From: a virus
DNA length: 64,000 nucleotides
Reading direction: 5' to 3' (one strand)
Virus record (IMG/VR): IMGVR_UViG_3300027917_000038
Span: 11,892 to 75,891 of that record
The notes beneath the pieces were generated by a model that saw only the letters and a program-made list of their open reading frames with translations, did not search any database and was not told the DNA's origin. The position numbers were made by a program, and so were the translations under genes. Positions 1 to 64,000 of the stretch are shown in pieces. Within the stretch, counting starts at the first letter, position 1; every line of letters begins with the position of its first letter.

Positions 1-220
1 TTAAAAATTCTTTAGCAGTTCAAGAAATTGTTAGTGAAGATTTTGTTGGCAAACAATTGAAAAACGCACTAGATTGGTATGAAAATGAGTACGGATAAAA
101 ATTGGTATGAAACAAATGGAAATGTATTTGAAGATTTAAAAGCATTAAAAGAAAACTATATGGACGATGTGAATAATGGTAAATTTCCCATCAGTCCAGA
201 ATTATATAATTATTTAATGG

Positions 221-1237
221 GTGAAGATTATGACAAGGCAAAAAATTACTTTATCAAAATTGCAAATAAAAGACGCCATGGAAAATGGAGGAAAAACCTT
301 CAAAGAGCAAGCAGATTATTTAGGCGTTTGCGAAGACGTATATAGAAGAGAAAGAAATTTGTTAGAATTAAATGAAAAACATACAGAAGAAATGAAGTGT
401 CTTACAGAAAGAGACCCAAAATTAGAAATTAATAAAAGACTTGATATAGAAAGTTTAAAGAAAAATTGTAAAAAAGTTTACGACAGATCGAGGAAAACTA
501 TAGGATATAATGAAATAACAGTGGATCTTGGAGATGATGATGTTGGTGTTAAATTGGATTGCGACTGGCATATAGGAAACGAAATGACTGATTTAGTACA
601 ATGGTCAGAAGACATAGAATTTACAATTAAAACCCCTAGATTATTTACAGTTTTAAATGGAGATTATACTGATAACTTAGATGCTATAAGCAAAGGATAT
701 GAATCCATTATTACAGTTCCAGAAGCTAAGCAAAAAGTTGCGAATGCAGTAACAATGATGGGAGATAAAATATTGGGTGTTATTCAAGGATGTCATGATG
801 AATGGTTTTTTCAACAGGATTCATGGGATATTTCTCAATATTTAGCAGATCATTCTAAAGGATATTGGTTAGGATTTAGAGGAATTATAAACATTATATT
901 AGGCGAACAAACATATAGGATATACGTTAGACATAAGTATAGAAGACATTCAACAGATAATTTATGTTGGGGAATGTTGTATAAATTCAGAAAACTTAAA
1001 GACCCAGTTGACATAATGATGAGTGGTCATCATCACGTACTTGATGTTAGAACTTCTTATGAACGAGGACAAAAGGTTTATATGTTAAGAGGAGCGTCTT
1101 ATAAACCATTTGATAGATTTACGGAACATAAAGATATAGAACCAACTCCTGCATTAATGCCAGCAGTTTTACTCAGATCTGATAAACATTTAATAGTTCC
1201 TTTTGCTGACTTTAGGGATATAGAGGGTTATTTATAA
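221..1237 (+). CDS. Calcineurin-like metallophosphoesterase with N-terminal HTH-like segment
   Basis: Motifs DxH (DCDWH), GDxxD (GDYTD), GCHD (variant of GNHD), RH and GHHH in canonical order. Confidence 0.8.
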   Translation: MKIMTRQKITLSKLQIKDAMENGGKTFKEQADYLGVCEDVYRRERNLLELNEKHTEEMKCLTERDPKLEINKRLDIESLKKNCKKVYDRSRKTIGYNEITVDLGDDDVGVKLDCDWHIGNEMTDLVQWSEDIEFTIKTPRLFTVLNGDYTDNLDAISKGYESIITVPEAKQKVANAVTMMGDKILGVIQGCHDEWFFQQDSWDISQYLADHSKGYWLGFRGIINIILGEQTYRIYVRHKYRRHSTDNLCWGMLYKFRKLKDPVDIMMSGHHHVLDVRTSYERGQKVYMLRGASYKPFDRFTEHKDIEPTPALMPAVLLRSDKHLIVPFADFRDIEGYL

Positions 1238-1303
1238 CTACTTTTTTTATTTTTTTTTAATTTTGAAAATCTACTTTATAAAAGAAAAAAACATTATAAC
1301 AGT

Positions 1304-1573
1304 ATGATTTATGAAATTGGAAAAATGCGGAGAGAAGAAGTTCTTGAATTTAAACAATTAATCACGAGATATAAGAACTTCGATAAGTTGGATATATTGA
1401 TTGATTTGACTCTCCAGAAACTTGGAGTTTCTCGTGGCGATTTTGAATGCAGAGAAGTAAAACAAGAAAAGAAGAATGAAGAATTAGTAGTACAAACTGA
1501 AGCAGATCAATATAATAAGTTTTGTGACGGAGACAAGTGTGAGCTTCCTATTTTTCAAAATTCAAGATGTTGA
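1304..1573 (+). CDS. Small hypothetical protein with C-terminal FCDGDKCEL motif
   Basis: ORF preceded by an AT-rich TTTATAAAA box at ~1274-1282; Cx4C tail. Confidence 0.6.
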   Translation: MIYEIGKMRREEVLEFKQLITRYKNFDKLDILIDLTLQKLGVSRGDFECREVKQEKKNEELVVQTEADQYNKFCDGDKCELPIFQNSRC

Positions 1574-1740
1574 TCCCGTTCATTTTGAATTTTCTATATG
1601 AGAAGAGATTCTCATCTCATCACAAAATATAGTTTGGGAATGAAAAATTTAGAATTTTTATTTAATCTATCTTTTTTATTAAAAAGATCATATTCGGTGT
1701 CGTAAAAAATATATATTTATTCTCTTATTCTGTGATAGTT

Positions 1741-2280
1741 TCAGAGATATTCATACCACCAAAATTTACCTATATTTTTTACTAGGCAATTGTGTCGTTT
1801 TGCAAATTTGTCAACTTCTTCTATTACGGCACTATGCCCAACGTGTGTGTAATCATCACCACAAATATATTTCCCAACAAAATACCAAGCATTTAAATCT
1901 TTTCTAACACTTTCCTTTTTATGGTTTGCGTCTATATAAACCAAATCAACTTTTATACCTAATTTTTTAAATGCTTCTCCAACTTCCCAAGAAACTCCTT
2001 TTATGGGAATAATCTTATGTTTTTTATTTTTTAAGTGAGAAGAGATGTTTAGGAAAAATTGTTTTTCTGGATTTGCACATCTATTTAGTGAAAAATTCCA
2101 TGTGTCAATAGTAAACACATAATCCACATTTGGATGCGACGCTATTAAACATGCAGTATAACCAACAAAAGTACCAACTTCTACAACACTCTTAACTAAT
2201 CCAGTATTTAATATTTTTTTCCAAATTTTGTCGTGATGTGAAAAAGATTTTCCCTTACACCAATTAATCATGTTCGGCAT
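1741..2280 (-). CDS. Class I SAM-dependent methyltransferase (Methyltransf_24-like)
   Basis: VEVGTFVGYT motif I, IDTW, DLVYIDANH and ICGDDY. Confidence 0.85.
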   Translation of the reverse strand: MPNMINWCKGKSFSHHDKIWKKILNTGLVKSVVEVGTFVGYTACLIASHPNVDYVFTIDTWNFSLNRCANPEKQFFLNISSHLKNKKHKIIPIKGVSWEVGEAFKKLGIKVDLVYIDANHKKESVRKDLNAWYFVGKYICGDDYTHVGHSAVIEEVDKFAKRHNCLVKNIGKFWWYEYL

Positions 2281-2962
2281 TTTTATTATCTGATTTGCTC
2301 CATTTTCCTAATATAACATTTGCTTTAAAACAATGTTGACATGCCTTCCAAACTGGTAGTTTTTTCCACCATTGCTCCCAATTTGCTGACATTTGAACAT
2401 GTACTGAACTTAAATTATATTCACGCTCAATTCCTTCAGAAAGACAACATCTATACAATTTAGTTCCAATTATTCTTACTTGGTGAAAACATCTCTTCTC
2501 AACAGTTTTGGCGACATCTGGTGTTAGATTTGGGTCGTTATTTATATCCCACCAACCTCCCCATCCAGATATAGAAACGTGTGGTTTTCCTCTATATTTT
2601 TTTATTATTTTATCATTAAATTTAGGATATTCTGATATTCTCCAAACAAATTTATTAAAAATATTTTCTGGTACTTTATCAAGATAACTACCATTTGTTG
2701 AAACAACACATTTAGCTTTTGGAAACTTATTTTTTATTTTCAATAAAACTTTAGTATAATAAGGATGTAGAAGAGGTTCTCCTCCAATTATCAAAACCTT
2801 CTTTACATTTTTAATATATTCTTTACTAAAACAAGATAATACATAATCAAGTGATTCTGGTTCTATATAAGTAAAAGAACTAGTTTTTATTCTGTGACTA
2901 CACATGTCACATTGTTTATTACATAAATGAGTTATTTCAAATTCTGGGCTATTAAATGGCAT
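2264..2962 (-). CDS. Radical SAM protein
   Basis: CxxxCxxC (CNKQCDMC), GGEPLLHP, STNG and C-terminal Cys cluster (RCC...CQHC). Confidence 0.9.
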   Translation of the reverse strand: MPFNSPEFEITHLCNKQCDMCSHRIKTSSFTYIEPESLDYVLSCFSKEYIKNVKKVLIIGGEPLLHPYYTKVLLKIKNKFPKAKCVVSTNGSYLDKVPENIFNKFVWRISEYPKFNDKIIKKYRGKPHVSISGWGGWWDINNDPNLTPDVAKTVEKRCFHQVRIIGTKLYRCCLSEGIEREYNLSSVHVQMSANWEQWWKKLPVWKACQHCFKANVILGKWSKSDNKNAEHD

Positions 2963-3697
2963 TTAAACATCCATAATTGTTTTTTTAAATTCTTTAGTTA
3001 CATTGGCTTTAGCTTGTCTACTTTTCTTACTTCTGAACATATCAACACCAAAATGTTCTAATTTCTTTCTTCTAGTCTTTATAGGAACTACATATCTTTT
3101 TACATTGTTTTTCGCTAACATATAATTAAACCAAAATTCATCATCATAAGGAACTCCCCATCTTCTATATTGTTCCCATTGAAAAATTTCATCAGTAAAA
3201 TATTTTGGTTTAATTAAACAACCATATCCAGTAGAGATTATGTCACATCTTGTTGGTTTTGTGATTGTATCTCCATGAAACCATTTCTTATCCCAATTAT
3301 ATGGATCTGAATTTCTATAAAGATTACCTGCTCCTGAAATAACACCATCTATATTTTTTTCCCATTTTAATATATCTTTTATGAAATCTCTATAATATAC
3401 ATGGTCATCGTCAGTAAGAAGAATCTTCTGATTCTTTTTATTCCAATACATTTTTAGAGCTGGTAGAAATTTCCTTAATGCTCCAGTATTTTCTACAAAA
3501 AATACATTGCTTCTTTTACATTTTATATCAGGTTTATAATTAAATCCATCATCAAGATAAAAATTTTTTTTGCTTATAAAAATTAAAATTTTTTTTGGTA
3601 ATACTGATTGTTTAGTCCAAGAACGAATTATTTTTCCAATATTAGGTTCTCTTGCTTTTATTAATGCTAATGAAACTATAACTCCTCTTTCACCCAT
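2963..3697 (-). CDS. Putative GT-A fold glycosyltransferase
   Basis: KFLPAL...LLTDDDHVY DxD motif and DDEFWFN; lies in the sugar-enzyme cluster. Confidence 0.7.
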   Translation of the reverse strand: MGERGVIVSLALIKAREPNIGKIIRSWTKQSVLPKKILIFISKKNFYLDDGFNYKPDIKCKRSNVFFVENTGALRKFLPALKMYWNKKNQKILLTDDDHVYYRDFIKDILKWEKNIDGVISGAGNLYRNSDPYNWDKKWFHGDTITKPTRCDIISTGYGCLIKPKYFTDEIFQWEQYRRWGVPYDDEFWFNYMLAKNNVKRYVVPIKTRRKKLEHFGVDMFRSKKSRQAKANVTKEFKKTIMDV

Positions 3698-4692
3698 TTG
3701 ATTAATTTTCTAACACCTTCATTTGGTTCTATTTTAGGTTCCCAACATAACACATTTTTTGGAAAATCAATATCTGAAATATATTTTTGTTGATCTGCTG
3801 GTCTTGGTTTATGAAAACTTAGAAGAATTGGTTTATCAAGTTCCTCTGAAAGAAAATTAATCAATTCGAGCAAAGACATTGTGAAATTTTCTCCACCTCC
3901 CATATTAAAAACAAGTGGAGTTAATGAATCATCCATCATTATATAATTATAATACGCTTCTACTAAATCAGTTACATACAATAAATCTCTCACTTGGTTA
4001 CCATCACCAAAAATATTTATTGTTTTATCTTTTAATGCTGAATTTACAAAATGAGAAACCCATCCCTGATCTTCAATTCCGTGTTGATGTGTACCATAAA
4101 TACATGACATTCTAAATATAGCAACTTTCAAACCATAAGAATACGCATATTCTTGACAATACAAGTCGGCACATAATTTTGAAACCCCGTAAGGACTGTG
4201 ATGAGTATGATCAATTCTAGTGTTTTCTCCTACAATATAAAGATCAGGATGAAGATCCCAATTTCCACATTTGTTTGAATATTTTCTTAGAAAATCTCCG
4301 TATACTTTATTTGTAGAGGCAAAAATTATTTTTGGGTCATATTTTGTTATAGTTCTTACAGCTTCTAAAATATTAAAAGTTCCTATAACATTTGTTTCAA
4401 AATCATGTTCTGGATATCTCATTGATGTAGTTACGGCTGTTTGTGCCGCAAGATGAATTATTGCTTCTGGTTTATAATGATTTATTATTGTATCCATTTG
4501 CATTGACTTATAAACATCAGTTTTATGAAATTCTATTTTTTCTCCATACTTTTCCTGTAAAATTTTTAAGTTGTTTTCTGCTCCCTGTCTTGATAAATCA
4601 TCAACTATTATTACTTCCCATCCTTCTTTTATGAATTTTTTAGTGGTATGATAACCAATAAAACCTGCTCCACCAGTTATTAAAACTTTCAT
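3676..4692 (-). CDS. NAD-dependent nucleotide-sugar epimerase/dehydratase (CDP-paratose 2-epimerase-like extended SDR)
   Basis: TGGAGFIG, HLAAQTAVTTS, STNKVYG, YGVSK (YxxxK), RMSCIYG and EDQGWV. Confidence 0.9.
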   Translation of the reverse strand: MKVLITGGAGFIGYHTTKKFIKEGWEVIIVDDLSRQGAENNLKILQEKYGEKIEFHKTDVYKSMQMDTIINHYKPEAIIHLAAQTAVTTSMRYPEHDFETNVIGTFNILEAVRTITKYDPKIIFASTNKVYGDFLRKYSNKCGNWDLHPDLYIVGENTRIDHTHHSPYGVSKLCADLYCQEYAYSYGLKVAIFRMSCIYGTHQHGIEDQGWVSHFVNSALKDKTINIFGDGNQVRDLLYVTDLVEAYYNYIMMDDSLTPLVFNMGGGENFTMSLLELINFLSEELDKPILLSFHKPRPADQQKYISDIDFPKNVLCWEPKIEPNEGVRKLIKWVKEEL

Positions 4693-5243
4693 TTCTTTTT
4701 TCTCCTATTATGTGAATGAGGAAATTTTTCTCTCAATGTTTCTTTTCCTAAAAATGGACATAATTTATTATATCCATCTCTCTTAAAAACATTCATAATT
4801 AAAATATCTTCAGGTCTATCTTTAAAATATTTTAAAACTTTATCGTGATAATCTAAAAATCCTTTCTTATAACTTCTTCTATCAAAATATTCATTTCCAT
4901 ATAAAGTTTCTCTTATAAAAATTTGTTGATTTGATAATTTTGGTTGTTTAGTTCTTGAAAAAAACCATTTTGCAGAACTCAACCATTCTGTTAAATCTCT
5001 TGTTGTTAAAATAAATTTTGAATTTGGATACATTTCATCTAATGCAACGTAATTAATACAAACAGGTGTATCCGTTATGGCATCATAAATTTCTACTAAA
5101 TAATAAAAATGTTTAAGATTTGGGTAGTGTATTGTTTTATATCCTAATCTTTTTAAAGCGTTAGTAAGAGAAAGTGTGCCAGTTCTTGATAAACCAATAC
5201 CAAAAATTTTATTAATATCCTTCAAAATGATATTCGCCTCCAT
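4689..5243 (-). CDS. Sulfotransferase family protein
   Basis: GIGLSRTGTLSL 5'-PSB-like loop, KFILTTR...WLSS 3'-PB motif and LCPFLG...FPHSH C-terminus. Confidence 0.8.
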   Translation of the reverse strand: MEANIILKDINKIFGIGLSRTGTLSLTNALKRLGYKTIHYPNLKHFYYLVEIYDAITDTPVCINYVALDEMYPNSKFILTTRDLTEWLSSAKWFFSRTKQPKLSNQQIFIRETLYGNEYFDRRSYKKGFLDYHDKVLKYFKDRPEDILIMNVFKRDGYNKLCPFLGKETLREKFPHSHNRRKKK

Positions 5244-6282
5244 TTAATATTATTTCGGTTGCTTCGTTCAATCTTTTAGAAAATAATTTTGGGTTTGCTA
5301 CTTTTGCGGCTCTTTCTTGGTATTTTTTTACAAGATTAATATCCCATTTTTCTATTTTATCTAAGCAAAATTCAAAAGCATCTTTCATTTTATAATTAGA
5401 TGTGTCTATTATCATATCAGGAAACAATTGATACATTGCTCCATAACAATGAGGGCCAATACAAACACATCCATTGAAAAGAGCCTCGTAAATAACTCTT
5501 CCATAAGTCCAACGAAAACACAAATCAACCATAATTTTTGATTTCTTAGCAAGATTGTGAAATTTTTTCTGTCCTTCTGGATTCTTATTATTCAATGTAG
5601 TTTTATAAGGAAGTTTATCGTGATACATTTGTGCTATTGGGCTTTTTAAAAGAATTGCGTGAACATTATATCCTTGTTTATGTAATTTTCTTCCAATTTC
5701 TAATGTTTTAGTATAATTATAATAAAGCCTATTATCCATCATTAAGAGAAAATCAATAGATTTATTCTCATTAATAGGCTCTTCATATTTCTTATCATAA
5801 AGAGTAAGAGGAACTTTATTTGTGTGTCCCCAAAACATATTATAATCCATTGGTAATTCCCAAAGGAAATTTTTACAATTATCGTACATCATTCTATAAT
5901 GAGCAAATAAAGGTCTTGCTGGATTATGATCATAATGTGTCATATCAGTTGCGCCAGTTCCACATGCAAATTTTAACCAGCAAATTCTGGCATTTGCCAA
6001 TACTTTTCTATAATAGTGCTTATATTCATTAACAGAACGATCTGCCATGTGAAAAATTACATTTTTTTCCTTCCAGAAATCCATGTTCTTTCTTCTTGCT
6101 TGGTCGAAAGTAATTCTATCAGAGGGAACAGATTCTGGAAATATATTCGAAGGAAAAAATGTATCAGGAACAGCACCTTTTATAAAAGTAACTGTTATCC
6201 AATCTTTGTTATATTCTTGTTTTTTTCTTTTTTGTTTATTAGAAGGTCGCTGTTGACGCTTCTTTTTGGGCGGCACAACCAA
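5212..6282 (-). CDS. Putative GT-B fold glycosyltransferase
   Basis: C-terminal TYGRVIYEALFNGCVCIG resembles the GT4 FG...EA..G.P motif; cluster context. Confidence 0.6.
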   Translation of the reverse strand: MVVPPKKKRQQRPSNKQKRKKQEYNKDWITVTFIKGAVPDTFFPSNIFPESVPSDRITFDQARRKNMDFWKEKNVIFHMADRSVNEYKHYYRKVLANARICWLKFACGTGATDMTHYDHNPARPLFAHYRMMYDNCKNFLWELPMDYNMFWGHTNKVPLTLYDKKYEEPINENKSIDFLLMMDNRLYYNYTKTLEIGRKLHKQGYNVHAILLKSPIAQMYHDKLPYKTTLNNKNPEGQKKFHNLAKKSKIMVDLCFRWTYGRVIYEALFNGCVCIGPHCYGAMYQLFPDMIIDTSNYKMKDAFEFCLDKIEKWDINLVKKYQERAAKVANPKLFSKRLNEATEIILNGGEYHFEGY

Positions 6283-6283
6283 A

Positions 6284-6661
6284 TCAATCTCCGTTTAAGA
6301 TATGACTGTCATTATTTATCTTTTTATTTATTGCTGCTTTTACAGAATCCCTTAATTCTTGATTTTCTCTAATGACATCAACAATTAATTTAGTTTCCGG
6401 CATGTTGTATCCGTTTCCATTTGTTGCCTTTCCAAAAATACTAAATACAATAACGTTTGTCACAACTTGAATGGCAAATAAAATCATTACTATTGTCATT
6501 CCAAGTGAGTTTCCCATTGAGTAAGCCGCTTCCATACAAAATCCTAAAACTGCACCAATAATCATGTTAATTCCTGTTCCACACGCTATTGATATTTTCT
6601 TATAGTTTGTTTTTATATTATCTGCCCAAAATTTCATAAACAATTCTCTTATTTTACCCAT
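6284..6661 (-). CDS. Two-TM membrane protein, possible holin-like egress protein
   Basis: Two hydrophobic helices and a charged C-terminus; follows tail genes; AGGTGA RBS upstream. Confidence 0.45.
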   Translation of the reverse strand: MGKIRELFMKFWADNIKTNYKKISIACGTGINMIIGAVLGFCMEAAYSMGNSLGMTIVMILFAIQVVTNVIVFSIFGKATNGNGYNMPETKLIVDVIRENQELRDSVKAAINKKINNDSHILNGD

Positions 6662-6673
6662 TTTTTAAATCAC

Positions 6674-7870
6674 CTATGCTATATTATTAAGACCTGTGTC
6701 GAATGTATTAGTTCCACTATCATTATAATTATACAAATTACCCAAACAAGTATTTATACCAACAGTATTATTATTACAATTACTATTCTCTATGCTAATT
6801 CCGTATGAATAATTATAATTAAAACAGCCGTTTCCACAAATTGTGTTGTAACTACAATTATCCCATAAGACTATTCCGAATCCTGTACAAAGATAACAAT
6901 TATTATTATTAATAATATTATAATCAGAATCCTCTAAATATATTCCGTAAGAAGCAATAGAGCAAATGTTTCCAGATACAACACAATAAGAACAATTATA
7001 TAAACGAATATTATCATAAGAAACTTTACCCAATACAATATTCTCACTGATAATAAATTTAGTATTTCCATATAGAAAAATACAATTGTTCGATTCATAT
7101 ATAGTATTGCCTTTAATAATAACATTATCAACACCATTATCAGAAATTATACTGTATGTATCGTTAGATAATATATAATTGTTCATAATAATATGATTGT
7201 CGTCTTTTATATGTATTCCGGAATTACAACCTTCTATATGGCAATTAATTAATTCACAGTTTTTACTATTTAATTCTATTCCAACTCCATGACTTCCGTC
7301 TCCAACAATAGTAACGTTATCAATTTTAACTTTATTGTCAGAAGTCTCATTAACATTAATTATTTCTTCAAGTGTATTAGTTAGTGATGTAGCATCTATT
7401 TTAAAATTTCTTAACACACAACCTGTAGTGTTTGCTATGGAAAAAGTTGACCTATTTCCATTACAATCAAAAATAGTTCCATTTCCTGATCCTTCTATTA
7501 TATAACTTCCACCTTGATCAACACTAATAGTGTTTGTCAAAGTAAATGTGCCAGATTTTAGAATAATAATTCCTGCGCCTGCACCTATAGTATCAATAGC
7601 TGTTTGTAATTCTGCTGGAGTAGAAACTAACCAAACATCCTCATCAATAGATTTTAAATTGTTTATACTATTAGAATTTAAATCTAAATCCAAGTCCATA
7701 GAACCATAATGTAAATGATCTTTAACCCAATTTCTAATAGCTTTTTGAAGACCTGGACTTCCGTCTCCAACATTATCAACATTTTGAAGTAATCTTGGGT
7801 CGAATCTACCAGGAAATCTTGTACCAACAAAACTTTCAAAATCTCTTTCATACTGATCTGTCGTCATCAA
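6674..7870 (-). CDS. Right-handed parallel beta-helix protein (NosD/pectin-lyase-like), probable tail spike or receptor-binding protein
   Basis: ELQTAIDTIGAGAGIIILKSGTF start of beta-helix and repeated GIxL...N.I..N units with an Asn ladder. Confidence 0.75.
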   Translation of the reverse strand: MMTTDQYERDFESFVGTRFPGRFDPRLLQNVDNVGDGSPGLQKAIRNWVKDHLHYGSMDLDLDLNSNSINNLKSIDEDVWLVSTPAELQTAIDTIGAGAGIIILKSGTFTLTNTISVDQGGSYIIEGSGNGTIFDCNGNRSTFSIANTTGCVLRNFKIDATSLTNTLEEIINVNETSDNKVKIDNVTIVGDGSHGVGIELNSKNCELINCHIEGCNSGIHIKDDNHIIMNNYILSNDTYSIISDNGVDNVIIKGNTIYESNNCIFLYGNTKFIISENIVLGKVSYDNIRLYNCSYCVVSGNICSIASYGIYLEDSDYNIINNNNCYLCTGFGIVLWDNCSYNTICGNGCFNYNYSYGISIENSNCNNNTVGINTCLGNLYNYNDSGTNTFDTGLNNIA

Positions 7871-8093
7871 TATCTCCTTTTATTTTATCTTTTATCAATT
7901 TCTCCATTTCTTCTAAATATTTCCTTATTTCATTATTTTTACTTTTTTCGTTTTCGATTTCTTTTCTTAAATCTTTCATGTGTTTATGTGCCAAATATCC
8001 TTTATATGCTCTTTCCGCTTTTGCTTTTGAATCATAGATACATTTTCCGCTTCCAATTCTATACTTACCATTAGGACATTTATGAACAGGCAT
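7848..8093 (-). CDS. Small basic hypothetical protein
   Basis: MPVHKCPNGKYRIGSGKCIY N-terminus; overlaps neighbouring start/stop codons. Confidence 0.6.
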   Translation of the reverse strand: MPVHKCPNGKYRIGSGKCIYDSKAKAERAYKGYLAHKHMKDLRKEIENEKSKNNEIRKYLEEMEKLIKDKIKGDIDDDRSV

Positions 8094-8203
8094 TATCTTC
8101 TTCTCCGTCTATTTCTATTTCTTGGAGGATTACACCCTCCCCTACCTCTATTAAGTCGTCTTCCACGACCGCTTCCATCTCTTTTAGGTCTACTTCTTAC
8201 CAT
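8093..8203 (-). CDS. 36-aa Arg/Gly-rich microprotein, not in the ORF track (MVRSRPKRDGSGRGRRLNRGRGGCNPPRNRNRRRRR)
   Basis: ATG at 8203, TAA at 8095-8093 overlapping the next ATG; exactly fills the gap between two operon genes. Confidence 0.75.
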   Translation of the reverse strand: MVRSRPKRDGSGRGRRLNRGRGGCNPPRNRNRRRRR

Positions 8204-8204
8204 T

Positions 8205-8858
8205 TTATATCTCACCAAATTTCCATCTAATTTCTATATCATCATTAGCAATAAGAGGATCATCTGTATAGACACCAGTCACACCACAAACTCCACTTCC
8301 CCATAATGACGATCTACATAACATAGCACTGGGTTTTTCTGTTTCTATAAGTGATGGATCTGCTGTTGGGCCAGTTGATTTTAAAAACAACCCAAATTCT
8401 CTTATTTCTGTTCCACTTGGAATATCAGCAGGAACATTAAATCTTCCGATAAATTCAACAGTTTGATCAACACGTCTTGCTGTTAACACAACTCTACTTC
8501 CAACTTCATTTGATAAATTAGAATCTTCTGGACTAACTAAAATAGTAGAACCAATTGGATAATTACAAATTTGACCAGAGGGAATTCCTTGAGTTCCTAC
8601 TGCTCTTTCGCTTGATGAGTTATTAAACATACAAGTTCCAGCTCCTCCATATCGCTTAAATGTTAATAAACCAACCGCTCCACTCCCAGCTGCACCTAAA
8701 TTATGCCAAGATTTTATTCCAGCAAAACCATCTAATATATATTCCTTTCCATCATCTACTAAGAGATTTGGATGTTTTCTGTGTTCATATCTTTCTCCAT
8801 TTTTTTTTATCTTATTACTAGTTACCAATCCTTTAAATTTCATTTTAACATACTCCAC
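8205..8858 (-). CDS. Tail fibre/baseplate-attachment protein
   Basis: NLLVDDGKEYIL...IREFGLF pattern typical of tail-fibre N-terminal/collar domains; position after baseplate genes. Confidence 0.6.
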   Translation of the reverse strand: MEYVKMKFKGLVTSNKIKKNGERYEHRKHPNLLVDDGKEYILDGFAGIKSWHNLGAAGSGAVGLLTFKRYGGAGTCMFNNSSSERAVGTQGIPSGQICNYPIGSTILVSPEDSNLSNEVGSRVVLTARRVDQTVEFIGRFNVPADIPSGTEIREFGLFLKSTGPTADPSLIETEKPSAMLCRSSLWGSGVCGVTGVYTDDPLIANDDIEIRWKFGEI

Positions 8859-10692
8859 TTACATTAATATTAAAAAATTTGTCATTTCTAAAATAACTTT
8901 CATATAAATCCGCTACACCACTCAAACAATCTAAATGGTTTGGCCCCCATCCCCAAGGATATAATCTTTGCCAATTTCCATTTGGAGAATAACCACCAAC
9001 CCAATCAGCACCAAAATTATCAACAAAACTAAAACCAACACCACTTGATTTTATTCTTACAGGTCTGTTTGAAGGTAAACTATTAAGAAACTGTATTCCA
9101 GTTTCAACTGATTCTAAATTTATTCTTATATCATCTACATATCCCAATTGTCCACCTAAATATTGATCAGCTACAAATGACATTTGTAAATGATAATCAT
9201 TATTGAACATAGCAGGTCTTATTAAATTGTTATTATGATCATAAAAACCACTTCCTCTAAAGTCTACATAAAATGACCATAAATCTACACCTGTTAAATA
9301 TGCTCCTATTCTTAAATTTGTTTGTGATGGATGAATCCATATATCTATTGTTCCTGTTGGCTGACTTATTGCATATCCAGTTTTTGTTTCTATGTGAGAA
9401 CTATCGGTAAGTTTACACCAATGTCTTCCAATATCATTAACATTTTGAAGACTTACTGAACCACTTGTGTTCCATTTAGATAAATCATCTTCAAAATCAT
9501 CAACACATTCACACCATCCATTCCAATATCTATATCTACTAAACCAATTATCATAATAACCACTTGTAGAACTTTCTAATATTTTCCTTTCCATTAAATG
9601 ACCTTTTTGATGATAAACACATCCACATGAAAGATCATCTAAGTTTCCAAAAAATTCAAATGAATAAAATCCAATAAAAACATTTACTCCTGCTGGAGTT
9701 ACAGAACGTGCTATGAATTTTGCCAAATCAATATCCCCAGAATCAAAAGGAGAACCTAAACTTCCCTCGATGGGAATACTTATATCCCAATGAGGCATTG
9801 AAAAATGGTATCTTTCTGTTATTATTATTTCTCCTTCCGACACATTATAAAAATGTGCAAACAATCTCTTAATTTCTGATACTGTTGGCGTTACCCACCA
9901 TTTTTGAGTCCATGCTTGGTTTATAAATTTCCAAACTTTATTCCATTGCGCATCTGATAATGGATATGAACTAAATTTTTCTCTTGAAATCCCTACATCA
10001 TATCCTTTTGCAATTGCTATTCCTCTTGAAGCATTTTCTCCAGAATATTTATAACCTTTGCATTGTGGACATTGAATTCCATTTAATAATCCGGTTCCCT
10101 TGCATGTATTACATTCAGTTGGAGAAATCCATATAGAATTTACTATTTGTTTAATCATATTATGTATTCTATACATCCCCAAATAATATAAAACTTTACT
10201 TCCTTCACTTGCTAATGCATAAAATGAAACCTTTCCACCGGCAGTTGTTAATGGTAAGTTTGATGTTATATTTGTTATTTCAAATATTTTATTCCCTAAT
10301 GATGCCACTAAGAAAGTTGCATTTGGTCTTGTAAATCTTGGTATTTCTAATGTTCCATTTGATGTTGTTGTGCTAGTTTTATATTGTTTTTTAATAATTG
10401 TTTTTCCCAATTGATTAAATTCTATATCTTGATCATATTCAGCAACATTTCCAATAATTGTCAATGTTAAATTCTTTTCTCTTATTTTTTCATCAACAAT
10501 TGCTATGACTGGACATGGTACTGCTATATCAATAGTATCTTTAACATAAGAAACAGATTCTTTTTTAACAAATCCATTAACTCTATCCCATTCGGCTAAT
10601 TTAACTAAACTGTGACCACTATACGGCGTTTGTTCAATACTTTGTTTAAATGCCGTATTTAAATAAACATCAATCTGGTCTCTTATATCCAT
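8845..10692 (-). CDS. Baseplate wedge-associated protein (gpI/gp7-like) with CxxCxGxG zinc motif and C-terminal beta-rich domain
   Basis: Follows baseplate J; PTVSEIKRL...IARSVTPAGV motif; CNTCKGTG and CPQCKG. Confidence 0.55.
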   Translation of the reverse strand: MDIRDQIDVYLNTAFKQSIEQTPYSGHSLVKLAEWDRVNGFVKKESVSYVKDTIDIAVPCPVIAIVDEKIREKNLTLTIIGNVAEYDQDIEFNQLGKTIIKKQYKTSTTTSNGTLEIPRFTRPNATFLVASLGNKIFEITNITSNLPLTTAGGKVSFYALASEGSKVLYYLGMYRIHNMIKQIVNSIWISPTECNTCKGTGLLNGIQCPQCKGYKYSGENASRGIAIAKGYDVGISREKFSSYPLSDAQWNKVWKFINQAWTQKWWVTPTVSEIKRLFAHFYNVSEGEIIITERYHFSMPHWDISIPIEGSLGSPFDSGDIDLAKFIARSVTPAGVNVFIGFYSFEFFGNLDDLSCGCVYHQKGHLMERKILESSTSGYYDNWFSRYRYWNGWCECVDDFEDDLSKWNTSGSVSLQNVNDIGRHWCKLTDSSHIETKTGYAISQPTGTIDIWIHPSQTNLRIGAYLTGVDLWSFYVDFRGSGFYDHNNNLIRPAMFNNDYHLQMSFVADQYLGGQLGYVDDIRINLESVETGIQFLNSLPSNRPVRIKSSGVGFSFVDNFGADWVGGYSPNGNWQRLYPWGWGPNHLDCLSGVADLYESYFRNDKFFNINVSGVC

Positions 10693-12527
10693 TAACCTAC
10701 TCCTCTTTGTAGATTTCTTGTTCCTAAATCTGCTATCTCATTATCAGCAAGAACTATATCTTCCTTAGCCCAATCAGCCACGTCAAATCTTTTTATATAC
10801 AATTCTTTTTGATTAATAACTTGAGGATGTTTCATAATTTGATGTTCTATTTCAGCATAAATAACATCGTCTCCAGTTTTAAGAGATTCTAAGTAAGTTT
10901 CAATATTTGTAATAACATCTTCTCTTACTGTAGCAAAATCTGCCAATTCATTTATATAAATTATTCCTCTTATATCTATATTAATTTCTGTTGCCTCTAA
11001 TATTTGATATTGAATTCCTATTGGGCTATAACCTTGTCCATCAACATAATCTAATAATCCATCTAATTCAGTTTTAAGGTTTTCAAATCCAAATCCATCG
11101 TCTGGTGCCAATATAGTCGTATAACCAGCTCCATTATACCAAGTTTTAAACATTAAATCTACACCAGTCCCTTGACTTGTTTCAACACCAGAAACCCATT
11201 TATATAAATCATATCTAGGACTTGTTCCATATCCTTCTACACCTGTTTGAATTTCCCAATAATTTGCAGAAAAATCAATTCCAGTAATCCCATCATCAGA
11301 AGGATGAAGCCAAAAATCTAATCTATAAGTTTTTGTTTTATCCAAACTATTATATTTAAGATCAATATTAATATCTTGAAATCCTGTTAACCCAGGTCTT
11401 AAATCCTCTTCTCTAAATGTCCCAGTGTCTAAATAAACACCTGTTTCTGCTGTTGATAATCTTATTCCCATTTTAATTGGAGGAGGACTATTTATAGCTC
11501 TTCCTTTTAATGTAACCCTACCTAATGATAAAACTAAATTACCAGGAACAAATGATTGTGAATATTCAATTGGATACTGATCGAATCTTATTGGAGTTCC
11601 AATTGTTGGACTATCCCAATTAGCAATTGATGTTTGGTCAACTCCTTTATCTTGATAAACCTTTACTGCTCTAACACCATTAATTCCATTCGCAATATCT
11701 CTAACTCTTCCTAATGTAAAATTTCTTCTTTGTGCTAATAATAATCTTTCTCTATATTTATCATGTGATTCTTTATCTTGACCACCAGAAACCCCATTAG
11801 AATTTGTAACAGTTAAAAAAGGATAAGTAACAGAAGTTGTAATTTCACCAACTTTTGCGTTACTAATTACACCAGATTCAACAGATGTTACTTCTATTCT
11901 TCTAGTTACTGTTCCATTAACTTCAGTATAATAATTTTCATTTTCCACTATATAACCAGAACTAGCAGCTAACCAATGAAGATTGTTCTTATAAGTTTGA
12001 TCAAATTCATATACAGAAGAAGGTATTGGATTTAAATTTTCATCTAATACTTGAACAACTGAATCAGCATATAAATAATCACTTGGAAAATAATCATAAG
12101 ATTCTCCAGTTTTTAATTTAGTCATACTTATCCTATATTCTATAGGCGTATTGGCATCACTTAAATAACTATTAAGAGAGCTCTTGAATTCTGCACCAGC
12201 ATTTATTATTATATCTGCTCCGTTTACTGTTGCCGAAGCATCTACATATCCTTGCGCACGAGTTGCTCCTCTTCGTGGAAGTCCTGCCTCTATACCATGT
12301 TTATCTAACCATTCTCCAACAGCATTATAAATAGACATTTGTTCAGAACAAGTCTCTAATAAAGTTTCATAGTAATATTCATCAAGCGCATGAATTTTCA
12401 TCATTTGCCATATAAATGAACTTGGACTAAAATTCACTACATCAAGTAAATTTTTTGCTTTTTCTTCAAAATCTTCTATTATTTCTATCGCACTTCTTGG
12501 TGTGAATCCGTCATCATCAAAGGGCAT
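10692..12527 (-). CDS. Baseplate J-like wedge protein
   Basis: AVGEWLDKHG...RRGATRAQG, GGQDKESHDKYRERL and YLESLKTGDDV motifs. Confidence 0.85.
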   Translation of the reverse strand: MPFDDDGFTPRSAIEIIEDFEEKAKNLLDVVNFSPSSFIWQMMKIHALDEYYYETLLETCSEQMSIYNAVGEWLDKHGIEAGLPRRGATRAQGYVDASATVNGADIIINAGAEFKSSLNSYLSDANTPIEYRISMTKLKTGESYDYFPSDYLYADSVVQVLDENLNPIPSSVYEFDQTYKNNLHWLAASSGYIVENENYYTEVNGTVTRRIEVTSVESGVISNAKVGEITTSVTYPFLTVTNSNGVSGGQDKESHDKYRERLLLAQRRNFTLGRVRDIANGINGVRAVKVYQDKGVDQTSIANWDSPTIGTPIRFDQYPIEYSQSFVPGNLVLSLGRVTLKGRAINSPPPIKMGIRLSTAETGVYLDTGTFREEDLRPGLTGFQDINIDLKYNSLDKTKTYRLDFWLHPSDDGITGIDFSANYWEIQTGVEGYGTSPRYDLYKWVSGVETSQGTGVDLMFKTWYNGAGYTTILAPDDGFGFENLKTELDGLLDYVDGQGYSPIGIQYQILEATEINIDIRGIIYINELADFATVREDVITNIETYLESLKTGDDVIYAEIEHQIMKHPQVINQKELYIKRFDVADWAKEDIVLADNEIADLGTRNLQRGVG

Positions 12528-12906
12528 TTAATGTCTCACCTATTGTTATTTCTGATGCTACTATTGTTCCTAATCTACTTTTTACAGAAAATTTTGCTCT
12601 CATTTGTTGACCATCTCTCGTAGCCTTTACATAGTCAATTGAAAATAATAATCTTTCCTTTGCTGGATCTAACGCATCAGCTAGTAATGATTCTATTACT
12701 TCTGGAGGAGAACCAGTAGAATTCATTCTAATTGCCTCTTCTAAATCAAAACCATAATATAAATTCCAGATTTCAGAGCCAACTTGACATTGTAAGAGAT
12801 TTGTAATCAATTGATAAAATGCGTAATCATCCGCAACTTGTACAAAATCTCCATCTTCCCCAATTATTGGGTCTCCTGTTCGCAAATCCAGTAAAATTCC
12901 AGGCAT
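12517..12906 (-). CDS. Baseplate wedge/sheath initiator (gp25/gpW-like)
   Basis: GSEIWNLYYGFD motif, size and position just upstream of baseplate J. Confidence 0.65.
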   Translation of the reverse strand: MPGILLDLRTGDPIIGEDGDFVQVADDYAFYQLITNLLQCQVGSEIWNLYYGFDLEEAIRMNSTGSPPEVIESLLADALDPAKERLLFSIDYVKATRDGQQMRAKFSVKSRLGTIVASEITIGETLNAL

Positions 12907-12968
12907 TTTTAAACACTCTTATATTTTTAATATTTTAATAATTTTTAAATATGATACAATTAATTTTT

Positions 12969-13286
12969 TTATGAACTTTTTAATTTTGTTTGGGTTGGTG
13001 TAATAACGACCGTGTTACCGTATGTACCAGTTGCGTTATCACCAGCCCTTAATACATTTGTACTATTATCTTTTAATTTTGTTGTTCCAGGTGTAACTGT
13101 AACCACATCTGTTGTTCCAGAAGGCGGTGTTGGGCCAGCTGATGTAAAAGTAACAACAACTTTAGTTATAACCTTTGTTCCATTAACAGAAACTTTAATC
13201 CCTGGAGTATATACAGTACTAGTAACACTAAAAGGCGGTACTGGTGTGGACACTGCGTCTCCTACTAATCCTACGGCCAAACTCAC
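12969..13286 (-). CDS. PAAR-like spike tip protein
   Basis: KVSVNGTKV and VLRAGD motifs; ~105 aa; directly follows the spike gene. Confidence 0.55.
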   Translation of the reverse strand: MSLAVGLVGDAVSTPVPPFSVTSTVYTPGIKVSVNGTKVITKVVVTFTSAGPTPPSGTTDVVTVTPGTTKLKDNSTNVLRAGDNATGTYGNTVVITPTQTKLKSS

Positions 13287-15022
13287 GTTACATCCAACCC
13301 CGCAGTTGTTAATGTTGCTTTAGATGCTCCAGCAACCATTTCTACTTTACTACTATCAATTGTAAATGTATTTGAACCAACTGTTACTACAACATTTGTT
13401 GTTTTTAACACTAATGTATTTTCACCTGTTTTTAGTGTTATTCTGTCATCAGCAGTTAACAAAATCCTATTCGAAGAACCGTATATCGCAATATTATTAT
13501 CTCCATATTTCAATCTAATTTTCTCATCATCCGCTTCTACATAAATACCAAAATCTCCAGATTTTAACTCTATATTATTATTAGCATTTATTTTTATTGT
13601 GCCATCTGGTTTCAAATGTAAAAATGGTTTTGTTGTATCTTCACTTGGAATAGACTGTGAATCTGTATCTTCAATCTGTAAATAAGTTTCTCCATCATCC
13701 TTAATATATAAACACCATCCATTTGGTAATTGAAATCTAAAATCATCTGGGTTTTTAGATGGAATTAAAAATGCTGGACTTCCATTACCCATTACAAAAG
13801 GGCCTAACACTGATTGTTCTATTCTATCATTAACAGCAAATAAAAGTTGATTAGGATTAGTATGAATATTATTTGTTCTTGGAAAAAATAAACCAGCTCT
13901 ATCATCAAGATATGGAGTTGTTCTTCCAACACGTGGCAATGTGTATACAGGTGTTGTAACATTCATTGGAACATTTCTTGGTGTTTTCTTAGAATATTGA
14001 AATGTGCTTTTTTCTATTGAAACTTCATCAACATATTCATTATCTCCCTCATCTTTAGTTACTCTTCCAATACGAATCTGATTAAATTTAACATCTTTAA
14101 AAATATACTCAACAGCTAATATTCTTTCTTGATTTTCTTCTAAACTATGATAATATGTTTCCTTATCTATTTTTACTGCTGTTGGAACAAAGCATCCTTT
14201 AGTTAAATCTCCATCTACACCTACTATATGTTTTGCCCATACACATCTCATATCTATCTCTTGATCTTCAACTTGTAACAAATAAGACCATAAAACATTA
14301 AGAGGACTAGCAGCAAATGCTATTTTAGCTCCATCTCTATATTTAGAAAAATTATCAACTTGTCTATTAATAAGTTCTTTTGTGGCATTAAAATCTCCAT
14401 AAGTTGGTAGGATAGGGCCTATGAAAAGCATTCCATATTTAATAGTCCATTCAAAATTATTTTCATTAGCAACATATTGAATGAAATCTCTTACTGTCCA
14501 AGAAGGATCTAAAGTAAAATTAGGATATTCAAACTTAAAACTTTGTTTTAAAAAATCGCTGTGTTCACAAAAAATAACTGGTATTATACCAGTAACTTCT
14601 AAAACATCTCTTAATAATTGTTCAACATCTCTTGTTTCTTTATAATCTAATGTTCCAATATTAGCATCTATTAATAATGAATCTAATAAAGCATAACCTT
14701 CTTGTATAGCATACACAACTTTCATATCTTTTTCTAAATCATCATAAACACTAATAACCCTATATTTTTCTTTCCAATAACAATCTTTTATATCTCCTCT
14801 GAGATATAATTTTAATTCTAAGGAATAATTAGAAAAATTATAACTTACTAAATCTTTATGCATATACCAAAGCATAAAATCTGGCATGCCATATAATCCA
14901 GAAAATACTTTTATTTTATCTAAATACCTGCTTCCTGCAGTCTCAAAACTTCCAACAAACGACACTGAATTTTCTTCGTCAAATGGTAAATACATTCTTA
15001 TTGCCCAAGCTGAATTGCTCAA
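13283..15022 (-). CDS. Baseplate hub plus central spike (VgrG-like fusion)
   Basis: N-terminal hub-like region (VRDFIQYVANENNFEWTIKYGMLFIG) and C-terminal alternating beta-strand repeats. Confidence 0.6.
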   Translation of the reverse strand: MSNSAWAIRMYLPFDEENSVSFVGSFETAGSRYLDKIKVFSGLYGMPDFMLWYMHKDLVSYNFSNYSLELKLYLRGDIKDCYWKEKYRVISVYDDLEKDMKVVYAIQEGYALLDSLLIDANIGTLDYKETRDVEQLLRDVLEVTGIIPVIFCEHSDFLKQSFKFEYPNFTLDPSWTVRDFIQYVANENNFEWTIKYGMLFIGPILPTYGDFNATKELINRQVDNFSKYRDGAKIAFAASPLNVLWSYLLQVEDQEIDMRCVWAKHIVGVDGDLTKGCFVPTAVKIDKETYYHSLEENQERILAVEYIFKDVKFNQIRIGRVTKDEGDNEYVDEVSIEKSTFQYSKKTPRNVPMNVTTPVYTLPRVGRTTPYLDDRAGLFFPRTNNIHTNPNQLLFAVNDRIEQSVLGPFVMGNGSPAFLIPSKNPDDFRFQLPNGWCLYIKDDGETYLQIEDTDSQSIPSEDTTKPFLHLKPDGTIKINANNNIELKSGDFGIYVEADDEKIRLKYGDNNIAIYGSSNRILLTADDRITLKTGENTLVLKTTNVVVTVGSNTFTIDSSKVEMVAGASKATLTTAGLDVT

Positions 15023-16038
15023 AAAAATCCCCTCGTTTCTAATATTCCTGGTATTCTTCCTTCTTCTTCTCTATCTACGCCAAAATAATTACGTATAAAT
15101 TGCGATCCAAATTGTGATACATTATCCCAATTAAACATTTCATTATAAAGGAGAAGTGTAGTTGTTACTTCTAATGCTCCTTTCATTGCCGCTGTTAAAA
15201 GCGGATGTTCATCTTGAGTAAATTTCTTATAAACTTTAACTTCTGTATCTTGAAATCCTGGTTTATCATCTGGAATATTTATTTTTCCAAATGTATATTG
15301 TGGGACTGGTTCATATTTTCTAAAGAAAATTGTATATTCAACCATCTTTCTGTTTTCTCTATCAAGTCTTTGTCTCCATGAATAAGTTTCAATATACATT
15401 GATAAATAAACCCTTTGTCTAGTAATTATTGGAAATGTCATGTGGTATTCTTCATACCCTTCATTTTTATTTTTAATACCTGCTTCAAAGCTTTCCCATG
15501 GATCTAATCCAGGTTCTTCAATAGAAGGATTAACTAATGGTGGTTGTTGAGAATTAACCCATTGAGTAGGTGTTGTATTCCAAGCTCCTGCTTCTAATGA
15601 TTGTGCAAAAACATCAATAATATTAGCACTTCCCCATAAAAATAATAAATCTAACATATTAAGAAATATGAATCTATTTTCTCCCCAAGCTCTCCCAACT
15701 ATTCTTAATGATTCATCTCCTCCAGTTTGATGAGCTAAAAACACACCACCATTTGCCCTGTATCTGACTTCTCTATCTGAAATACCGTGACTTAATTCAA
15801 GAACAGTTCCTAATGGAATTCCCGCTATTACGCAAGCTGGTTTAATATCATTCAAATTTCCCCAATAATGTTTTGCCATCATATATCCTAAACTTGTGGC
15901 ATTAACAAAAGCATTTGATTTTTTAAAACCTAATGCCTGTGTTAAAACTGGGTATAATGCCGCGCCATACGCAAGACCACCGACCCATCCCGGGATATTA
16001 TATTCCGCTTTTGGTATTAAATTACTCAAATATTGCAC
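15019..16038 (-). CDS. Tail tube initiator/baseplate protein, paralogue of 16022-17365
   Basis: Position between tape measure and hub; shares sequence blocks with the upstream gene. Confidence 0.5.
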   Translation of the reverse strand: MQYLSNLIPKAEYNIPGWVGGLAYGAALYPVLTQALGFKKSNAFVNATSLGYMMAKHYWGNLNDIKPACVIAGIPLGTVLELSHGISDREVRYRANGGVFLAHQTGGDESLRIVGRAWGENRFIFLNMLDLLFLWGSANIIDVFAQSLEAGAWNTTPTQWVNSQQPPLVNPSIEEPGLDPWESFEAGIKNKNEGYEEYHMTFPIITRQRVYLSMYIETYSWRQRLDRENRKMVEYTIFFRKYEPVPQYTFGKINIPDDKPGFQDTEVKVYKKFTQDEHPLLTAAMKGALEVTTTLLLYNEMFNWDNVSQFGSQFIRNYFGVDREEEGRIPGILETRGFF

Positions 16039-17365
16039 CTGCTAATGCTAATCCAAATACAAAACCCATATCTACCGCATCCACATCATAATAATTGTCT
16101 ACTTTCCAACTATTTGTATCTATACCTATTGATTCTTTTTTATATTTAAGAAGCCTATAAGTAAAGTTTGCCGAGTAATATAAAACTGCTTGTGTTTTTG
16201 TTCTCGTGTTCGCATAATAAAATGTTGTATGTGAAGCATCTGCAACAAATTCATTAGGTTCTGTATAAGTTCTTAATAATAAATCATAATTAATTACATC
16301 TTTTCCTCCTTCTACTGTTTCTTCAAAGGAGAATGTTTCTATATATGCATTTGGAATTATTTCGTGATTTAAAATAACAGGAAATGTTATATGTTTTTCA
16401 TAAGAAGGTTTTTGTGTAATAATTCCTTCTGTGGCTTCTAATTTTCCACCTGAAAATGCCTTATCTCTCATCATTGCTAAAGCTGATTGTGGATTATTAA
16501 TGTAATTTGTAATCATTTCAGAATCCCAATCAAGAACTTCCATATATCCTTTGCTCATCAAAGTAAGCATCCATAATATAGAAAGCCACAATAATCTTAA
16601 TTCACCAGTTAATTTACCAACTATTCTTACACTATGTTGTCCTCCTCTTTGAAATGCTAAGAAAATACTTCCAACTGCTCTAAATTTTACTATTTTATTT
16701 GAATGCGCAACTTCTATTTCTTGAACAGAAGTAGGAGAATCTATTCCCATACCTCCTAAAGGAAGAACTGCAAGTAAAACTTCATTATCAGTAAAAAGTC
16801 CTAATCCTGCTCCAACAAAACCCATTGCGCTCCACATTAATGTCATTGCGTTATATAAAACACGCATTGGTGTAGCAAAAACTGTAACTATTTTTTGTTT
16901 AATTTCTAATAAAGTTGCTTGTGCTTTTCTAAGCACTTTATTAACATTTGCTTTTAATTTTAATGCTAATCCAGCTTCTGAAATGTCTTCTGGACTGTAT
17001 TTGCTTTCAAATTTTAATCTTTTATATTTAAGATCAAATTCTGTTTTTTGTTCTATGAAACCATTTACGGCTTCAATTCCACCACTTGTTCTAAACTTTT
17101 TAATTAATCTTAAATAACTTCCTTTAGTAACACCAAAGGTCGTATTTCTCATAAATTCTAAGAAATCTCTTAATGTATTATATCGACTTGTTCTAAAAGG
17201 GCCATAATCAAAATATTGTACCCAACTGCCCCCACCACTTGTTGCGGCTACCCTTTCAACAATTTTATTTGAGATTTCATTTGCTTTTGATAATTTAAAA
17301 CCTTTAATCCATAACTTTTCTGCTATTCTTTTCCTAAAATCATCATAACTTAATAAGTTTGGCAT
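16022..17365 (-). CDS. Tail tube initiator/baseplate protein
   Basis: Follows tape measure; shares sequence blocks with 15019-16038. Confidence 0.5.
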   Translation of the reverse strand: MPNLLSYDDFRKRIAEKLWIKGFKLSKANEISNKIVERVAATSGGGSWVQYFDYGPFRTSRYNTLRDFLEFMRNTTFGVTKGSYLRLIKKFRTSGGIEAVNGFIEQKTEFDLKYKRLKFESKYSPEDISEAGLALKLKANVNKVLRKAQATLLEIKQKIVTVFATPMRVLYNAMTLMWSAMGFVGAGLGLFTDNEVLLAVLPLGGMGIDSPTSVQEIEVAHSNKIVKFRAVGSIFLAFQRGGQHSVRIVGKLTGELRLLWLSILWMLTLMSKGYMEVLDWDSEMITNYINNPQSALAMMRDKAFSGGKLEATEGIITQKPSYEKHITFPVILNHEIIPNAYIETFSFEETVEGGKDVINYDLLLRTYTEPNEFVADASHTTFYYANTRTKTQAVLYYSANFTYRLLKYKKESIGIDTNSWKVDNYYDVDAVDMGFVFGLALAGAIFE

Positions 17366-19026
17366 TATTCGGTACCTTTTTTATTTATATCTTTCTTTAA
17401 ATTTTGTTCCTCTTGTGTTGGTTCATCTAAAGAAGATTGTATTGAATCTAATTTTCCATCCATTTTATTAAATGTTTTTGTGCTTTGGTTTTGCCAATCC
17501 TCGTTTTTAAATCCCGCTTCTCTAAGATTAATCATTTCTTTAAGTATTTGTTGAAACATAATATCTATTTTTTCACTAGATTCATTAATAACTCTTTGAA
17601 CAACTTCTCTTGGTTTCTCCTCTTCTTTAATAACTTTTCCAATAATATCTCTCGCGTCCCATCCTTCCATAGCTCTTAATACTTTTTCGAATATTTGTCT
17701 TTCTCCTTCACTTTTCTTTAATTCAATTCCTAAAAATTTACCTATATCCATAACTTGAAAAGGAGTCATATCTTGTATTAATCTTCTGAATGTACTTTGT
17801 AAGAACATTTCCACTTTTTCTAATAATAAGGAAGGTGGAGCAACTGCCATTTTTGCGGCAAGTTCTCTGAAAAACCCAGAAATATTTTCAATTGATTGTG
17901 TTTCTCCTAATGGCAAAACACCTGGTGCTCTCCAAAATCCTTCTACTGTTTCCTCTAAATCATCTACTAAAGATGCAGTAAGAGAAACAAGAAAATTATC
18001 CAATTGAGGTTGTATTAATTCTCTTATATTTTGATCAAGTTTATTTTTGAATCCAACAAGTAATTTTTCTATATATTGTTTTATTGATTCCCTAGTTTCT
18101 GTTCTATCTTGCGGTATTTTATCTAATTTAGTTGCAAATCTCTTCCAAGTATCAGTTGTATCAAAATAATCTTGTAAAAATTTATCAAATTGTTTCATTA
18201 CATCGTTTCGCATAACCTCAAAAAGACCCCTCGTTATAATATGTTCACCAGCTAGGTGCTTAGCTTCTCCATCAACAGCCCCATAAACTTTGGCTACATC
18301 ACTACTTAAGGTATCAAGTCTTTTTGTAAAAAAAGTATCAAGAAGTTGTGTTATCTCTGTAACTGCCTCATCAATATCAGGCATATCACTTAAAATATCT
18401 TTTGTGTTATCCAATAATTGTTCAATTTCCTCATTCATTTGTAATTGTTTTTCACGTATTCCATCAAGAACCATACTTGATTGTTCAATAAAATTATTAA
18501 GTATTATAAAATCTTGAGAAATAGTTGACATAACATCCCATACATCTTTAATTTTATCCAAAACTTCTTTTAAAATTTCAGCATTATCCGCATCTTTTAA
18601 TTCTCTTATTTGTTCTACTAAAGCACCGATTATATCATTTTTTGCTTTCGTTATAGATCCAACAACACTTAAACTTAAATAATTTCTTATAGCCGCTGTA
18701 TCCCCTACAATAGTATCAAGAATTTGAAAAATTTGATTTAAAGGATCTGTAAAATCAAGAAGCGCTTCTTGTATAATTTCTTTTACATTTTCTAATAAAT
18801 TTGGAAATTTATCAATAAGAGGTTTTAAAGTATTAATTAATTGACCAACCCTTCTGTTAACATCTGTTATTTTATTACTTATTTCTGTTAGTTGTTCTTT
18901 TGGAATTTCAGCTTCTATTTTTCCACCTGCTTGTCTAATCTCTTCCAATCTTTTCCATAATTGTTCAAGATTAGATCCTTCATCTATTTCTAATGAAACC
19001 ATTAATTTATCAATTGGTTGGCTCAT
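17365..19026 (-). CDS. Probable tape measure protein
   Basis: Long alpha-helical coiled-coil composition; canonical position after tube and chaperone. Confidence 0.6.
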   Translation of the reverse strand: MSQPIDKLMVSLEIDEGSNLEQLWKRLEEIRQAGGKIEAEIPKEQLTEISNKITDVNRRVGQLINTLKPLIDKFPNLLENVKEIIQEALLDFTDPLNQIFQILDTIVGDTAAIRNYLSLSVVGSITKAKNDIIGALVEQIRELKDADNAEILKEVLDKIKDVWDVMSTISQDFIILNNFIEQSSMVLDGIREKQLQMNEEIEQLLDNTKDILSDMPDIDEAVTEITQLLDTFFTKRLDTLSSDVAKVYGAVDGEAKHLAGEHIITRGLFEVMRNDVMKQFDKFLQDYFDTTDTWKRFATKLDKIPQDRTETRESIKQYIEKLLVGFKNKLDQNIRELIQPQLDNFLVSLTASLVDDLEETVEGFWRAPGVLPLGETQSIENISGFFRELAAKMAVAPPSLLLEKVEMFLQSTFRRLIQDMTPFQVMDIGKFLGIELKKSEGERQIFEKVLRAMEGWDARDIIGKVIKEEEKPREVVQRVINESSEKIDIMFQQILKEMINLREAGFKNEDWQNQSTKTFNKMDGKLDSIQSSLDEPTQEEQNLKKDINKKGTE

Positions 19027-19661
19027 ATTAATCCTCCTAACATTTTTCTTAAATCAACAATATCTCCAGTTTTTGATAATTTCTTTTTAGGAGTTAGCAT
19101 ATTCTTTCTTGAATAAAGTAAGAAGTCTCTTTGTAATTTTGTCATCTTACTAATTTCAGTAAGAGGAACATTTAACGTGAATATAACATTAGCTAAAATT
19201 TCTCCTTCATCAGATTTGATAATTTCTTTTATAACTTCTTCTGGCTGATAGGAAAAACCCAAAACTATCTTAGCTATTTCATGTACTTTTCTCATTTTTT
19301 TTACAAGATGAAATCCTTTTGGTATTCCAGAAACAGTAGTAGAAAATTCTTCATCTTGAAAATCTTTCATTGCGAAAAAAACTATCCAATAATCTACTTC
19401 ATTGTAATACTTTTGTAAAACCGCCAATTTCTGATTGTCTAATTCTATTTCTTCTTTCGGTTTGACCAAACTCAGTTTGAGCTTGACAACTAAGTTTGAA
19501 ACCTCAGCACCAAGAAACTTTAATGTGTTATAAAAACATTCATCTAATTCTACACTAGAAATTGGTCGGAGAGGTAATGATTCTCCAAAATAATCATATT
19601 GATATACTTCAGTAGTTCCTAAAGATATGTGTTTAATCATACCTTTCACTTCTCTGGCCAA
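19023..19661 (-). CDS. Probable tail assembly chaperone
   Basis: Position between tube and tape measure; LPLRPIS motif. Confidence 0.45.
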   Translation of the reverse strand: MAREVKGMIKHISLGTTEVYQYDYFGESLPLRPISSVELDECFYNTLKFLGAEVSNLVVKLKLSLVKPKEEIELDNQKLAVLQKYYNEVDYWIVFFAMKDFQDEEFSTTVSGIPKGFHLVKKMRKVHEIAKIVLGFSYQPEEVIKEIIKSDEGEILANVIFTLNVPLTEISKMTKLQRDFLLYSRKNMLTPKKKLSKTGDIVDLRKMLGGLI

Positions 19662-20203
19662 TCAGTTTCGTACGTTCCATCGCCTTCAATCATGGCATCA
19701 AAATCTTCTGTTTCTTTTATGTAGTGTCTTAAAGCCATGCACTCAAATTCACGAAGGGGCATTTCTGCTTGAGCATAGTTTGTTCTTTCGGTTGTTACTC
19801 TACAACCTAAAAATTCCTCATAACCATCAATCCAAATACCTTCATGTGGATTATCTTCTAATGTAATATCACTAACATCGCTTGCAAGATTTAATTGAAT
19901 ATCGAAAGGAATTTTAGAAGCGGCAAGGCGTCTCATTTTCTCAAAATTGTCTCCAGATTCTTTTGTAAATACTGAAAGACGAATATCTGGAATACCATCT
20001 TGATATCCTTGATTATATTGTTCTAATGAACTAATTCTGGCTAATGGTCTTGTTATTGTTATAGAACTTCTATCAACACCAAATAACTCAAAACTATCAG
20101 ATTCAACAGTTCCAGGGGAAAACAATCGAGATGGATACGTAACTAACCATATTAATTTAACATCCCATGTTTTATAATTTCTGCTTAAACTAGGTTCTGA
20201 CAT
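19646..20203 (-). CDS. Tail tube protein
   Basis: ~185 aa, beta-rich, immediately after the sheath gene. Confidence 0.6.
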   Translation of the reverse strand: MSEPSLSRNYKTWDVKLIWLVTYPSRLFSPGTVESDSFELFGVDRSSITITRPLARISSLEQYNQGYQDGIPDIRLSVFTKESGDNFEKMRRLAASKIPFDIQLNLASDVSDITLEDNPHEGIWIDGYEEFLGCRVTTERTNYAQAEMPLREFECMALRHYIKETEDFDAMIEGDGTYETDWPEK

Positions 20204-20205
20204 TT

Positions 20206-21645
20206 TTACGCCTCGTTTCTAATTCCTGTAATTATAATTTTTTCTAACGAACTATACCAATAAAATCCAATCTCAATTGAAGGAATTGTTCTTGTTGCCC
20301 TTGCTGATTGTCCAGCCGTTGTGTTATTTTTCAAATCATCTTCCACTGGAATTTTGATATATGCTAATCCATCATGAATTCCTTGGTCTTGTAATGTTTT
20401 GAAAATACCTGCAATTTTATTTCTAACTAATTGCATACCTTTGTAGGACATATCAACTTCTCTTGAAGCTAAAAGCTCCCACAATCCATTCACAAGATTT
20501 TGACTTATGATATATTTACATCTTACATAATTAATTCTTGAAGAGTATCCAGTTCCAAGAGTAAAACCATGTGTTATAAGATAAGGTTCACCACTTAATT
20601 CCCTTCTTTTCATGACGGTTATTACTTGACCATCATTAAAGTAGCTCCTATCTACTAAAGGCATTTCCTCTTGAATACCCATGTGTGGTACTGCGAATGA
20701 CATTGTTTTATGTGGATGTGTTCCAGCTGTCATGCCCATTAATCCTGCCGCCATATCATGGTTTGAAGAACTTGGTTTAATATCCATAACAGAAACATCT
20801 TCTCTTTGTCCTATAAAATTCTTTATATTTTCCCAATTTACAGACATTCCACTTGCGGTTTCGCCTCTATCAGCATCACCTGGAGTAGCCCAGAAAAATA
20901 ATACGTTTTTACCTGCGATTGTATTAGTAAAACGCATTAAATCCTCAGCTTGGCTTCCAAAATGACTATCACCAGCAGAATAATTATCCTTGCTTGGAGT
21001 ATTGTCATAAGCTGCCGCCATCATGTTGATATTGTAATCATCAATAACTTCACTCAGTTTTGACATTACATTACCAATCTTAAATGACACTGTGATTTTA
21101 GAACCACTTCTTGGAGGATTATCTATTTCATTTCCAGAAAGTCCATTAAGAAAATTCAATCTGCCAGTCCAATTTGATAATCCATCAGTTTCTACTGTAA
21201 ATGCAACTCCAGTTGCTCCACCAGCTGTATTAATAAAGTATCCAGTTGCTTCTGCACTTGGATAATATCTAACTTCTTCTTGACCAGCTGGATAAAATCC
21301 TAATGGAGGTTTTATAGGAGTTTCATAAATATAATCTGTAACTTTTAACATTGGAGTATTTTGATAAATATCAACAGAACCGCTAACCAATGCCAAAACA
21401 TACAAAGTTCCGCCAGGTGTTGGACTAGCTGAGAAAAATCGGGAAGTTGATTTATAGGCTCGTGTAGAACTGGTAAAACCAGCTGCTCCTAAAACAGAAC
21501 TCCAATTATCGGCTGTTACTGCGTAAACAGTTGATTGAGATAAACTAGCGTCGCTCCCTTTCACTACTAACAAACAATTGTCCCATGGGACTGCCGCGGC
21601 CGCTGGGGTCTCAGCATCCCAAATTATGGTTAAGTATTCACCCAC
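20206..21645 (-). CDS. Tail sheath protein
   Basis: AYKSTSRFFSASPTP N-terminal motif, C-terminal RINYVRC...YKGMQLV...RATRTIPSIEIGF, and size. Confidence 0.75.
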   Translation of the reverse strand: MGEYLTIIWDAETPAAAAVPWDNCLLVVKGSDASLSQSTVYAVTADNWSSVLGAAGFTSSTRAYKSTSRFFSASPTPGGTLYVLALVSGSVDIYQNTPMLKVTDYIYETPIKPPLGFYPAGQEEVRYYPSAEATGYFINTAGGATGVAFTVETDGLSNWTGRLNFLNGLSGNEIDNPPRSGSKITVSFKIGNVMSKLSEVIDDYNINMMAAAYDNTPSKDNYSAGDSHFGSQAEDLMRFTNTIAGKNVLFFWATPGDADRGETASGMSVNWENIKNFIGQREDVSVMDIKPSSSNHDMAAGLMGMTAGTHPHKTMSFAVPHMGIQEEMPLVDRSYFNDGQVITVMKRRELSGEPYLITHGFTLGTGYSSRINYVRCKYIISQNLVNGLWELLASREVDMSYKGMQLVRNKIAGIFKTLQDQGIHDGLAYIKIPVEDDLKNNTTAGQSARATRTIPSIEIGFYWYSSLEKIIITGIRNEA

Positions 21646-21654
21646 TATAAATCA

Positions 21655-22251
21655 CTAACTTGTGTTTATTCTAATATTATTTTTATCATTCATAATTATA
21701 TAAGCTTGTTCAGCTCTTACTTCACCTTCTTCTCCTGATGGCAATTCTCTATACCATCGTACATCAGTTCTTAAATAAAAATCAAGTTCAAATTCATGAA
21801 CTCGTGTTGCTACATCCTCGTAATAAATTGTTAAATCTTTGATAGGTATCTCAATTCTCCTATCAATAGAAGCATCATATTTGTATAAAATATCATTCCA
21901 CCATGCTAACACATCATTTCTTATTTCATTGATAGCAAAAAAGGCAAAATCTCTGCCTCTAATGGCGTCATTATTATGGTATTTATTAGCATAAACTGAA
22001 ATATTAACAAATTCTAATTCACAAAATGCATATTCATATCTCCTATCATCTATTCTTCCAACTATATCTGACATAGATCCAAACAATTTTTGTGATGTTT
22101 GTATAAAATCTACTGAAATATAAGGAAGATTTCTTTCATGTGCCTCTCCAGCTCTCCATACCTCAATCTGAGGATCCCAACCATTATACGTAAAGTCTAA
22201 TGATTGTATTCTTTCAATTAATTCATTCTTTCCAGCTTCAGGAAGTGTCAA
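21655..22251 (-). CDS. Tail terminator/completion protein
   Basis: LPYISVDF motif and position before the sheath gene. Confidence 0.5.
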   Translation of the reverse strand: MTLPEAGKNELIERIQSLDFTYNGWDPQIEVWRAGEAHERNLPYISVDFIQTSQKLFGSMSDIVGRIDDRRYEYAFCELEFVNISVYANKYHNNDAIRGRDFAFFAINEIRNDVLAWWNDILYKYDASIDRRIEIPIKDLTIYYEDVATRVHEFELDFYLRTDVRWYRELPSGEEGEVRAEQAYIIMNDKNNIRINTS

Positions 22252-22597
22252 GTAATCTTCTCATCTCTATTTCTGCATTTTTGAATTTTTTCTTGCTTCT
22301 AACATCTATAATTCCCACAACACGATATTCGAGACCATTCCAAATCACTCTGGTTTTACCCGGAATCATATCAACCTTTTCCATCTCATCGCTTCTTACT
22401 TGTGCGAAAAGTCTTTCATAAGAATATTGCCCTTCTTTTCTTGGTTCTCTGTGAATTGTTTCATCTGGAAGAATAAGCATTTTTAATGTGGTATCAGTTG
22501 TTTTTCCAATAACTGCTATTCCTCCGCTTGCTCTTGAAGGTGTTTGTTCGTTTCTGACTGTTACATTTTCTTCAAATTGTTTTTGGGTTTTCCACAT
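22238..22597 (-). CDS. Head closure/stopper protein
   Basis: RVIWNGLEYRVVGI beta motif, size and position. Confidence 0.55.
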   Translation of the reverse strand: MWKTQKQFEENVTVRNEQTPSRASGGIAVIGKTTDTTLKMLILPDETIHREPRKEGQYSYERLFAQVRSDEMEKVDMIPGKTRVIWNGLEYRVVGIIDVRSKKKFKNAEIEMRRLLDTS

Positions 22598-23208
22598 TAC
22601 AATGGCCCCTCATCATAATAATAATCATATTCGTACCAATCTTCGTAACCAGTAACACCTGCCGAATGTGAACTCATTTCATCAGCAATTTTCTTATAAT
22701 CATGTTTTAAATTCCATCCCCAACCTCGTGATGTGTCGTCTCGTGTGACTCTGGGAATTGGATATGGACTGCCGTACTCATTAAAAAAATCATCACGGCA
22801 ATAAGCCTCTACATAAGCGTAAGCCATCATTCTATATGTTTCATGAGGAAGTAAACCTTTAAACGGATCACTAGCTCCCGTGGCAAAGAAAAACATAGGT
22901 TGCCATCTCTGATATGCGTATGTTGTTCTATTTAATTTTTCTAAAGCAACATCGCCAGTAGACCAAGATAAATCTCCAGAATAACAAAGCAATTCTAAAG
23001 ACATACAAACAGCGGCAGACCAAAGCAAATTGAATCTATCCGTTATGTTTGTTGGTCTCATTCCATGCTCTATTATCCAAGCATCTATTTTGGCATTGAC
23101 AATCTTCAGTAATCTATCATCCACTTTGTCCTCATCAAAATCCTCATTAAACATTTGAATAAAGTAAATTATGTCATCCTTTGAGGCATACTTTTCGACC
23201 GTTGACAT
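22597..23208 (-). CDS. Head-tail adaptor
   Basis: YASKDDI N-terminus, VNAKIDAWI; follows the major capsid gene. Confidence 0.55.
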   Translation of the reverse strand: MSTVEKYASKDDIIYFIQMFNEDFDEDKVDDRLLKIVNAKIDAWIIEHGMRPTNITDRFNLLWSAAVCMSLELLCYSGDLSWSTGDVALEKLNRTTYAYQRWQPMFFFATGASDPFKGLLPHETYRMMAYAYVEAYCRDDFFNEYGSPYPIPRVTRDDTSRGWGWNLKHDYKKIADEMSSHSAGVTGYEDWYEYDYYYDEGPL

Positions 23209-23217
23209 TTATACCAT

Positions 23218-24339
23218 CTATTGCATCGCTAATTGATCTAATCTCAATACACGAGCAAAGTCCGTCACTACTGGGCATATCGAAATAGCCGCGCTATTTT
23301 TGACTTCTAAAGGATCATGCTCAACCCATTGTCTCATATACATTTCAGTTGGGCTTGCTCTTTGCTGTTGGTGAAGCTTGTGAACCCAAGAACAGGCAGT
23401 AAAACCTATTTCCCTATTTGTGATTAAACCCCATTCCCATCTACCAGAGTTGTACAATGTGGTCATCATATCAATTTTGTTTAATCGATCCCAAGTTTGT
23501 CTTAGATAATCACCACGACCTGGATATCCTTCTCTATCAGTATTGATACCTGGCACTTCTTTATAAGTTTGCCCGACTATGCGTGTAATAGTTAATCCTT
23601 GAATTGCGGCACCAAGAACTCCTTGTGTGGTGTCCCTGATTTGAATTAATCTATTTAACAAACCAGTGTTATCTTCCATTGAGCGAGTCGTAACACGACC
23701 AACAATTAAATTCTGAGCTTGTTCCCCAGACATAAGATTAAATCTATCTTTCAGATAGTTCAAATCTTTAAAAATATTGGCACTAGCGTTATCCCAAGCT
23801 AACCCACCTAAGTGTGAATCAGCCGCTCCTCGGAAGGTTCCTTTTCTGACGTTTGCATAGCCTAATCTCTCAATAGTTTGAGTAGAGAAAGATGCCATAA
23901 CCGTAGGATCTCCATAAACATATCTTGTTAATGTGTATTCGATTAACCTGTTGATAAATCTAACCAATTGTCGATCCAACATTAAGCGTTTGGCTTGAAT
24001 AACTCCATTTTCAAAATCTTCCTCGAATTCCTCCAAATCTTCAGGGTATCCGTTTTTAATGGTTCTCGTATTAAAGGTAATTCCTTCAATATGAGGAGCA
24101 CCCATCATTTGAATTCTTTCACGAGGATCATGGAATCTTGCCATGCCTTGTGGATCGGCTAGCCAAGGTAGACTAAAGTGTTTCTTAGAACCTGGGCCTG
24201 GTGCGGGTCTTTTAGTCATTAACCCCATCAACATAGGTTCCCATTCTTCATCAAAAAATTGAATTGATTCAATGTATCTCCTGTATAACCAAGTTGGAAT
24301 TAAGTGAGGTTCCGTTAAATTTGACCAATCAAATGACAT
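23218..24339 (-). CDS. Major capsid protein (HK97 fold, lambda gpE-like)
   Basis: 373 aa after protease/scaffold and decoration genes; WDNASANIFKDL motif and C-terminal S..ICPV. Confidence 0.75.
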   Translation of the reverse strand: MSFDWSNLTEPHLIPTWLYRRYIESIQFFDEEWEPMLMGLMTKRPAPGPGSKKHFSLPWLADPQGMARFHDPRERIQMMGAPHIEGITFNTRTIKNGYPEDLEEFEEDFENGVIQAKRLMLDRQLVRFINRLIEYTLTRYVYGDPTVMASFSTQTIERLGYANVRKGTFRGAADSHLGGLAWDNASANIFKDLNYLKDRFNLMSGEQAQNLIVGRVTTRSMEDNTGLLNRLIQIRDTTQGVLGAAIQGLTITRIVGQTYKEVPGINTDREGYPGRGDYLRQTWDRLNKIDMMTTLYNSGRWEWGLITNREIGFTACSWVHKLHQQQRASPTEMYMRQWVEHDPLEVKNSAAISICPVVTDFARVLRLDQLAMQ

Positions 24340-24340
24340 T

Positions 24341-24868
24341 TTATGGAAGCACCTCTGCTTTTGGATCTACAAATACTAAACCAGCTTCGCCTGGAACGGT
24401 TTCCTCTAACCATTTGCCTAGTGAATAACCACTTCCACTTTGTGTGCCAGGGCCTCCTTGTGGATAGCCTCCGCCATTTGCTGGTAAGCATTTTTCATCA
24501 ATTTGTGCAGTATAACCAGTTGCCTTATTGAGCATTTTACAAATACCCATTTTCATCAATGTAATCTCTCTTGGGTAGTAATAATCAGGTCTTAAAATTA
24601 TGTTGTCATTACTGACTCCAGAACTTATTTCCCTAATATCAAGAGAAATTCCAATTGCGTGTTCGGCGCCTGGAGTTGCATTATCATAAGATTTAATTCG
24701 TCTTTTCTTGATTGGGGTTCCGATATAACCAGTTAAGGTTGGGTGCAATACACAAGGCTCGCCTAAATCAACATCTGATGCTTCATCCAACCAAAAGCGT
24801 CCTTTGCTTAATGATTGAACATGCTCTTTAAAAAAGCTGTGATATGCTGTTCTATAATAATTTGACAT
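24341..24868 (-). CDS. Capsid decoration/cement protein
   Basis: Position between scaffold and MCP; AIGISL...LGKWLEE...GLVFVDP. Confidence 0.55.
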   Translation of the reverse strand: MSNYYRTAYHSFFKEHVQSLSKGRFWLDEASDVDLGEPCVLHPTLTGYIGTPIKKRRIKSYDNATPGAEHAIGISLDIREISSGVSNDNIILRPDYYYPREITLMKMGICKMLNKATGYTAQIDEKCLPANGGGYPQGGPGTQSGSGYSLGKWLEETVPGEAGLVFVDPKAEVLP

Positions 24869-24870
24869 TT

Positions 24871-25923
24871 TTATTTAGCACCTCTTTTTTCAAAGAATTC
24901 TTTTGGCATGTTTGCAAAAGCTTTAACATCTCTTTGAGCTTTTTGCTTTTCATCCTCAAGTTCCTCATCTTTAAATTGAGATTTTTGAGCTGTTGAACTC
25001 AAATCTTCAACTTGTGCATGAGGAGCACTTTCTAATTCTTTTGCTCTTTTACTAAGAAAATTCTTTACTTCCTCAAATTTCTTATCATCAGCAATAGAAT
25101 CACGGACTTTCATGCGATATAATTCTTCCATATCTTTACCATCTAATTCAATCAAGTTATTGATAACTGGTTCGACTTCTTTCATCTTAATTTTTTCATG
25201 CAACTTGTCGATTATGATTGACTGCTCTTTTACCTTGTCATTTAATTCCAAGATTTGTTCAGAAATTTCGTCTTTTTCAGTTCGTTCTGATTCAATTTCT
25301 TTTTCACTGTCTTCTATTGTTTTCTCCAAAGTTACAATTTTAGATTCTAATTCCTCTAAAATTTTATCCTTTTTAGTAAGCTTTTCCTCTAGTTCCCGTA
25401 TGGACTTCATTAATTCTTGTTCATACTCATCTTTTTCTTCTTCAGGCATATTATCACTCTCGTTTAATATATCAATAACCTTGCATTCTTTACACGCTGG
25501 TGTAGGTGTTAAAGAATGCTCTATTACATCAAAATGTATTGGACTCTCGTCTGGCCCGTACTGTCTAAATCTGAGAGAAATCTTTATTGGTTTATTTAGT
25601 TCATCTCTTTTTTTTATGATATTTCTCACATCAAGATGTGCTTGAGTGTGACCATAAACTTGGTATTTACTAAATATATCTCCTTTTTCAACATGAGATT
25701 CCAATACGCGTCCAAAAATGTGAGTGGATTTAGTAAATTCTGGAATAATAGGATGTTCATGTCTCCAAATAAGTGGTTTTCCCGGAGAATCATTTGAAAT
25801 CCTTTCCAATCCTTTTTCACAAACAAAATCCTTTGTTATAGATCTTGCAGTAAATATGAATTTGTCTTCGGTTTCTTCAACATCTTCCAATGCAAAATCT
25901 ACAATTAGATCTTTTCCACTCAT
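24871..25923 (-). CDS. Prohead protease-scaffold fusion
   Basis: PLIWRHEH, ISLRF and EHSLTPTPAC (HK97-type protease motifs) followed by an acidic coiled coil. Confidence 0.75.
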   Translation of the reverse strand: MSGKDLIVDFALEDVEETEDKFIFTARSITKDFVCEKGLERISNDSPGKPLIWRHEHPIIPEFTKSTHIFGRVLESHVEKGDIFSKYQVYGHTQAHLDVRNIIKKRDELNKPIKISLRFRQYGPDESPIHFDVIEHSLTPTPACKECKVIDILNESDNMPEEEKDEYEQELMKSIRELEEKLTKKDKILEELESKIVTLEKTIEDSEKEIESERTEKDEISEQILELNDKVKEQSIIIDKLHEKIKMKEVEPVINNLIELDGKDMEELYRMKVRDSIADDKKFEEVKNFLSKRAKELESAPHAQVEDLSSTAQKSQFKDEELEDEKQKAQRDVKAFANMPKEFFEKRGAK

Positions 25924-25927
25924 TTTA

Positions 25928-25970
25928 TCACCTTACTTTATATATATTTTTATAGTTTATAAATATGTTC
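25928..25970 (-). promoter_or_regulatory. Putative archaeal late promoter and RBS for the capsid genes
   Basis: Minus strand reads TTTATAAAC...TATATATAAAGTAAGGTGATAAAATG (TATA-like boxes plus AGGTGA RBS). Confidence 0.5.
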
Positions 25971-25971
25971 A

Positions 25972-26316
25972 TTAAAAACGTAATATTGAGTTAAACAAAT
26001 ACCTATTAGTTAATTCTCTAATATCAAACTGGTGTTGCTTTATTTTGCCTGCCATTCCACTGTCTATATTTCCTGGACAAAGTGGTGTATCACAAGTCAT
26101 AATTATTTCTCCTTGTGAATAATGGAATGCATGCATTTTCTTTGCACAAAACTTACATGGAAATAATCCATCTAATTCTTTTAACCAAGTTTTATCTGTT
26201 GCCCATGAATCGTCCCATGCTAATGATAAAGAATTTTTAACCTTATCTTGTCTATATTTAAGATATTTGTTAGCGTCTTTAAAACTTGAAATTTTCTTAT
26301 GTCCCAGTTTCAACAC
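25972..26316 (-). CDS. Zinc-ribbon protein
   Basis: CKFC...CDTPLC; GAGGTG RBS before the TTG start. Confidence 0.55.
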   Translation of the reverse strand: MLKLGHKKISSFKDANKYLKYRQDKVKNSLSLAWDDSWATDKTWLKELDGLFPCKFCAKKMHAFHYSQGEIIMTCDTPLCPGNIDSGMAGKIKQHQFDIRELTNRYLFNSILRF

Positions 26317-26318
26317 CT

Positions 26319-26873
26319 CTATACACTTTTTGCATAATCTTCATACACCTTTCTTATTGATTTTATTATTTTTTCCCACGCAAATACAAATGTGGATTTT
26401 AATATGGATTTTCTTCTTTCATGAATAGGCCCAAAATTAAATATATGAGTTTTTCCTGCTCTTGTTGTTTTAGCTCTTGTTGTTGAAGATTTTGGTATTT
26501 CAAATTTTAACACGTTTTTATCTATCTTTATTGTTGTGTTTGCTTTCATAAGTCCAGATAACTCATGAACATTTGTATGACCAGTTCTTATCTTATATCT
26601 TAAGTAATTAGCTTCGTAAGGATCTCCTCTTGGTGGAATACCAGTTGTTTTCATTAATCTCCTCATTTCTGCGGCATCTTTAACTGAATATAAATCTGTT
26701 AAATTATTAACATATATTTTAGCCCATAAAACATTTAAAAGATGTCCTTTAGCCGCATCCAAAGCATCCAATTTTGGTTTACCTGATTTAATCACTTCAA
26801 TAAATTTTTTTGCTTGTTGTAAATCCATTCTTACTTTAACTATAATAATCAGCTCCTTTTTTTGGCTCTTCAT
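26319..26873 (-). CDS. Hypothetical virion morphogenesis protein
   Basis: Basic protein in the head module after the portal gene. Confidence 0.35.
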   Translation of the reverse strand: MKSQKKELIIIVKVRMDLQQAKKFIEVIKSGKPKLDALDAAKGHLLNVLWAKIYVNNLTDLYSVKDAAEMRRLMKTTGIPPRGDPYEANYLRYKIRTGHTNVHELSGLMKANTTIKIDKNVLKFEIPKSSTTRAKTTRAGKTHIFNFGPIHERRKSILKSTFVFAWEKIIKSIRKVYEDYAKSV

Positions 26874-27338
26874 CTAAAATATCTAAATTAAGTCTATCTT
26901 TTAGTTTTGCTGTTGCCTCTATTTGATCAGCTATCCATGTTGCTATTGCAGATACGCTTTCATTCAAAACTTTAAAACAAGTATTAAAATGTTCGCATCC
27001 TTGACATTCAAATTTGTCCTTTTCCCTCATACATCCAAGTAAATTTTCAGCAATATCTTCAAAAACTTTTATATTAATTATTTCTGCTGGTTTTTTATGA
27101 CCCATTTCCCTTATATTCACTTATGTTTATTAATATCCAATTAATTCTTTTACACAATAAATTAACTGAATTTTTAATAGATTTTATTATATCTCCTTTA
27201 AAATTATTAGCCATTGCGTCATAGAAATAAGAAAGAACATAATCGTATTCTCTTTCCAATTCTTTCGATATTCGTATTACAAATCCTATATCAACTGTTT
27301 TACATCCAAGCAGTTCATTCATTACTGCTTTGTTAAAA

Positions 27339-28799
27339 TCAATCTGTTTTAGTTTTTCTTGATTGATTATATTCCACAAGTCGCTCTTTAGCGCTTCTTT
27401 GAGTTTCTCTTTCAGATGGTTGTTTTTGGGCAAGTGCCTCAACCTTTTTGTTTTCATTTTGAGGTAGTTCGTCTAAAAATCCAAATGCGGATTGTGCGGC
27501 TTTCCTCATTTCATTTACATCGTTCCAAACTCCTACCATTGCTCCAAGTTGTATTGATTGCATTAACTCTAAAGTTGTTTCTAATCTAAGAGGACTCCAA
27601 TCAATTTCAATTTCATGTGGAGACACATCGTTTATTCCATGATAAGGCAATAAACAAAAAGCGTAGAAATTTGTTAATATTAATTCATATTTTCTTCTTA
27701 TACCTTTTATGAATCTTAACCAACTTTCTTGTAAGATTCTTGAAGTTGCTAATTCAGATCCTCGTGCTTCTCTCATGCCCATGGAACCGAATATAGTATA
27801 CATTATTTGTTTATCTAGTTCTTGAATGTAGATGACATAAATTTCTGAACTTCTTGCAGTCTGTGTTTCTAATGTTTTCATTTCCATTTCCCCTGGAATG
27901 GAAACTCCACCAAAATTTGTGATTTGTCTTATAAATTGTTTTCCATTGTCTAAAGCCGCTTGCATTTTATGGATATCAGTTGGATAAACATTTGATCTTG
28001 GGTCTCCGACTGATAATATTACGAATGGTGCCCAATGTTTTTGAGAATATTTTCTCATAAACCAGAGAATCCATCTTTTATAAACGATATAATGCAGAGC
28101 ATTAGCAATTGGAGGTTTTTTGAAAAATCTTCCAAATAAAATCACATTTGGTTCATCTGCTAAATGTATTTGTTGTTCCTCATATTCACTTTGTAACGTG
28201 TCGCTGTAGGTGATTTTCCCAGGTTCTCTTCCCCAATCTGATTTGTATCTAAGATAATTGTCTTTTCCTGCAGATCTGTAAAAATTCTTTTTTGTTCTAT
28301 GGTAGTTGTATTTTGGAACGTGTTGTATGAATTTTCTGTAACCCATTACAGGATCTTCACGAACTTCAATCGTTTTAGGATCTAATCTTTGTATATCAAC
28401 GTTTTCATATTCAATGCTTCTATCAGTTCTCCATGCGAACATGCTATAAACTATTGAATCGTACCATGTTTCTATTATCCAGTCTTCTACTGTTTGTCTT
28501 TTTACATTTATTCCTCTGTTCCATCTTTTAATGATATCAATGGCTTCTTGTCTTTTATCACATCTAACCCTAGGCCCATCTCCTACAATAACAGAACCAG
28601 TTATTTCAGTAAATGAGACAGCAACTGAATCATTCCAAAAACCTTCTTCAAGATTTTTGTATGTTGGTTTTATCATGACTTTTCTCAATTCTTTCAAGTC
28701 TTGATCTAAGTCAAACGAATCACTCCCGATTGTTGCCAATATGGCTCTTTTGCTTGGCCAGAATTCTTGTTCTGGATCTACTGTTTTTCTAATAGGCAT
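27339..28799 (-). CDS. Portal protein
   Basis: 486 aa directly after the terminase; QRLDPKTIEV and GGVSIPGEMEMKTLE portal-like segments. Confidence 0.8.
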   Translation of the reverse strand: MPIRKTVDPEQEFWPSKRAILATIGSDSFDLDQDLKELRKVMIKPTYKNLEEGFWNDSVAVSFTEITGSVIVGDGPRVRCDKRQEAIDIIKRWNRGINVKRQTVEDWIIETWYDSIVYSMFAWRTDRSIEYENVDIQRLDPKTIEVREDPVMGYRKFIQHVPKYNYHRTKKNFYRSAGKDNYLRYKSDWGREPGKITYSDTLQSEYEEQQIHLADEPNVILFGRFFKKPPIANALHYIVYKRWILWFMRKYSQKHWAPFVILSVGDPRSNVYPTDIHKMQAALDNGKQFIRQITNFGGVSIPGEMEMKTLETQTARSSEIYVIYIQELDKQIMYTIFGSMGMREARGSELATSRILQESWLRFIKGIRRKYELILTNFYAFCLLPYHGINDVSPHEIEIDWSPLRLETTLELMQSIQLGAMVGVWNDVNEMRKAAQSAFGFLDELPQNENKKVEALAQKQPSERETQRSAKERLVEYNQSRKTKTD

Positions 28800-28984
28800 T
28801 TCCTTTAAAAAATTTCATTAATTCTTTTAATATTTTTTCCCAATATATATTTTTTCCATTTTGTAAAGATGTAAAATCTATTGGTTCAATCATTACGAAG
28901 TCAAATGTAAATTCTTCAACGATTGGTTCGTCAAGTTTTATACAGGGAATTCCATCAACTTCTATAATTTCAACATCTTTTTTT

Positions 28985-30610
28985 TTAGAATCCATAGCTG
29001 AGTTTTACTCCTCTAATTTTTAATTTATCTAAATATGTAGGTCTTCTTCTATGTCCCCAACATGATAAAGCAAGCGCAATAACTCTATCATCATGAAACG
29101 ATTGTGTCCCATATTTTATATAATCTGTACCTGGAAGTTCATCACATTCAAATCTTAACAATTCTTCTCTTAAGTTTCCTATTTCTGGTTCGCTTGCTGG
29201 CGGTATTTCAATTCTGTTTTGTGCAAATGTTTTTATTAAATTTCCTATCAATTCAGGTTTTGTAATTCTTGAGATTATAAATCCTTTTTGATTTTGTCGA
29301 TTGTCAAAAATTTGAGTTCTTACTGGTATTCCATTCGATCTACGAAGATTTTCAAGATCTTCTTGCAATTGTTCTACTAAAGGATCTCCTAATCCAGTAG
29401 CATCTGGTACTATCCATGTTGGATTAAAAACTTGAATAACTTTTAATAATTTATCTCTAATATATCTATATGTTTTGTGTTCATCATATTCACCAGCAAC
29501 TGACATTCCAAAATCAAGAATTATTCTTCCAGATTTTTTGTCTAAATGTGTGATATAAAAGCAAGAAGCGTCATGTTTTCTTCCATAATCAACACCGAGG
29601 ACATAATCAATGTCTCTTCTTGCTCTAAAGATATTTTTTAATTTTTTATTTGTACATGCTTTAAGCCATTCTCCTAAGAAAACCATTGATGCGTCAGAAA
29701 TGATTTCTCCTAGGTATTCTTGTCTTGCCGTTGGACTCCAACCTGCTTCATCAAGCAATTGCTTTACGTACCATTTAGGTCGAAGACCATCATTCCAAGC
29801 GTCTACGTATGGAGTTGCGAATAGTCCAACACCGTATTTATAATCAAATGCTCCACACATTGGACATTTGTGCATATCTTCAATAGGCATTTTTCCATTT
29901 GGAAATCTGTCTACATTAAATGCGGCTTGTGGGAATCTTTCTCCACATGCTTTACAAATTATATCACGAGTTTCTAATCCTTTGTAATAATATTCTATGA
30001 ACTTTCCTTTTGGGCCTTTTGGAGTGGAAAGCATTATCCATCTTTCACCGTGAGTAACTGTTGGCATTGCAGATTGAAAAATGATTTTTTCATCCATCAA
30101 ATGAGCTTCATCAACGAATAAAAGGTCGTAAGTACTACCTTCAATTCCATCTGTACAGGGCCAACATTCAACATAACTACCATTTGTAAGTTCTAAGTAG
30201 TCGACTCTTACGCTTTTAGGAATCACATAATCCCAGAAAATAGAGTGTTTTAAGATTTTCTTGATTTTATTAAACAATTTTTTAGATTGTTTCTCAGTAG
30301 CCGCAATAATTCCAATTGCGCAACCAGGTTTTATAACTAAGAGAGAACTTGCTGCGTATGCGCAACCAAGAGTTTTTCCTGTTTGGCGAGGCCAAATCAT
30401 TACAACTCCTCTTGGAATTTTCTCGACTTCGTCAAAATCATATTGACTTAAAGGAAATCCAAATTGAATAGAGTCAATTGCGTCTTTTTGAGGCTGTGTT
30501 AATTTGATAGGACGAGAACGATTCTTTTCTTCGTGAAAAAATCTCTCAATAAAACTAACTGCCCTGAACATTACATCGTCTATTCCTTGTAACTCTTCGA
30601 GGACTTCCAC
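28985..30610 (-). CDS. terL: Terminase large subunit
   Basis: Q-motif (LTQPQ), Walker A RQTGKT, Walker B LFVDEAH, motif III LSTP, and nuclease GVDYGR, DATGLG and HDDRVIALAL. Confidence 0.95.
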   Translation of the reverse strand: MEVLEELQGIDDVMFRAVSFIERFFHEEKNRSRPIKLTQPQKDAIDSIQFGFPLSQYDFDEVEKIPRGVVMIWPRQTGKTLGCAYAASSLLVIKPGCAIGIIAATEKQSKKLFNKIKKILKHSIFWDYVIPKSVRVDYLELTNGSYVECWPCTDGIEGSTYDLLFVDEAHLMDEKIIFQSAMPTVTHGERWIMLSTPKGPKGKFIEYYYKGLETRDIICKACGERFPQAAFNVDRFPNGKMPIEDMHKCPMCGAFDYKYGVGLFATPYVDAWNDGLRPKWYVKQLLDEAGWSPTARQEYLGEIISDASMVFLGEWLKACTNKKLKNIFRARRDIDYVLGVDYGRKHDASCFYITHLDKKSGRIILDFGMSVAGEYDEHKTYRYIRDKLLKVIQVFNPTWIVPDATGLGDPLVEQLQEDLENLRRSNGIPVRTQIFDNRQNQKGFIISRITKPELIGNLIKTFAQNRIEIPPASEPEIGNLREELLRFECDELPGTDYIKYGTQSFHDDRVIALALSCWGHRRRPTYLDKLKIRGVKLSYGF

Positions 30611-30996
30611 TTATTTAACATCTCTTCTCTTTTATCAGGATCGACTCCTAAAACTTTAACGATTAGTTTGGCTTGAAGTTTAAGTTTTTCTTTTTCAGCC
30701 TCTTGTTGAATTTCTCCTCCTCCCATTTTCCACATATCGTCTAAGAAGTGTCTCATTTCTGTAATCCATTTTAAGAGTTGTGGGTGCATGTATGTCTTTT
30801 GACCTATGATGTTTCCTTCTTCGTCTATGAGTTGGTCTATTCTTTCATCTTTAAGAAGTTTATTTATGACATCCTGTACCATCTCATATCCTTTTGTCAT
30901 CTCCAGAGCGATGTTTTTTAGGAGGGTGTCTTTATCACTATGCTTATCTAGTGGATAATTCTTTTCCTTTTCAACTATTTCGTTTTTAGTTTCCAT
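30580..30996 (-). CDS. Probable terminase small subunit
   Basis: Helical 138-aa protein overlapping the terL start; MHPQL motif. Confidence 0.55.
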   Translation of the reverse strand: METKNEIVEKEKNYPLDKHSDKDTLLKNIALEMTKGYEMVQDVINKLLKDERIDQLIDEEGNIIGQKTYMHPQLLKWITEMRHFLDDMWKMGGGEIQQEAEKEKLKLQAKLIVKVLGVDPDKREEMLNKWKSSKSYKE

Positions 30997-31105
30997 AATC
31001 CTAAGTGTATAATGTTGTATTCATTTATAAATATGATAGGACATGTTTAAATATTTAAAAATTATAACATAAGTAGAGTATAAAAATTTATACGAGTTGA
31101 TTTTA

Positions 31106-31255
31106 ATGAAAATGGTAGGAATAAAAATGAGTGATGAGCTACACAAAGAATTTAAGAGTTTTTGTCTTATGAGGGATACGAATATGTCAGAAGAATTAAG
31201 AAGTTATATAGTTTTTTGTGTGGGTGAGATGAAAAGACGTAAAAAAGAGGTATAA
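31106..31255 (+). CDS. Ribbon-helix-helix DNA-binding protein, 49 aa, not in the ORF track (MKMVGIKMSDELHKEFKSFCLMRDTNMSEELRSYIVFCVGEMKRRKKEV)
   Basis: Alternating beta-strand, SDELHKEFK helix, then NMSEELRSYI helix: CopG/ParG RHH pattern; divergent from the terminase operon. Confidence 0.75.
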   Translation: MKMVGIKMSDELHKEFKSFCLMRDTNMSEELRSYIVFCVGEMKRRKKEV

Positions 31256-31327
31256 TTTTTAAAAATTCGAACCAAAAGTGCAAAAAAGTCGTAAAAATGT
31301 GGCATTTTGTTTCAAAAAAGTAAAATA

Positions 31328-31479
31328 AGTTTTAAATTTGTAAAACCCCATAGTCGGGGGCAAAAATCTCATTTAAATATGAATTTGCTGGTAAAGAGAT
31401 GGGGATGAGAAGTATGAAAAGACAGAGTTTTAAATTTGTAAAATCCCTATAATACTGGGGGGGTGCGACAAATTTGAAA
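31328..31479. repeat. Direct repeat AGTTTTAAATTTGTAAAA (31328-31345, 31426-31443), each followed by a C-run...G-run; the second is part of the 52-bp site at 31428-31479
   Basis: Read directly from the sequence. Confidence 0.85.
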
Positions 31480-31646
31480 TGAATTCTAAATAGATAAAAT
31501 TAATTTTAGGATCGGTTTATTAATTTCATATTCTTGAAAATCAAATTACAAAAAATTTTATGGTGTGGGGGTTTAAGGCGACTCGCCCAGGTCTCTCAAA
31601 CAAAAGCATGCTTACGTATAAAATTTCAACGTTTTCAAGATTACGT

Positions 31647-32323
31647 GATCATTTTCGATCATGTATTATAAAAAAAGAAAAAAAAATATTTGAATCCGAT
31701 CAAATAAATGATCGGAAACTAGCATTTGATTATCATAATTGATCATCTATTTTTCAGATTTCTCAATCATTTCGATCAAATATTTCATTAATTTATCATT
31801 TTGACTAGCTAATCTGATCAATTTCGATATCTTGAAAACTAGTTTTTTATCATTAGTTTTCTTAATTTGATCTTTCGAAATATTAGATTCTTTCATAGTT
31901 TTTTCGAATTTCGAAAAATTCTTGTAGATATATGATCGAATCTTTGATTCAGATTGATCTTTCAATTTGACGTTTTCGATCATTTGAATATCATTTAAGA
32001 TCAAAATTCCGATCAATTCTGATCTTTTAGCGATTTTTTTCGACGTCTTTTGATTAAGATCGTCATATAAATCATTGATCTTAGTCATAGGAATATCAAT
32101 TTTGATCATGAATTTGATCAAATCCGTTTGACGTTTTTTCGAAAATGATATCCATTTTGCATCAAATTGACTAGTCTTTATGATATTTTCGATCTTTTTA
32201 TTCATGTTATCGATCATCTCATAGAGATTTTTGATCACACGTTTATCATTCTTGATCATTATTATTCATTATTCTGATCATTTTGACGATCAAGATCGAT
32301 CGTTTTAATGATCATTTTTGATC
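31647..32323. other. GATC-dense, GG/CC-depleted compositional island
   Basis: 28 GATC sites in ~680 bp by hand count; 6 GG/CC dinucleotides in 31621-32400. Confidence 0.9.
31747..32259 (-). CDS. Lys/Ile-rich hypothetical protein encoded inside the GATC island
   Basis: 170-aa open frame; BRE-TATA-like CGAAATCTTTATAAA upstream on the minus strand at ~32372-32386. Confidence 0.55.
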   Translation of the reverse strand: MIKNDKRVIKNLYEMIDNMNKKIENIIKTSQFDAKWISFSKKRQTDLIKFMIKIDIPMTKINDLYDDLNQKTSKKIAKRSELIGILILNDIQMIENVKLKDQSESKIRSYIYKNFSKFEKTMKESNISKDQIKKTNDKKLVFKISKLIRLASQNDKLMKYLIEMIEKSEK

Positions 32324-32611
32324 ATTGCGAGAATTTAGAAACGTGAATCAAGATACTAGAATGAATTATCGTTTATAAAGATTTCGATTTGAGAAGCATG
32401 AGCCGGGGTCACAAAAGTGTAAAAACATCACTCGAATTTTAGTGATTTTTAGGACATTAAAAAAAAATTCGCACTCGAAAAAATCACATAGAGAAAAGAC
32501 GTACGCTTACGCCATCGCACTCCCTCGTCCATTCTACAAATGTCAATCTCTTCCTGACAATATTTATTTGACAACTTGCTACTTACTATAATATCTCTCA
32601 CATCAAAAAAT

Positions 32612-32628
32612 AGAAAAATTTATAAATG
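32612..32628 (+). promoter_or_regulatory. BRE/TATA-like promoter of the first early gene cluster
   Basis: GAAAAATTTATAAAT about 60-70 bp upstream of the ATG at 32688. Confidence 0.45.
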
Positions 32629-32687
32629 ATTATTCCTACTATTAATATAATAAGAGTTCAAATAAAATTCTCTTATTTTAAAAAATT

Positions 32688-35443
32688 ATGAGCATGAATA
32701 AAAAAATGTCATCATATAATTGGCCAGATATTAAAAACATAAATTCTCAGCATACAAATTCGAATATCGAGGCAATCCTAAGAAGACTTGATGATATCTA
32801 CAAACTAGCTCCGGAATCCATCAATGCTCTCACAAATATCATTCTCGCTGACATCAAGAAATTCCAAAAGCGAATAGAACTAGCTGATAAATCTGATGTT
32901 GATATATGGCAAATCTCTAATATGCCAAGATTTATCTATCGACAAGTAAAAAATAACAATCCTAGAATCACATTAGAATATATCAACGCGTTAATAGGAG
33001 GACAAATCTTAAATCCAAATAGCGTATACATCGAAAGAGCAACACGAATATTAAAGCAAAAGGAGGAAACAAAATGACTAACCATGAGATTTTATACAAG
33101 GAAAAAACAGCAAAATTTTCATTACCTAAGCCGCTAGTCTTGTCTCTACTTTTCATGGCGAATGAATGCATGTCAAAGATTTACGAAGAGAAATATATGG
33201 AATCAGGAAAAGCATTTTATCTCAATGTTGCTGAAAGATATGCTAATAAATTAGACAATCTAAATAAATGCGTACAAATGATAAGATTGTAGGTGAAATA
33301 CATGAGTGAAGAAGACAAGAAATTTATGGCACAAAAATTAGAGATACTAAGATATATCACGCCTCTAATCGACGTTCCGTTGAAATACAAGAAATCGGTT
33401 CTTACATTATTAGAATTAACAACGAATCTAAAAGATAACGTTCAATTATCCACGCGTTTAGAAGAGCTGTATGGAATCTACAAAGCTTTTTATAAACACG
33501 TGCAGGGATTACGTCAAATGGAGCATTGTCTTGAATGCATGTCTCAAATCAAATACATAGCGAATCATTTCCAAATCGAATTTAACACAGAATTTATTAT
33601 AAACATGTGAGGCGATTATGTTGAGAATAAACCAAATCTTAAATCACGAGAGATCTTCTTGCGCGTTGATCTCTCACATTTTTTATATAAAACAAAATTA
33701 TAAATTGGAGGAAAAATTATGGATTTTATAAGAGTTTGTAATTTAATGACCATAACTTCTAAGCGAGCTACTGGAACAAATATAGAACAACAACTAGCTA
33801 TGCATGCTTTAAATGGTATTATGCCTGAAGTTTTCACAGATCTTTACGAGATAACAAGAAGGAATCTCCATCTTGATAAAAAACAAATACTAAAAGAGAT
33901 ACAAGAATTAATCGACGATTTCGATAACGACAAGCCTACACAATGCGAAGAATGTCCACTAGCCGCTCTATGCCGAGGTGAAAATTGTGATTAAATTAGA
34001 CAATCTAAATGAATTGGAAGGAATGGAATTTGTCAGAATTGAATCCTACAAGAATTATATATACGCTGTAGGAAAATTCTATGACAACGGAAAAGATACA
34101 TACAAATACTACACAATTCAATGCTACAGGAATTCAACGATCACAATTCAGCCTCTCTCTTTTTTTGTTGATGAAAATCACATAAAGAGATTAACGCTAC
34201 TGCAATTTGTAGATGAACAAACACGCGTTCATATAAATCCAATAAAAAATGAATGGAGGTGGCGAAATGCCGAATGAAATTGTTTGTCCAAAATGTTTGA
34301 ATCGTCCAACTAAAGAGAGAGAATCACGTGAGGTTATACACATGCACGAGAAAACATTTTGTATGCGCATTCGAGAGAGATACTGGACTTGCTACGAATG
34401 CGGAATAAAATACAAGCAAAGAACTTTGTTTAGTGAAATTGGATTAGTTAAAGAAGACAAATTATTTGAATTGGAGGAATAAAAATGTCAGATGGAAGAA
34501 TTGCTTTTATAACACATTTAAAAGAATACATAGATTTCGAAAAAATATGGAAGCATTCTCAAGAACTTGTAGATAAGGTTGGTGAGATTCTCGACCAAGT
34601 AATATCCGTACAAAACCATTTATATGGATTAAAAGGAAACAAATTCATAGAGGGATTTGGATTAGAATCACAATATAAGTGGGCAGCCAAATATTTAAAT
34701 GACGCATCTGATCAATTGGAAAAGCTTCAAAACAGCTTAATAGATGAGTTTAATAGAATACATGCATTAGAATTGGAGGAAAAAAATGACAAAGAAAAAT
34801 GAACCAAAAGGGCCCGCAATAGTCCGTTTCTTGTCAAAGAATATCAACAGACGAAGTCCTACAATGGAAGATATTAAGGGCGTGATTCTAGGAGAAAACA
34901 AAGAATGGAAGCAATGTCCTAAATGTCATGGATACGGAGATTACTTTGATAAAAATACCAAAACTTATAGAAATTGTACTTGCGAAAACGGATTGGTGAG
35001 ACGTGAAGAATAAAATGTATATTAAGAACAGTCATCCAGCCTTTTATGGATTCGAGAAATTGGAATTTCATAAATGCGATGCTGAGATACAAAACAACAC
35101 TATTCTGGTGCTACATTATCTACAAACGGAAAGGAGCAGGACTAAGAAACTACAGGCGTTCTTTCTGGATGATTTAGTATCAACAGATTCAGTCGAGATT
35201 GTAGGAACATTAGCACAATTAGATATACCAATTACATATACCAAGGGTGATTAAATGTACTATTTCGAACACAAAGATGAAGAAGAACAACAACAGAGAT
35301 TCAAACGTGATTATTTCAAATGTATAATCGAATTGGATAATTGGTACATGGAAGAATTAGACTTACAGCCTAAAAAGATACGTAAGAAAATTATAGCAAC
35401 GAACGCTATTTACAAAATGACTTTAGCACGAAGAAAAAACTAA
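32688..35443 (+). CDS. Cluster of ~10 small early hypothetical ORFs, several with Cys-pair zinc motifs (e.g. 34249-34482, 34786-35013)
   Basis: Tightly packed co-oriented ORFs with GGAGG/GGTG RBSs; no family recognised. Confidence 0.6.
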
Positions 35444-35451
35444 AAAAATAG

Positions 35452-35490
35452 GGACATGCGTGCGTAAGCATGTCCTAAAATTCTTTTTTT
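35452..35490. terminator. Hairpin between convergent genes (GGACATGC/GCATGTCC) flanked by A and T tracts
   Basis: 8-bp stem at 35452-35459/35468-35475 between stop codons at 35443 and 35491. Confidence 0.55.
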
Positions 35491-37983
35491 TTATTTTGAT
35501 GTTAATAATTTAGCCTCTTTAACTTCACATTCTGCTTCATACAATAAATTGAATATGTCGTCAAATATATCTTGCTCATTCATTTCAATGGACATTTTCA
35601 ATGCCACATTAATCACTTGACTTATTTTTATATTTTGTTGCGGATAAATCGACACTCGTTTTTTGTTCAATGGATTCTTGTAGATTAAATCTTGATTGCC
35701 TATAACGGTTCCATGAGTAAAAGCAGTCCAGCCATCCCATTCATCTTGTAAATCAATACAGTTTTCTTTGAATTGGTGATAGAATTTATGCATAAATTCA
35801 TCGCCACGTTTATAGATCTTCACTATTCCGCCTATGTTGAGATTATTAGACATAACCTTGCAATAACTAACTACATCTCTTTGTATTATTATTCTACGAT
35901 AATAATTCACATCTACATAATTATGTGCCATCTCTTTGATAATCTCTCGCAAGAAATCTTTTGAACGTTTTATCTTTCTTGCTCTGACTTCACTTAAAAG
36001 CACTCTGTATTTTTTCAATGTCTTATCAATCTCTTCCAGCACTCCCAAATTGCCTAATTTCTTTTGTAGTTTTTGTATTTGTTTGCCAATGCTTTTGGCT
36101 TTCTTGCTATTGCCGTGATAGTTCTTCTTGTTCTTTTTCAAAACTTTTATATCTCTAACAATTTCTAATATCTGTCGTTTCAAATCTATGTACTTCCTTT
36201 TCTGTTTCATCAAGTAAGCGATTAATCTATGTAAAGCATGACTATTTGGAATAAATTTTAAGACATCTTGAAAGAACTTCCTGAAATATTTGTTTCTAAC
36301 ATCATCGTCTTTTATTTTGCTACATTTATCAAGATATAAATGTCTCGCATCAATATCAGCAATAAAGAAATCCATGTCATTCTCACCAGTTTCATATACA
36401 CATTGATTTATTATATTGCCACCTCGAATCCATCCAGTCTCTCCAAAATATTGTTGATGATGAAAACTTGCATAAACTTTGTAATAATTGTTTTTACTTG
36501 TCTCTTTAGAAACAATTTTTTTCTTATTGATATATCTAGGTTGTGGATAATATAATTGGTAAGAAGTAATGGCAGTATTAGTCATTTCGTAATTTCCTAT
36601 TGGATCATGAATTTGTCTATCTGATAACCCCTTAATTCCTAGTTTGTGGCAAAATATCCTAAAGTTTCTTATATAATTTTGTTGAATATCCGGATTGCTA
36701 TGATAAGGAAAAACAAAATCTACATCACAACACTCATCTTCTATTTGTAATTTTTCTTTATACAAATTATCTTCAACATCATCAAGAAACCCTGTATGAA
36801 ACCATTTCTTTGGAGCTAAATAATCGTACTGAATCCATACTTTGTTCCTTATTTGTCCTTGTTTGACAATGCGTACATGCTTATTGTTCTCCAATTTCTT
36901 AATGAAACGTTGATATCTCTTTGGTCTAACTGAAATACAGGCAAATAAGAAGTCATTAAGATCTATTGTAGGGGTTTCATCACAATAATCAAATGCCATC
37001 GGAACATGTCGCATTATCTTTCCACTGTCAGCCCATATCTTATTGTCATTCAATTGTTCTCCATATCGTTCTTTTAACACAAAATCTTCATATTCCTTGC
37101 GTTTCTTTTTCATCCAGAGTTTAATCTTGCTGTTCTTTACGGAATAGTTATTATTCTTAATGTGTTGAATAATATGTTTATCTATGGAACAATCATCTAA
37201 GAAATTGTTAGTTGTCTTGATTTGTTCTTCTAAATCAATTTCATAATCACCACTTATTCGCCATTGTTTCTTTAAGAAACGAGCATATTCTTCCATGCTC
37301 ATTACGCCTGTAGGTCTATTCATTTGTTGTTTGTTTTCGTTTATTTTCTCTTTTATGTATCTGATATATTCCAAATGATCGACCAGTTCAAAAACATCTT
37401 TTGCTATCTTTTTCTGCTTGTCTAATTCTTCTACTAATTCTCTGTTCCAAAGTGTTTCAGAATCCACTTGAATTTCTATTGTTTTTGTTTTAGCTGTTAT
37501 CTTCTTTCCATCCCAACTTCCTGGGACAATCCTCGTAGCCACTTTCACTTTCTCTGTTATTGTATAATTGCTCTGAATCCATTGTGGAATCTCTTCACAA
37601 ATAGTCTTATTATCTTTTGTGATTATCTCGCATTTCTGAAGGCAAGTAATCGCATTCTCCACAATCTTCTGAAAAGCTGGAGTTCTTTTTTTGTCATGAT
37701 ATTCTTGTTTAAGAATTTTGTTTAATTCTTTTTTGACCATGAGCTGAATGTGATCAATACTACATTTCCTAAGAAATCTGTTGCTTGAACGCATGTTAAA
37801 TAGACCAAAGAAATCATTGGACTTTCTAACAGTATTAGTTCTAATGTACTTATAAATAATAGCATTAATAGTCTTTTTGTTTCCCTTCATCACTTGGTCG
37901 CATAATCTGTCAAGAAGCGTTGCGTCCAATTTGAGCATTTTTAATTTAAAAACAGTATTCAATTTTAAGCTTGTTAAATCCAT
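35491..37983 (-). CDS. Large orphan protein (830 aa)
   Basis: Long ORF with GAGGTG RBS; no family confidently recognised. Confidence 0.75.
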   Translation of the reverse strand: MDLTSLKLNTVFKLKMLKLDATLLDRLCDQVMKGNKKTINAIIYKYIRTNTVRKSNDFFGLFNMRSSNRFLRKCSIDHIQLMVKKELNKILKQEYHDKKRTPAFQKIVENAITCLQKCEIITKDNKTICEEIPQWIQSNYTITEKVKVATRIVPGSWDGKKITAKTKTIEIQVDSETLWNRELVEELDKQKKIAKDVFELVDHLEYIRYIKEKINENKQQMNRPTGVMSMEEYARFLKKQWRISGDYEIDLEEQIKTTNNFLDDCSIDKHIIQHIKNNNYSVKNSKIKLWMKKKRKEYEDFVLKERYGEQLNDNKIWADSGKIMRHVPMAFDYCDETPTIDLNDFLFACISVRPKRYQRFIKKLENNKHVRIVKQGQIRNKVWIQYDYLAPKKWFHTGFLDDVEDNLYKEKLQIEDECCDVDFVFPYHSNPDIQQNYIRNFRIFCHKLGIKGLSDRQIHDPIGNYEMTNTAITSYQLYYPQPRYINKKKIVSKETSKNNYYKVYASFHHQQYFGETGWIRGGNIINQCVYETGENDMDFFIADIDARHLYLDKCSKIKDDDVRNKYFRKFFQDVLKFIPNSHALHRLIAYLMKQKRKYIDLKRQILEIVRDIKVLKKNKKNYHGNSKKAKSIGKQIQKLQKKLGNLGVLEEIDKTLKKYRVLLSEVRARKIKRSKDFLREIIKEMAHNYVDVNYYRRIIIQRDVVSYCKVMSNNLNIGGIVKIYKRGDEFMHKFYHQFKENCIDLQDEWDGWTAFTHGTVIGNQDLIYKNPLNKKRVSIYPQQNIKISQVINVALKMSIEMNEQDIFDDIFNLLYEAECEVKEAKLLTSK

Positions 37984-38517
37984 TAGTGTGTTACCACCTC
38001 TGTAATCAACCCCACCACTTCCCCATCCTTTGTTTTATAATTTATATACATAATTATTTCAACACAAAATCTTTTTTGTTATATCTATCCAACTTTTCTT
38101 CATCTGTTAGTTTCTTATATCTTGTCAATAAATCTCTAACAAAATAAATAAAGAGTGTATCCATCGTTGTTTCGACAACATCTGCTACTGTATCTAAAAC
38201 AGATTGAAAAACACTTGGATAATATCTGTTCAATTTATTTAATGCTTCAATTAATCTCATTTTTAATCCTCCATCCAGTCGCACACAACATTTCCGTCTT
38301 TGTCAATTCTCCAGCTTGGGCACGCTATATACTTTTCTAATGTGCCAATAATATCTATCGCTGTTGCTCCTATCTCATTGTTATCAGTTTTATCCATTAT
38401 GAACTTAGCCATGTCACGAATATCATCAAGATCTGCTTTGTCGACTGGAATTACAATTTTATTATCATTCATGTTTCATCATATAAATTTGTTTTCTATA
38501 TACTAGTAATGAAGCAT

Positions 38518-38534
38518 TCTTTATAAATTTTTCG
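38518..38534 (-). promoter_or_regulatory. BRE/TATA-like promoter for the minus-strand unit (38472 to 35491)
   Basis: Minus strand CGAAAAATTTATAAAG about 45-60 bp upstream of the ATG at 38472. Confidence 0.5.
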
Positions 38535-39745
38535 ATCACCAGTTTAATGAGATCTTTCAAGGATTTAACCGAAATTCAAAAATCTTAAAATCCTAAGATA
38601 TATTTTTTAAATTCGGAAAATAGATTTGATGGAATGATTCCCAAGTCTCACAGATTTGCTCGTTTTTTTCTCGAATATATAGATTAAGAAAAGTAATTTA
38701 ATAAAAACAATTTTAATTAACATAAATAAAAATTTGGAGGATTTAGTATGCCAGAAAAAAAATTGACCAATCAACAGATTTTGGATAGGACGAAGGCAAA
38801 GAGCTATATTATGTTGCCACAAGATCACATCGTTAAAGTCGTCTCACAATTGAATGCGGAGCAACAAAAGAAATGCTTTGGAAACGAAAAAACATTAAAA
38901 CCACTCAACCCAGTACAAGCGGCAGGTATCCTAACTGTCGTAGAGGGATTGGATAAAATCGATCCACGACCAATTAGCAAGATTCCTATTGACGACCAAA
39001 GAAAAATAATCAAAGAGCAATCCGCAAAAAACGACGCTGTCAAGAAATTCTTGGAAGAAAACGGCTATTGGGAGCAATCTCAAATACTTAAGGAAACTAC
39101 AGTTGCTGGTGATTTCAGTCCATCCGGACTTTGGTCTGTTATTGACGATATGATTGCTGACATGGATTTCAGCAGACCAAAAGAATAAACACAATAATTT
39201 AATTTTTTTTTTCGTTGATGTATCCTCTACAAAGTAAAAGTAACATAAAAAACAAGAGGGAAATATTATGAGCACACCAGAATTTAAAGACCTTTTTAAT
39301 AAAGATGTCTTAAAGGATTTTGTTAAGAAACGAACAAAAGAAGCATTCACAGAAGTAGATAAAGAACTAAAAAAGTTTGTAGATTTTTTCGAAAGTGAGG
39401 GAAAATGTCACAGAGGAGAAAAAGTATTTGGATGTTATCGTAGAGATGTAATAGCATTCACGGAACTTCTTATTGGAAAGAAACTTCCAATGCCACAAGA
39501 CTATAATGGGGCTTGTATCAAAAACGGGGAAACTGGAAAGAAATTATATCTTGTTACTAAATCAAAACATTATATAGATCATCCAACTGATATTCTCACA
39601 GTATTAGATGCCAGTGGAAATGAGAGGGAATTAAAGAAAACTCCTACTCCAGCCACAGATGAAGAAATAGACAAATTTTTTGAGGATTTTAAAATTACAA
39701 AGGAAGTAGTACGTTCAATATTCAACTTCTAATATTTTTTTTCAC

Positions 39746-39882
39746 GAGATTGGTTGTAGTTCGACAGCGACTGTTAAATAAGAGAGGATCGACAATATGA
39801 AATATGACAAATTGCCAACAATAAAAAGGAACAGTTGCCGAACAATGGAACAAAACGGGAGGTTCGACCCCTCCCAATCTCA
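39746..39882 (+). ncRNA. tRNA-like RNA (acceptor stem and T-arm) with long internal stem-loop; tmRNA-like architecture
   Basis: GAGATTG/CAATCTC acceptor, GGAGG-TTCGACC-CCTCC T-arm, internal GTTCG/CGAAC and GCGACTGTT/AACAGTTGC helices. Confidence 0.65.
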
Positions 39883-40021
39883 TCCTAAAGCAAAAGTGTA
39901 TAACTATGAAGTTTTACAGAATATTTTTTGACAAAATAATAGAACATTTCTCAAAATTCGAAACATTAACAGATTTTGAATTAAAAGAACTATTAAAACA
40001 AGCATTTGATGAAATGCAATC

Positions 40022-40279
40022 ATGATTGAAATATTGTCTTGGATTAGCACTTTGTTTTTCTTTATAGGTGCGTATATTTATTCTGGTAAGAAACAAAAAT
40101 ATCCAAGAACTAGAATGACAGGATTTATAATATATTGCGTTGGTGGAACAATTTATATTTACATAAATTTATTCATGCAGTTTAATTTAGCGTTTGCTTC
40201 TTGTCAAGTTGTATTTAATATACTTGACATACGAGCAATATATCATTGTTGGAAAGAAATTAAAGAACAAAAACAATAA
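40022..40279 (+). CDS. Small 3-TM membrane protein (SemiSWEET/PnuC-like half-transporter pattern)
   Basis: Three hydrophobic helices; ILSWIST...GF..Y..G...W pattern. Confidence 0.4.
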   Translation: MIEILSWISTLFFFIGAYIYSGKKQKYPRTRMTGFIIYCVGGTIYIYINLFMQFNLAFASCQVVFNILDIRAIYHCWKEIKEQKQ

Positions 40280-40808
40280 AATGTTAGTAATAGAAGTTAT
40301 TTTATGGATTGTTATTTTAATAGGATACGGAGCATGTTTATTTGGATTTTATGTAGCAATCTGGTCTTATAAACAAGGAAATGATGATTGGGTGTTACCA
40401 TTATTTCTTACAAGTCTTTTATTATTATGTGTTATATTAACACATATAAGACTTACAATAGACTTTGACCAATTATATAAAATATTATACACGGAGTTGT
40501 AAAAATGTTATCATATATGAATATGTTTGATGTTGAATCAACAGAAGAATATCATAGGTATCATACTAAATGGCATAAAAACTGGCGTGATTATCAAAGA
40601 GAAACAAAAGAAATTAACACTAAAATAGAGTGGGAAAAACGAATGGAATCCACTTACGATAATCTAAAAACATTTATTAATTCCTTAAATTTACGATTAT
40701 ACATTCGTATTAAACGCAAATTTTTTCATTACAAAGAATTCAAATACAAAATTTTTATTACAAGAAATAAGAAACTAATTAAATCAAAATTACATAAAAT
40801 AATAACAA

Positions 40809-40882
40809 GGGCTCTTAGTGTTACTGGACGAGCATACTCATCAGATGTATGAGAGGGGTTGGTTCGATTCCAACAGAGCCCA
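40809..40882 (+). tRNA. Cloverleaf tRNA-like gene, nominal anticodon GAT (Ile), with non-canonical anticodon loop
   Basis: GGGCTCT/AGAGCCC acceptor, GTGT/GCAT D-stem, CTCAT-CAGATGT-ATGAG anticodon arm (A33 instead of U33), GTTGG-TTCGATT-CCAAC T-arm. Confidence 0.7.
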
Positions 40883-41120
40883 TCCAAAGGTGTAAATTAT
40901 GAAAATTTTGGAACAAAATGAACAAAGCACATTAGAAGTGCTTCTTCGTTTCACAAAAGAGGAAATGAAACTATTCTTAAACACTGTAGTAGATTGTGCA
41001 AAACCTGCAAACTGTAGTTATGAAGATTACAAAGAAATAATAAAAACAAAATCTCCTTCAAGTGAATTCGAAGAAATATTACAAAAATTATACTCGTTAG
41101 TAGAATAAAGTGAAAAAATC

Positions 41121-41789
41121 ATGTCAAAAGTAATGACATTAGGAGATGGATTCTCCAAAAGAAAAGAGCTTCAGTCCGAGTTTATGACTTGGATTAATAG
41201 ATTGCGCTTAAGTGGTATGGAAACAACTACATACCGAGTCGAAGATATTAATGACAAGGAAGATAAAGCATTACCTGGCTCCCTTAAGAAGTTCACACGA
41301 ATTTACTCTGTTGAAGAGTGTCTTGAAAAATTAAAACAAATTTTAAAAGAGGATCGTGAACTTGCTCTAAGAATTTCTCTTACTAATCAACAAGCCAAAG
41401 CCACAATGATTGATCTTGAAGGCAAGGAAGTGGAATTAACAATTCCGGAATTAATTGTTCTTAAAAATGAGATCTCACCAAAATTGGAAGAGATTGAAAG
41501 AAACATCCCCACTCGTGCTAAAGGAGTAGAAATTCTGGAAGATGATGACGACCACATCAAATGGAGAGAAATACAAGTAGTCAAAGAAAAAGAAAGAGAA
41601 ATTACCGACAAAGGATTTCAACGAGACATTATAAAGATTAAGGGTTATAATATGAAAGAGTACATGGATTATGGATACACAGAAAGATCGTTATGTGATC
41701 GAACAGACGCAATAAGAGCATGGCAAACTCGTTTGAAAGAAGCAATAAATGAAGCTAATAAAACTCCACTCGTAAATCTCGGGGCATAA
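41121..41789 (+). CDS. DIP1984-like coiled-coil protein
   Basis: MTLGDGFSKRKELQ N-terminus, RISLTNQQ...LTIPELIVLK and C-terminal RLKEAINEANKT pattern. Confidence 0.55.
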   Translation: MSKVMTLGDGFSKRKELQSEFMTWINRLRLSGMETTTYRVEDINDKEDKALPGSLKKFTRIYSVEECLEKLKQILKEDRELALRISLTNQQAKATMIDLEGKEVELTIPELIVLKNEISPKLEEIERNIPTRAKGVEILEDDDDHIKWREIQVVKEKEREITDKGFQRDIIKIKGYNMKEYMDYGYTERSLCDRTDAIRAWQTRLKEAINEANKTPLVNLGA

Positions 41790-42012
41790 GATCAAAATGG
41801 ACGGAATTAGTAGTTGTAGAAACTACATAAGAAAAAGGACAAACAGAAAAGTGTCTATCCAGTCTGGAAACTGGTTCGTACAGTTGTAGAAAAAGATAAA
41901 ATATAATATATACATTAAAAATTAAATGTGTATAAATTAGCGACTTTGTTCGCATTAGGCTGGGCTCTACTAAGCCCACATAACCATGATTAGATTATGC
42001 CCCATTTTTTTT
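41781..42012 (+). ncRNA. Candidate multi-stem structured RNA in the 3' region of the DIP1984-like gene
   Basis: GGGGCATAA (41781-41789) pairs with TTATGCCCC (41995-42003), enclosing six hairpins; T8 tract follows. Confidence 0.6.
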
Positions 42013-42017
42013 ATTAA

Positions 42018-42136
42018 AGGCAGGCTGGTAAAAATCCCACTACGAAATTTTTATTGGAGAATCAACAATGAATTCTAAGACAAAATAAAAAAATTGGAGT
42101 TCGGGAAGGAGGTTCGATTCCTCCACTGCCTATCCA
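42018..42136 (+). ncRNA. tRNA-like RNA (acceptor stem and T-arm, no D-stem, long extended central hairpin)
   Basis: AGGCAG/CTGCCT acceptor, GGAGG-TTCGATT-CCTCC T-arm, TCCC/GGGA and AATTTTTATT/AATAAAAAAATT helices, ATCCA end. Confidence 0.6.
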
Positions 42137-42179
42137 TTGTATCTAATATTTTAGAACAACAACAAATTTAAAGAGAAAA

Positions 42180-42731
42180 ATGAGTAGAACAGGAGCAAAG
42201 GTATTTGCACTAGTTCTTCTTTTTGTAACTGTTGGAGACATAGTTGGTTGTGTTGTATGGAATGTTTGGAATTATAACACAAATATTTATTCATTTCAAA
42301 AGAAAATGGCTAATCTCGACAGAGCAACAACTACAAGCGATTTAAAAGAAGCTGGAGATTACTGTATGGAAGTATATGATTATATTAAAAAATACAAAGG
42401 TAATCCAGACTGGTGGCCCTGGAAAACAAAAAGAACGGACTGGGATGATATCAAATCAGATTTTAAATCAGTAATTGATGACGCTTACGAAGCGCATAAT
42501 CGCAGTAGTCCGGGAGACGATGCATATCAAGAAGCATTAAAAGTGTTTCGTGAGAAAATAGATGGAGTAGATGAAGACGACAAAGGATTATATGACCAAA
42601 TAGATGAAAACTTTGATCTTGAATTGTATAAAGAGCAATGGCCTATTTTATGGTTCTTTTGGCTAAGTATTATTATTCTTATAATTGTAACTTTAATCGC
42701 ATTAGTTATAGCATTTGATTCTTATTACTGA
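42180..42731 (+). CDS. Membrane protein with N- and C-terminal TM helices
   Basis: Hydrophobic termini around a soluble domain. Confidence 0.6.
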   Translation: MSRTGAKVFALVLLFVTVGDIVGCVVWNVWNYNTNIYSFQKKMANLDRATTTSDLKEAGDYCMEVYDYIKKYKGNPDWWPWKTKRTDWDDIKSDFKSVIDDAYEAHNRSSPGDDAYQEALKVFREKIDGVDEDDKGLYDQIDENFDLELYKEQWPILWFFWLSIIILIIVTLIALVIAFDSYY

Positions 42732-43181
42732 TTTGTTAATTTTAACCCTTTTTTTTTCTTTTATTTGTATCACGATTATTGGTAATTATTATGATAGATT
42801 CACAAACAATTTGGCAATCCAAACAGAATCATCCGGAATTGGTAGTTGAAGACATTAAAAAATTGTTTAATCTTTCCGACAAGGAATGTGAACAAATAAG
42901 ATTTATTCTTATGAATCGCGGCATTAATAAATGGTTGTATGCGAGACGATTGTTTATAAAACTAAAACATTCCGTTAAAAAAATAAGAAAGATAGCAATT
43001 TCTGATTATGGTCATAAACATCCTCTTGTTAAAGAGATTAAGAAAATACAAGAGAAAATGCAAAACATTGCTAAATTGCCCCGTTGGATAGAATGGGGAG
43101 ATCACGTTCATAAAAACATGAAACAAAATGAGAAAGACATAATTATAAAAGGTAAACATTGTTAAAATTAGAGGTAAAAAA

Positions 43182-44192
43182 ATGAGTCACGCAACTGTGT
43201 TGATAATAAGCAAGAAAAATGATGAAGACACAATCCAAAAAATGATGGAACCCTATTGGGAACTGGATTTAAGTCGTGAAGATCTTAAAGAAGATCCAAG
43301 AGCTGTTTTTGTTGAAAAATTTAAAGCAAGAGATCTTCAAACTAAATTTGAAAAATGGGTTAATAAAATGCTTTTACGGATTTCTAAAACTCAACTTCAA
43401 ATAAAAAACAAAGATTTTGAAGAGTTAAAACAAAGACCGTTCATAAAAGACATGAGTGACGAAGAAATAGTTAAAAAACTAGAAGAACAAATAGAAGAGG
43501 ACAAAAAAATATTAAAATCTTATAACACATCCATAGAATGGGTAGATGAATGGCACGGATATTATTTAAACAAAGAAGGCATAGCATACGGATATTATAT
43601 TAATCCTAATGATAAGTGGGATTGGTACCAAATCGGAGGACGATGGGCTGGAATGATTAAACTCAAAAAAGGAGCAGAAGGAGAAATTGGAGAAAAATCT
43701 TTTATGTTCAAAGGAAATCCTTATGAAGATGGTGGTGTTGATTCTGCTCAAGTTAAAAACATAGATGAAGAATGTTTAAAATCACTCATTACTTATGCTG
43801 TTCTTGATGAAGAAGGATGGCATGAAAAATCCAGAATGGGATGGTGGGGATGTTCTCAATACGACAAATACTGCTGTGTTGTAGAAGAAATTAACATTCA
43901 TGAAATACTACATCATTTTAAGCATGATTATTTTGGAATAAATCACACATGGAAAGGATATAGTAATGAATATGTTGAATTGTTCATCAAAACTTTACAC
44001 TCACATTATTATCGTGATGGAAAAGTTTATAAACTTAAGAATAATCTTGGACAAGGAAGAACTGAACTAACTGATGATTTAAAACGTGTTGAATTTTTTA
44101 GAAACAAACACTGGCAAGATTATTTTTACAACAGATTTATAAAAAACTTAGCTCCTGACATGTATTTAACAATTGTTGATTATCACATTTAA
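43182..44192 (+). CDS. Conserved viral hypothetical protein (NP..KWDWY.IGGRW type)
   Basis: MSHATVL start, NPNDKWDWYQIGGRW, MGWWG and VDYHI end, a pattern common in tailed viruses. Confidence 0.7.
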   Translation: MSHATVLIISKKNDEDTIQKMMEPYWELDLSREDLKEDPRAVFVEKFKARDLQTKFEKWVNKMLLRISKTQLQIKNKDFEELKQRPFIKDMSDEEIVKKLEEQIEEDKKILKSYNTSIEWVDEWHGYYLNKEGIAYGYYINPNDKWDWYQIGGRWAGMIKLKKGAEGEIGEKSFMFKGNPYEDGGVDSAQVKNIDEECLKSLITYAVLDEEGWHEKSRMGWWGCSQYDKYCCVVEEINIHEILHHFKHDYFGINHTWKGYSNEYVELFIKTLHSHYYRDGKVYKLKNNLGQGRTELTDDLKRVEFFRNKHWQDYFYNRFIKNLAPDMYLTIVDYHI

Positions 44193-45523
44193 ATAATAAG
44201 TGATTATTATGAAAAAACATGACAGATTATGGGAACTGCGTGTTGTTGATAGTGAAGGAATGTACACTGGAGAATTTATAGGAACCGATGTTGCTGTTGC
44301 AAACAGAGCAAATGATATAATAAAAAATGGACATGAAGCACAATTTAGTGAAATTAAAATAAACGAAAGAACAAACATTTTTTATTTAAGCGATAAATAC
44401 GACCAAGAATTATATTGGGCAGAAGCAAAACTTAACAACAAAAAAACAACAAGCGACAGAAAAATATACGCATTCATAAATTTAGACCAAGTTTCCACAT
44501 TTATTGAAGACATGAAACTCAAATCGGAAACTGTTAGAAAGTTGTCGCTACAAAAAAGTGCATTTGAATTATTAAAAAGCGGTTTGTATTAAATGGCTAG
44601 TAGAAAAGGAAACTCAAGAAGAGCACAACCTTATAAAGAGAGACTTAAATATAGACGCACTAATTTTAAAAACGTTAAAGGATGGAGAAAAACTGCGCAA
44701 CCAAAAGTAATAAATGGTAGACATCAAGCAGATCCTAAGAACGAAATTGAACCTAGACATGACGGAAAACCTTACGATAGATCAAATCCAAAATATTTAA
44801 AAAAGCCAGTGGTATAAATGATTGTATGGAAAATTATCTTATATTCTCTTCTTGGAACATTACAATTTCTTATGTCAGCAACTATATTTATAGTATCAAC
44901 ACATAAATATGGATTAATAGCTGGTATTATGATAACAATAGCATTTTCTATTTTTTTGTTTGTACTTGGATTATTAAAACTTATAATGTTAATAGAAACA
45001 AGTGATAAAAATGGATAAATACAAAAAAGGATTATTTGTTTTATTAAAGGATTATGGGTGTGAAGTAATGCAACACATGAAATGCTATCGAAAAACCCAT
45101 AAATATGATAACATTCAAATGGCAACAATATGTTACGAATATTACAAAATTATTTTAGAAATAATTCATTATGTAAGGAAGGAAAATGAAAAAAAAGATT
45201 AAAATAACAAAAAGTATGATACTAGGATTAATTCACAAATATAGAGACAAGATAAGAGATGGTCGATGTGGTGGTGTAGTAAGAAAGTCCACAGTTGACG
45301 CTTGTCTTAAAGCAGAAGGTTATACTAAAGATGATTGATGAAGAATTAAGGAAAAAATTACCAAATTGTCCACCTTGTCCTTATGATAATAAATACAATC
45401 CGGATAATTGGGATTGTTATAATTGTGGGTACATTGGTGTAGAAATGAGTTTTGATGAAGAACTCATGAAAAACATCCTTGAATTAAATAAGAACAGTAT
45501 ATTTGTTAAACCAAGTGAGTAAA

Positions 45524-46087
45524 ATGGGCTTAGATATGTATTTAGACGCACAAAGAGGATTTTATGATTCACAATGGAATAAAGAAGAAACAGAAGAATC
45601 CAAAGTGTGTAAAAAAATAAGGGAAATAATTCCAGAAATATTCAAAAGCGGTAATCTTAACTACATTAAAATAAAATTTGAAGTTGGATATTGGAGAAAG
45701 GCAAACGCAATTCATGCTTGGTTTGTTGATAATGTCCAAGAAGGTGTAGATGATTGTAGAAATTATCGCGTCAGTAGAAACAAATTAAAAGAACTCTTAG
45801 CAATCTGCAAAGAGGTTTTAAAAGAATCAACACTTGTTAAAGGAACAGTGAAGGCTGGATGGAAAGGCAAAGCAGGAGGTGGATTAGAACCTATACTCGA
45901 AGACGGAGAAAAAATTGTGGACTCCAGCGTTGCTGAAGAAATCCTACCAACTGCAGATGGATTCTTTTTTGGTAGCACAGATTACGATGAATTTTATATT
46001 AGTGATGTTAAAGCAACAATTAAAATAATTGAAAAGGCTTTAACATTACCAATAGAATGGACTTTTTATTATAACTCAAGTTGGTAA
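45524..46087 (+). CDS. Conserved viral hypothetical protein (MGLDMY...YWRKANAIH type)
   Basis: MGLDMYL, YWRKANAIHAWFV, GFFFGSTDYDE and YYNSSW; start moved to the internal ATG. Confidence 0.7.
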   Translation: MGLDMYLDAQRGFYDSQWNKEETEESKVCKKIREIIPEIFKSGNLNYIKIKFEVGYWRKANAIHAWFVDNVQEGVDDCRNYRVSRNKLKELLAICKEVLKESTLVKGTVKAGWKGKAGGGLEPILEDGEKIVDSSVAEEILPTADGFFFGSTDYDEFYISDVKATIKIIEKALTLPIEWTFYYNSSW

Positions 46088-46339
46088 TTAAAATGACTGA
46101 ATATTTAGCTTGTTATGAGTGTTGTGGTAACATAATTGAAGAAACAGAGATTATGTTTCCTTGTCTTAGGTTTAAGGGAAAAGATGTTGAATTCCCAGAT
46201 GATTGTCCAAAAAAGGCAAGAGGGGTAGACATAAAAGAAACCCCTAGATGGAAAAACATTTCAAAAGAAGCATTTAATATATATTGGTTTATGAATAAAC
46301 AATTTGGAACAAGAGTAAGATTTTTCGAGGAAGAAGAAA

Positions 46340-46597
46340 ATGGCAAGAGGAAAGGGATTTAGTAGTCATGGAAGTTTAACAAAAGCAGGAAGAGTAAGAT
46401 TTGAAGCAACCCCTGAAGTAAAAAGAACTGGTGTTAATTCAAGAAAAAAGAAAATACCAAGAGTAAGATACAGAGAACTTTACAACAAAAGAATTGTAAA
46501 AGAGAAATATGGAGGACAACCAAACAGCATTGGAGCAAATAAACAAAAAAGAGGAAACAAAAATGAGAGATCCAAAAAGAATAAAAAGAATTTGTAA
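46340..46597 (+). CDS. rps30e: Ribosomal protein eS30 (S30e) homologue
   Basis: SHGSLTKAGRVR..TP...RKKKIPRVRYRELYNKR matches the eS30 signature HGSL.KAGKVR.QTP...PR...R..Y..R. Confidence 0.88.
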   Translation: MARGKGFSSHGSLTKAGRVRFEATPEVKRTGVNSRKKKIPRVRYRELYNKRIVKEKYGGQPNSIGANKQKRGNKNERSKKNKKNL

Positions 46598-46805
46598 GTT
46601 ATTAGAAGAAAAGTGGTTAACAGTACCAGATCAAAGATTAGGTCAATTCTTACTTAATTATGTTTTTGGTAGAAATCCACATCATCCAAAATATGACAGT
46701 TATATATTTTTCCGTGAAGATGATATAACGGAGGAAATATTAGATGTATTGTTCGGAGAAGAATGGTATAAAGAAATTGAGAAAAGAAAGAACCCGACCA
46801 TTTAA
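46563..46805 (+). CDS. Conserved viral hypothetical protein (MRDPKRI type)
   Basis: MRDPKRIKRI...W...PDQRLGQ...EDD pattern; start moved to the internal ATG. Confidence 0.6.
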   Translation: MRDPKRIKRICKLLEEKWLTVPDQRLGQFLLNYVFGRNPHHPKYDSYIFFREDDITEEILDVLFGEEWYKEIEKRKNPTI

Positions 46806-48876
46806 ACCGACATTTAGAAAAAAATGGGTGCAAAAAAAATGGAAGAAGAATTACCGATGTTAGGGAATAACGAAGGACAATGTCCTAAGTGTGGAAGTAC
46901 TAATATTCATTACACAATTGAAGATGAAAATGGGGCTGTCGCAATTTTATGGGATCAAAAAGTTGGTAGTTATTACGCTAAATTGAGATGTAAAGATTGT
47001 GGAGCACCTTTTAAATATTTTTACAATTTAATATTTACATATTCAAAATACAATTACGAATAATAAAAAAGGTTTTGTAAATGGAAAAAAAGGAAAAAGA
47101 ACCAATAATGAAAATGAGTATGAAAAAATTGTCAGCATTACTAACAAAAATGTTAGCTGAGCAACAAATGCCTGAATTTGCCAAAGATCCGAACGTGTTT
47201 TTAAACACACTTGGTTCAAAATTAATGTCAGCAATAGTGGAATTTTGGGAATATGGAAGCAATGAAATTTTTCTTATCTTAATTCCTAAATATATTGAAC
47301 AACTTAAAAAATACAGAGACGCATTGTACGAAGAAAGAGAGGAACAAATAAAAATAATAGAAGAATTAGCAAAATTGTCAGATATATCACCAATGGTTTT
47401 CATAGAACTAATATCATTCTTCTTATTAATACAAGACAACAGAGACAGAATGGGAGTTGTAAACATTAGAGATTTCAACGATAGGAAAGAACCTGGTGAA
47501 TACCTAACAGATAGATTTATTTGTATGTTTAGAATTGCTGAAGAATACATTAAAGTCTATGATGGAAACCAAGACAATATGACAACCTTTTTAGATATTG
47601 CATGGAATGAAATTAGAGAGGAATTTGATGACTTATGAGAGTAGGTTGTTTTTTAGAAATAAACAAGACAAAAAAGAAGGCATATTTCTTTGGATTTGGA
47701 GAATATCTAGGAATGGAAATTCCAGATGAAAACGCTGGTGGTTTATGTCAAATAGGTAGATTATTAGGCAAACCAAATCCAAAAATTCTGCTTGATTCCG
47801 GCAAGATAATATGGGGTGGTGAATGCTGGTGGTCAGAAGAAGCAGAATGTATTGCGGAAATTGCAGAACTTGAAAATGCTGACTTTAATATTATTAATGT
47901 TGATATTGACGACATAAGAAAAAAATGGAATGAAGAATAAATGTCCGAAGAATACATAAAAATAGTGAGTCGCACACATCAGATCTTTCGAAGTCGGAGC
48001 ATCAAATTCATCACAAACGGCGAAGTAGTCGACACCATTCCTGTTCCAGATGAGCAAATTGTATGTGACGCATGCAATGCAATGATTCTGGATCAGGAAA
48101 TCAAGCTTTTGTGTTATATTGATGATGGAATTGAATATGTGTGGGGAGCAATTTGTGATAAATGTCACAAAAAATATCACTCAAAATTAAAAGTGGTGCA
48201 TGATGAATAAAGGGTATATTATAATACACAAAAGTCCTCTTAAAGATGACATGGAAAAAATGAAAAGTAGAGATCCAGACCTTTACAAAATGATGGCTGA
48301 TACATTTAAATGGAACTGTAATTCTTATCCTCAATCTTATGATATTCTTGTAAGAAGGTTTTCACGTAAACTTCAAAAAGAATTAGAATCAATGTTATAT
48401 CAAGTTGATTGTCCAGTAGTACCTCGGTATTTAAGAAGACATCCATTTTATAAATATGTTGGTTCCGAAGATACTGGGCATGTTGATTTTATTAATGAAA
48501 GTGTTGGAAGATTAATAGGTAAATTAGAAAAGAATGGATTTAAAACAATAGTGGTTGAAGATGACTTATTCGACAAAATCCAAGCAAGAATTAAGAAACA
48601 TCGCAAAGAAGATGTACAAAGGAGAAATATTAACAACACTCCAACTCAATGAAAGTGAAATTGATACTGTTTTTGGAATGATGAAATTATTTCACTGGGA
48701 CAAAACAAGAGAAATAATGGAACACGGTCTTGGTTGTATCTATGGACACATGAAAGATGCCGCTCCAATGCATTGTAATGGGCTTCCTATGTTTTTTGCT
48801 TGGCAATTTCTTGATAAACCAGACACAAAAAAACTTATTAAAATTTATAACAAATTATTAAAAAAGATGCGTAAAT

Positions 48877-49215
48877 ATGACAAAGGAAAAAGATGTGGAG
48901 AAGTTTTTGGAGCAGCTGAGTGAAGAGGAACTTGAACAGATAGACAAAGGAGAATATGTAGGTAACGTATGCGATGATTGCATAGACGAAAAGCGTAAAA
49001 AAGTAAAACATGATTACAAAGCTGGAGATTATGTTAAATGTGAATTTGAATCCTCTGATGATAGAAATGAATACATGTGGGTTTTAATTGAGGAAATAGA
49101 TGAAACAACCATCACTGGAAGATTAGACAATGATCCAGTCCTCGTACATCAAATAAAGTGCGGAGACACAGTAAAAATAAATAAGGATAAAATAGTACAA
49201 GTAATATATATGTAA
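48877..49215 (+). CDS. DUF2314/YegJ-like protein
   Basis: EYMWV...GRLDNDP...IKCGDTV motif. Confidence 0.65.
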   Translation: MTKEKDVEKFLEQLSEEELEQIDKGEYVGNVCDDCIDEKRKKVKHDYKAGDYVKCEFESSDDRNEYMWVLIEEIDETTITGRLDNDPVLVHQIKCGDTVKINKDKIVQVIYM

Positions 49216-49217
49216 GA

Positions 49218-49445
49218 GTTCACCATCCAGTCATTTTGGGGAACATACATCATGAGTTTCATTTTATAAGTGAAGAACAAAACACTTTTGCTAAACAAGA
49301 GATAGATGGGTTTGGGTTGCTACATACAAAGCCGTCTTCACTTATTATACATTTCCAGCAATCCAAACCATTATCTCAAACGGTATAATGTTACACGTTT
49401 CGTGTGCAAATGTAAGCGTTTAAAACAACGCAAGAGGTAAACCTA
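49218..49445 (+). ncRNA. Candidate pseudoknotted leader RNA upstream of the MoxR/vWA genes
   Basis: Crossed helices 49266-49276/49335-49345 and 49299-49321/49357-49377, plus small hairpins. Confidence 0.5.
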
Positions 49446-49446
49446 A

Positions 49447-50310
49447 ATGAAAAATGTAAAAAATCAAGTAAGATATATTCAACAATATAACGAATTCAAT
49501 CATTTAGTAAAATGTATTGAAAGTGCTCCAACTGGAGAAACATTTGGCATCCTATTAATAGGGCCTCCGGGCACTGGTAAAACTCTCTGTGCAATGGATT
49601 TAGCACGACATTATAATTCTAATTATATAGTTGTAGATGGAAGTCCACAAACAGACCGAAGAGATTTGGAAGGATGCTGGGAAATAGTTAAAGGAAATAC
49701 AGTTTTTAATAAAGGGCCTCTTTACCAAGTAATAGAACAGGCAAACAATGAAGGAATAGCTTTCTTAGTTTTTAATGAACCAAACGCGGTAAATCCATCG
49801 GAACAAATTAGTTTTAATGCACTCATGACAGAGAATCATATTAACTTGCTTAGCAACGCTGGTAAAAGAATTGAAATTGAACCACATGCTAAACTTATTG
49901 TAATAGGAACTATCAATTTAAATGTTCTTGGAATAAATGATCTACAAGAAGCATTTGATGATAGGTTCCTTGTTAATTGGGAATTTGAATACCCAGCAAA
50001 AAAGAAAGAAGCAGAAATAATAAAAAAAATGGCTGGTTGTTCAAAATCTCTTGCTGAATTAATTTCTGAATTGGCATACCAATTGAGAGAAGCAGCAATG
50101 AAAGATTTTTCACTTAAAAAACCCTTTTCAACAAGACATGGTGTAAATTTTGCCAAAATGATTTGGGCAATGAAAAGGAAATACATAAGAGAAAACATCC
50201 GAACAATGATAGTTAGCAAAATAGCAAAAGAGAAAAGAGAAAAGGAATTCATTTCCCAAATTTTAGATGGATTGGACTTTAAGAAACGATTGTGGGATAT
50301 ATTAAAATGA
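49447..50310 (+). CDS. MoxR/CobS-like AAA+ ATPase
   Basis: Walker A GPPGTGKT, GPL, Walker B variant LVFNE, TIN sensor I, AFDDRF Arg finger and STR sensor II. Confidence 0.9.
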   Translation: MKNVKNQVRYIQQYNEFNHLVKCIESAPTGETFGILLIGPPGTGKTLCAMDLARHYNSNYIVVDGSPQTDRRDLEGCWEIVKGNTVFNKGPLYQVIEQANNEGIAFLVFNEPNAVNPSEQISFNALMTENHINLLSNAGKRIEIEPHAKLIVIGTINLNVLGINDLQEAFDDRFLVNWEFEYPAKKKEAEIIKKMAGCSKSLAELISELAYQLREAAMKDFSLKKPFSTRHGVNFAKMIWAMKRKYIRENIRTMIVSKIAKEKREKEFISQILDGLDFKKRLWDILK

Positions 50311-52067
50311 GTGATCCAAAGTTATTAAACAAAACAACAAAAAAAGCGCTGAATGATGTAGCAAAAAGAATTTCTGGGAATAAAGAAATAACATTACGCT
50401 TTAGTGGAACTTATGATGTTACGGATGGTCAGAAAATTACCATACGAAGAGACGCAGAAAAAAACCTTCGACTAAGCCAAGGACTTGTGGCTCATGAAGC
50501 AGGTCATATTGGCTACGGGTCATTAGGAAACATTATTAAAGAACTAGTATTTCATTTAACAAACAAATATAAATTGGATGAAGAAACTGCTCGTTCTTTA
50601 ATGAACATGGTTGAAGACGCAAGAGTAAATAAAATAAACAATAGAGTTTTCCCTGGTTTTTATCGTTCTCTTAGAGAATGGTTTTATATGAATGTGTTGC
50701 CAGAAATAAGACAACAATCTTTCCATCCATTGCTTCGTGATATAGGACTATATTTTGAGGATTTTGATTGGACATTTAATAATGCGGAACATAAATTAAA
50801 TGACGAACAATTGGATTTAATTGAAACAGCAAAACTAATTTCTGATAAGTTTATTTCACCAGCATCATCTGTTTTTATTTGTAAATTACTTGCTGAATTG
50901 TTTAAGAAAAAACAAGAAGAAGAGGGTGGGAAAAAACAACGACCTTCTCCTTCTCCATCAGCAGACGCACGCACAGATCCATCAGCATCACAAAAAATCT
51001 ATGACCCAAATTTTAAGAAATCACAGGAATATAAAGATGACTACAAATTCATGCAAGACATGAACAAAATGTTGGATGAAGAATTCAAAAAATTGATAGA
51101 ACAATTGTTAAAATTAGAGGCTTGTGAAAACGAAGACAATAAAGAATGTGAAGGGTCTATACAACGCATGAGAGACTTTCTTGAAGAACAAGAAAGAAAA
51201 TTAAGCAAGTACATACAAGAAGTTATGGTAACTAGAAGACCTTATAGAAAAATAGAAAGACGATATTATTGTAGGAAGGCTAGAGACTTAGAAAAATATC
51301 CACCAACAGCTCTTGAAATAATGAGTGAATATAAAAGGGAAATAGAAACATTAAAAAGATACTTAAATTTATTGGAAAAGAAGTCAGTTAAAAAACAAAA
51401 ATTTGGTAGGTTAAATAACGACTGGATGAAAGCAATTGTAGGAGATTATGAAAAATGTTTCTCAAGAAAGAGGTACGAAAGATTACAAAGATTAACTCTC
51501 TTAATAGATATTTCTGGAAGTATGACTGGCCCAATGGATGAAGGCGATTATGAAAGATGTCACAAGGAATCAAGAAGACATCTTTCTAAATTATCAGTAG
51601 CAAAAATTTGTTCTGTTATTTTTGGTGAAATATTTAAAGACTTTTGTGATTTAAGAATTGTTCTTTTTACTGGTGTAAAAGATGTTGTTCATCATGTTAT
51701 CAAGGATTTTAAAGACACGGTTCATCCACGCGATTATGATGAATTTGGATATGATCAAATGCAGGGAGAAAATTTAGATGGATTGTCTTTAATATACGAG
51801 GCAGAAAAAATAGGGAGCGATGGAATAATTATTATTGTTTCAGATGGATACCCAGCAGGAGATTATTATAGTCTTGGAGACGCTATTACAGATGTTAATA
51901 GAGCAAGAAAACTGTGTAAATTTATTTTTGCCTTTAGTATTAAGGCACGAGGAGATTATTTAACAGATATGTATGAGAAACATTTTATTATTGTTAAAGA
52001 TAAAGAGGAATTTAGAGAAAAGCTTCTTAAATTTGGAAGAATTTTAATGGAGCAATATTTAAGATGA
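50292..52067 (+). CDS. vWA-domain protein with N-terminal HExxH (CobT-like partner of MoxR)
   Basis: HEAGH, EDARVN, MIDAS DISGS and VSDGYP. Confidence 0.85.
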   Translation: MGYIKMSDPKLLNKTTKKALNDVAKRISGNKEITLRFSGTYDVTDGQKITIRRDAEKNLRLSQGLVAHEAGHIGYGSLGNIIKELVFHLTNKYKLDEETARSLMNMVEDARVNKINNRVFPGFYRSLREWFYMNVLPEIRQQSFHPLLRDIGLYFEDFDWTFNNAEHKLNDEQLDLIETAKLISDKFISPASSVFICKLLAELFKKKQEEEGGKKQRPSPSPSADARTDPSASQKIYDPNFKKSQEYKDDYKFMQDMNKMLDEEFKKLIEQLLKLEACENEDNKECEGSIQRMRDFLEEQERKLSKYIQEVMVTRRPYRKIERRYYCRKARDLEKYPPTALEIMSEYKREIETLKRYLNLLEKKSVKKQKFGRLNNDWMKAIVGDYEKCFSRKRYERLQRLTLLIDISGSMTGPMDEGDYERCHKESRRHLSKLSVAKICSVIFGEIFKDFCDLRIVLFTGVKDVVHHVIKDFKDTVHPRDYDEFGYDQMQGENLDGLSLIYEAEKIGSDGIIIIVSDGYPAGDYYSLGDAITDVNRARKLCKFIFAFSIKARGDYLTDMYEKHFIIVKDKEEFREKLLKFGRILMEQYLR

Positions 52068-53678
52068 AATTCATTCATAAAGTATTTCTTACAGCAAGAT
52101 CTAAAGAAGATGAAGAATGTATGGGTTGGAATGATCCAGACCCATCCTCAAAAGGAGACTGGGAAATTTGTATTTTTTTAGACAAATTTTATTTTAGGAA
52201 AAATATTAATCATATTAAATGCGCAAAAGAAATACAAAGAATATTTCTACTTGAGTTGGTTTGTTCTCTTAGTAGAGTAGAAAAATATTGGAAAGAAGAA
52301 AGGTGTAATGAATGCCCACCATGGAAAATAACAAAAAAAATTATGCAAAATATTACAATAAAATAAATAATGATTCGGAATTAATAAACATTTTGGAATT
52401 TATAACAAAGATGTTAGACAATAAGGATTTGTCTAAAGATCAATGGATGACAATAGTTGAATACATCCATTATAGAGCACTTAAAAATGAAAGTAGGAAA
52501 TAATAATGACAGAAGAAGAGAAAAAAGACGAGTATGAAAAATACGCAAGTCAATTAGACTCAGAAAAATGTTGCGGAAGATATTTACATTTTGGTCATTT
52601 CATACAAGATTTTGAAAACGACAAAAATACGGCGCTGTCACAATTTCACTTTGAACTTTATAAATTTTATGCCACATTATTATGTAGCTATGCGGATTTT
52701 GAAGCATTTGACAAATTAAAGAAATTTTTAGTGGAAGCAATTGACTATGTTAAAAACAGGATAAATAAACTAGAAAGTAAACAATTACAAGGAATAGCAG
52801 ATGACATTTTAAAATTCGCAAGAAAAAATTTTGATGAAATTAAGAAGAGATGGGGAAAGAAAAACCATGAATATTTCACATAGATTTAGATCTTTTTTAA
52901 GAAGCAAATACATTTGCCCAATGTGTGGTAACAAAGATTTTCCCGACTGGAAGGATAAAGATGGAGTCGAGTATTGTAGATGTGGTTATTGGAGAAAACT
53001 TAAAAAATCTCCAAAATAAACATAAAAGGTGTTACATTTTGGAAATAGCTAAGGAGTTCGAATTGTATAGGAAGTTTGAAGTTGTATTGTTTCGGTATTT
53101 CAAAATAGCTGAATTTGTAGAGAATTCAATTAAGTTTTCATTTAAAACAAAAGATGATATTTCTACAATATTAGATCCAAAAGGTTATGATAACGCTAAA
53201 AACAGAACACTAAAAGAAATTAACGACCAAAATATTTACATACCTTTTAATCCTTTTTACTTAGACAAAGACGACAAAGAATTTTTTACTATTATTTTTC
53301 CCAAAAAGTTTTGGGAAATAAAAGACACGGAACGAGAGAAAAGAGAAGCATTAAAAGAAATTTGGAGTCGTATACATGAAATAAAATGGTGGCTCGGAGT
53401 AACAAAAGACACCAGATTTTGTGGAATAAGAAAAGAAAGTAGATTAACAACAGTTTTAGAAAACTACTTGAAAAGTGGAATAAAGGAATTTAGGTATGAT
53501 TTCGAGCATTCTGTTTTTAGAAACATTGATAAAGAGACAATTAGAAAATTTTTAAGGGTGATGAAAAATCGGAAAAGAAGAGAAGGAATCATCTCGATGT
53601 CTCAAAAAAGGCAAAGAACTACATACAGAAGCAGAAAAAACGGCAAAAGAGTTTCTTGAATGGAAACGAATTCAAGCA

Positions 53679-54686
53679 ATGTTAAACGCCCATCAAGATG
53701 AAATAATAAACGAAAGATTAAGATCAATGGAAGAAACAATTAAGTGTAAACTTATACCTGTTGAAGAAATTAATGGTAGTACCGATGAACACCCATTAAC
53801 ATGGAGTCTTATACCTGAGTGGAAACATCAAGATCCGCTTACAGAATCAATAATGGGATTAAAATTAATGGAGGTAGAAAAAATGAAAAATATATGTCAA
53901 TATTGTAAAAACAATAAAAATTGTAGTATAAAAAATGAAGGAATAAAAACATGTTCCGATTTTAATAGACAACAGGATTGTTGTATATGCGGTGCAATTA
54001 AAAGATCAAGTGAATTAATAATAAAAAGAACCGAAGAGGACTATCTATACGTTTGTAAGGAAGATGATTGTGCAAAAGAGTTCAAAAAACAATATACATA
54101 TTGTTATGAATGCGAGCTTTATTTTCCCAAAAGTGAATTAAAGGTATGGAATGGAAAACTATTATGCGAAAGATGCACAAAATTTAGAGTAAAAGAATGT
54201 AAAAATTGTGGTGGAATCTTTGACAAAAGTGAAACAGTTAATTATGGCAATTATTATTATTGTCATTCTTGTTTTGACAACAACCAAGGAACATGTGCCG
54301 AATGTGGAATGGAAGAAGTGACATTTGAACTAACAATGTTAGAATGTGGAGAATTAATTTGTAGAGATTGCGAGAAAAAAAGAAGCCAATTAAAAATTGA
54401 AATTGAAAATGCATGGGAAAGAGTGGAGTATTATGAACATGCTGAACCATTTCCAGTTGAAGTAATAGAAAAAATGTTAAAAGATGTAAAAAAGAAGAAA
54501 TTTGTTTTTCCATGCACATTCGATGATCAAGGAGAATTTTGTCCATTAACTTATGATGGTAAGAGAAAGGGAAGTTGTACATCATGCGACAGACCAGAAA
54601 TTTACAAACTATTAAGAGAAAAGGACAAAGAATTTTACCCTAAAATGACTAAAATTTTAGAAGACGCATTGGAAGAGATGATATAA
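53679..54686 (+). CDS. Multi-zinc-finger Cys-rich protein
   Basis: About ten CxxC-type pairs in LIM-like tandem spacing. Confidence 0.65.
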   Translation: MLNAHQDEIINERLRSMEETIKCKLIPVEEINGSTDEHPLTWSLIPEWKHQDPLTESIMGLKLMEVEKMKNICQYCKNNKNCSIKNEGIKTCSDFNRQQDCCICGAIKRSSELIIKRTEEDYLYVCKEDDCAKEFKKQYTYCYECELYFPKSELKVWNGKLLCERCTKFRVKECKNCGGIFDKSETVNYGNYYYCHSCFDNNQGTCAECGMEEVTFELTMLECGELICRDCEKKRSQLKIEIENAWERVEYYEHAEPFPVEVIEKMLKDVKKKKFVFPCTFDDQGEFCPLTYDGKRKGSCTSCDRPEIYKLLREKDKEFYPKMTKILEDALEEMI

Positions 54687-55798
54687 TAAAAATGTACTTT
54701 AGGACAAAAAATTTTGGATTGCTTTTACAATTTAATGAAATTGGAAGAAACTTTACATTTTGGATAAAAATAGGAAAATATAGTATAATGACAACTTTAT
54801 TTTTGAGGTAATTAAAATGCCGTTAATAAAATGTCCTATATGTGGAAACAAATCATTTATGCAAAAGAAAGGAAAAAACATATATTTTGGTTTTTGTAGA
54901 AAATGTACTTATCCAAATCATTCTGGAGTACAAATAATTAATTCTACGGGTATAGCAATGGAGTATGAAATTCTAATGGAGTTGTTTGATAAAGATGCCG
55001 TTTACTAATGAAAGATATTTTTACCAGCAATGGATGAACATGATCAATTCAATAGATTGCTTAACAAAAGCAGTTAATAAATTGGTGGAAAAAATTGGGG
55101 AAAGGGAAGAAGAAAAAGAAATTCGGAAGAACGAGAAGCAAGAAAGCGTTCAACAGAAGAAGAAAAAAGACTAAGAAATACAAATCTTCTGGTTGGAAGC
55201 TAAAATACCCTGAAATTTTTGAGGAAATAAGTTATTATCCTTATATTGTTAGGAGGGATAGGGAGGAGAAAAACAAATGAAAGCAAGTTGGTTATTTTTT
55301 ATAGTGTTAATAATAACAAGACAAGTTCTTATGTTTATGTTGGGTTTTGGAGTAATTACATGGGAAGAGTTTTGTTTTTATATATTATCTGATACAATAT
55401 ATTTAGGACTAATTATGATATTTTTAGCAATAAAGGAGGGACAAGAATGATTCTACATAATCTTAAATTAAGAATAAAGTACACTTTCTTATGTTATATG
55501 TGTGACAGATTTGTGCTTTTTAGAAAACATGAAAAGTGTTCTGCCCCTTGGATACCAAAATTTAAAGTATGTAAGAGGTGTCTTGAAGATGATGGATGAA
55601 GAAGGAAAAGCAATAGTAACATACGACCATTTTTATGAATATTGTATGAAATTTAAAGATACAATTTACGTTAGAGAACAAATTGATGGAAGGTGGAAAT
55701 CAGTTGCTCTTGGAGAACTCTCACTAGATCTACAATTAAAATGGATAAGATGTTGGTGGGATAGAGGACATCTTCCATATAGAATACTAGAATAATAT

Positions 55799-55876
55799 GC
55801 CCGTGCACAGTAGCGCTATTGAACAAATGGTAATGAATTAATGGGAAATTCGCAGGTGCAAATCCTGCCACGGGCT
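55799..55876 (+). ncRNA. tRNA-like RNA with perfect acceptor stem and T-arm and an atypical core
   Basis: GCCCGTG/CACGGGC acceptor, GCAGG-TGCAAAT-CCTGC T-arm, internal hairpins CAGTA-GCGC-TATTG and GAATT-AATGGGA-AATTC. Confidence 0.6.
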
Positions 55877-56644
55877 TTAAAATTTTGGAGGCAAAAAAAT
55901 GAAGGCATATAAAATAGCAGCATTTTTCCTAACAGCTCTTATAATCATAGGAATAATCATAGGATTTGTGATTTTGTTTACATTTCTATTCTATTTATTA
56001 TTCTTAGGGTTTAGAAGTTTGTTAAAACAATATGGAGTAAGAAATGAATCAGCAACAATAGTTTCATTTATTTGTACTATTTTCATAATGTTTTTTTCAA
56101 TAAGGGGAATTGCAGAAGGAATTAAAAAGAGGGAATAAAATGTTTAACGAAAAAGAAATAGAAATGGATTTGTTACTCTTTACTCTTTTCCCTAAAGAAC
56201 AATTGGATCATTTGTTTGATTTTATACCAATGCTTCATAGAGATGTGATTAATGAAAAAGTTCCAAAAGAAATAAGAGAACTTTTCCATATTACAGATAT
56301 AGAAAAATGGGCTTATGATTCTGTAAATGAGTTAGATGAGTGGTTAAAAACACTCGACGATGAATACATTGAAAATCTGACTCTTGACGAAATTGTTAAA
56401 AAGGAAAATCTTTTACAATTCCTTGATTACAGAATTTTTATAATCAAACAATCTGGATTGTATGATAATGAGGAAATTTGTGACATTTTAAAAAATGGTT
56501 TAACAGATTGTCTAAAAAAGATGGAACAGACTTTAAAAATCAATTTCGCACCGACACCAGATAAATCTGATTAAATCTGATTTGTTGAAAAATGCGATTT
56601 ATGTTTAATTTTATCTTTTTAAAATTCTAAAAAACATTGATGCT

Positions 56645-56696
56645 TTTTAAATTCGTCGCACCCCCCCAGTATTATGGGAATGCGACAAATTTGAAA
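56645..56696. repeat. 52-bp site with 16-bp inverted arms around a 20-bp C7-containing spacer; second copy at 31428-31479
   Basis: TTTTAAATTCGTCGCA-CCCCCCCAGTATTATGGGAA-TGCGACAAATTTGAAA; arms 14/16 complementary. Confidence 0.85.
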
Positions 56697-56760
56697 TTAA
56701 TTTCATGTTTTTAAAAATATAAAAATAATAATTGTTAACACATGCTGGTTTGCAACTTTT

Positions 56761-57270
56761 GTGGATGTCCAATCGAAACAGAAAAGGAAGATTTTTATTA
56801 CTGCCCGATTTGTGACACAGAAAGGTATTTTTCTAATGATAGCGACGAACAAAGAAGAGATAGGCATTAAGCCTATGGATTTTTATTCCATCGCACATAT
56901 ATTGATGGGAATGATTGCACACATCGTTGGAACAACATTTGCTTTACTTTTCGTTCCCCCTTATCCTGCAAATTTAATAGGGATTATATCAGCAATCGTA
57001 TTTTCTCTTATGTGGGAAATTTTTGAGAACAATATTTTAATAAAAACAAAATACAAAAATTTATTTACACCAGAAAGAAAAGGACGAAAAGATTCTTTAA
57101 ACAATTCATTAACAGATGAAGTATTCGTAGTATTAGGAACAACAATAGAATTTTGTTTATATTTAACAGGTAGTGTAGAGATTGTTTTTTATGCAAATCT
57201 CGGTATAATAAATGGGCTTTTGTGGCTATTTTATTACTTAAGAAAGAGAACAATAGATGGTTCAAGTTAA
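56761..57270 (+). CDS. Integral membrane protein, DUF2585-like (possibly metal-binding); true start probably near 56836
   Basis: DFYSIAH...WEIFEN...DSLNNSLTD motifs within TM helices. Confidence 0.5.
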   Translation: MDVQSKQKRKIFITARFVTQKGIFLMIATNKEEIGIKPMDFYSIAHILMGMIAHIVGTTFALLFVPPYPANLIGIISAIVFSLMWEIFENNILIKTKYKNLFTPERKGRKDSLNNSLTDEVFVVLGTTIEFCLYLTGSVEIVFYANLGIINGLLWLFYYLRKRTIDGSS

Positions 57271-58335
57271 AATTCGTTGTGGAGAATTTTATGATTTTAA
57301 CATCATAAAAGAAATTACAGATAAAGGTAATGGAGTAATAGAAATAAGAGGTAATTTTAAACCAAGAGGTAGGTACAAATCAGTAAGAATATGGAAACAA
57401 ACAATAGTTAATTGGGATGAACTAACAGAAATTTTCAAAATACGAGATGAACCTTATTTTTGTCTAAAGTGTAAAAGAACACATCTTAGTGGAGACAAAT
57501 TTTATGAGCATCAAGAATATAGAGGCAAGAAAGAAGATCTTATACCTCATGACAGAATCCTTAAAGCTGATTTAACAAAGTTAGGAGAAATTGGAAAAAG
57601 ACAATTACAAAGGTTATTAAATAGGATGGATTTAAATCCCGGAAAATCTGATTTGTATAGATATGAAATAAACAAATTAATCTTATATGAAGGAATAAAT
57701 GACGAGGAAATATTTTAATGAGAATTAAAATTGGAAAATGTCATATTTTATGTACGGAAGAATGTCCTGTCCTTTCTAAGAAGGCAAGTTATTTTTTGTT
57801 AAAACATTTAAATTTGTTACCTAAAAAACGTAAAAAGAAATGGGATAAATGGGACAAAGAACAAGAAAAATTAAATGAAATGGTAAAAGAAAAATGTTCA
57901 AAAGATTTATAGAAAAATTGATTTGGAAGTATATTGGAAAACATGAAGATTTCCAAAGTGAAATTTTAACAATCTTAACAGATGATTGTCCTTATTATGA
58001 AGTATGTGGAGAGGATTATTTGGAGAATGTAGGACAAGATTATTATGACTCAAGAGGAGACCCGTACGATTAAGGAATTAGATGGAGAAAGTTTATGGTG
58101 GGGATTTTTAGTTGGATACGCAATGGGTTTTATAATAACACTTATAACGATTATGTTAATATTACCATATAGTATATTATTCAAGTGATTATAATGCCAT
58201 GTGAATATATAGATAGTTGTGAGTTTTCCAAACTGAACCCTCGTATTTGTGAACTGTCTAAATTGGCTTGTTCAGAATACCATTGGAAAAGCTTAAATCC
58301 TATCGAAAGACTACAAAAAATCAAAGACAAAGAAC

Positions 58336-58614
58336 ATGAGTCCTTATATACGAAAGGATGAAAGAAAAGCGTATGACAATCTTGTTACAGAAATAGAAAA
58401 AAATCTTGCCTCTGTTGTAAGAGAAAATTTTTCTGGTCATCTGAATTACGTTATTACAAAACTAATATCAGAAATTATTTACAGATGGCCCCAAAATTAC
58501 GACTTTTTTAATACAATAGTCGGTGTTTTGGATAATGTAAAAGATGAGTTCAAAAGACGCATTCTAAATCCTTATGAAGATTACAAAATTAAAGAAAACG
58601 GAGATGTATATTAA
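58336..58614 (+). CDS. Conserved viral protein (DUF6899-like)
   Basis: PYI...R, G.LNY.IT and EF.RR...PYED.KI.ENGDVY pattern. Confidence 0.65.
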   Translation: MSPYIRKDERKAYDNLVTEIEKNLASVVRENFSGHLNYVITKLISEIIYRWPQNYDFFNTIVGVLDNVKDEFKRRILNPYEDYKIKENGDVY

Positions 58615-58901
58615 AAAATGAAAAAACAAGAAAAAACGATAGTAGAACTGATTACCCTTCCTCCAGCCCCTGATAATGGAGTTAGACATAATCATTACGG
58701 ACTTGGAAGAGAAATCAGTAAAATAAAAACATTTTTAGAAGAAATCCAAACTGATCTTACGACAATCAAACTTTTGTTTGGAATGAAAAAGTTTAATATT
58801 GCTCGTAGAGATGTTAAAAGGTCTCAAAAATTGTTAGAACAAAGCGTTAGAAATTACCAAAAAAGTGTTAAGTTGCTAACGGCTATACAACCATTACGAT
58901 A

Positions 58902-59348
58902 ATGAAAATTTATTGTGACGGAGGAGCAAAACCAAATCCCGGTGATGGTGGGATTGGTTTTATAGCTCTCAAAGACGACAAAATCGTTTTGGAAGGATAC
59001 CAATATATGGGAGAAAATCTAACAAACAACCAATGCGAATTCATCGCGGCAATTAATTCTCTAACACATGCTTCTCTTGTGTTTGGAGCAAAACAAGTTG
59101 AATTATATGTAGACTCTGAATTGGTTTATTGTTCGGTTCTTCCAGTTCTACATCCAAAACATAAAAACATAAGAAGTAAAAAATTAAAACCATTACACAA
59201 AACTCTACTAAGCGTCATGGAACTCTTTGAAAAGATCGATGTCTTTCATATAAGTAGAAATGAGAATACAATAGCCGATAAACTCTGTTATCATGCTATA
59301 AACACAAAGACATCAAGGATAACACAGATTGAGCCGACAGACTCGTAA
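58902..59348 (+). CDS. rnhA: Ribonuclease HI
   Basis: YCDGGAKPNPG, TNNQCE, VDSEL and HISRNENTIADKL contain the D-E-D-D catalytic residues. Confidence 0.92.
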   Translation: MKIYCDGGAKPNPGDGGIGFIALKDDKIVLEGYQYMGENLTNNQCEFIAAINSLTHASLVFGAKQVELYVDSELVYCSVLPVLHPKHKNIRSKKLKPLHKTLLSVMELFEKIDVFHISRNENTIADKLCYHAINTKTSRITQIEPTDS

Positions 59349-59419
59349 TGCATGGATTATATGGGGATGTATGTGGGTATTACTAATAATATATTTAATA
59401 ATAAGATACGTAATGGAAA

Positions 59420-60496
59420 ATGCGCTGGTGTCCTGAGTGTAAGGAAAGATCCGCTAAATTTGAAGTATGCACTAATTGCGGGTTAGTGTTTGAAGACAAA
59501 CCTATTGATTATCGTCCATCACGTAGAGATTTAGACAACCCTGAAACAAAAACACATAATATGGAAACATCCCAGTTTTTAAAAAATTTAAAAACACAAA
59601 CGAGAATAAATCTACGGGAGGTAAAAAATTCCGATTTAAAAAGAGCAATGAAAAAATTCTATTACAACTGGAGAGAAAAAAGAGGTTATGAAATTAAGAA
59701 GGAAATGAAAAGAATTTGCTCATTGCTTGGATTAACTAAGGATTTTTATGCCTCTTGTATTTATTCTTATTTTAAAATCTGTAAGTTTAATGAGAAAGCG
59801 GATGTTAATATTTTCAGGGGTGGAGGAAAAGTCTCTTTAGAAGTGATTGCTCAAGGTATTATTTATTTGGAAATTAAAAAACAACAATTGCCTTTCACGT
59901 TATACGATTTCGAAAAAATTGAATGTGAAACTAAAAAAGTTTCCGATTACTACACACGATTAATAAAGGAAATGAATATCAAAATCAAACAAATACATCC
60001 AAGAATTTTTATCGAAAGAATAATAGGTACATTAGAAATTACAATAAGAGAAAAGAGTTTTCTTACTTTATGTAGTAAAACTTTTCTTGAAAATATTATG
60101 GAAATAGAAGAAGAAAGCAATTCCATAACACGTTTTAGAAATCCTATTATTACTGCCGCTGTGTGTGTCTATTTATTGTCAAATAAAATATTTAAAATCA
60201 CACAAAAGAAGATTTGTGAAATTGCTGGATGTGATATTAGAACTCTTAGGAAAAGAATAAATGAAATAAAAGAAACAATACAATCTAATATACAATTATT
60301 CGGCTATGGTGAGGAAGATTTTGAAAAAGCATTAGAATGGGATATGTTCTCACCATTTGTAAATAATATGAAAGAGAATTGTGAATTTGATGAGTTATTA
60401 ATAAAAGGATTAATTCATCCTGAATATAGAATGGAGTTATTAAAAACAAAAGAAAAATTTAAGGCTGTTTTTTATGACACTACCGAAAAGCATTGA
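59420..60496 (+). CDS. tfb: Transcription initiation factor IIB (TFB) homologue
   Basis: N-terminal zinc ribbon CPEC...VCTNCGLV, two cyclin-like repeats (RICSLLGL; PRIFIERI...AAVCVYL) and HTH TQKKICEIAGCDIRTLRKR. Confidence 0.85.
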   Translation: MRWCPECKERSAKFEVCTNCGLVFEDKPIDYRPSRRDLDNPETKTHNMETSQFLKNLKTQTRINLREVKNSDLKRAMKKFYYNWREKRGYEIKKEMKRICSLLGLTKDFYASCIYSYFKICKFNEKADVNIFRGGGKVSLEVIAQGIIYLEIKKQQLPFTLYDFEKIECETKKVSDYYTRLIKEMNIKIKQIHPRIFIERIIGTLEITIREKSFLTLCSKTFLENIMEIEEESNSITRFRNPIITAAVCVYLLSNKIFKITQKKICEIAGCDIRTLRKRINEIKETIQSNIQLFGYGEEDFEKALEWDMFSPFVNNMKENCEFDELLIKGLIHPEYRMELLKTKEKFKAVFYDTTEKH

Positions 60497-62353
60497 AAAG
60501 TTTTTAGTAAAATTTTGGAATTACAATAAGGAAGATCTTAAAGAACAATTGTTGGAAGAAGACCATTACATTGTTTGGTATTGTGGAATAGATCATATTG
60601 TTGATAGAAACAAAACACCAGACAATGTAATAATACATACAGAATTTGCTCAATACAATTTTGATTTTTCTTATAAAAAATCTGAGCATGTAGTAATAAG
60701 ATTTAATGATGAAGTCCAATTTTTTTATTACATTTTATCTGATTTTATAGAAAAATACTATGAAGGGAAACCATTTGAAATGAGAGTAATTCAAATCCCT
60801 GATGGAATGTATTATCTTGAATTTAAATTGGATGAAAAATATTCGTTTGTATTTCAACAACTTATGATCTTAACAGATGAAGAAAAAGAAGAAGTAGAAA
60901 AATTTACATACATGAAACTGACGGAACAAAAGGAAATTGAATTTGACAAAATATTCAAAAGCATAAATATAAGTAGTGATATGATATTATGATTAGGAAA
61001 TTAATATACAAGATTCTAACTACAATTATTAATGTTCTTATAGATATAAGAGAAATTGTAGATAAATCTGCGTATATAACATTTGCACAGGTTTTAAAAA
61101 AAGAAGGTATTGATATATGTCCTCATTGTGATGGGGAAGGAGTTATACCTTTAAATAATAAAAAAAGTGATTAAAATGAAGTATTGTGATTGTGATTATT
61201 GGTTTACTGGAATAGCGTATATTTGTTTAATGGAAGGAATGGCTTTATCAAAACAAATTGCGTATACAGGTAAAAGATTTGATTATTGTCCTTGGTGTGG
61301 TAAAAAACTAAAGGACGATGAAGAAACATACATAGGAGCATTAATATGAGTAAAGAAAAATGTAATTTTTGTAATGAGTTAATAAAAGACGGAGATACAG
61401 TAATAGGTGGATGTGATAAAGGTGGAGGAAACATGACAGAATATCATTTAGATTGTTATGAGTTCGTTGTTATGAACATGGGTGACAAACAAGCAATTGA
61501 AACATTCCTAAGATGGAAACCAGAATTTGAAAACCGAAGATGGTACAAAGGATGTATTTGTACAGTTGAAGAATATAAACAATTCAAAAAAGAAGAGGAA
61601 GAGTTGTTAAAACATTTAAGAAAGGGGTTAGATGATGGCGAAGATTAAACATAATATGTTTGACTCGTGTAGGGGCTGTAAGTATTTAAGAAACTATTAT
61701 TGTTATAAATGGGATCTTCCAAGAAGTAATAAAAATGCCGCTTGCCAAAAAAAGAAATTGAGGTAAATAAAATGAGATTATCAAACGAGATTCTATATTT
61801 TGCCAGTATGAAGATAGGGTTTTTTGTTTTTGGAACAGAAAACATGGTTGAGGCAATGGATAAAGTAAAAGAACAAATTGTAAGTATAAAAGAAGGTGCT
61901 TTAGCTCAACCAATTGGATTCATGGACTTAAGTATAGAACAAGTAAAAGATGACAGAAAATGAATAAGGAAAAACTGAAAACTGAAATTTGTAGACTAAT
62001 TGATTCTCTTATTTACATTCCATTTAAACAAATGGGAATTTTTAAAGGTACAGATTTCGGTTATAAAAAGGAATTATTGAAACTCTTAATTTGTGAGGAG
62101 ATAGATAAATATGAGTAGAGAACCATTTTGTCCGGAATGTGGTGTATTTATGTTTTGTAAGAAAAACGGAGTTTTGGTTTACAAAGAAAAGGATTATATT
62201 TACCACGCAGATTTATGGGAATGTAAGGAATGTAGAAAACAAATAATAACTGGTTTTGGAGATTCTCCAATGCATTGGTATTGGACTAATCCAGTATTGT
62301 TTGAAGAAAAACTAGAGGCAACAATATTTAAATACAAAGTTAGTGATTAAGAA

Positions 62354-62677
62354 ATGAAATACATGAAATTTTATAGTAAATTTAAAAAAAATAAATACAC
62401 GACAATTCGTAGATATAAAAAAGGAAATGCGGGAGATATTGTGTTAGAACAATATCCTAATGGATTCCATTATGCAAGAATTAAGGATGTAGTAAGAGAA
62501 ACACTTGAGAGATTACCTACAAAATTCTTATTAGATGACACTGATTGTAAAACAAGAGATGATGCCTATTATTTTATACAATGTTTTTATAAAAAACCTA
62601 TTGATCCTTACAACGAAAAGTTATATATTTACTTTATGGAAAAAATAGAAGGGGATTGTATTGAAGGAATTACTTAA
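62354..62677 (+). CDS. ASCH/PUA-like domain protein
   Basis: KYTTIRR...GDIV N-terminal motif; ~107 aa. Confidence 0.5.
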   Translation: MKYMKFYSKFKKNKYTTIRRYKKGNAGDIVLEQYPNGFHYARIKDVVRETLERLPTKFLLDDTDCKTRDDAYYFIQCFYKKPIDPYNEKLYIYFMEKIEGDCIEGIT

Positions 62678-63060
62678 ACTATGGGATATATTTAATTGGT
62701 ATCCATGGTACAGCGGTTCGGATATGAGAGAATGTGAATGTGAATTTAAAGAAGCATTATGGAATCTTAAACACAAAATAGATCTTCTTATAAAGGAAAA
62801 CAAAGAATTAAGAGAATTAGTTCAACCTAGAAAATTAACAAAAAAAGATAAGAAACGTATATTAAAAAAGTTTTTTGAAGAAGAAATGTTATTTGACCAA
62901 TGGATATAAAATGTCAGAACATAAATGTTATTGTATCTGTCCGCCAGATACAAAAGAGAAAGGGATTGTAATAAGTGAATTTTGTCATAGTAATTGGAGG
63001 TTTTGTCATTATGTTAAAAAGAAAGGTAAAAATCTCCAAGACATGAAACGTCTTTCTTAA

Positions 63061-63237
63061 TGCTGAAATCGGTTGAGCAAGCCAAGCCCGAATCCGAATG
63101 GGATCCCAATTCGGAGATGCGAAGTGTGTGAGTCTCAGAGACGACCGTCAGCAAAATTAAATGTGGAAATTGGTGGGAATCCGTACTGGTGCCTACGGTG
63201 GAAGTCCGTATGAGAGTAGCTACCTCACCACCAACCA
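63061..63237 (+). ncRNA. Two adjacent GC-rich structured RNA candidates
   Basis: TGCTGA/TCAGCA, CGGTTG/CGACCG and TCCGAAT/ATTCGGA helices; then TGGTGG/CCACCA, TACGG-TGGAAGT-CCGTA and TGAG/CTCA, ending ACCA. Confidence 0.55.
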
Positions 63238-64000
63238 TAAGATTAAAATGTCAGAAGAAAATAAAAAGATATGTGAGGAATGTGCTGGACGTGGTTATCC
63301 TGCTTCTGATTATTGTGAAGGATGCCCGTTAAGAAAATATAGAGAGTGAAAAAAATATGTTAGAAAAGAAGTCAGAGCGTCTTTGTCCATTATGTTTCGG
63401 AGAAAAATTAGGAGACATAAATGAAATTGAGGATGAAGTAAAAAGGTATCATGAATTACAAGAACTTATTAACGAATTATTAGAAAAACAAATATTTGCG
63501 TTTGTATCTGATCTGAGGTTAATAGATTTTACAATACATGAATGCTGGGATAGTAAAGATAAATTAAATGAGTTCATAGAACTACAAAAGTGGATAAGAG
63601 AACGAATAATAGAATGGGAACAAGGAGAAATAAATTTTGAATGTGAAAAATTTGAATCAACGTTTGTTGAAGGTTATGATGAAAAATGTTATTGTAAAAC
63701 AGAAGCAAAGAAAAATATTAGTACATTATTAGGTTCTCTTAGGGATACTTGTCCTCAATGTGTTTTTGCGGCTATAAAAGTATTAAAGGAATGTATGAGC
63801 ACAGGTCATAGACGAAGGTATAAAGAATTATTAGATAAATATGGTGATTAAAATGATTACATTTGATTGGATATTTGATGTTTTAGATGTTGCAATGTGT
63901 TTCTTATGTAAAGAAAGATTTGAAGAAAATGATATTGTTGGTGAGTTTTTTGGTGGATTAGCTCATTGGGAATGTCTTGATAAAAAGTTTGAAGAAAACA

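Follow-up and report, generated by a model that had tools for sequence, protein, structure and literature searches.

Clusters of GATC sites that are read through Dam methylation are a classic means of control in bacteria, and oriC with SeqA, the pac site of phage P1 and the pap operon are examples. The oriC of E. coli has 11 GATC sites in 256 bp (PMC11447400). In phage P1, pac is a 161-bp site inside the pacA gene with seven Dam sites of the form TGATCA/G, which is bound when hemimethylated and cut when it is further methylated (bioRxiv 10.1101/2022.09.02.506314). In the P1 record AF234172, 7-8 sites lie in about 180 bp, arranged as 4 + 3 around an IHF site and the cleavage gap, and they are not helically phased. 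Clusters of GATC inside genes have also been described in E. coli and Salmonella (Henaut 1996; Riva et al. 2004, PMC493266); their methylation state was proposed to affect transcription of the gene that carries them.

Here we describe a GATC array in a tailed virus (labelled G000). The source is a linear contig of 75.9 kb with a CheckV completeness of 77%, and the window, meaning the whole stretch of DNA that was analysed, is 64 kb long and corresponds to positions 11892-75891 of this contig. Positions below are those of the window. The virus was assigned to the tailed viruses by its gene content, a Terminase_6N/PHROG 2 large terminase and a Portal_Mu portal protein. Its late block is on the minus strand and runs leftward as far as about 31 kb, and its early block runs rightward on the plus strand from 32.7 kb and then again from 38.7 kb. 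The virus encodes a TFIIB zinc ribbon gene, and its terL is 74% identical to the counterpart on a contig of a Heimdallarchaeota metagenome-assembled genome (MAG). An archaeal (Asgard) host would fit both observations, consistent with the archaeal virus assumed in the original prediction. TerL searches brought up several related viruses; the related genomes and loci are labelled G001-G005, L043, L128, and L129.

The GATC array and the gene beneath it

The array lies in the following setting.

27339-28799, minus strand: portal protein (Pfam Portal_Mu, 6e-7)
28985-30610, minus strand: large terminase gene terL (Pfam Terminase_6N, 1.2e-10; PHROG 2, 1.8e-34)
30580-30996, minus strand: candidate small terminase gene terS, from its position upstream of terL and its conservation
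31097-31255, plus strand: small ribbon-helix-helix (RHH)-like gene, divergent from terS; the RHH call is a reading of the sequence only
31428-31479, no strand: hairpin with palindromic arms (inverted repeats I3 and I21), between ORF170 and the RHH-like gene
31646-31661, plus strand: left boundary paired site TGATCATTTTCGATCA, an exact 16-mer on the 3' side of ORF170
31647-31746, minus strand: 3' flank of ORF170, with 5 GATC and an A-rich tract at 31664-31690
31647-32323, no strand: GATC array, with 28 GATC (10 as TGATCA), a 10.7-bp phase, T-tracts in antiphase, and TCGA co-enriched
31747-32259, minus strand: ORF170, a small helical protein of 170 aa with 17 GATC, from the open reading frame list and with homologues in relatives
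32260-32323, minus strand: 5' flank, the presumed promoter region of ORF170, with 6 GATC in 64 bp, in phase with the sites in the ORF
32309-32324, plus strand: right boundary paired site TGATCATTTTTGATCA, an exact 16-mer on the 5' (promoter) side of ORF170

The candidate terS is upstream of terL in all relatives, with identities of 37-60%, and has no family match in Pfam or PHROGs. The RHH-like gene has no Pfam match; a counterpart is present in G001/L001 and L043, and none was found in G002/L002. The hairpin is probably a bidirectional terminator, and L001 and L002 have similar hairpins at the equivalent place. The island starts 651 bp from the start of terS (about 650 bp had been predicted), at the junction where the late minus-strand block and the early plus-strand block diverge. 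Gene orientation and GC skew both switch at the island, the skew being confounded with the direction of transcription.

There are 28 GATC sites in the 677 bp of the island, compared to 1.4 expected from the rest of the genome or 1.5 from the base composition of the island (Poisson P ~1e-26). The original prediction had counted 28 sites in about 680 bp, about ten of them as TGATCA and five within 32288-32323. All of these counts were reproduced, and the observation is stronger than was claimed. The richest 680-bp window elsewhere in the 75.9-kb contig has 6 GATC (mean 1.4), and about 150 further GATC lie outside the island in the genome. The array runs on without interruption, its largest gap being 75 bp. 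TCGA is a second word of the array, with 13 occurrences against 0.9 expected. ACGT and CTAG, which had been listed as recurrent together with TCGA, are only mildly in excess (4-5 against 0.6 expected). A decayed tandem repeat was rejected as the source of the array because no tandem-repeat structure was found in the island. Rfam gave no credible RNA family within the island. Logan contigs from two independent studies both have the island, one in identical form and one as a strain variant with two substitutions within the island, neither of which hits a GATC. Therefore, the island is not the assembly chimera that the original prediction had allowed for.

As had been noted, the bias covers the 170-aa ORF and both flanks, with 17 GATC in the ORF and 5 + 6 in the flanks. 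Twelve of the 17 sites in ORF170 are xxG-ATC codon pairs (Met, Leu, Lys, or Val followed by Ile). When the ORF was resampled synonymously by the codon usage of the genome (3000 trials), the mean was 4.0 GATC and the maximum 10, against the 17 observed, so the enrichment survives control for the amino acid content of the ORF. ATC is used for 15 of the 26 Ile codons, compared to 7.7% genome-wide. By dynamic programming, ORF170 could encode at most 27 GATC, and 17 of these 27 opportunities are used (63%), compared to 8.4% in other long ORFs. The GATC enrichment thus reflects selection on the DNA, and the protein does not account for it. Moreover, ORF170 has 15.9 GATC opportunities per 100 aa against a background of 7.5, so the amino acid sequence was bent to fit the array as well.

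The sites are also helically phased. Among periods of 5-30 bp, 10.7 bp gives the highest Rayleigh power for GATC (13.7, n = 28), and 25 of the 28 sites fall within one half-turn, in a single phase that holds over about 63 helical turns and includes the flanks. On the 10.7-bp circle, the mean phase is 7.3 in the 3' flank (n = 5), 6.9 in ORF170 (n = 17), and 7.1 in the 5' flank (n = 6). G and C outside GATC have no 10.7-bp periodicity. Since the flanks share the phase of the ORF and G/C outside GATC is aperiodic, the periodicity of a protein helix is excluded as the source. T-tracts recur at 10.7 bp as well, about half a turn off the GATC sites, with a power of 10.9-13.7, whereas none of 320 background windows exceeded 7.8, and TATC variants in GATC phase fill gaps of the array. 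The phased T-tracts predict that the DNA is probably intrinsically curved.

Both edges of the island are marked by the same word. The exact 16-mer TGATCATTTTYGATCA contains two GATC one helical turn apart, and within the window it occurs only at the two edges (expected 0.06). The 5' flank also contains GATCAAGATCGATC, which is common to L043. The array is bounded by paired sites and is co-extensive with one transcription unit, that is, the promoter, coding sequence, and 3' end of ORF170. A search of IMG/VR with the 16-mer gave 75 loci, about the number estimated for chance. Among these, only G002 and one unrelated phage (L084) have GATC-dense surroundings; L084 has about five GATCAAAAATGATCA iterons in an HTH_36 replication-type gene, and the paired word is as at the island edges.

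ORF170 itself matches no Pfam or PHROG family. Its AlphaFold model is of low confidence (pLDDT 62) and has no Foldseek match in the PDB. Pfam, PHROG, and fold searches gave no recognisable DNA-binding or initiator domain, and a protein atlas search gave no usable result. The family is tiny: three lineages were found among 5.8 billion proteins, and L043 and L129 were added through DNA. The homologues in G001, G002, L043, and L129 are at the equivalent map position, have identities of 29-38%, and always adjoin the RHH/terS/terL block.

Related viruses and adenine methyltransferases

Three lineages have the array, with the following sites, period, and use of synonymous opportunities.

G000 (this virus): 28 GATC in 677 bp; 10.7 bp; 17/27 opportunities
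G002 / L128: 24-25 GATC in about 800 bp; 10.5 bp, power 8.5; 12/21 opportunities
L043 (contig of the Heimdallarchaeota MAG): 26 GATC in 549 bp; 10.8 bp, power 7.0; 16/25 opportunities

T/A-tracts are in antiphase to GATC in all three lineages, beyond any background window, with a tract period of 10.7 bp in L043. The L043 island has the 16-mer at each of its edges, G002 has a single copy, and the orientation of the 16-mer relative to the ORF is the same in the three lineages. The L043 module as a whole has the opposite orientation relative to terL, and the array goes with the ORF unit. The ORFs of G000 and L043 are 38% identical in protein and 51% identical in DNA. Of 14 aligned GATC, just 4 are common to both. 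Thus the density and phase of the array are kept while individual sites turn over.

The original prediction had pointed to relatives for an island at the same position. It was found over the homologous gene in G002 and L043, but G001 and L129 have the gene only. G001 is a complete genome that encodes an ORF170 homologue and both types of methyltransferase described below, yet it has no array and uses 2 of 13 opportunities; L129 likewise has the homologue without the array. The array is therefore dispensable in this clade. In the terL tree the array-bearing lineages do not form one clade, suggesting that the module has been lost or exchanged. G003 has only a small cluster elsewhere, with 10 GATC in 330 bp at a divergent junction. 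An array of a different word was considered for G001, but the protein accounts for its CTGA/ATGA excess, which leaves only CTAG marginally in excess (6 against 0.9). A comparison of gene content gave no gene exclusive to array-bearing genomes, the overlapping parts being mostly structural genes.

A D12 (Dam-family) methyltransferase was found in all five relatives searched (G001-G005), and a second methyltransferase, PF05869 'Dam', in four of the five. In G001, the methyltransferase genes have a family-B DNA polymerase (PolB) and an RFC-like ATPase as neighbours. The two methyltransferase genes of G002 are at L036:1426-2337 and L039:1447-1950. The contig of G000 has no methyltransferase gene in the 77% of the genome that it covers. 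By synteny it begins just downstream of the position of the methyltransferases in the relatives, and the absence is most simply put down to the missing 23% of the genome. The D12 enzyme of the relatives aligns with E. coli Dam and M.DpnII (E ~1e-10). In our reading of the alignment, the G002 enzyme does not conserve the residue aligned to EcoDam R124, and GATC specificity of the viral D12 enzyme is not inferable from the EcoDam alignment.

On the host side, 41 of 121 sampled Asgard genomes have D12 enzymes and 4 of 121 have DpnII-family (GATC) endonucleases, three of which adjoin a methyltransferase gene. From these counts, GATC methylation very probably exists in the phylum, mostly by enzymes for which no DpnII-family partner was found. 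The search for a GATC methyltransferase in virus or host that the original prediction had suggested thus gave Dam-family genes in relatives and Asgard genomes, but none on the contig itself. No member of the SeqA family (PF03925) was found in five viral genomes (G000-G004). In four Asgard genomes with a strong D12 match there were no helically spaced GATC triples, so no use of such arrays by the host is evident. Of the six places in the Heimdallarchaeota MAG where a GATC triple is helically spaced, four belong to the viral contig. The array is a trait of the virus.

Possible functions of the array

We consider it secure that selection has made the island a cis-acting DNA element built from GATC units, which are presented on one face of DNA that is probably curved. 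It looks like a platform for cooperative protein binding; since two related viruses have such an array as well, it is probably read by some protein, and perhaps via DNA methylation. Our preferred explanation, which we hold tentatively, is that the island is a docking array for a GATC-reading protein, probably methylation-sensitive, that switches the ORF170 unit at the early/late junction. The protein would start at the paired edge sites and would then bind cooperatively along the in-phase sites, so that the whole unit is coated or wrapped. Occupancy would be set by N6-adenine methylation of GATC, through Dam-family enzymes of the virus lineage or of the host. The unit could thereby change state as packaged DNA becomes newly replicated and then re-methylated DNA, which would make it a switch timed by replication or methylation that acts on ORF170 and perhaps also governs how accessible the adjoining packaging region is. 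Protein binding, the reading of methylation, the targeting of GATC by the methyltransferases, and the target of the switch are what we infer here, and what the switch controls is guesswork.

Two alternatives give the array an indispensable role, and we consider both less likely, though they are live rivals. As a pac site, the array would be bound by TerS and TerL beside their own genes and cut only if suitably methylated, for which P1 is the precedent (bioRxiv 10.1101/2022.09.02.506314). In three lineages, the island is found upstream of terS-terL at a distance of 0.65-1.1 kb. Two assemblies have G002-lineage contigs that stop inside the island or 225 bp past it, and the ends of the G001 assembly overlap by 99 bp within a gene, consistent with circularly permuted headful packaging. 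The phased A-tracts imply curved DNA, and curvature is known from sites that small terminases bind. However, the array is outside terS, and it is continuous over 550-830 bp, whereas P1 has its 4 + 3 unphased sites around a cleavage gap. TerL resembles P1 PacB around the ATPase motifs only (22% identity, E=0.005). G001 and L129 have terS, terL, and the ORF but not the array, and the L043 module is inverted relative to terL. The other alternative, a replication origin inside its own initiator gene (of the lambda O/ori or P1 repL/oriL type), would have ORF170 bind its own GATC sites, with methylation timing re-initiation. An origin would agree with an array that is co-extensive with one gene in either orientation, and also with curved DNA and an A-rich tract at one edge and with a location where gene orientation and GC skew change, though the skew follows transcription direction too. 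The P1 record annotates oriL within repL and an oriR with five Dam sites, and the L084 iterons in a replication-type gene use the same paired word. Yet ORF170 has no recognisable DNA-binding or initiator domain, the array consists of 28 loosely conserved 4-bp cores and not of a few long iterons, the PolB/RFC-like module of G001 is about 50 kb away, and here again there are relatives with the ORF and no array. The methylation-read packaging or replication switch of the original prediction therefore stands in part. Selection at the DNA level, adjacency to terS/terL, and the plausibility of adenine methylation support it, while a strict pac site or origin is weakened by the array-less G001 and L129, the inversion in L043, and the extent of the array over one transcription unit. 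An accessory switch is preferred over an indispensable pac site or origin because the array covers exactly one unit, follows that unit when it is inverted, and is dispensable in relatives.

Evasion of host defence, either through a decoy for a GATC-binding host enzyme or through a first-injected genome end purged of CC/GG-containing restriction sites or PAMs, had also been proposed, and we regard it as very unlikely. Restriction pressure on these viruses is real, as the relatives strongly avoid other palindromes by lineage (ACGT or CCGG is wholly absent), and some Asgard genomes have the DpnII-family endonucleases mentioned above. The predicted count of 6 GG/CC in 31621-32400 was also confirmed; composition predicts 27 and the genome averages 44 per 780 bp, so that the island is the genome minimum, and L043 is low too. 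But this depletion is mostly due to the composition of ORF170, a protein very poor in Gly, Pro, Trp, and Ala (Gly 0.6% compared to 6% genome-wide): after synonymous resampling, the 4 GG/CC inside the ORF compare with 7.4 expected (P=0.07). It is weaker in G002 (27 in 800 bp), CCGG and GGCC are not avoided in the G000 genome overall, and nothing indicates that the island enters first, so the idea of purged first-entry DNA is not supported. Nothing was found in favour of a decoy sink either; it would leave the roughly 150 other GATC exposed, and it needs neither helical phasing nor conserved edge motifs. The last alternative, a by-product of a Met/Leu-Ile-rich coiled-coil or amphipathic protein, of a decayed tandem repeat, or of an assembly artefact, is largely refuted and in our view hardly credible. 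The xxG-ATC codon pairs are what such a protein could produce, and a helix repeat of 3.5-3.6 residues would give a period of about 10.5-10.8 nt. Resampling nevertheless stops well short of 17 sites, the 11 sites outside the ORF have the same period and phase, and array-less homologues encode a similar protein; the repeat and artefact versions conflict with the lack of tandem-repeat structure and with the independent assemblies of two studies.

Returning to the docking array as the preferred explanation, the RHH-like protein was considered as its reader and rejected, because the presence of the RHH gene does not track the array (present in G001, not found in G002). The same distribution, with the gene in an array-less genome and not found in an array-bearing one, goes against a plasmid-type centromere (ParR/omega), and no ParA was found above the cut-off in G000-G003. 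A wider and more doubtful reading is that Asgard tailed viruses might have a form of epigenetic reading, in which N6-methyladenine made by virus or host in GATC (perhaps also in TCGA) is read by a polymerising protein on a curved, one-face array of 0.55-0.8 kb. Paired nucleation sites would bound the array, and the system might do the work of SeqA sequestration or P1 pac gating, having arisen independently in archaea. TCGA and GATC may perhaps match the two adenine methyltransferases of the lineage. The array sequence can serve as bait for a candidate reader protein, and with it one can test whether the Dam-family enzymes that are widespread in Asgard archaea and their viruses are tied to an actual function.

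Comparison with known GATC clusters

P1 pac is similar to this locus in several respects. Both have a GATC/TGATCA cluster over coding sequence beside terminase genes, in a lineage with its own adenine methyltransferase, and the cluster of P1-type hexamers is represented here by 10 TGATCA among the 28 GATC. However, pac lies in the small terminase gene, whereas the array is in a separate gene 651 bp from terS. Unlike pac, the island has 28 sites in 677 bp on one face of the helix, has paired edge sites, is dispensable in relatives, and is inverted in one of them. P1 PacB and the TerL of this virus are not specifically related.

The oriC/SeqA system shares with the island a local excess of GATC and sites paired on one helical face. 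SeqA binds GATC pairs on one helical face, which resembles the paired edges and the phasing seen here. The island is about three times longer than the oriC cluster and the host is archaeal, and the system differs further in that a SeqA homologue is absent from the five viral genomes searched. The intragenic clusters of Henaut and Riva are, like the array, within coding sequence, but they are far sparser and spread over many genes; the portions of those papers available to us describe no phasing or edge motif and give the mechanism as a hypothesis. The Dam setting of the cluster described here consists of Dam-family genes in five relatives and in a third of the sampled Asgard genomes, with none on the 77%-complete contig. 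Iteron origins (lambda O/ori, P1 repL/oriL, and L084) also have repeated words within a gene, and the paired word GATCAAAAATGATCA of L084 is identical. They have a few long conserved repeats in mid-gene and a recognisable DNA-binding domain, whereas here 4-bp cores with loose flanks extend over the entire gene and the DNA on either side of it, in a gene whose product has no recognisable domain.

A full-text search for GATC together with Asgard and virus returned, within the literature it reached, no description of a GATC cluster in an archaeal virus, and to that extent the original statement that no such element was known for an archaeal virus holds.

To our knowledge, phasing on one face over 63 turns combined with conserved paired edge sites has been described for no known GATC cluster. 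Bacteria and their phages are well known to have GATC clusters that are read through Dam; the archaeal virus, the phasing, and the edge motif set the present case apart.

The ORF170 junction and other word clusters in relatives

Two elements outside the GATC island were located, one beside ORF170 and one in a relative.

Window 31428-31479 and 31328-31349; L001 (from relative G001) ~5105-5150; L002 (from relative G002) ~880-930: conserved hairpin element, AAATTTGT(C)AAAACCCC ... GGGG
G003:C1:55018-55345 (in L025): a smaller cluster of GATC, with 10 sites over 330 bp

The hairpin element sits between the ORF170 homologue and the block of the ribbon-helix-helix-like and candidate small terminase genes (RHH/terS) in three lineages. 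It may serve as a bidirectional terminator, or as a site for a protein. In the G002 lineage, two independent assemblies stop inside the island or 225 bp past it (L128:1-230, L002:1-20). Such contig ends could mark a true end of the DNA, or they could stem from differences between strains or from an invertible segment.

The G001 homologue of ORF170 (L001:4443-4922) lacks the GATC array. CTAG is mildly enriched in this homologue, with 6 sites against 0.9 expected and 0.74 after synonymous resampling, and the excess is marginal after multiple testing. The smaller GATC cluster belongs to G003, a relative without the ORF170 family, and lies at the divergent junction between the early operon and the counterpart of the window's 830-aa gene at 35491-37983.

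Palindrome avoidance and methyltransferase genes

Some 4-bp palindromes are wholly missing from the whole records of relatives G001, G002 and G003 (loci L015-L027). ACGT is absent from both G002 and G003, and CCGG is absent from both G001 and G002, whereas the window's virus has 67 ACGT and 25 CCGG sites. This points to differing, strong restriction pressures on close relatives.

L041:822-1304 (contig 822-1304), and in relatives L036:2334-2762: nucleoside 2-deoxyribosyltransferase-like gene (PF05014)
G006:C75:4098-4745 (L044:1420-2274): D12-class methyltransferase gene in the Heimdallarchaeota MAG that also holds the related viral contig

In relatives, the PF05014 gene adjoins methyltransferase genes, and sulfotransferase and two group-1 glycosyltransferase genes follow at a greater distance. 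This set of genes may constitute a module for modifying DNA or virions. The D12-class gene of the MAG is surrounded by ordinary cellular genes, and no endonuclease gene was found beside it. Its product resembles an orphan Dam-like enzyme that the presumed host encodes.

Paired-GATC iterons in an unrelated phage

The paired-GATC word of the island also occurs in a phage (GC 45%) that is unrelated to the window's virus.

L084:2140-2380 (IMGVR_UViG_3300037847_005766): GATCAAAAATGATCA iterons, about five copies repeating every 23 bp, within a gene of 353 aa

The iteron-bearing gene encodes an HTH_36 domain and adjoins an RNase_T-like exonuclease gene. These iterons are probably an ordinary origin within an initiator gene.

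What the first reader, a model, noticed from the sequence alone, without database searches (positions are those of the whole stretch)
39746..55876. Family of tRNA-mimic elements sharing an acceptor-stem/T-arm module with divergent middles
Seen: four plus-strand elements (39746-39882, 40809-40882, 42018-42132, 55799-55876). Each has a 6-7-bp acceptor stem stacked on a 5-bp T-stem with a 7-nt loop, but none is a canonical tRNA: two have long hairpin inserts, one has A33, and one has a rearranged core. Three end in the same A-TCC trailer instead of A-CCA. All lie at gene boundaries. Established: the acceptor/T-arm half is the part recognised by RNase P, RNase Z, CCA-adding enzyme and the elongation factor; tmRNA and some bacterial Y RNAs mimic it. 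Inference: a viral tRNA-mimicry system acting as processing punctuation for early polycistronic RNA, as decoys for tRNA-targeting defences, or as ribosome-interacting RNAs, possibly working with the viral eS30 in the same region.
Basis: partly seen in the sequence, partly recalled or inferred. Interest (0 to 1): 0.82.

Follow-up and report, generated by a model that had tools for sequence, protein, structure and literature searches.

The report
tRNA-shaped RNA genes, archaeal virus
A marine-sediment archaeal virus carries one odd tRNA gene and three tRNA look-alikes that keep only the part gripped by tRNA-trimming enzymes, so they most likely mark cutting sites in early viral RNA; no RNA data test this yet.

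Summary
All four elements exist at the stated coordinates. A module scan finds 4 acceptor-stem plus T-arm modules in the 75.9-kb virus, against about 0.3 expected by chance. All four are on the gene strand and between genes.

They are not one family:
- E2 (40809-40882) is a true cloverleaf tRNA-Ile(GAU) by ARAGORN and by Rfam (41.9 bits). Only its anticodon loop is odd (A33, G37).
- E1 (137 nt) and E3 (115 nt) are paralogues. They share the same T-stem, the ATCC trailer and a 13-nt motif, GAGRATCRACAAT, found nowhere else in five related genomes. Their acceptor stems differ at 5 of 7 pairs yet stay paired. Neither is a tRNA, an intron-containing tRNA or a tmRNA by any test run.
- E4 is a sub-threshold tRNA-like fold.

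Related viruses carry their own versions: a 129-nt look-alike, a tRNA with a 6-nt anticodon loop, and a 35-nt minihelix.

Best reading (about 50%): these are tRNA-derived RNAs kept for their upper half, working like t-elements, the RNase P and tRNase Z cutting signals known from Haloferax and plant mitochondria. Nothing links them to eS30, to defence decoys or to integration.

No RNA data exist and close relatives are few. This scan has noted similar look-alikes in other archaeal viruses.

The parts
39746..39882 (+). E1, a 137-nt tRNA-derived RNA. Acceptor stem 39746-39752 / 39875-39881 (7 of 7 Watson-Crick pairs). T-arm 39858-39874 (GGAGG TTCGACC CCTCC). Discriminator A at 39882. Between them lies a long interrupted helix (GTTCG-ACA-GCGACTGTT / AACAGTTGC-CGAAC) that encloses a 54-nt loop.
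   Evidence: Module scan. Fold -33.7 kcal/mol, z -2.9. No tRNA hit in Rfam at E<=10. None of 1616 single deletions gives an ARAGORN tRNA.
39784..39796 (+). Motif GAGGATCGACAAT inside the E1 loop, followed by ATG and GACAAA. It starts 38 nt from the 5' end of E1.
   Evidence: An exact match to GAGRATCRACAAT occurs only in E1 and E3 across five related genomes, both strands.
40809..40882 (+). E2, a cloverleaf tRNA-Ile(GAU) gene with anticodon loop CAGAUGU (A33 and G37 in place of U33 and A37). T-arm 40858-40874.
   Evidence: ARAGORN. Rfam RF00005 41.9 bits, E 2.9e-8, alignment shown. Its 3' half was not found in any archaeal genome of 185,579 species.
42018..42132 (+). E3, a 115-nt paralogue of E1. 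Acceptor 42018-42024 / 42125-42131 (6 pairs plus a G-A mismatch; A1:U72). An 11-bp A/U-rich hairpin, a single-stranded motif, a second 9-bp hairpin, then T-arm 42108-42124 (GGAGG TTCGATT CCTCC). Discriminator A.
   Evidence: Module scan. Fold z -2.7. Rfam gives only 8-13-bit tmRNA-clan hits on the T-arm. Deletion test gives only marginal AT-rich calls.
42057..42069 (+). Motif GAGAATCAACAAT in E3, single-stranded between its two hairpins. It starts 39 nt from the 5' end of E3.
55799..55876 (+). E4, a 78-nt tRNA-like element. Acceptor 7 of 7 pairs. T-arm 55852-55868 (GCAGG TGCAAAT CCTGC). Two small hairpins replace the D and anticodon arms (one has the 7-nt loop AAUGGGA, again with A at the 33-like position). 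There is no variable loop, and the trailer is TTTA.
   Evidence: Rfam tRNA 19.5 bits or 12.4 bits, below the cut-off of 29. Not called by ARAGORN. Fold z -2.1.
39883..39885 (+). TCC trailer after discriminator A. The same three bases follow E2 (40883-40885) and E3 (42133-42135).
   Evidence: One search lists ATCCTA, ATCCAA and ATCCAT. The tRNAs of relative G003 have other trailers.

Best explanation
The region holds a small island of virus-encoded, tRNA-derived RNA genes in the early (plus-strand) gene block of an uncultured archaeal tailed virus from marine sediment.

E2 is a tRNA-Ile(GAU)-shaped gene whose anticodon loop has lost U33 and A37. E1 and E3 are paralogues, and E4 is a separate element. 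These three have kept only the coaxial acceptor-stem/T-arm half of a tRNA. The D and anticodon regions are replaced by other hairpins, and in E1 and E3 also by a conserved single-stranded motif.

Inferred mechanism: the retained half is the part recognised by RNase P, tRNase Z and the CCA-adding enzyme. When the early polycistronic RNA is made, the host enzymes would cut at the 5' end and after the discriminator of each element. That would free the upstream mRNA, leave the downstream mRNA with a short leader of 16-47 nt carrying its Shine-Dalgarno sequence, and release a small, probably CCA-tailed RNA. This is how t-elements work in Haloferax and in plant mitochondria.

Shown here: the anatomy, its statistical reality, the E1/E3 paralogy with compensated stem changes, and the failure of the tRNA, intron and tmRNA tests.

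Inferred only: transcription, cleavage, CCA addition, and any further role of the released RNAs or of the conserved motif.
For: 1. There are four modules against about 0.3 expected. All are on the coding strand and in intergenic positions.
2. The upper half is intact: 12 of 12 stem pairs in E1, E2 and E4, and 11 of 12 in E3. The elements are G+C-rich in a 31% G+C genome.
3. The lower half is not a tRNA in E1, E3 and E4.
4. E1 and E3 share an identical T-stem, the ATCC trailer and a motif at the same offset that is unique in five genomes. Their acceptor stems differ at 5 of 7 pairs and still pair, and the roughly 31 nt after the acceptor are unalignable. This points to selection on the shape of the stems.
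5. Relatives with an early region show the same theme with other sequences:
- G003 has a tRNA-Ala followed by a tRNA with a 6-nt anticodon loop, downstream of the same 146-aa gene as E1.
- G001 has a 129-nt acceptor/T-arm element with two long arms, fold z -4.5.
- The distant relative G005 has a 35-nt minihelix.
Against: - No RNA evidence of any kind is available.
- E1-E4 have no sequence or positional homologues in G001 or G003, so no orthologous covariation could be measured.
- A syntenic 70-nt element in G001 resembles E1 at both ends but has a broken T-stem. That looks like decay.
- T8 tracts lie 3-4 nt upstream of E1 and E3. They may terminate archaeal transcription, in which case the elements would need their own promoters and would not punctuate a polycistron.
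- The t-element model does not explain the conserved GAGRATCRACAAT motif or the shared TCC trailer.
Confidence: 0.5

Rival explanations
1. They are decaying relics of a viral tRNA gene cluster. E2 is a tRNA with a crippled anticodon loop, and E1, E3 and E4 are pseudogenes disrupted by insertions. None has a present function.
For: Relative G003 has ordinary tRNAs at the syntenic place. E1-E4 are not conserved in G001 or G003. The element in G001 syntenic to E1 has a broken T-stem. E2 lacks U33.
Against: Stems are perfect (47 of 48 pairs) and G+C-rich in a 31% G+C genome. E1 and E3 have diverged beyond alignment in their 5' third, yet both keep full pairing through 5 compensated acceptor pairs and share an exact 13-nt motif. 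Neutral decay would not spare exactly the upper half in four separate elements.
Confidence: 0.2
2. E1 and E3 (and perhaps E2 and E4) are working effector RNAs, not mere cutting marks. On this reading the tRNA frame gives stability, a CCA tail or access to tRNA-binding proteins, while the exposed motif (GGAG/GAGG, then 8-9 nt, then AUG) or the altered anticodon loops act on a host target. Possible targets are the small ribosomal subunit, a tRNA-directed defence nuclease or a synthetase.
For: The motif is conserved where its surroundings are not, and it is predicted single-stranded in both folds. E2 and the second tRNA of G003 both have rewired anticodon loops. Phage tRNAs with anticodon-loop changes are proposed to resist host anticodon nucleases (PMC10264068).
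Against: Only two copies of the motif exist, both in one genome. The short ORFs that follow the AUG are not conserved (44 against 6 codons, with GACAAA in different frames; read). G3:U70 is absent and there is no significant tmRNA-model match. No partner gene was found. A33 would be expected to impair decoding, not to preserve it.
Confidence: 0.17
3. E1 and E3 are genuine decoding tRNAs interrupted by archaeal introns, possibly at non-canonical sites or more than one per gene. The host endonuclease would splice them.
For: A distant relative, G005, has a tRNA-Met(CAT) with a 94-nt intron at 37/38. The archaeal virus HFTV1 has a tRNA with a putative short intron (bioRxiv 10.64898/2026.09.13.751334). 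By eye, E1 contains a weak anticodon-arm-like hairpin (loop AUGACAA), and E3 one with loop CUAAGAC followed by 16 extra nt.
Against: ARAGORN with introns up to 200 nt finds nothing. None of 1616 single deletions of E1 gives a tRNA, and E3 gives only 7 marginal AT-rich calls with shifting anticodons. No bulge-helix-bulge candidate is compatible with the acceptor stem. Two-intron models were not tested.
Confidence: 0.08
4. They are attachment sites (attP) that copy the 3' halves of host tRNA genes, for integration of the virus.
For: Many archaeal viruses integrate into tRNA genes, and the conserved part of these elements is the 3' half.
Against: No tyrosine integrase is found in G000, or in the complete relatives G001 and G003. 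G001 has direct terminal repeats. Each element also carries the matching 5' acceptor strand. The 3' half of E2 occurs in no archaeal genome searched.
Confidence: 0.03

Closest known systems
t-elements: tRNA-like processing signals of Haloferax volcanii (upstream of 5S rRNA) and of plant mitochondrial mRNAs
   Same: They keep a tRNA-like acceptor/T-arm shape without decoding capacity and lie at transcript boundaries. They serve as substrates for RNase P and tRNase Z (PMC4326828; PMC1920247). In plants they are CCA-tailed but not charged.
   Different: The present elements are viral. E1 and E3 are larger (115-137 nt) and carry a conserved internal sequence motif and a shared trailer. Cleavage was not shown here.
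Virus-encoded tRNAs with altered anticodon loops (phage tRNAs proposed to resist anticodon nucleases, PMC10264068)
   Same: E2 is a well-folded viral tRNA whose differences from the consensus are concentrated in the anticodon loop.
   Different: E2 changes U33, which is nearly invariant and needed for the U-turn of the loop (my own knowledge). No host tRNA or host nuclease is known here for comparison.
tRNA-like domain of tmRNA (SsrA)
   Same: E1 has an acceptor stem, a stemless stretch containing UUCGAC, a long helix enclosing an A-rich loop with an AUG, and then a T-arm.
   Different: There is no significant match to the tmRNA models (best 12.9 bits against cut-offs of 47-84), and ARAGORN finds no tmRNA. 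E1 has G3-C70, not G3:U70. The internal ORF is not conserved in E3. The host is archaeal, and to my knowledge archaea lack trans-translation.
Intron-containing archaeal and archaeal-virus tRNAs
   Same: Long inserts sit inside a tRNA frame. A distant relative has a canonical 94-nt intron.
   Different: No bulge-helix-bulge motif is present, and no excision restores a tRNA.
Bacteriophage T4 stable RNAs C and D (species 1 and 2), encoded in its tRNA gene cluster (recalled from memory; no paper found)
   Same: These are small non-tRNA stable RNAs encoded among viral tRNA genes, with tRNA-like 3' parts.
   Different: They belong to a bacterial phage and show no sequence relation. Their function is also unknown. 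This comparison is a lead only.

Membership tests
tRNA (Rfam RF00005) | Covariance-model score at or above the gathering cut-off of 29 bits | tested here: met
   Met for E2 only: 41.9 bits, E 2.9e-8, and ARAGORN tRNA-Ile(GAU).
tRNA (Rfam RF00005) | The same score criterion applied to E1, E3 and E4 | tested here: not met
   E4 scores 19.5 or 12.4 bits. E1 and E3 have no tRNA hit at E<=10 even with lax filters.
tRNA (decoding-competent) | A 7-nt anticodon loop with U33 and a purine at 37 suited to the anticodon | tested here: not met
   The E2 loop is C-A-GAU-G-U, so it has A33 and G37. E1 and E3 have no accepted anticodon arm.
Intron-containing archaeal tRNA | A bulge-helix-bulge at the exon-intron junctions, and a tRNA restored after excision | tested here: not met
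   ARAGORN -i200 finds none. The exhaustive single-deletion test is negative for E1, E4 and the G001 element, and marginal for E3. The BHB scan gives only candidates that clash with the acceptor stem. Models with several introns were not tested.
tmRNA | A match to the tmRNA covariance models or ARAGORN tmRNA, and G3:U70 alanine identity | tested here: not met
   The best match is 12.9 bits against cut-offs of 47-84. E1 has no match. ARAGORN -m finds nothing. E1 and E3 have G3-C70.
t-elements (tRNA-like processing signals) | A stacked acceptor stem and T-arm retained without a functional anticodon arm | tested here: met
   Searches show the stems. Searches show the lack of tRNA character in E1 and E3. 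One search shows it for E4.
t-elements (tRNA-like processing signals) | A position at the ends of mRNAs, between genes of one transcription direction | tested here: met
   The ORF map gives gaps to the next start codon of 24, 16, 47 and 22 nt. The transcripts themselves are unknown.
t-elements (tRNA-like processing signals) | Cleavage by RNase P and tRNase Z, and CCA addition to the released RNA | not testable with these tools
   This needs RNA end mapping or enzyme assays. None could be run here.
Bacterial Y RNA / YrlA | A match to the Rfam Y RNA or YrlA models | tested here: not met
   No such hit at E<=10 on any element.
attP site of a tRNA-integrating virus | An integrase gene, and identity to the 3' half of a host tRNA | tested here: not met
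   PF00589 is absent from G000, G001 and G003. The 3' half of E2 is absent from archaeal genomes.

The most novel reading that the evidence does not exclude
E1 and E3 are a new kind of virus-encoded regulatory RNA. A tRNA acceptor/T-arm frame would be processed, CCA-tailed and stabilised by host tRNA enzymes. It would display a conserved single-stranded Shine-Dalgarno-like-plus-AUG motif (GAGRATCRACAAT-(AT)G) to the archaeal translation machinery or to another host factor. The variable acceptor stems would set partner specificity (E3 has the A1:U72 pair typical of archaeal initiator tRNA). That would make it a functional analogue of tmRNA or Y-RNA-type tRNA mimics in a domain where none is known.
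Probability: 0.1. Interest if true: 0.8.

Novelty: new variant of a known kind. Interest (0 to 1): 0.48.

Why it matters
Viral tRNA genes are usually counted as codon-usage helpers. Here a virus of uncultured sediment archaea keeps tRNA shapes that cannot decode, and its relatives do the same with unrelated sequences. If these elements are cut by RNase P and tRNase Z, they would be the first viral counterpart of archaeal and organellar t-elements that I could find in the papers searched. They would also show how early polycistronic RNAs are cut up in archaeal viruses.

There is a practical lesson for annotation. Standard whole-genome scans missed even the true tRNA (E2) and see none of the look-alikes, so such elements are probably under-reported.

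Tried and rejected
- RNA evidence: no RNA holder was listed. The three DNA runs held contigs identical in the elements, so they gave no variation to test.
- Closer relatives:
  - The 222-aa neighbour gene found nothing in IMG/VR.
  - Scans with MCP and TerL profiles found only G001-G005.
  - The metagenome scan with the 146-aa neighbour returned only G001 and G003 again.
  - The genome-contig scan found nothing.
  - The large protein database holds a 64%-identical neighbour protein on a 9.5-kb contig (P0005).
  - GenBank phages hold no relative by MCP protein or by DNA.
- The pattern of the E1/E3 T-arm plus ATCC in IMG/VR gave 5 unrelated high-G+C tRNAs.
- blastn and nhmmer of E1-E4 against the relatives gave only chance-level words.
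- The earlier 'guide RNA' idea rests on a 12-nt identity between E3 and genome position 43369. That match has E = 1.7, which is chance level.
- I first took the TGCAAAT T-loop of E4 as a rare family mark. It is common in IMG/VR phage tRNAs and tmRNAs, so it is not diagnostic, and homology between E4 and the G001 element stays unproven.
- The site in G001 syntenic to E4 holds no element.
- A relaxed motif scan for further elements gave only noise.
- A literature search for the T4 species 1 and 2 RNAs found nothing usable. PMC2327364 is not held.

Full report
**Context**

The window is bases 11892-75891 of a 75.9-kb IMG/VR virus record. The record has 31% G+C, and CheckV estimates it 77% complete.

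It is a tailed virus. It encodes a T4-type large terminase and a Mu-type portal on the minus strand. A plus-strand early block follows from about 32.7 kb. That block encodes a MoxR-type AAA ATPase with a weak VWA neighbour, RNase H, two proteins with TFIIB zinc ribbons, and a ribosomal protein eS30 homologue. The TFIIB and eS30 genes point to an archaeal host. DNA runs holding the sequence are marine-sediment metagenomes. GenBank phages contain no relative.

ARAGORN finds only E2 (40809-40882, tRNA-Ile GAU).

I wrote a scan that asks only for three things: a 5-bp T-stem with at least 3 G-C pairs, a 7-nt loop, and an abutting 7-nt strand that pairs with a heptamer up to 260 nt upstream. Mononucleotide shuffles gave 0-1 hits. 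Sixty first-order Markov genomes gave a mean of 0.3 and a maximum of 2.

Stems are 12 of 12 paired in E1, E2 and E4, and 11 of 12 in E3. G+C is 38-50%. Fold z-scores are -2.9, -3.3, -2.7 and -2.1. The ATCC string after the acceptor stem of E1-E3 is confirmed. All four sit between plus-strand ORFs.

**E2 is a tRNA; the others are not**

The whole-window Rfam scans returned nothing for E2. On a 111-nt stretch, where the filters are lax, RF00005 scores E2 at 41.9 bits (cut-off 29, E 2.9e-8). The cloverleaf is clean and the only deviations are in the anticodon loop, C-A-GAU-G-U.

- E4 reaches 19.5 or 12.4 bits.
- E1 and E3 have no tRNA-model hit at E<=10. E3's T-arm gives 8-13-bit hits to tmRNA-clan models whose cut-offs are 47-84.
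- ARAGORN's tmRNA search is empty.

**They are not ordinary intron-containing tRNAs**

- ARAGORN with introns up to 200 nt finds nothing new.
- I removed every possible single segment from E1, E3, E4 and the G001 element that leaves 68-100 nt, and ran ARAGORN on all variants. E1, E4 and the G001 element gave no tRNA call. E3 gave 7 marginal calls with four different AT-rich anticodons.
- A scan for bulge-helix-bulge geometry gave only candidates that use acceptor-stem bases.

Models with two introns remain untested. By eye there are weak anticodon-arm-like hairpins in E1 (loop AUGACAA) and E3 (loop CUAAGAC plus 16 nt). I therefore keep this rival at 8%.

**E1 and E3 are paralogues**

- Both have the T-stem GGAGG/CCTCC, a TTCGAyy loop, discriminator A and the TCC trailer.
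- Both contain GAGRATCRACAAT, starting 38 and 39 nt from the 5' end. This pattern matches exactly nowhere else on either strand of five related genomes.
- Downstream they also share GACAAA, an A-rich run and GGA..GTT..C.G.AA.
- The roughly 31 nt after the acceptor strand do not align.
- The acceptor stems differ at 5 of 7 positions on both strands (GAGATTG/CAATCTC against AGGCAGG/ACTGCCT) yet remain paired.

Divergence this deep with intact stems argues for selection on the stems. The exact motif, predicted single-stranded in both folds, argues for selection on that sequence too.

The motif reads as GGAG or GAGG, then 8-9 nt, then AUG. The ORFs that follow (44 and 6 codons) are not conserved, so I treat it as an RNA-level signal of unknown role.

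**Relatives**

TerL and MCP searches found G001 (99 kb, terminal repeats), G002, G003 (99.5 kb), G004, and the distant G005. TerL identity is 61-71% for G001-G004 and 35% for G005. G002 and G004 are fragments without the early block.

No sequence homologue of E1-E4 exists in the relatives, but the theme recurs:

- G003 has, downstream of the same 146-aa gene that precedes E1, a canonical tRNA-Ala (63.7 bits, with G3:U70). It is followed 8 nt later by a tRNA-shaped gene with a 6-nt anticodon loop (50.2 bits). Its upstream context, T9 then AATTAA, matches that of E3, T8 then ATTAA.
- G001 has a 129-nt element with a 7-bp acceptor stem, a perfect T-arm (GTCGG TGCAAAT CCGAC) and two long arms in between, z -4.5.
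- G001 also has a 70-nt stem-closed intergenic element at the place syntenic to E1. It resembles E1 at both ends (TGGTT..TAGTTCG and ACCCCTCC) but has a broken T-stem.
- G005 has a tRNA-Met with a canonical 94-nt intron and a 35-nt acceptor/T-arm minihelix.

So every genome of this group that holds the relevant region has tRNA-shaped genes, and several of these cannot decode.

**Mechanism**

The part that is kept is the substrate determinant for RNase P, tRNase Z and the CCA-adding enzyme (established knowledge).

- In Haloferax, tRNA-like t-elements are cut by both enzymes in vivo and have been used to release flanked RNAs (PMC4326828).
- In plant mitochondria, t-elements define mRNA ends (PMC1920247). 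[quoted passage not shown]

Cuts at the borders of E1-E4 would give downstream mRNAs leaders of 24, 16, 47 and 22 nt. Those after E2 and E4 carry AGGTG and GGAGG before the start codon. I therefore favour a t-element-like role, with the released RNAs possibly having a further function.

Weak points: there is no RNA evidence, there are T8 tracts just upstream of E1 and E3, and the motif and trailer are unexplained.

**Other ideas tested**

- Integration sites: no integrase in G000, G001 or G003, and E2's 3' half is absent from archaeal genomes.
- eS30 partnership: the gene is real, but nothing ties it to the elements.
- Defence decoy: no supporting gene was found. The analogy with nuclease-resistant phage tRNAs (PMC10264068) applies at most to E2.

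**Earlier notes of this scan**

First-reader notes on this genome describe the same elements. Follow-up reports on other genomes describe anticodon-less tRNA look-alikes in methanogen and marine archaeal viruses, and also name t-elements as the closest known thing. One of them, a 129-nt element before a clamp-loader gene, may be the G001 element I found independently.

These notes are unchecked AI notes. I verified the three t-element papers myself. The class has therefore been seen before by this scan on other DNA, but I found no published description for archaeal viruses in the searches I ran.

**Verdict**

The elements are a new variant of a known kind: t-element-like, tRNA-derived RNAs. 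The E1/E3 pair, with its conserved motif, is the most interesting part. Interest is moderate because function rests on analogy and comparative depth is thin.

Noticed in passing
window 41781-42003: A 220-nt non-coding stretch between the stop of gene 41121-41789 and E3. It is closed by a 9-bp stem (GGGGCAUAA/UUAUGCCCC), holds about six internal hairpins, and is followed by A plus U8. The 366-nt stretch including E3 folds with z -4.5. No Rfam match. It may be another RNA gene of the same island.
   Followed up: partly
L022 (G003) 16630-16700 = G003:56630-56700: A tRNA-shaped gene scoring 50.2 bits to RF00005 with a 6-nt anticodon loop (GUGAGA). ARAGORN cannot assign an anticodon. It lies 8 nt after a normal tRNA-Ala.
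   Followed up: partly
G005:76539-76706 and about 56630-56665 (L167, L166): A distant relative (47% G+C) has a tRNA-Met(CAT) with a 94-nt intron at 37/38 and an unusual U1:A72 pair. It also has a 35-nt minihelix made only of an acceptor stem and a T-arm.
   Followed up: partly
window 40809-40882: Technical point: the Rfam gathering-threshold scan of the whole window and the genome search tRNA scan both missed E2, which scores 41.9 bits when a short stretch is searched. Speed filters hide tRNAs in this AT-rich genome.
   Followed up: yes
L104:1480-1560(-) and L171, L172, L173, L175: A 70-nt anticodon-less tRNA-like element in five near-identical 51% G+C viral contigs. It shares 24 nt (AAATTC plus the whole T-arm plus C) and a TTTA..AAAATT trailer with E4, and GATCGACAA with the E1 motif. 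The acceptor stems differ but pair. The two viruses share no proteins. This could be chance, convergence or a mobile small RNA gene.
   Followed up: partly
window 46340-46597: A virus-encoded eS30 homologue (PF04758; 31.8-32.7 bits, above the cut-off of 27) sits among small early ORFs.
   Followed up: partly
IMG/VR-wide (loci L038-L154): A T-loop reading TGCAAAT (G at position 55 instead of the usual U) is frequent in viral tRNAs and tmRNA 3' ends. Most of the 117 pattern hits listed had complementary T-stems.
   Followed up: no
window 39883-39910 and 40883-40901: The trailers of E1 and E2 are alike beyond TCC, up to the next start codon (TCC-(T)AAAG..GTGTA.AA.TATGAA). This suggests a duplicated unit of element plus gene start, or a shared leader signal.
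   Followed up: no

Follow-up and report, generated by a model that had tools for sequence, protein, structure and literature searches.

Virus-encoded ribosomal proteins are known as a class, and most of them are the bacterial types bS21 and bL12. Why, then, would a tailed virus from marine sediment carry a gene for eS30, a protein restricted to TACK and Asgard archaea and eukaryotes (PMC11698992)? We took up this question for a linear IMG/VR record of 75,891 bp (CheckV completeness, 77%), bases 11892–75891 of which constitute the stretch of 64,000 nucleotides analyzed here (hereafter, the window, to which all coordinates refer unless a contig is named).

The gene in question occupies positions 46340–46597 on the plus strand and forms an intact frame that opens with an ATG and encodes 85 amino acids plus a stop codon. 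The preliminary description of this locus had read an intact eS30 signature from the letters and had proposed a search with the Ribosomal_S30 profile as its check. In this search, Pfam PF04758 aligned residues 10–58 of the protein to profile positions 3–47 with a score of 31.8 bits (cut-off, 27; E 1.7e-7), bearing out the assignment, and a six-frame search of the whole record with the same profile returned 32.7 bits for eS30. The NCBIfam model NF006817 (‘30S ribosomal protein S30e’) was likewise matched (E 3.2e-13, 49.3 bits), at a score below its equivalog cut-off of 75, and we therefore regard the viral protein as a homologue rather than as an orthodox S30e. The solved structure that matches it best is chain 9fhl_e, the eS30 protein from Saccharolobus solfataricus (E 1.1e-7), with eukaryotic eS30 chains next in line; the alignment lays viral residues 8–56 on chain residues 2–46. 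In composition the protein is strongly basic, with a net charge of +22 and 32% lysine plus arginine.

eS30 is an extended protein whose shape is held by rRNA. In the viral copy, the conserved core takes the long form seen in Promethearchaeia and covers residues 10–66 (46367–46537, plus strand), running from HGSLTKAGRV through GVNS to YGGQPNSIGA; the N-proximal motif H-G-S-L-T-K-A-G-[KR]-V-R is present as HGSLTKAGRVR at residues 10–20. Of 31 alignment columns with 95% or higher conservation among cellular copies, the viral protein retains 24, among them H10, the GVNS block and the GGQ..S block; three of those that differ, seven in total, reflect a single switch at the N-terminus, from M-P-G to G-F-S. 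The core is followed by a basic C-terminal extension (residues 67–85; 46538–46594, plus strand; net charge +8), delimited by comparison with cellular copies: these end about 1–5 residues past the GAKR motif, whereas the viral tail comprises some 19 residues, and at 85 aa the viral protein exceeds the median length of its cellular counterparts (67 aa). The basic extension noted at first sight is thus real.

The gene is tightly interlocked with its surroundings, again as initially described. Upstream, a Cys-rich viral orphan ORF of 93 aa (46081–46362, plus strand), which found no match in about 150 cellular eS30 neighbourhoods, overlaps the eS30 start by 23 nt. Downstream, a viral ORF at 46563–46805 (plus strand) shares its first 35 nt with the end of eS30 if translation begins at MRDPKRI, a start supported by homology to an ORF of a related virus (G403; 51% identity) that likewise begins MRDxKRI; when read from its first ATG (46509), the overlap grows to 89 nt. 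The sequence also offers a possible Shine–Dalgarno-like GAGG at 46327–46330 (plus strand), 9 nt 5′ of the ATG.

The surrounding DNA encodes the hallmarks of a tailed virus. On the minus strand lie genes for the large terminase (28985–30610; phrog_2, E 1.8e-34; PF03237, E 1.2e-10), a portal protein (27339–28799; PF06074 Portal_Mu, 29.5 bits against a cut-off of 23.9), a tail sheath (20206–21645; phrog_205, E 4.8e-5) and a baseplate J-like protein (10692–12527; PF04865, 71 bits), together with a tape measure gene. A putative major capsid protein (23218–24339, minus strand), which matched no family in Pfam and PHROG searches, was assigned by position only; in five related viral contigs it is 76–81% identical and takes up the equivalent place in the structural module. 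eS30 itself sits in a densely packed plus-strand block of small non-structural genes that also holds genes for a MoxR-type ATPase and for a protein of 358 aa that bears a TFIIB-type zinc ribbon at its N-terminus, an archaeal-type transcription factor (59420–60496, plus strand; PF08271, 29.5 bits against a cut-off of 29). The 11.9 kb of the record outside the window encode an ERCC4 nuclease as well as glycosyl- and sulfotransferases and contain no housekeeping operon. Apart from eS30, no ribosomal or other housekeeping family emerged among about 30 larger ORFs scanned over the 75.9 kb, nor were eS26 and eS25 found in this record, which is rated 77% complete.

Both gene junctions are independently documented. 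Logan contigs from three runs of two marine-sediment studies, each assembled separately, cover the stretch at 99% or more, and both junctions are bridged with 0 mismatches by a contig corresponding to 46030–48833 (X1 record 5) and, in the second study, by one corresponding to 46239–46633 (X2 record 11). No joints were reported, and one of the runs may be the source sample; no RNA run was listed as containing the stretch. Because the junctions are crossed in separately assembled contigs of two studies, the gene is not the product of a chimeric join, one of the outcomes that had been named as refuting the observation. Together with the hallmark genes, the overlapping neighbours and the lack of host genes beside it, this upholds the original reading that eS30 is virus-encoded and not a host contig fragment: the gene belongs to a genuine viral genome.

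Three further features of the window were recorded. ARAGORN (with its intron search on) made a single call, a tRNA-Ile (GAT) at 40809–40882 (plus strand), and no Rfam family, tRNA included, reached its gathering score anywhere in the window. The plus-strand stretch 49447–52067 encodes the ATPase (MoxR/CbbQ-type AAA, 287 aa) followed by a 591-aa protein that matched no family, and this pair is kept in two related genomes, G403 and G405. Finally, 35491–37983 (minus strand) encodes an 830-aa protein with no match in Pfam or PHROG and with counterparts in G403 (36% identity over 850 aa) and G405 (32%).

How firmly is eS30 established in this group of viruses? The capsid protein is common to four IMG/VR contigs at 76–80% identity. 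Two of these, both fetched whole, are syntenic with the window across the entire structural module, with the genes in the same order: G403 (99,014 bp, with direct terminal repeats, rated 100% complete) and G405 (99.5 kb, rated complete). A Ribosomal_S30 match occurred in none of the four related contigs, the two complete genomes included. The region around eS30 (approximately 39–49 kb) has few genes in common with the relatives and is hypervariable; G403 does have a homologue of the downstream gene, but with an unrelated ORF of 111 aa instead of eS30 ahead of it. As two complete relatives of about 99 kb do without it, eS30 is an accessory gene, dispensable in this virus group. Within GenBank phage and archaeal-virus records, the terminase had only distant matches (24% identity), so the virus is without a named relative. 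Related viruses retain the TFIIB zinc-ribbon protein (G403, 52.5% identity; G405, 38%); in a set of 5.8 billion proteins its relatives lay on viral contigs only and gave no clue to the host, and the protein may be a virus-specific transcription initiation factor.

To place the gene, we compared it with cellular copies, as the preliminary description had also suggested. A search of one genome per prokaryote species found 229 loci that encode an eS30 relative, and the best 50 of these 229 share 55–71% identity with the viral protein and are mostly titled Promethearchaeota or Promethearchaeia; over the core, identity to Promethearchaeota copies amounts to 65–76%. The long form with its GVNS...[YF]GGQxxSxGA extension is common to the viral protein and the best Promethearchaeota matches, whereas Thor-, Hermod-, Hod-, Jord- and TACK-type copies are shorter and 36–56% identical to it. 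A maximum-likelihood tree paired the viral protein with a metagenomic copy, P0002 (support 100/90), inside the long-form group (97/70), and a second tree, with the N-terminal columns removed, again set it inside the long-form Loki group (98/93); the trees rest on 64–67 columns, which makes the placement meaningful to the level of the long-form group. The phylogeny thus assigns the viral gene to the Promethearchaeia long-form clade. All 69 loci from a JGI metagenome scan were of cellular type, with a GC content of 26–37% (all but one 26–33%) against 31% for the virus. The closest metagenome copies (L093 and L094; 74–76% identity over residues 9–66) are neighboured by LRR, TPR and PIG-L genes. 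These affinities identify the donor lineage as Promethearchaeia (Lokiarchaeia)-type Asgard archaea. None of the other window ORFs matched the roughly 150 cellular eS30 neighbourhoods, so that eS30 was captured alone.

The capture is also an old one. In comparison with each of the cellular copies, synonymous sites have reached saturation (pS 0.6–0.8), and dN/dS between the viral and cellular copies lies at about 0.05–0.3, similar to cell-to-cell pairs, values to be read with the saturation of dS and the mixing of viral and cellular branches in mind. Saturation together with a low dN/dS points to an old capture and to a gene that was constrained for most of its history. This would fit purifying selection on the gene overall.

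The cellular copies raised two observations in their own right. In many eS30 genes of the cellular Loki type, Pro-Gly-Ser-His is preceded by a codon for Ile, Leu, Val or Ser (L010, L016, L017, L020, L021, L023, L029, L032, L040, L044, L045, L048, L097, L106, L131 and L161), and about half of these loci—including L010, L020, L044, L097, L131 and L161—have no in-frame ATG ahead of the motif, suggesting that cellular Loki-type eS30 may initiate at a non-standard codon. At two other loci (L053, approximately 2919–3135, and L155, approximately 5457–5750), tblastn alignments of the cellular eS30 stop right after HGSLTKAG and resume downstream; a small intron or a frameshift would fit these breaks.

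Which organism does the virus infect? The TFIIB-type zinc ribbon, the ERCC4 nuclease and eS30 itself speak for an archaeal host. The Loki-type donor, a viral GC content (31%) that matches Loki contigs, the marine-sediment source and a relative binned in a metagenome-assembled genome (MAG) suggest, more narrowly and by indirect links, an Asgard host that is probably Promethearchaeia-like. This relative, a contig of 14,280 bp (L091; G070:C86), lies as a whole within an Asgard-phylum MAG and is syntenic with the window at 20–31 kb, sharing terminase (74% identity), portal (68%), capsid (81.5%) and sheath (68%). Its GC content is 36.8%, compared with 36.1% for the contig that carries the MAG's eS30; that eS30 is of the short type, and binning constitutes weak host evidence. 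A BLAST search for CRISPR spacers, covering window positions 20001–40000 and 400 Asgard-phylum genomes, gave only short AT-rich chance matches, the best spacer-like one (G402; 30/31 nt) having no repeats around it. To our knowledge, few Asgard viruses are known.

The most telling difference between the viral protein and its cellular counterparts lies in a feature that the preliminary description had overlooked, namely its N-terminus. All 99 distinct cellular Loki-type (long-form) copies begin Met-Pro-Gly-Ser-His, several of them with a non-ATG codon for Met. In alignment with the cellular copies, the viral protein instead opens with a ‘head’ of nine residues, MARGKGFSS (residues 1–9; 46340–46366, plus strand), in place of MPGS ahead of the His: G-F-S falls on the cellular M-P-G columns and five further residues come before. 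The Met-Pro start that is the archaeal signature, and whose Pro2 forms the N-terminus of the mature protein, is therefore missing from viral eS30, with Phe replacing Pro. Projected onto the S. solfataricus structure (9fhl_e), viral S8 aligns with Pro2, and seven viral residues precede the Pro2 position. This derived head makes the viral N-terminus 5–8 residues longer and is not a folded domain like FUBI.

Is this head peculiar to one virus? An exhaustive search of representatives combined with a profile search uncovered five other headed long-form copies, all from metagenomes, bringing the set to six (P0001, P0002, P0031, P0042, P0043 and P0046), whereas 124 of the 145 retrieved proteins have the canonical start. 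Four of the other five display the pattern [KR]-x-[KR]-F-[SA]-G-His and one a variant of it, and all five carry [RK]-[FH]-[SAG] at the cellular M-P-G columns. Half of the headed copies (3/6) share a one-residue insertion after the R/K that follows AG[KR]V, which in the virus reads RFEATP against the cellular RQQTP, and P0002 and P0042 also have long basic C-tails whose sequence is unlike the viral one. In the tree built without the head columns, all six headed copies fall on one side of a branch within the Loki-type group (support 61/0; present in 65% of bootstrap trees). Their clustering corresponds to one change on the tree, a count as low as which was reached in none of 500 label shuffles. 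The grouping is thus not due to chance, and the headed copies may form a single lineage, joined by a weak branch (61/0). Each of the other five constitutes a single-member cluster, and their encoding contigs measure 1.0 kb (P0002), 2.6 kb (P0031), 2.4 kb (P0042), 25.5 kb (P0043) and 6.5 kb (P0046). Genomic context is known for one of the six, the window copy, and it is in that copy alone that the head is seen as viral. Two TACK-type copies with basic heads (P0039 and P0040) were also noted.

Scans of IMG/VR for eS30 yielded no further headed member of the Loki type and just two TACK-type copies, both with a canonical head. These are short genes at L001 10001–10171 (IMGVR_UViG_3300033149_001352; 136 kb) and L002 10019–10201 (IMGVR_UViG_3300021591_000018; 76.8 kb), which encode proteins of 56 and 60 aa with the start MPTHGS (Pfam scores, 26.2 and 47.1 bits, respectively) and sit among small orphan ORFs. 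Neither of the two records matched the terminase and capsid of the present virus; as for a terminase of their own, a weak match was obtained in G002 and none in G001 with the two families tried.

The position of the head bears directly on what the protein might do. In the 2025 cryo-EM structure of the S. solfataricus 30S subunit, eS30 is located at the mRNA entry channel, touching h16, and the N-terminal residue, Pro2, is packed against h44 near the A site (PMC11698992). Pro2 occurs in most archaeal eS30 copies and never in eukaryotic ones; in the eukaryotic N-tail, a conserved His contacts the A-site codon–anticodon pair, and the tail also contacts eEF2 and eIF1A (PMC11698992). This His is retained in the viral protein, as the first residue of its HGSLTKAGRVR motif. 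That additions at the eS30 N-terminus have consequences is apparent from human cells, where late 40S maturation is disturbed if an N-terminal addition to eS30 stays uncleaved (PMC8354635).

We propose the following scenario. A tailed archaeal virus captured eS30 alone from a Loki-type Asgard archaeon and has kept it as an accessory gene, presumably expressed during infection from the plus-strand non-structural block. The conserved core would seat the protein at its normal place, the mRNA entry channel of the host 30S subunit, where the longer basic N-terminus with Phe for Pro2 and the long basic C-tail would set it apart from the host copy. Given the placement of the S. solfataricus N-terminus on h44, ribosomes that carry the viral copy would be expected to have a changed decoding and initiation-factor site, and the outcome could be that viral translation is favoured, or that the supply of eS30 to ribosomes is kept up late in infection. 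The initial suggestion that the virus may replace or supplement host eS30 so as to bias translation thus stays a hypothesis, and the head is the feature that suits it best. We give roughly even odds to the central element of this scenario—that viral eS30 takes the eS30 site on host subunits and alters the decoding and initiation-factor site, much as has been proposed, and in part demonstrated, for phage bS21 and bL12 (PMC6375957). A broader version, which we put forward tentatively and hold to be possible at best, is that headed eS30 might be a virus-borne reprogrammer of ribosomes that goes back to one capture from Lokiarchaeia-type hosts and has since passed between the viruses of such hosts. 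It would enter host 30S subunits, bring its longer, basic N-terminus with Phe to h44 and the A site, where cellular copies always have Pro2, and so alter decoding or aIF1A-dependent initiation for the benefit of viral mRNAs.

A longer N-terminus could equally hinder correct seating or block ribosome maturation. Headed eS30 might accordingly act as an inhibitor or decoy that binds the pre-30S or 30S subunit and blocks the A site, aIF1A binding or late maturation, with the result that host translation is shut off or new ribosome assembly stalls, instead of working ‘viral’ ribosomes being formed. The head does replace the invariant Pro2 that packs on h44, and the human maturation defect was likewise caused by an N-terminal addition that could not be removed (PMC8354635). 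However, the virus itself needs host ribosomes, the head adds merely 5–8 residues and nothing like the folded FUBI domain, the core is conserved as normal binding predicts, and the phage ribosomal proteins tested to date incorporate productively (PMC6375957). We consider this alternative unlikely.

The protein might, alternatively, have left the ribosome altogether and serve as a general nucleic-acid binder, for instance in viral genome condensation or as an RNA chaperone. Basic residues were gained at both termini, the C-tails of headed members are basic and mutually dissimilar, and the gene is dispensable in related viruses, all of which would suit such a role. Yet a non-specific binder would not need the 24 of 31 near-invariant columns that the protein retains, and the gene is located in the non-structural block, away from the virion genes, which renders this use rather improbable.

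It is very improbable that eS30 is a neutral passenger, that is, a captured host gene without a viral role and heading for loss. While its lack in two complete relatives and its hypervariable surroundings are what one would anticipate for such a gene, the frame is intact despite the age of the capture, with a Shine–Dalgarno-like site at the start and the near-invariant core kept, and at least six diverged headed copies make up the lineage. An artefact, whether a misassembly that put cellular DNA into a viral contig or a contig that is really host chromosome, is hardly credible even for a linear metagenome assembly rated 77% complete, as both junctions are crossed by contigs that were assembled separately in two studies, the gene overlaps its neighbours on either side, cellular neighbour genes are missing, the head occurs in none of the cellular copies compared and the roughly 30 larger ORFs scanned include no housekeeping family.

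With virus-encoded ribosomal proteins being known as such, what is notable here is the identity of the protein, eS30, the likely host lineage, and the change at the tail that should reach the decoding site. A viral copy that is altered exactly at its N-terminus provides a testable handle on how archaeal viruses take over translation, and the same handle applies to the archaeal role of the eS30 N-tail, a question left open by the 2025 structural study of S. solfataricus (PMC11698992). For a group of tailed viruses of about 99 kb from marine sediment, eS30 in addition furnishes a host clue, in the form of a Promethearchaeia-type donor. The preliminary description knew of no eS30 in an archaeal tailed virus, and this still holds: we found none in 50,697 GenBank phage and archaeal-virus records, and in the searchable literature, which names no eS30 in an archaeal virus, the published cases are eL21, from Hafunaviridae of haloarchaea (PMC8651126), and bL19, from a virus of Bathyarchaeia (PMC10541130), to which a 2026 provirus survey adds S6e, L15, L15e and L30 and no eS30 (PMC13573593).

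Until now, an eS30 domain had been listed for just one virus, a murine retrovirus that carries an antisense copy of fau (PMC6375957). That copy represents the capture of a mammalian cDNA in antisense orientation and acts via antisense RNA, and thus differs from a translated ribosomal protein of a prokaryotic virus. Closer parallels are eL21 and bL19, each likewise a single ribosomal protein gene in a tailed archaeal virus; these, however, are large-subunit proteins from viruses of other host phyla, and eS30 is named in neither paper. Phage bS21 and bL12, which have been shown experimentally to enter host ribosomes (Mizuno et al. 2019, PMC6375957), resemble viral eS30 in being small, exchangeable, host-acquired proteins that are encoded as single accessory genes of tailed viruses and are proposed to replace the host copy. 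They are bacterial, occupy other ribosomal sites and have a demonstrated incorporation, whereas viral eS30 is of the archaeal/eukaryotic type and is expected on the mRNA entry and decoding side of the subunit. Its closest solved relative, S. solfataricus eS30 (PDB 9fhl and related entries), provides the expected ribosomal position of the viral protein; it is a short TACK form of 52 aa that starts at Pro2, while the viral form has seven residues before this position and Phe for Pro. Closest of all are the cellular eS30 proteins of Promethearchaeia (approximately 67 aa), which share the core (65–76% identity), the HGSLTKAG motif and the GVNS...YGGQxxSxGA extension, and from which the viral copy is distinguished by a head in place of Met-Pro-Gly, a one-residue insertion and a basic tail of about 19 residues.
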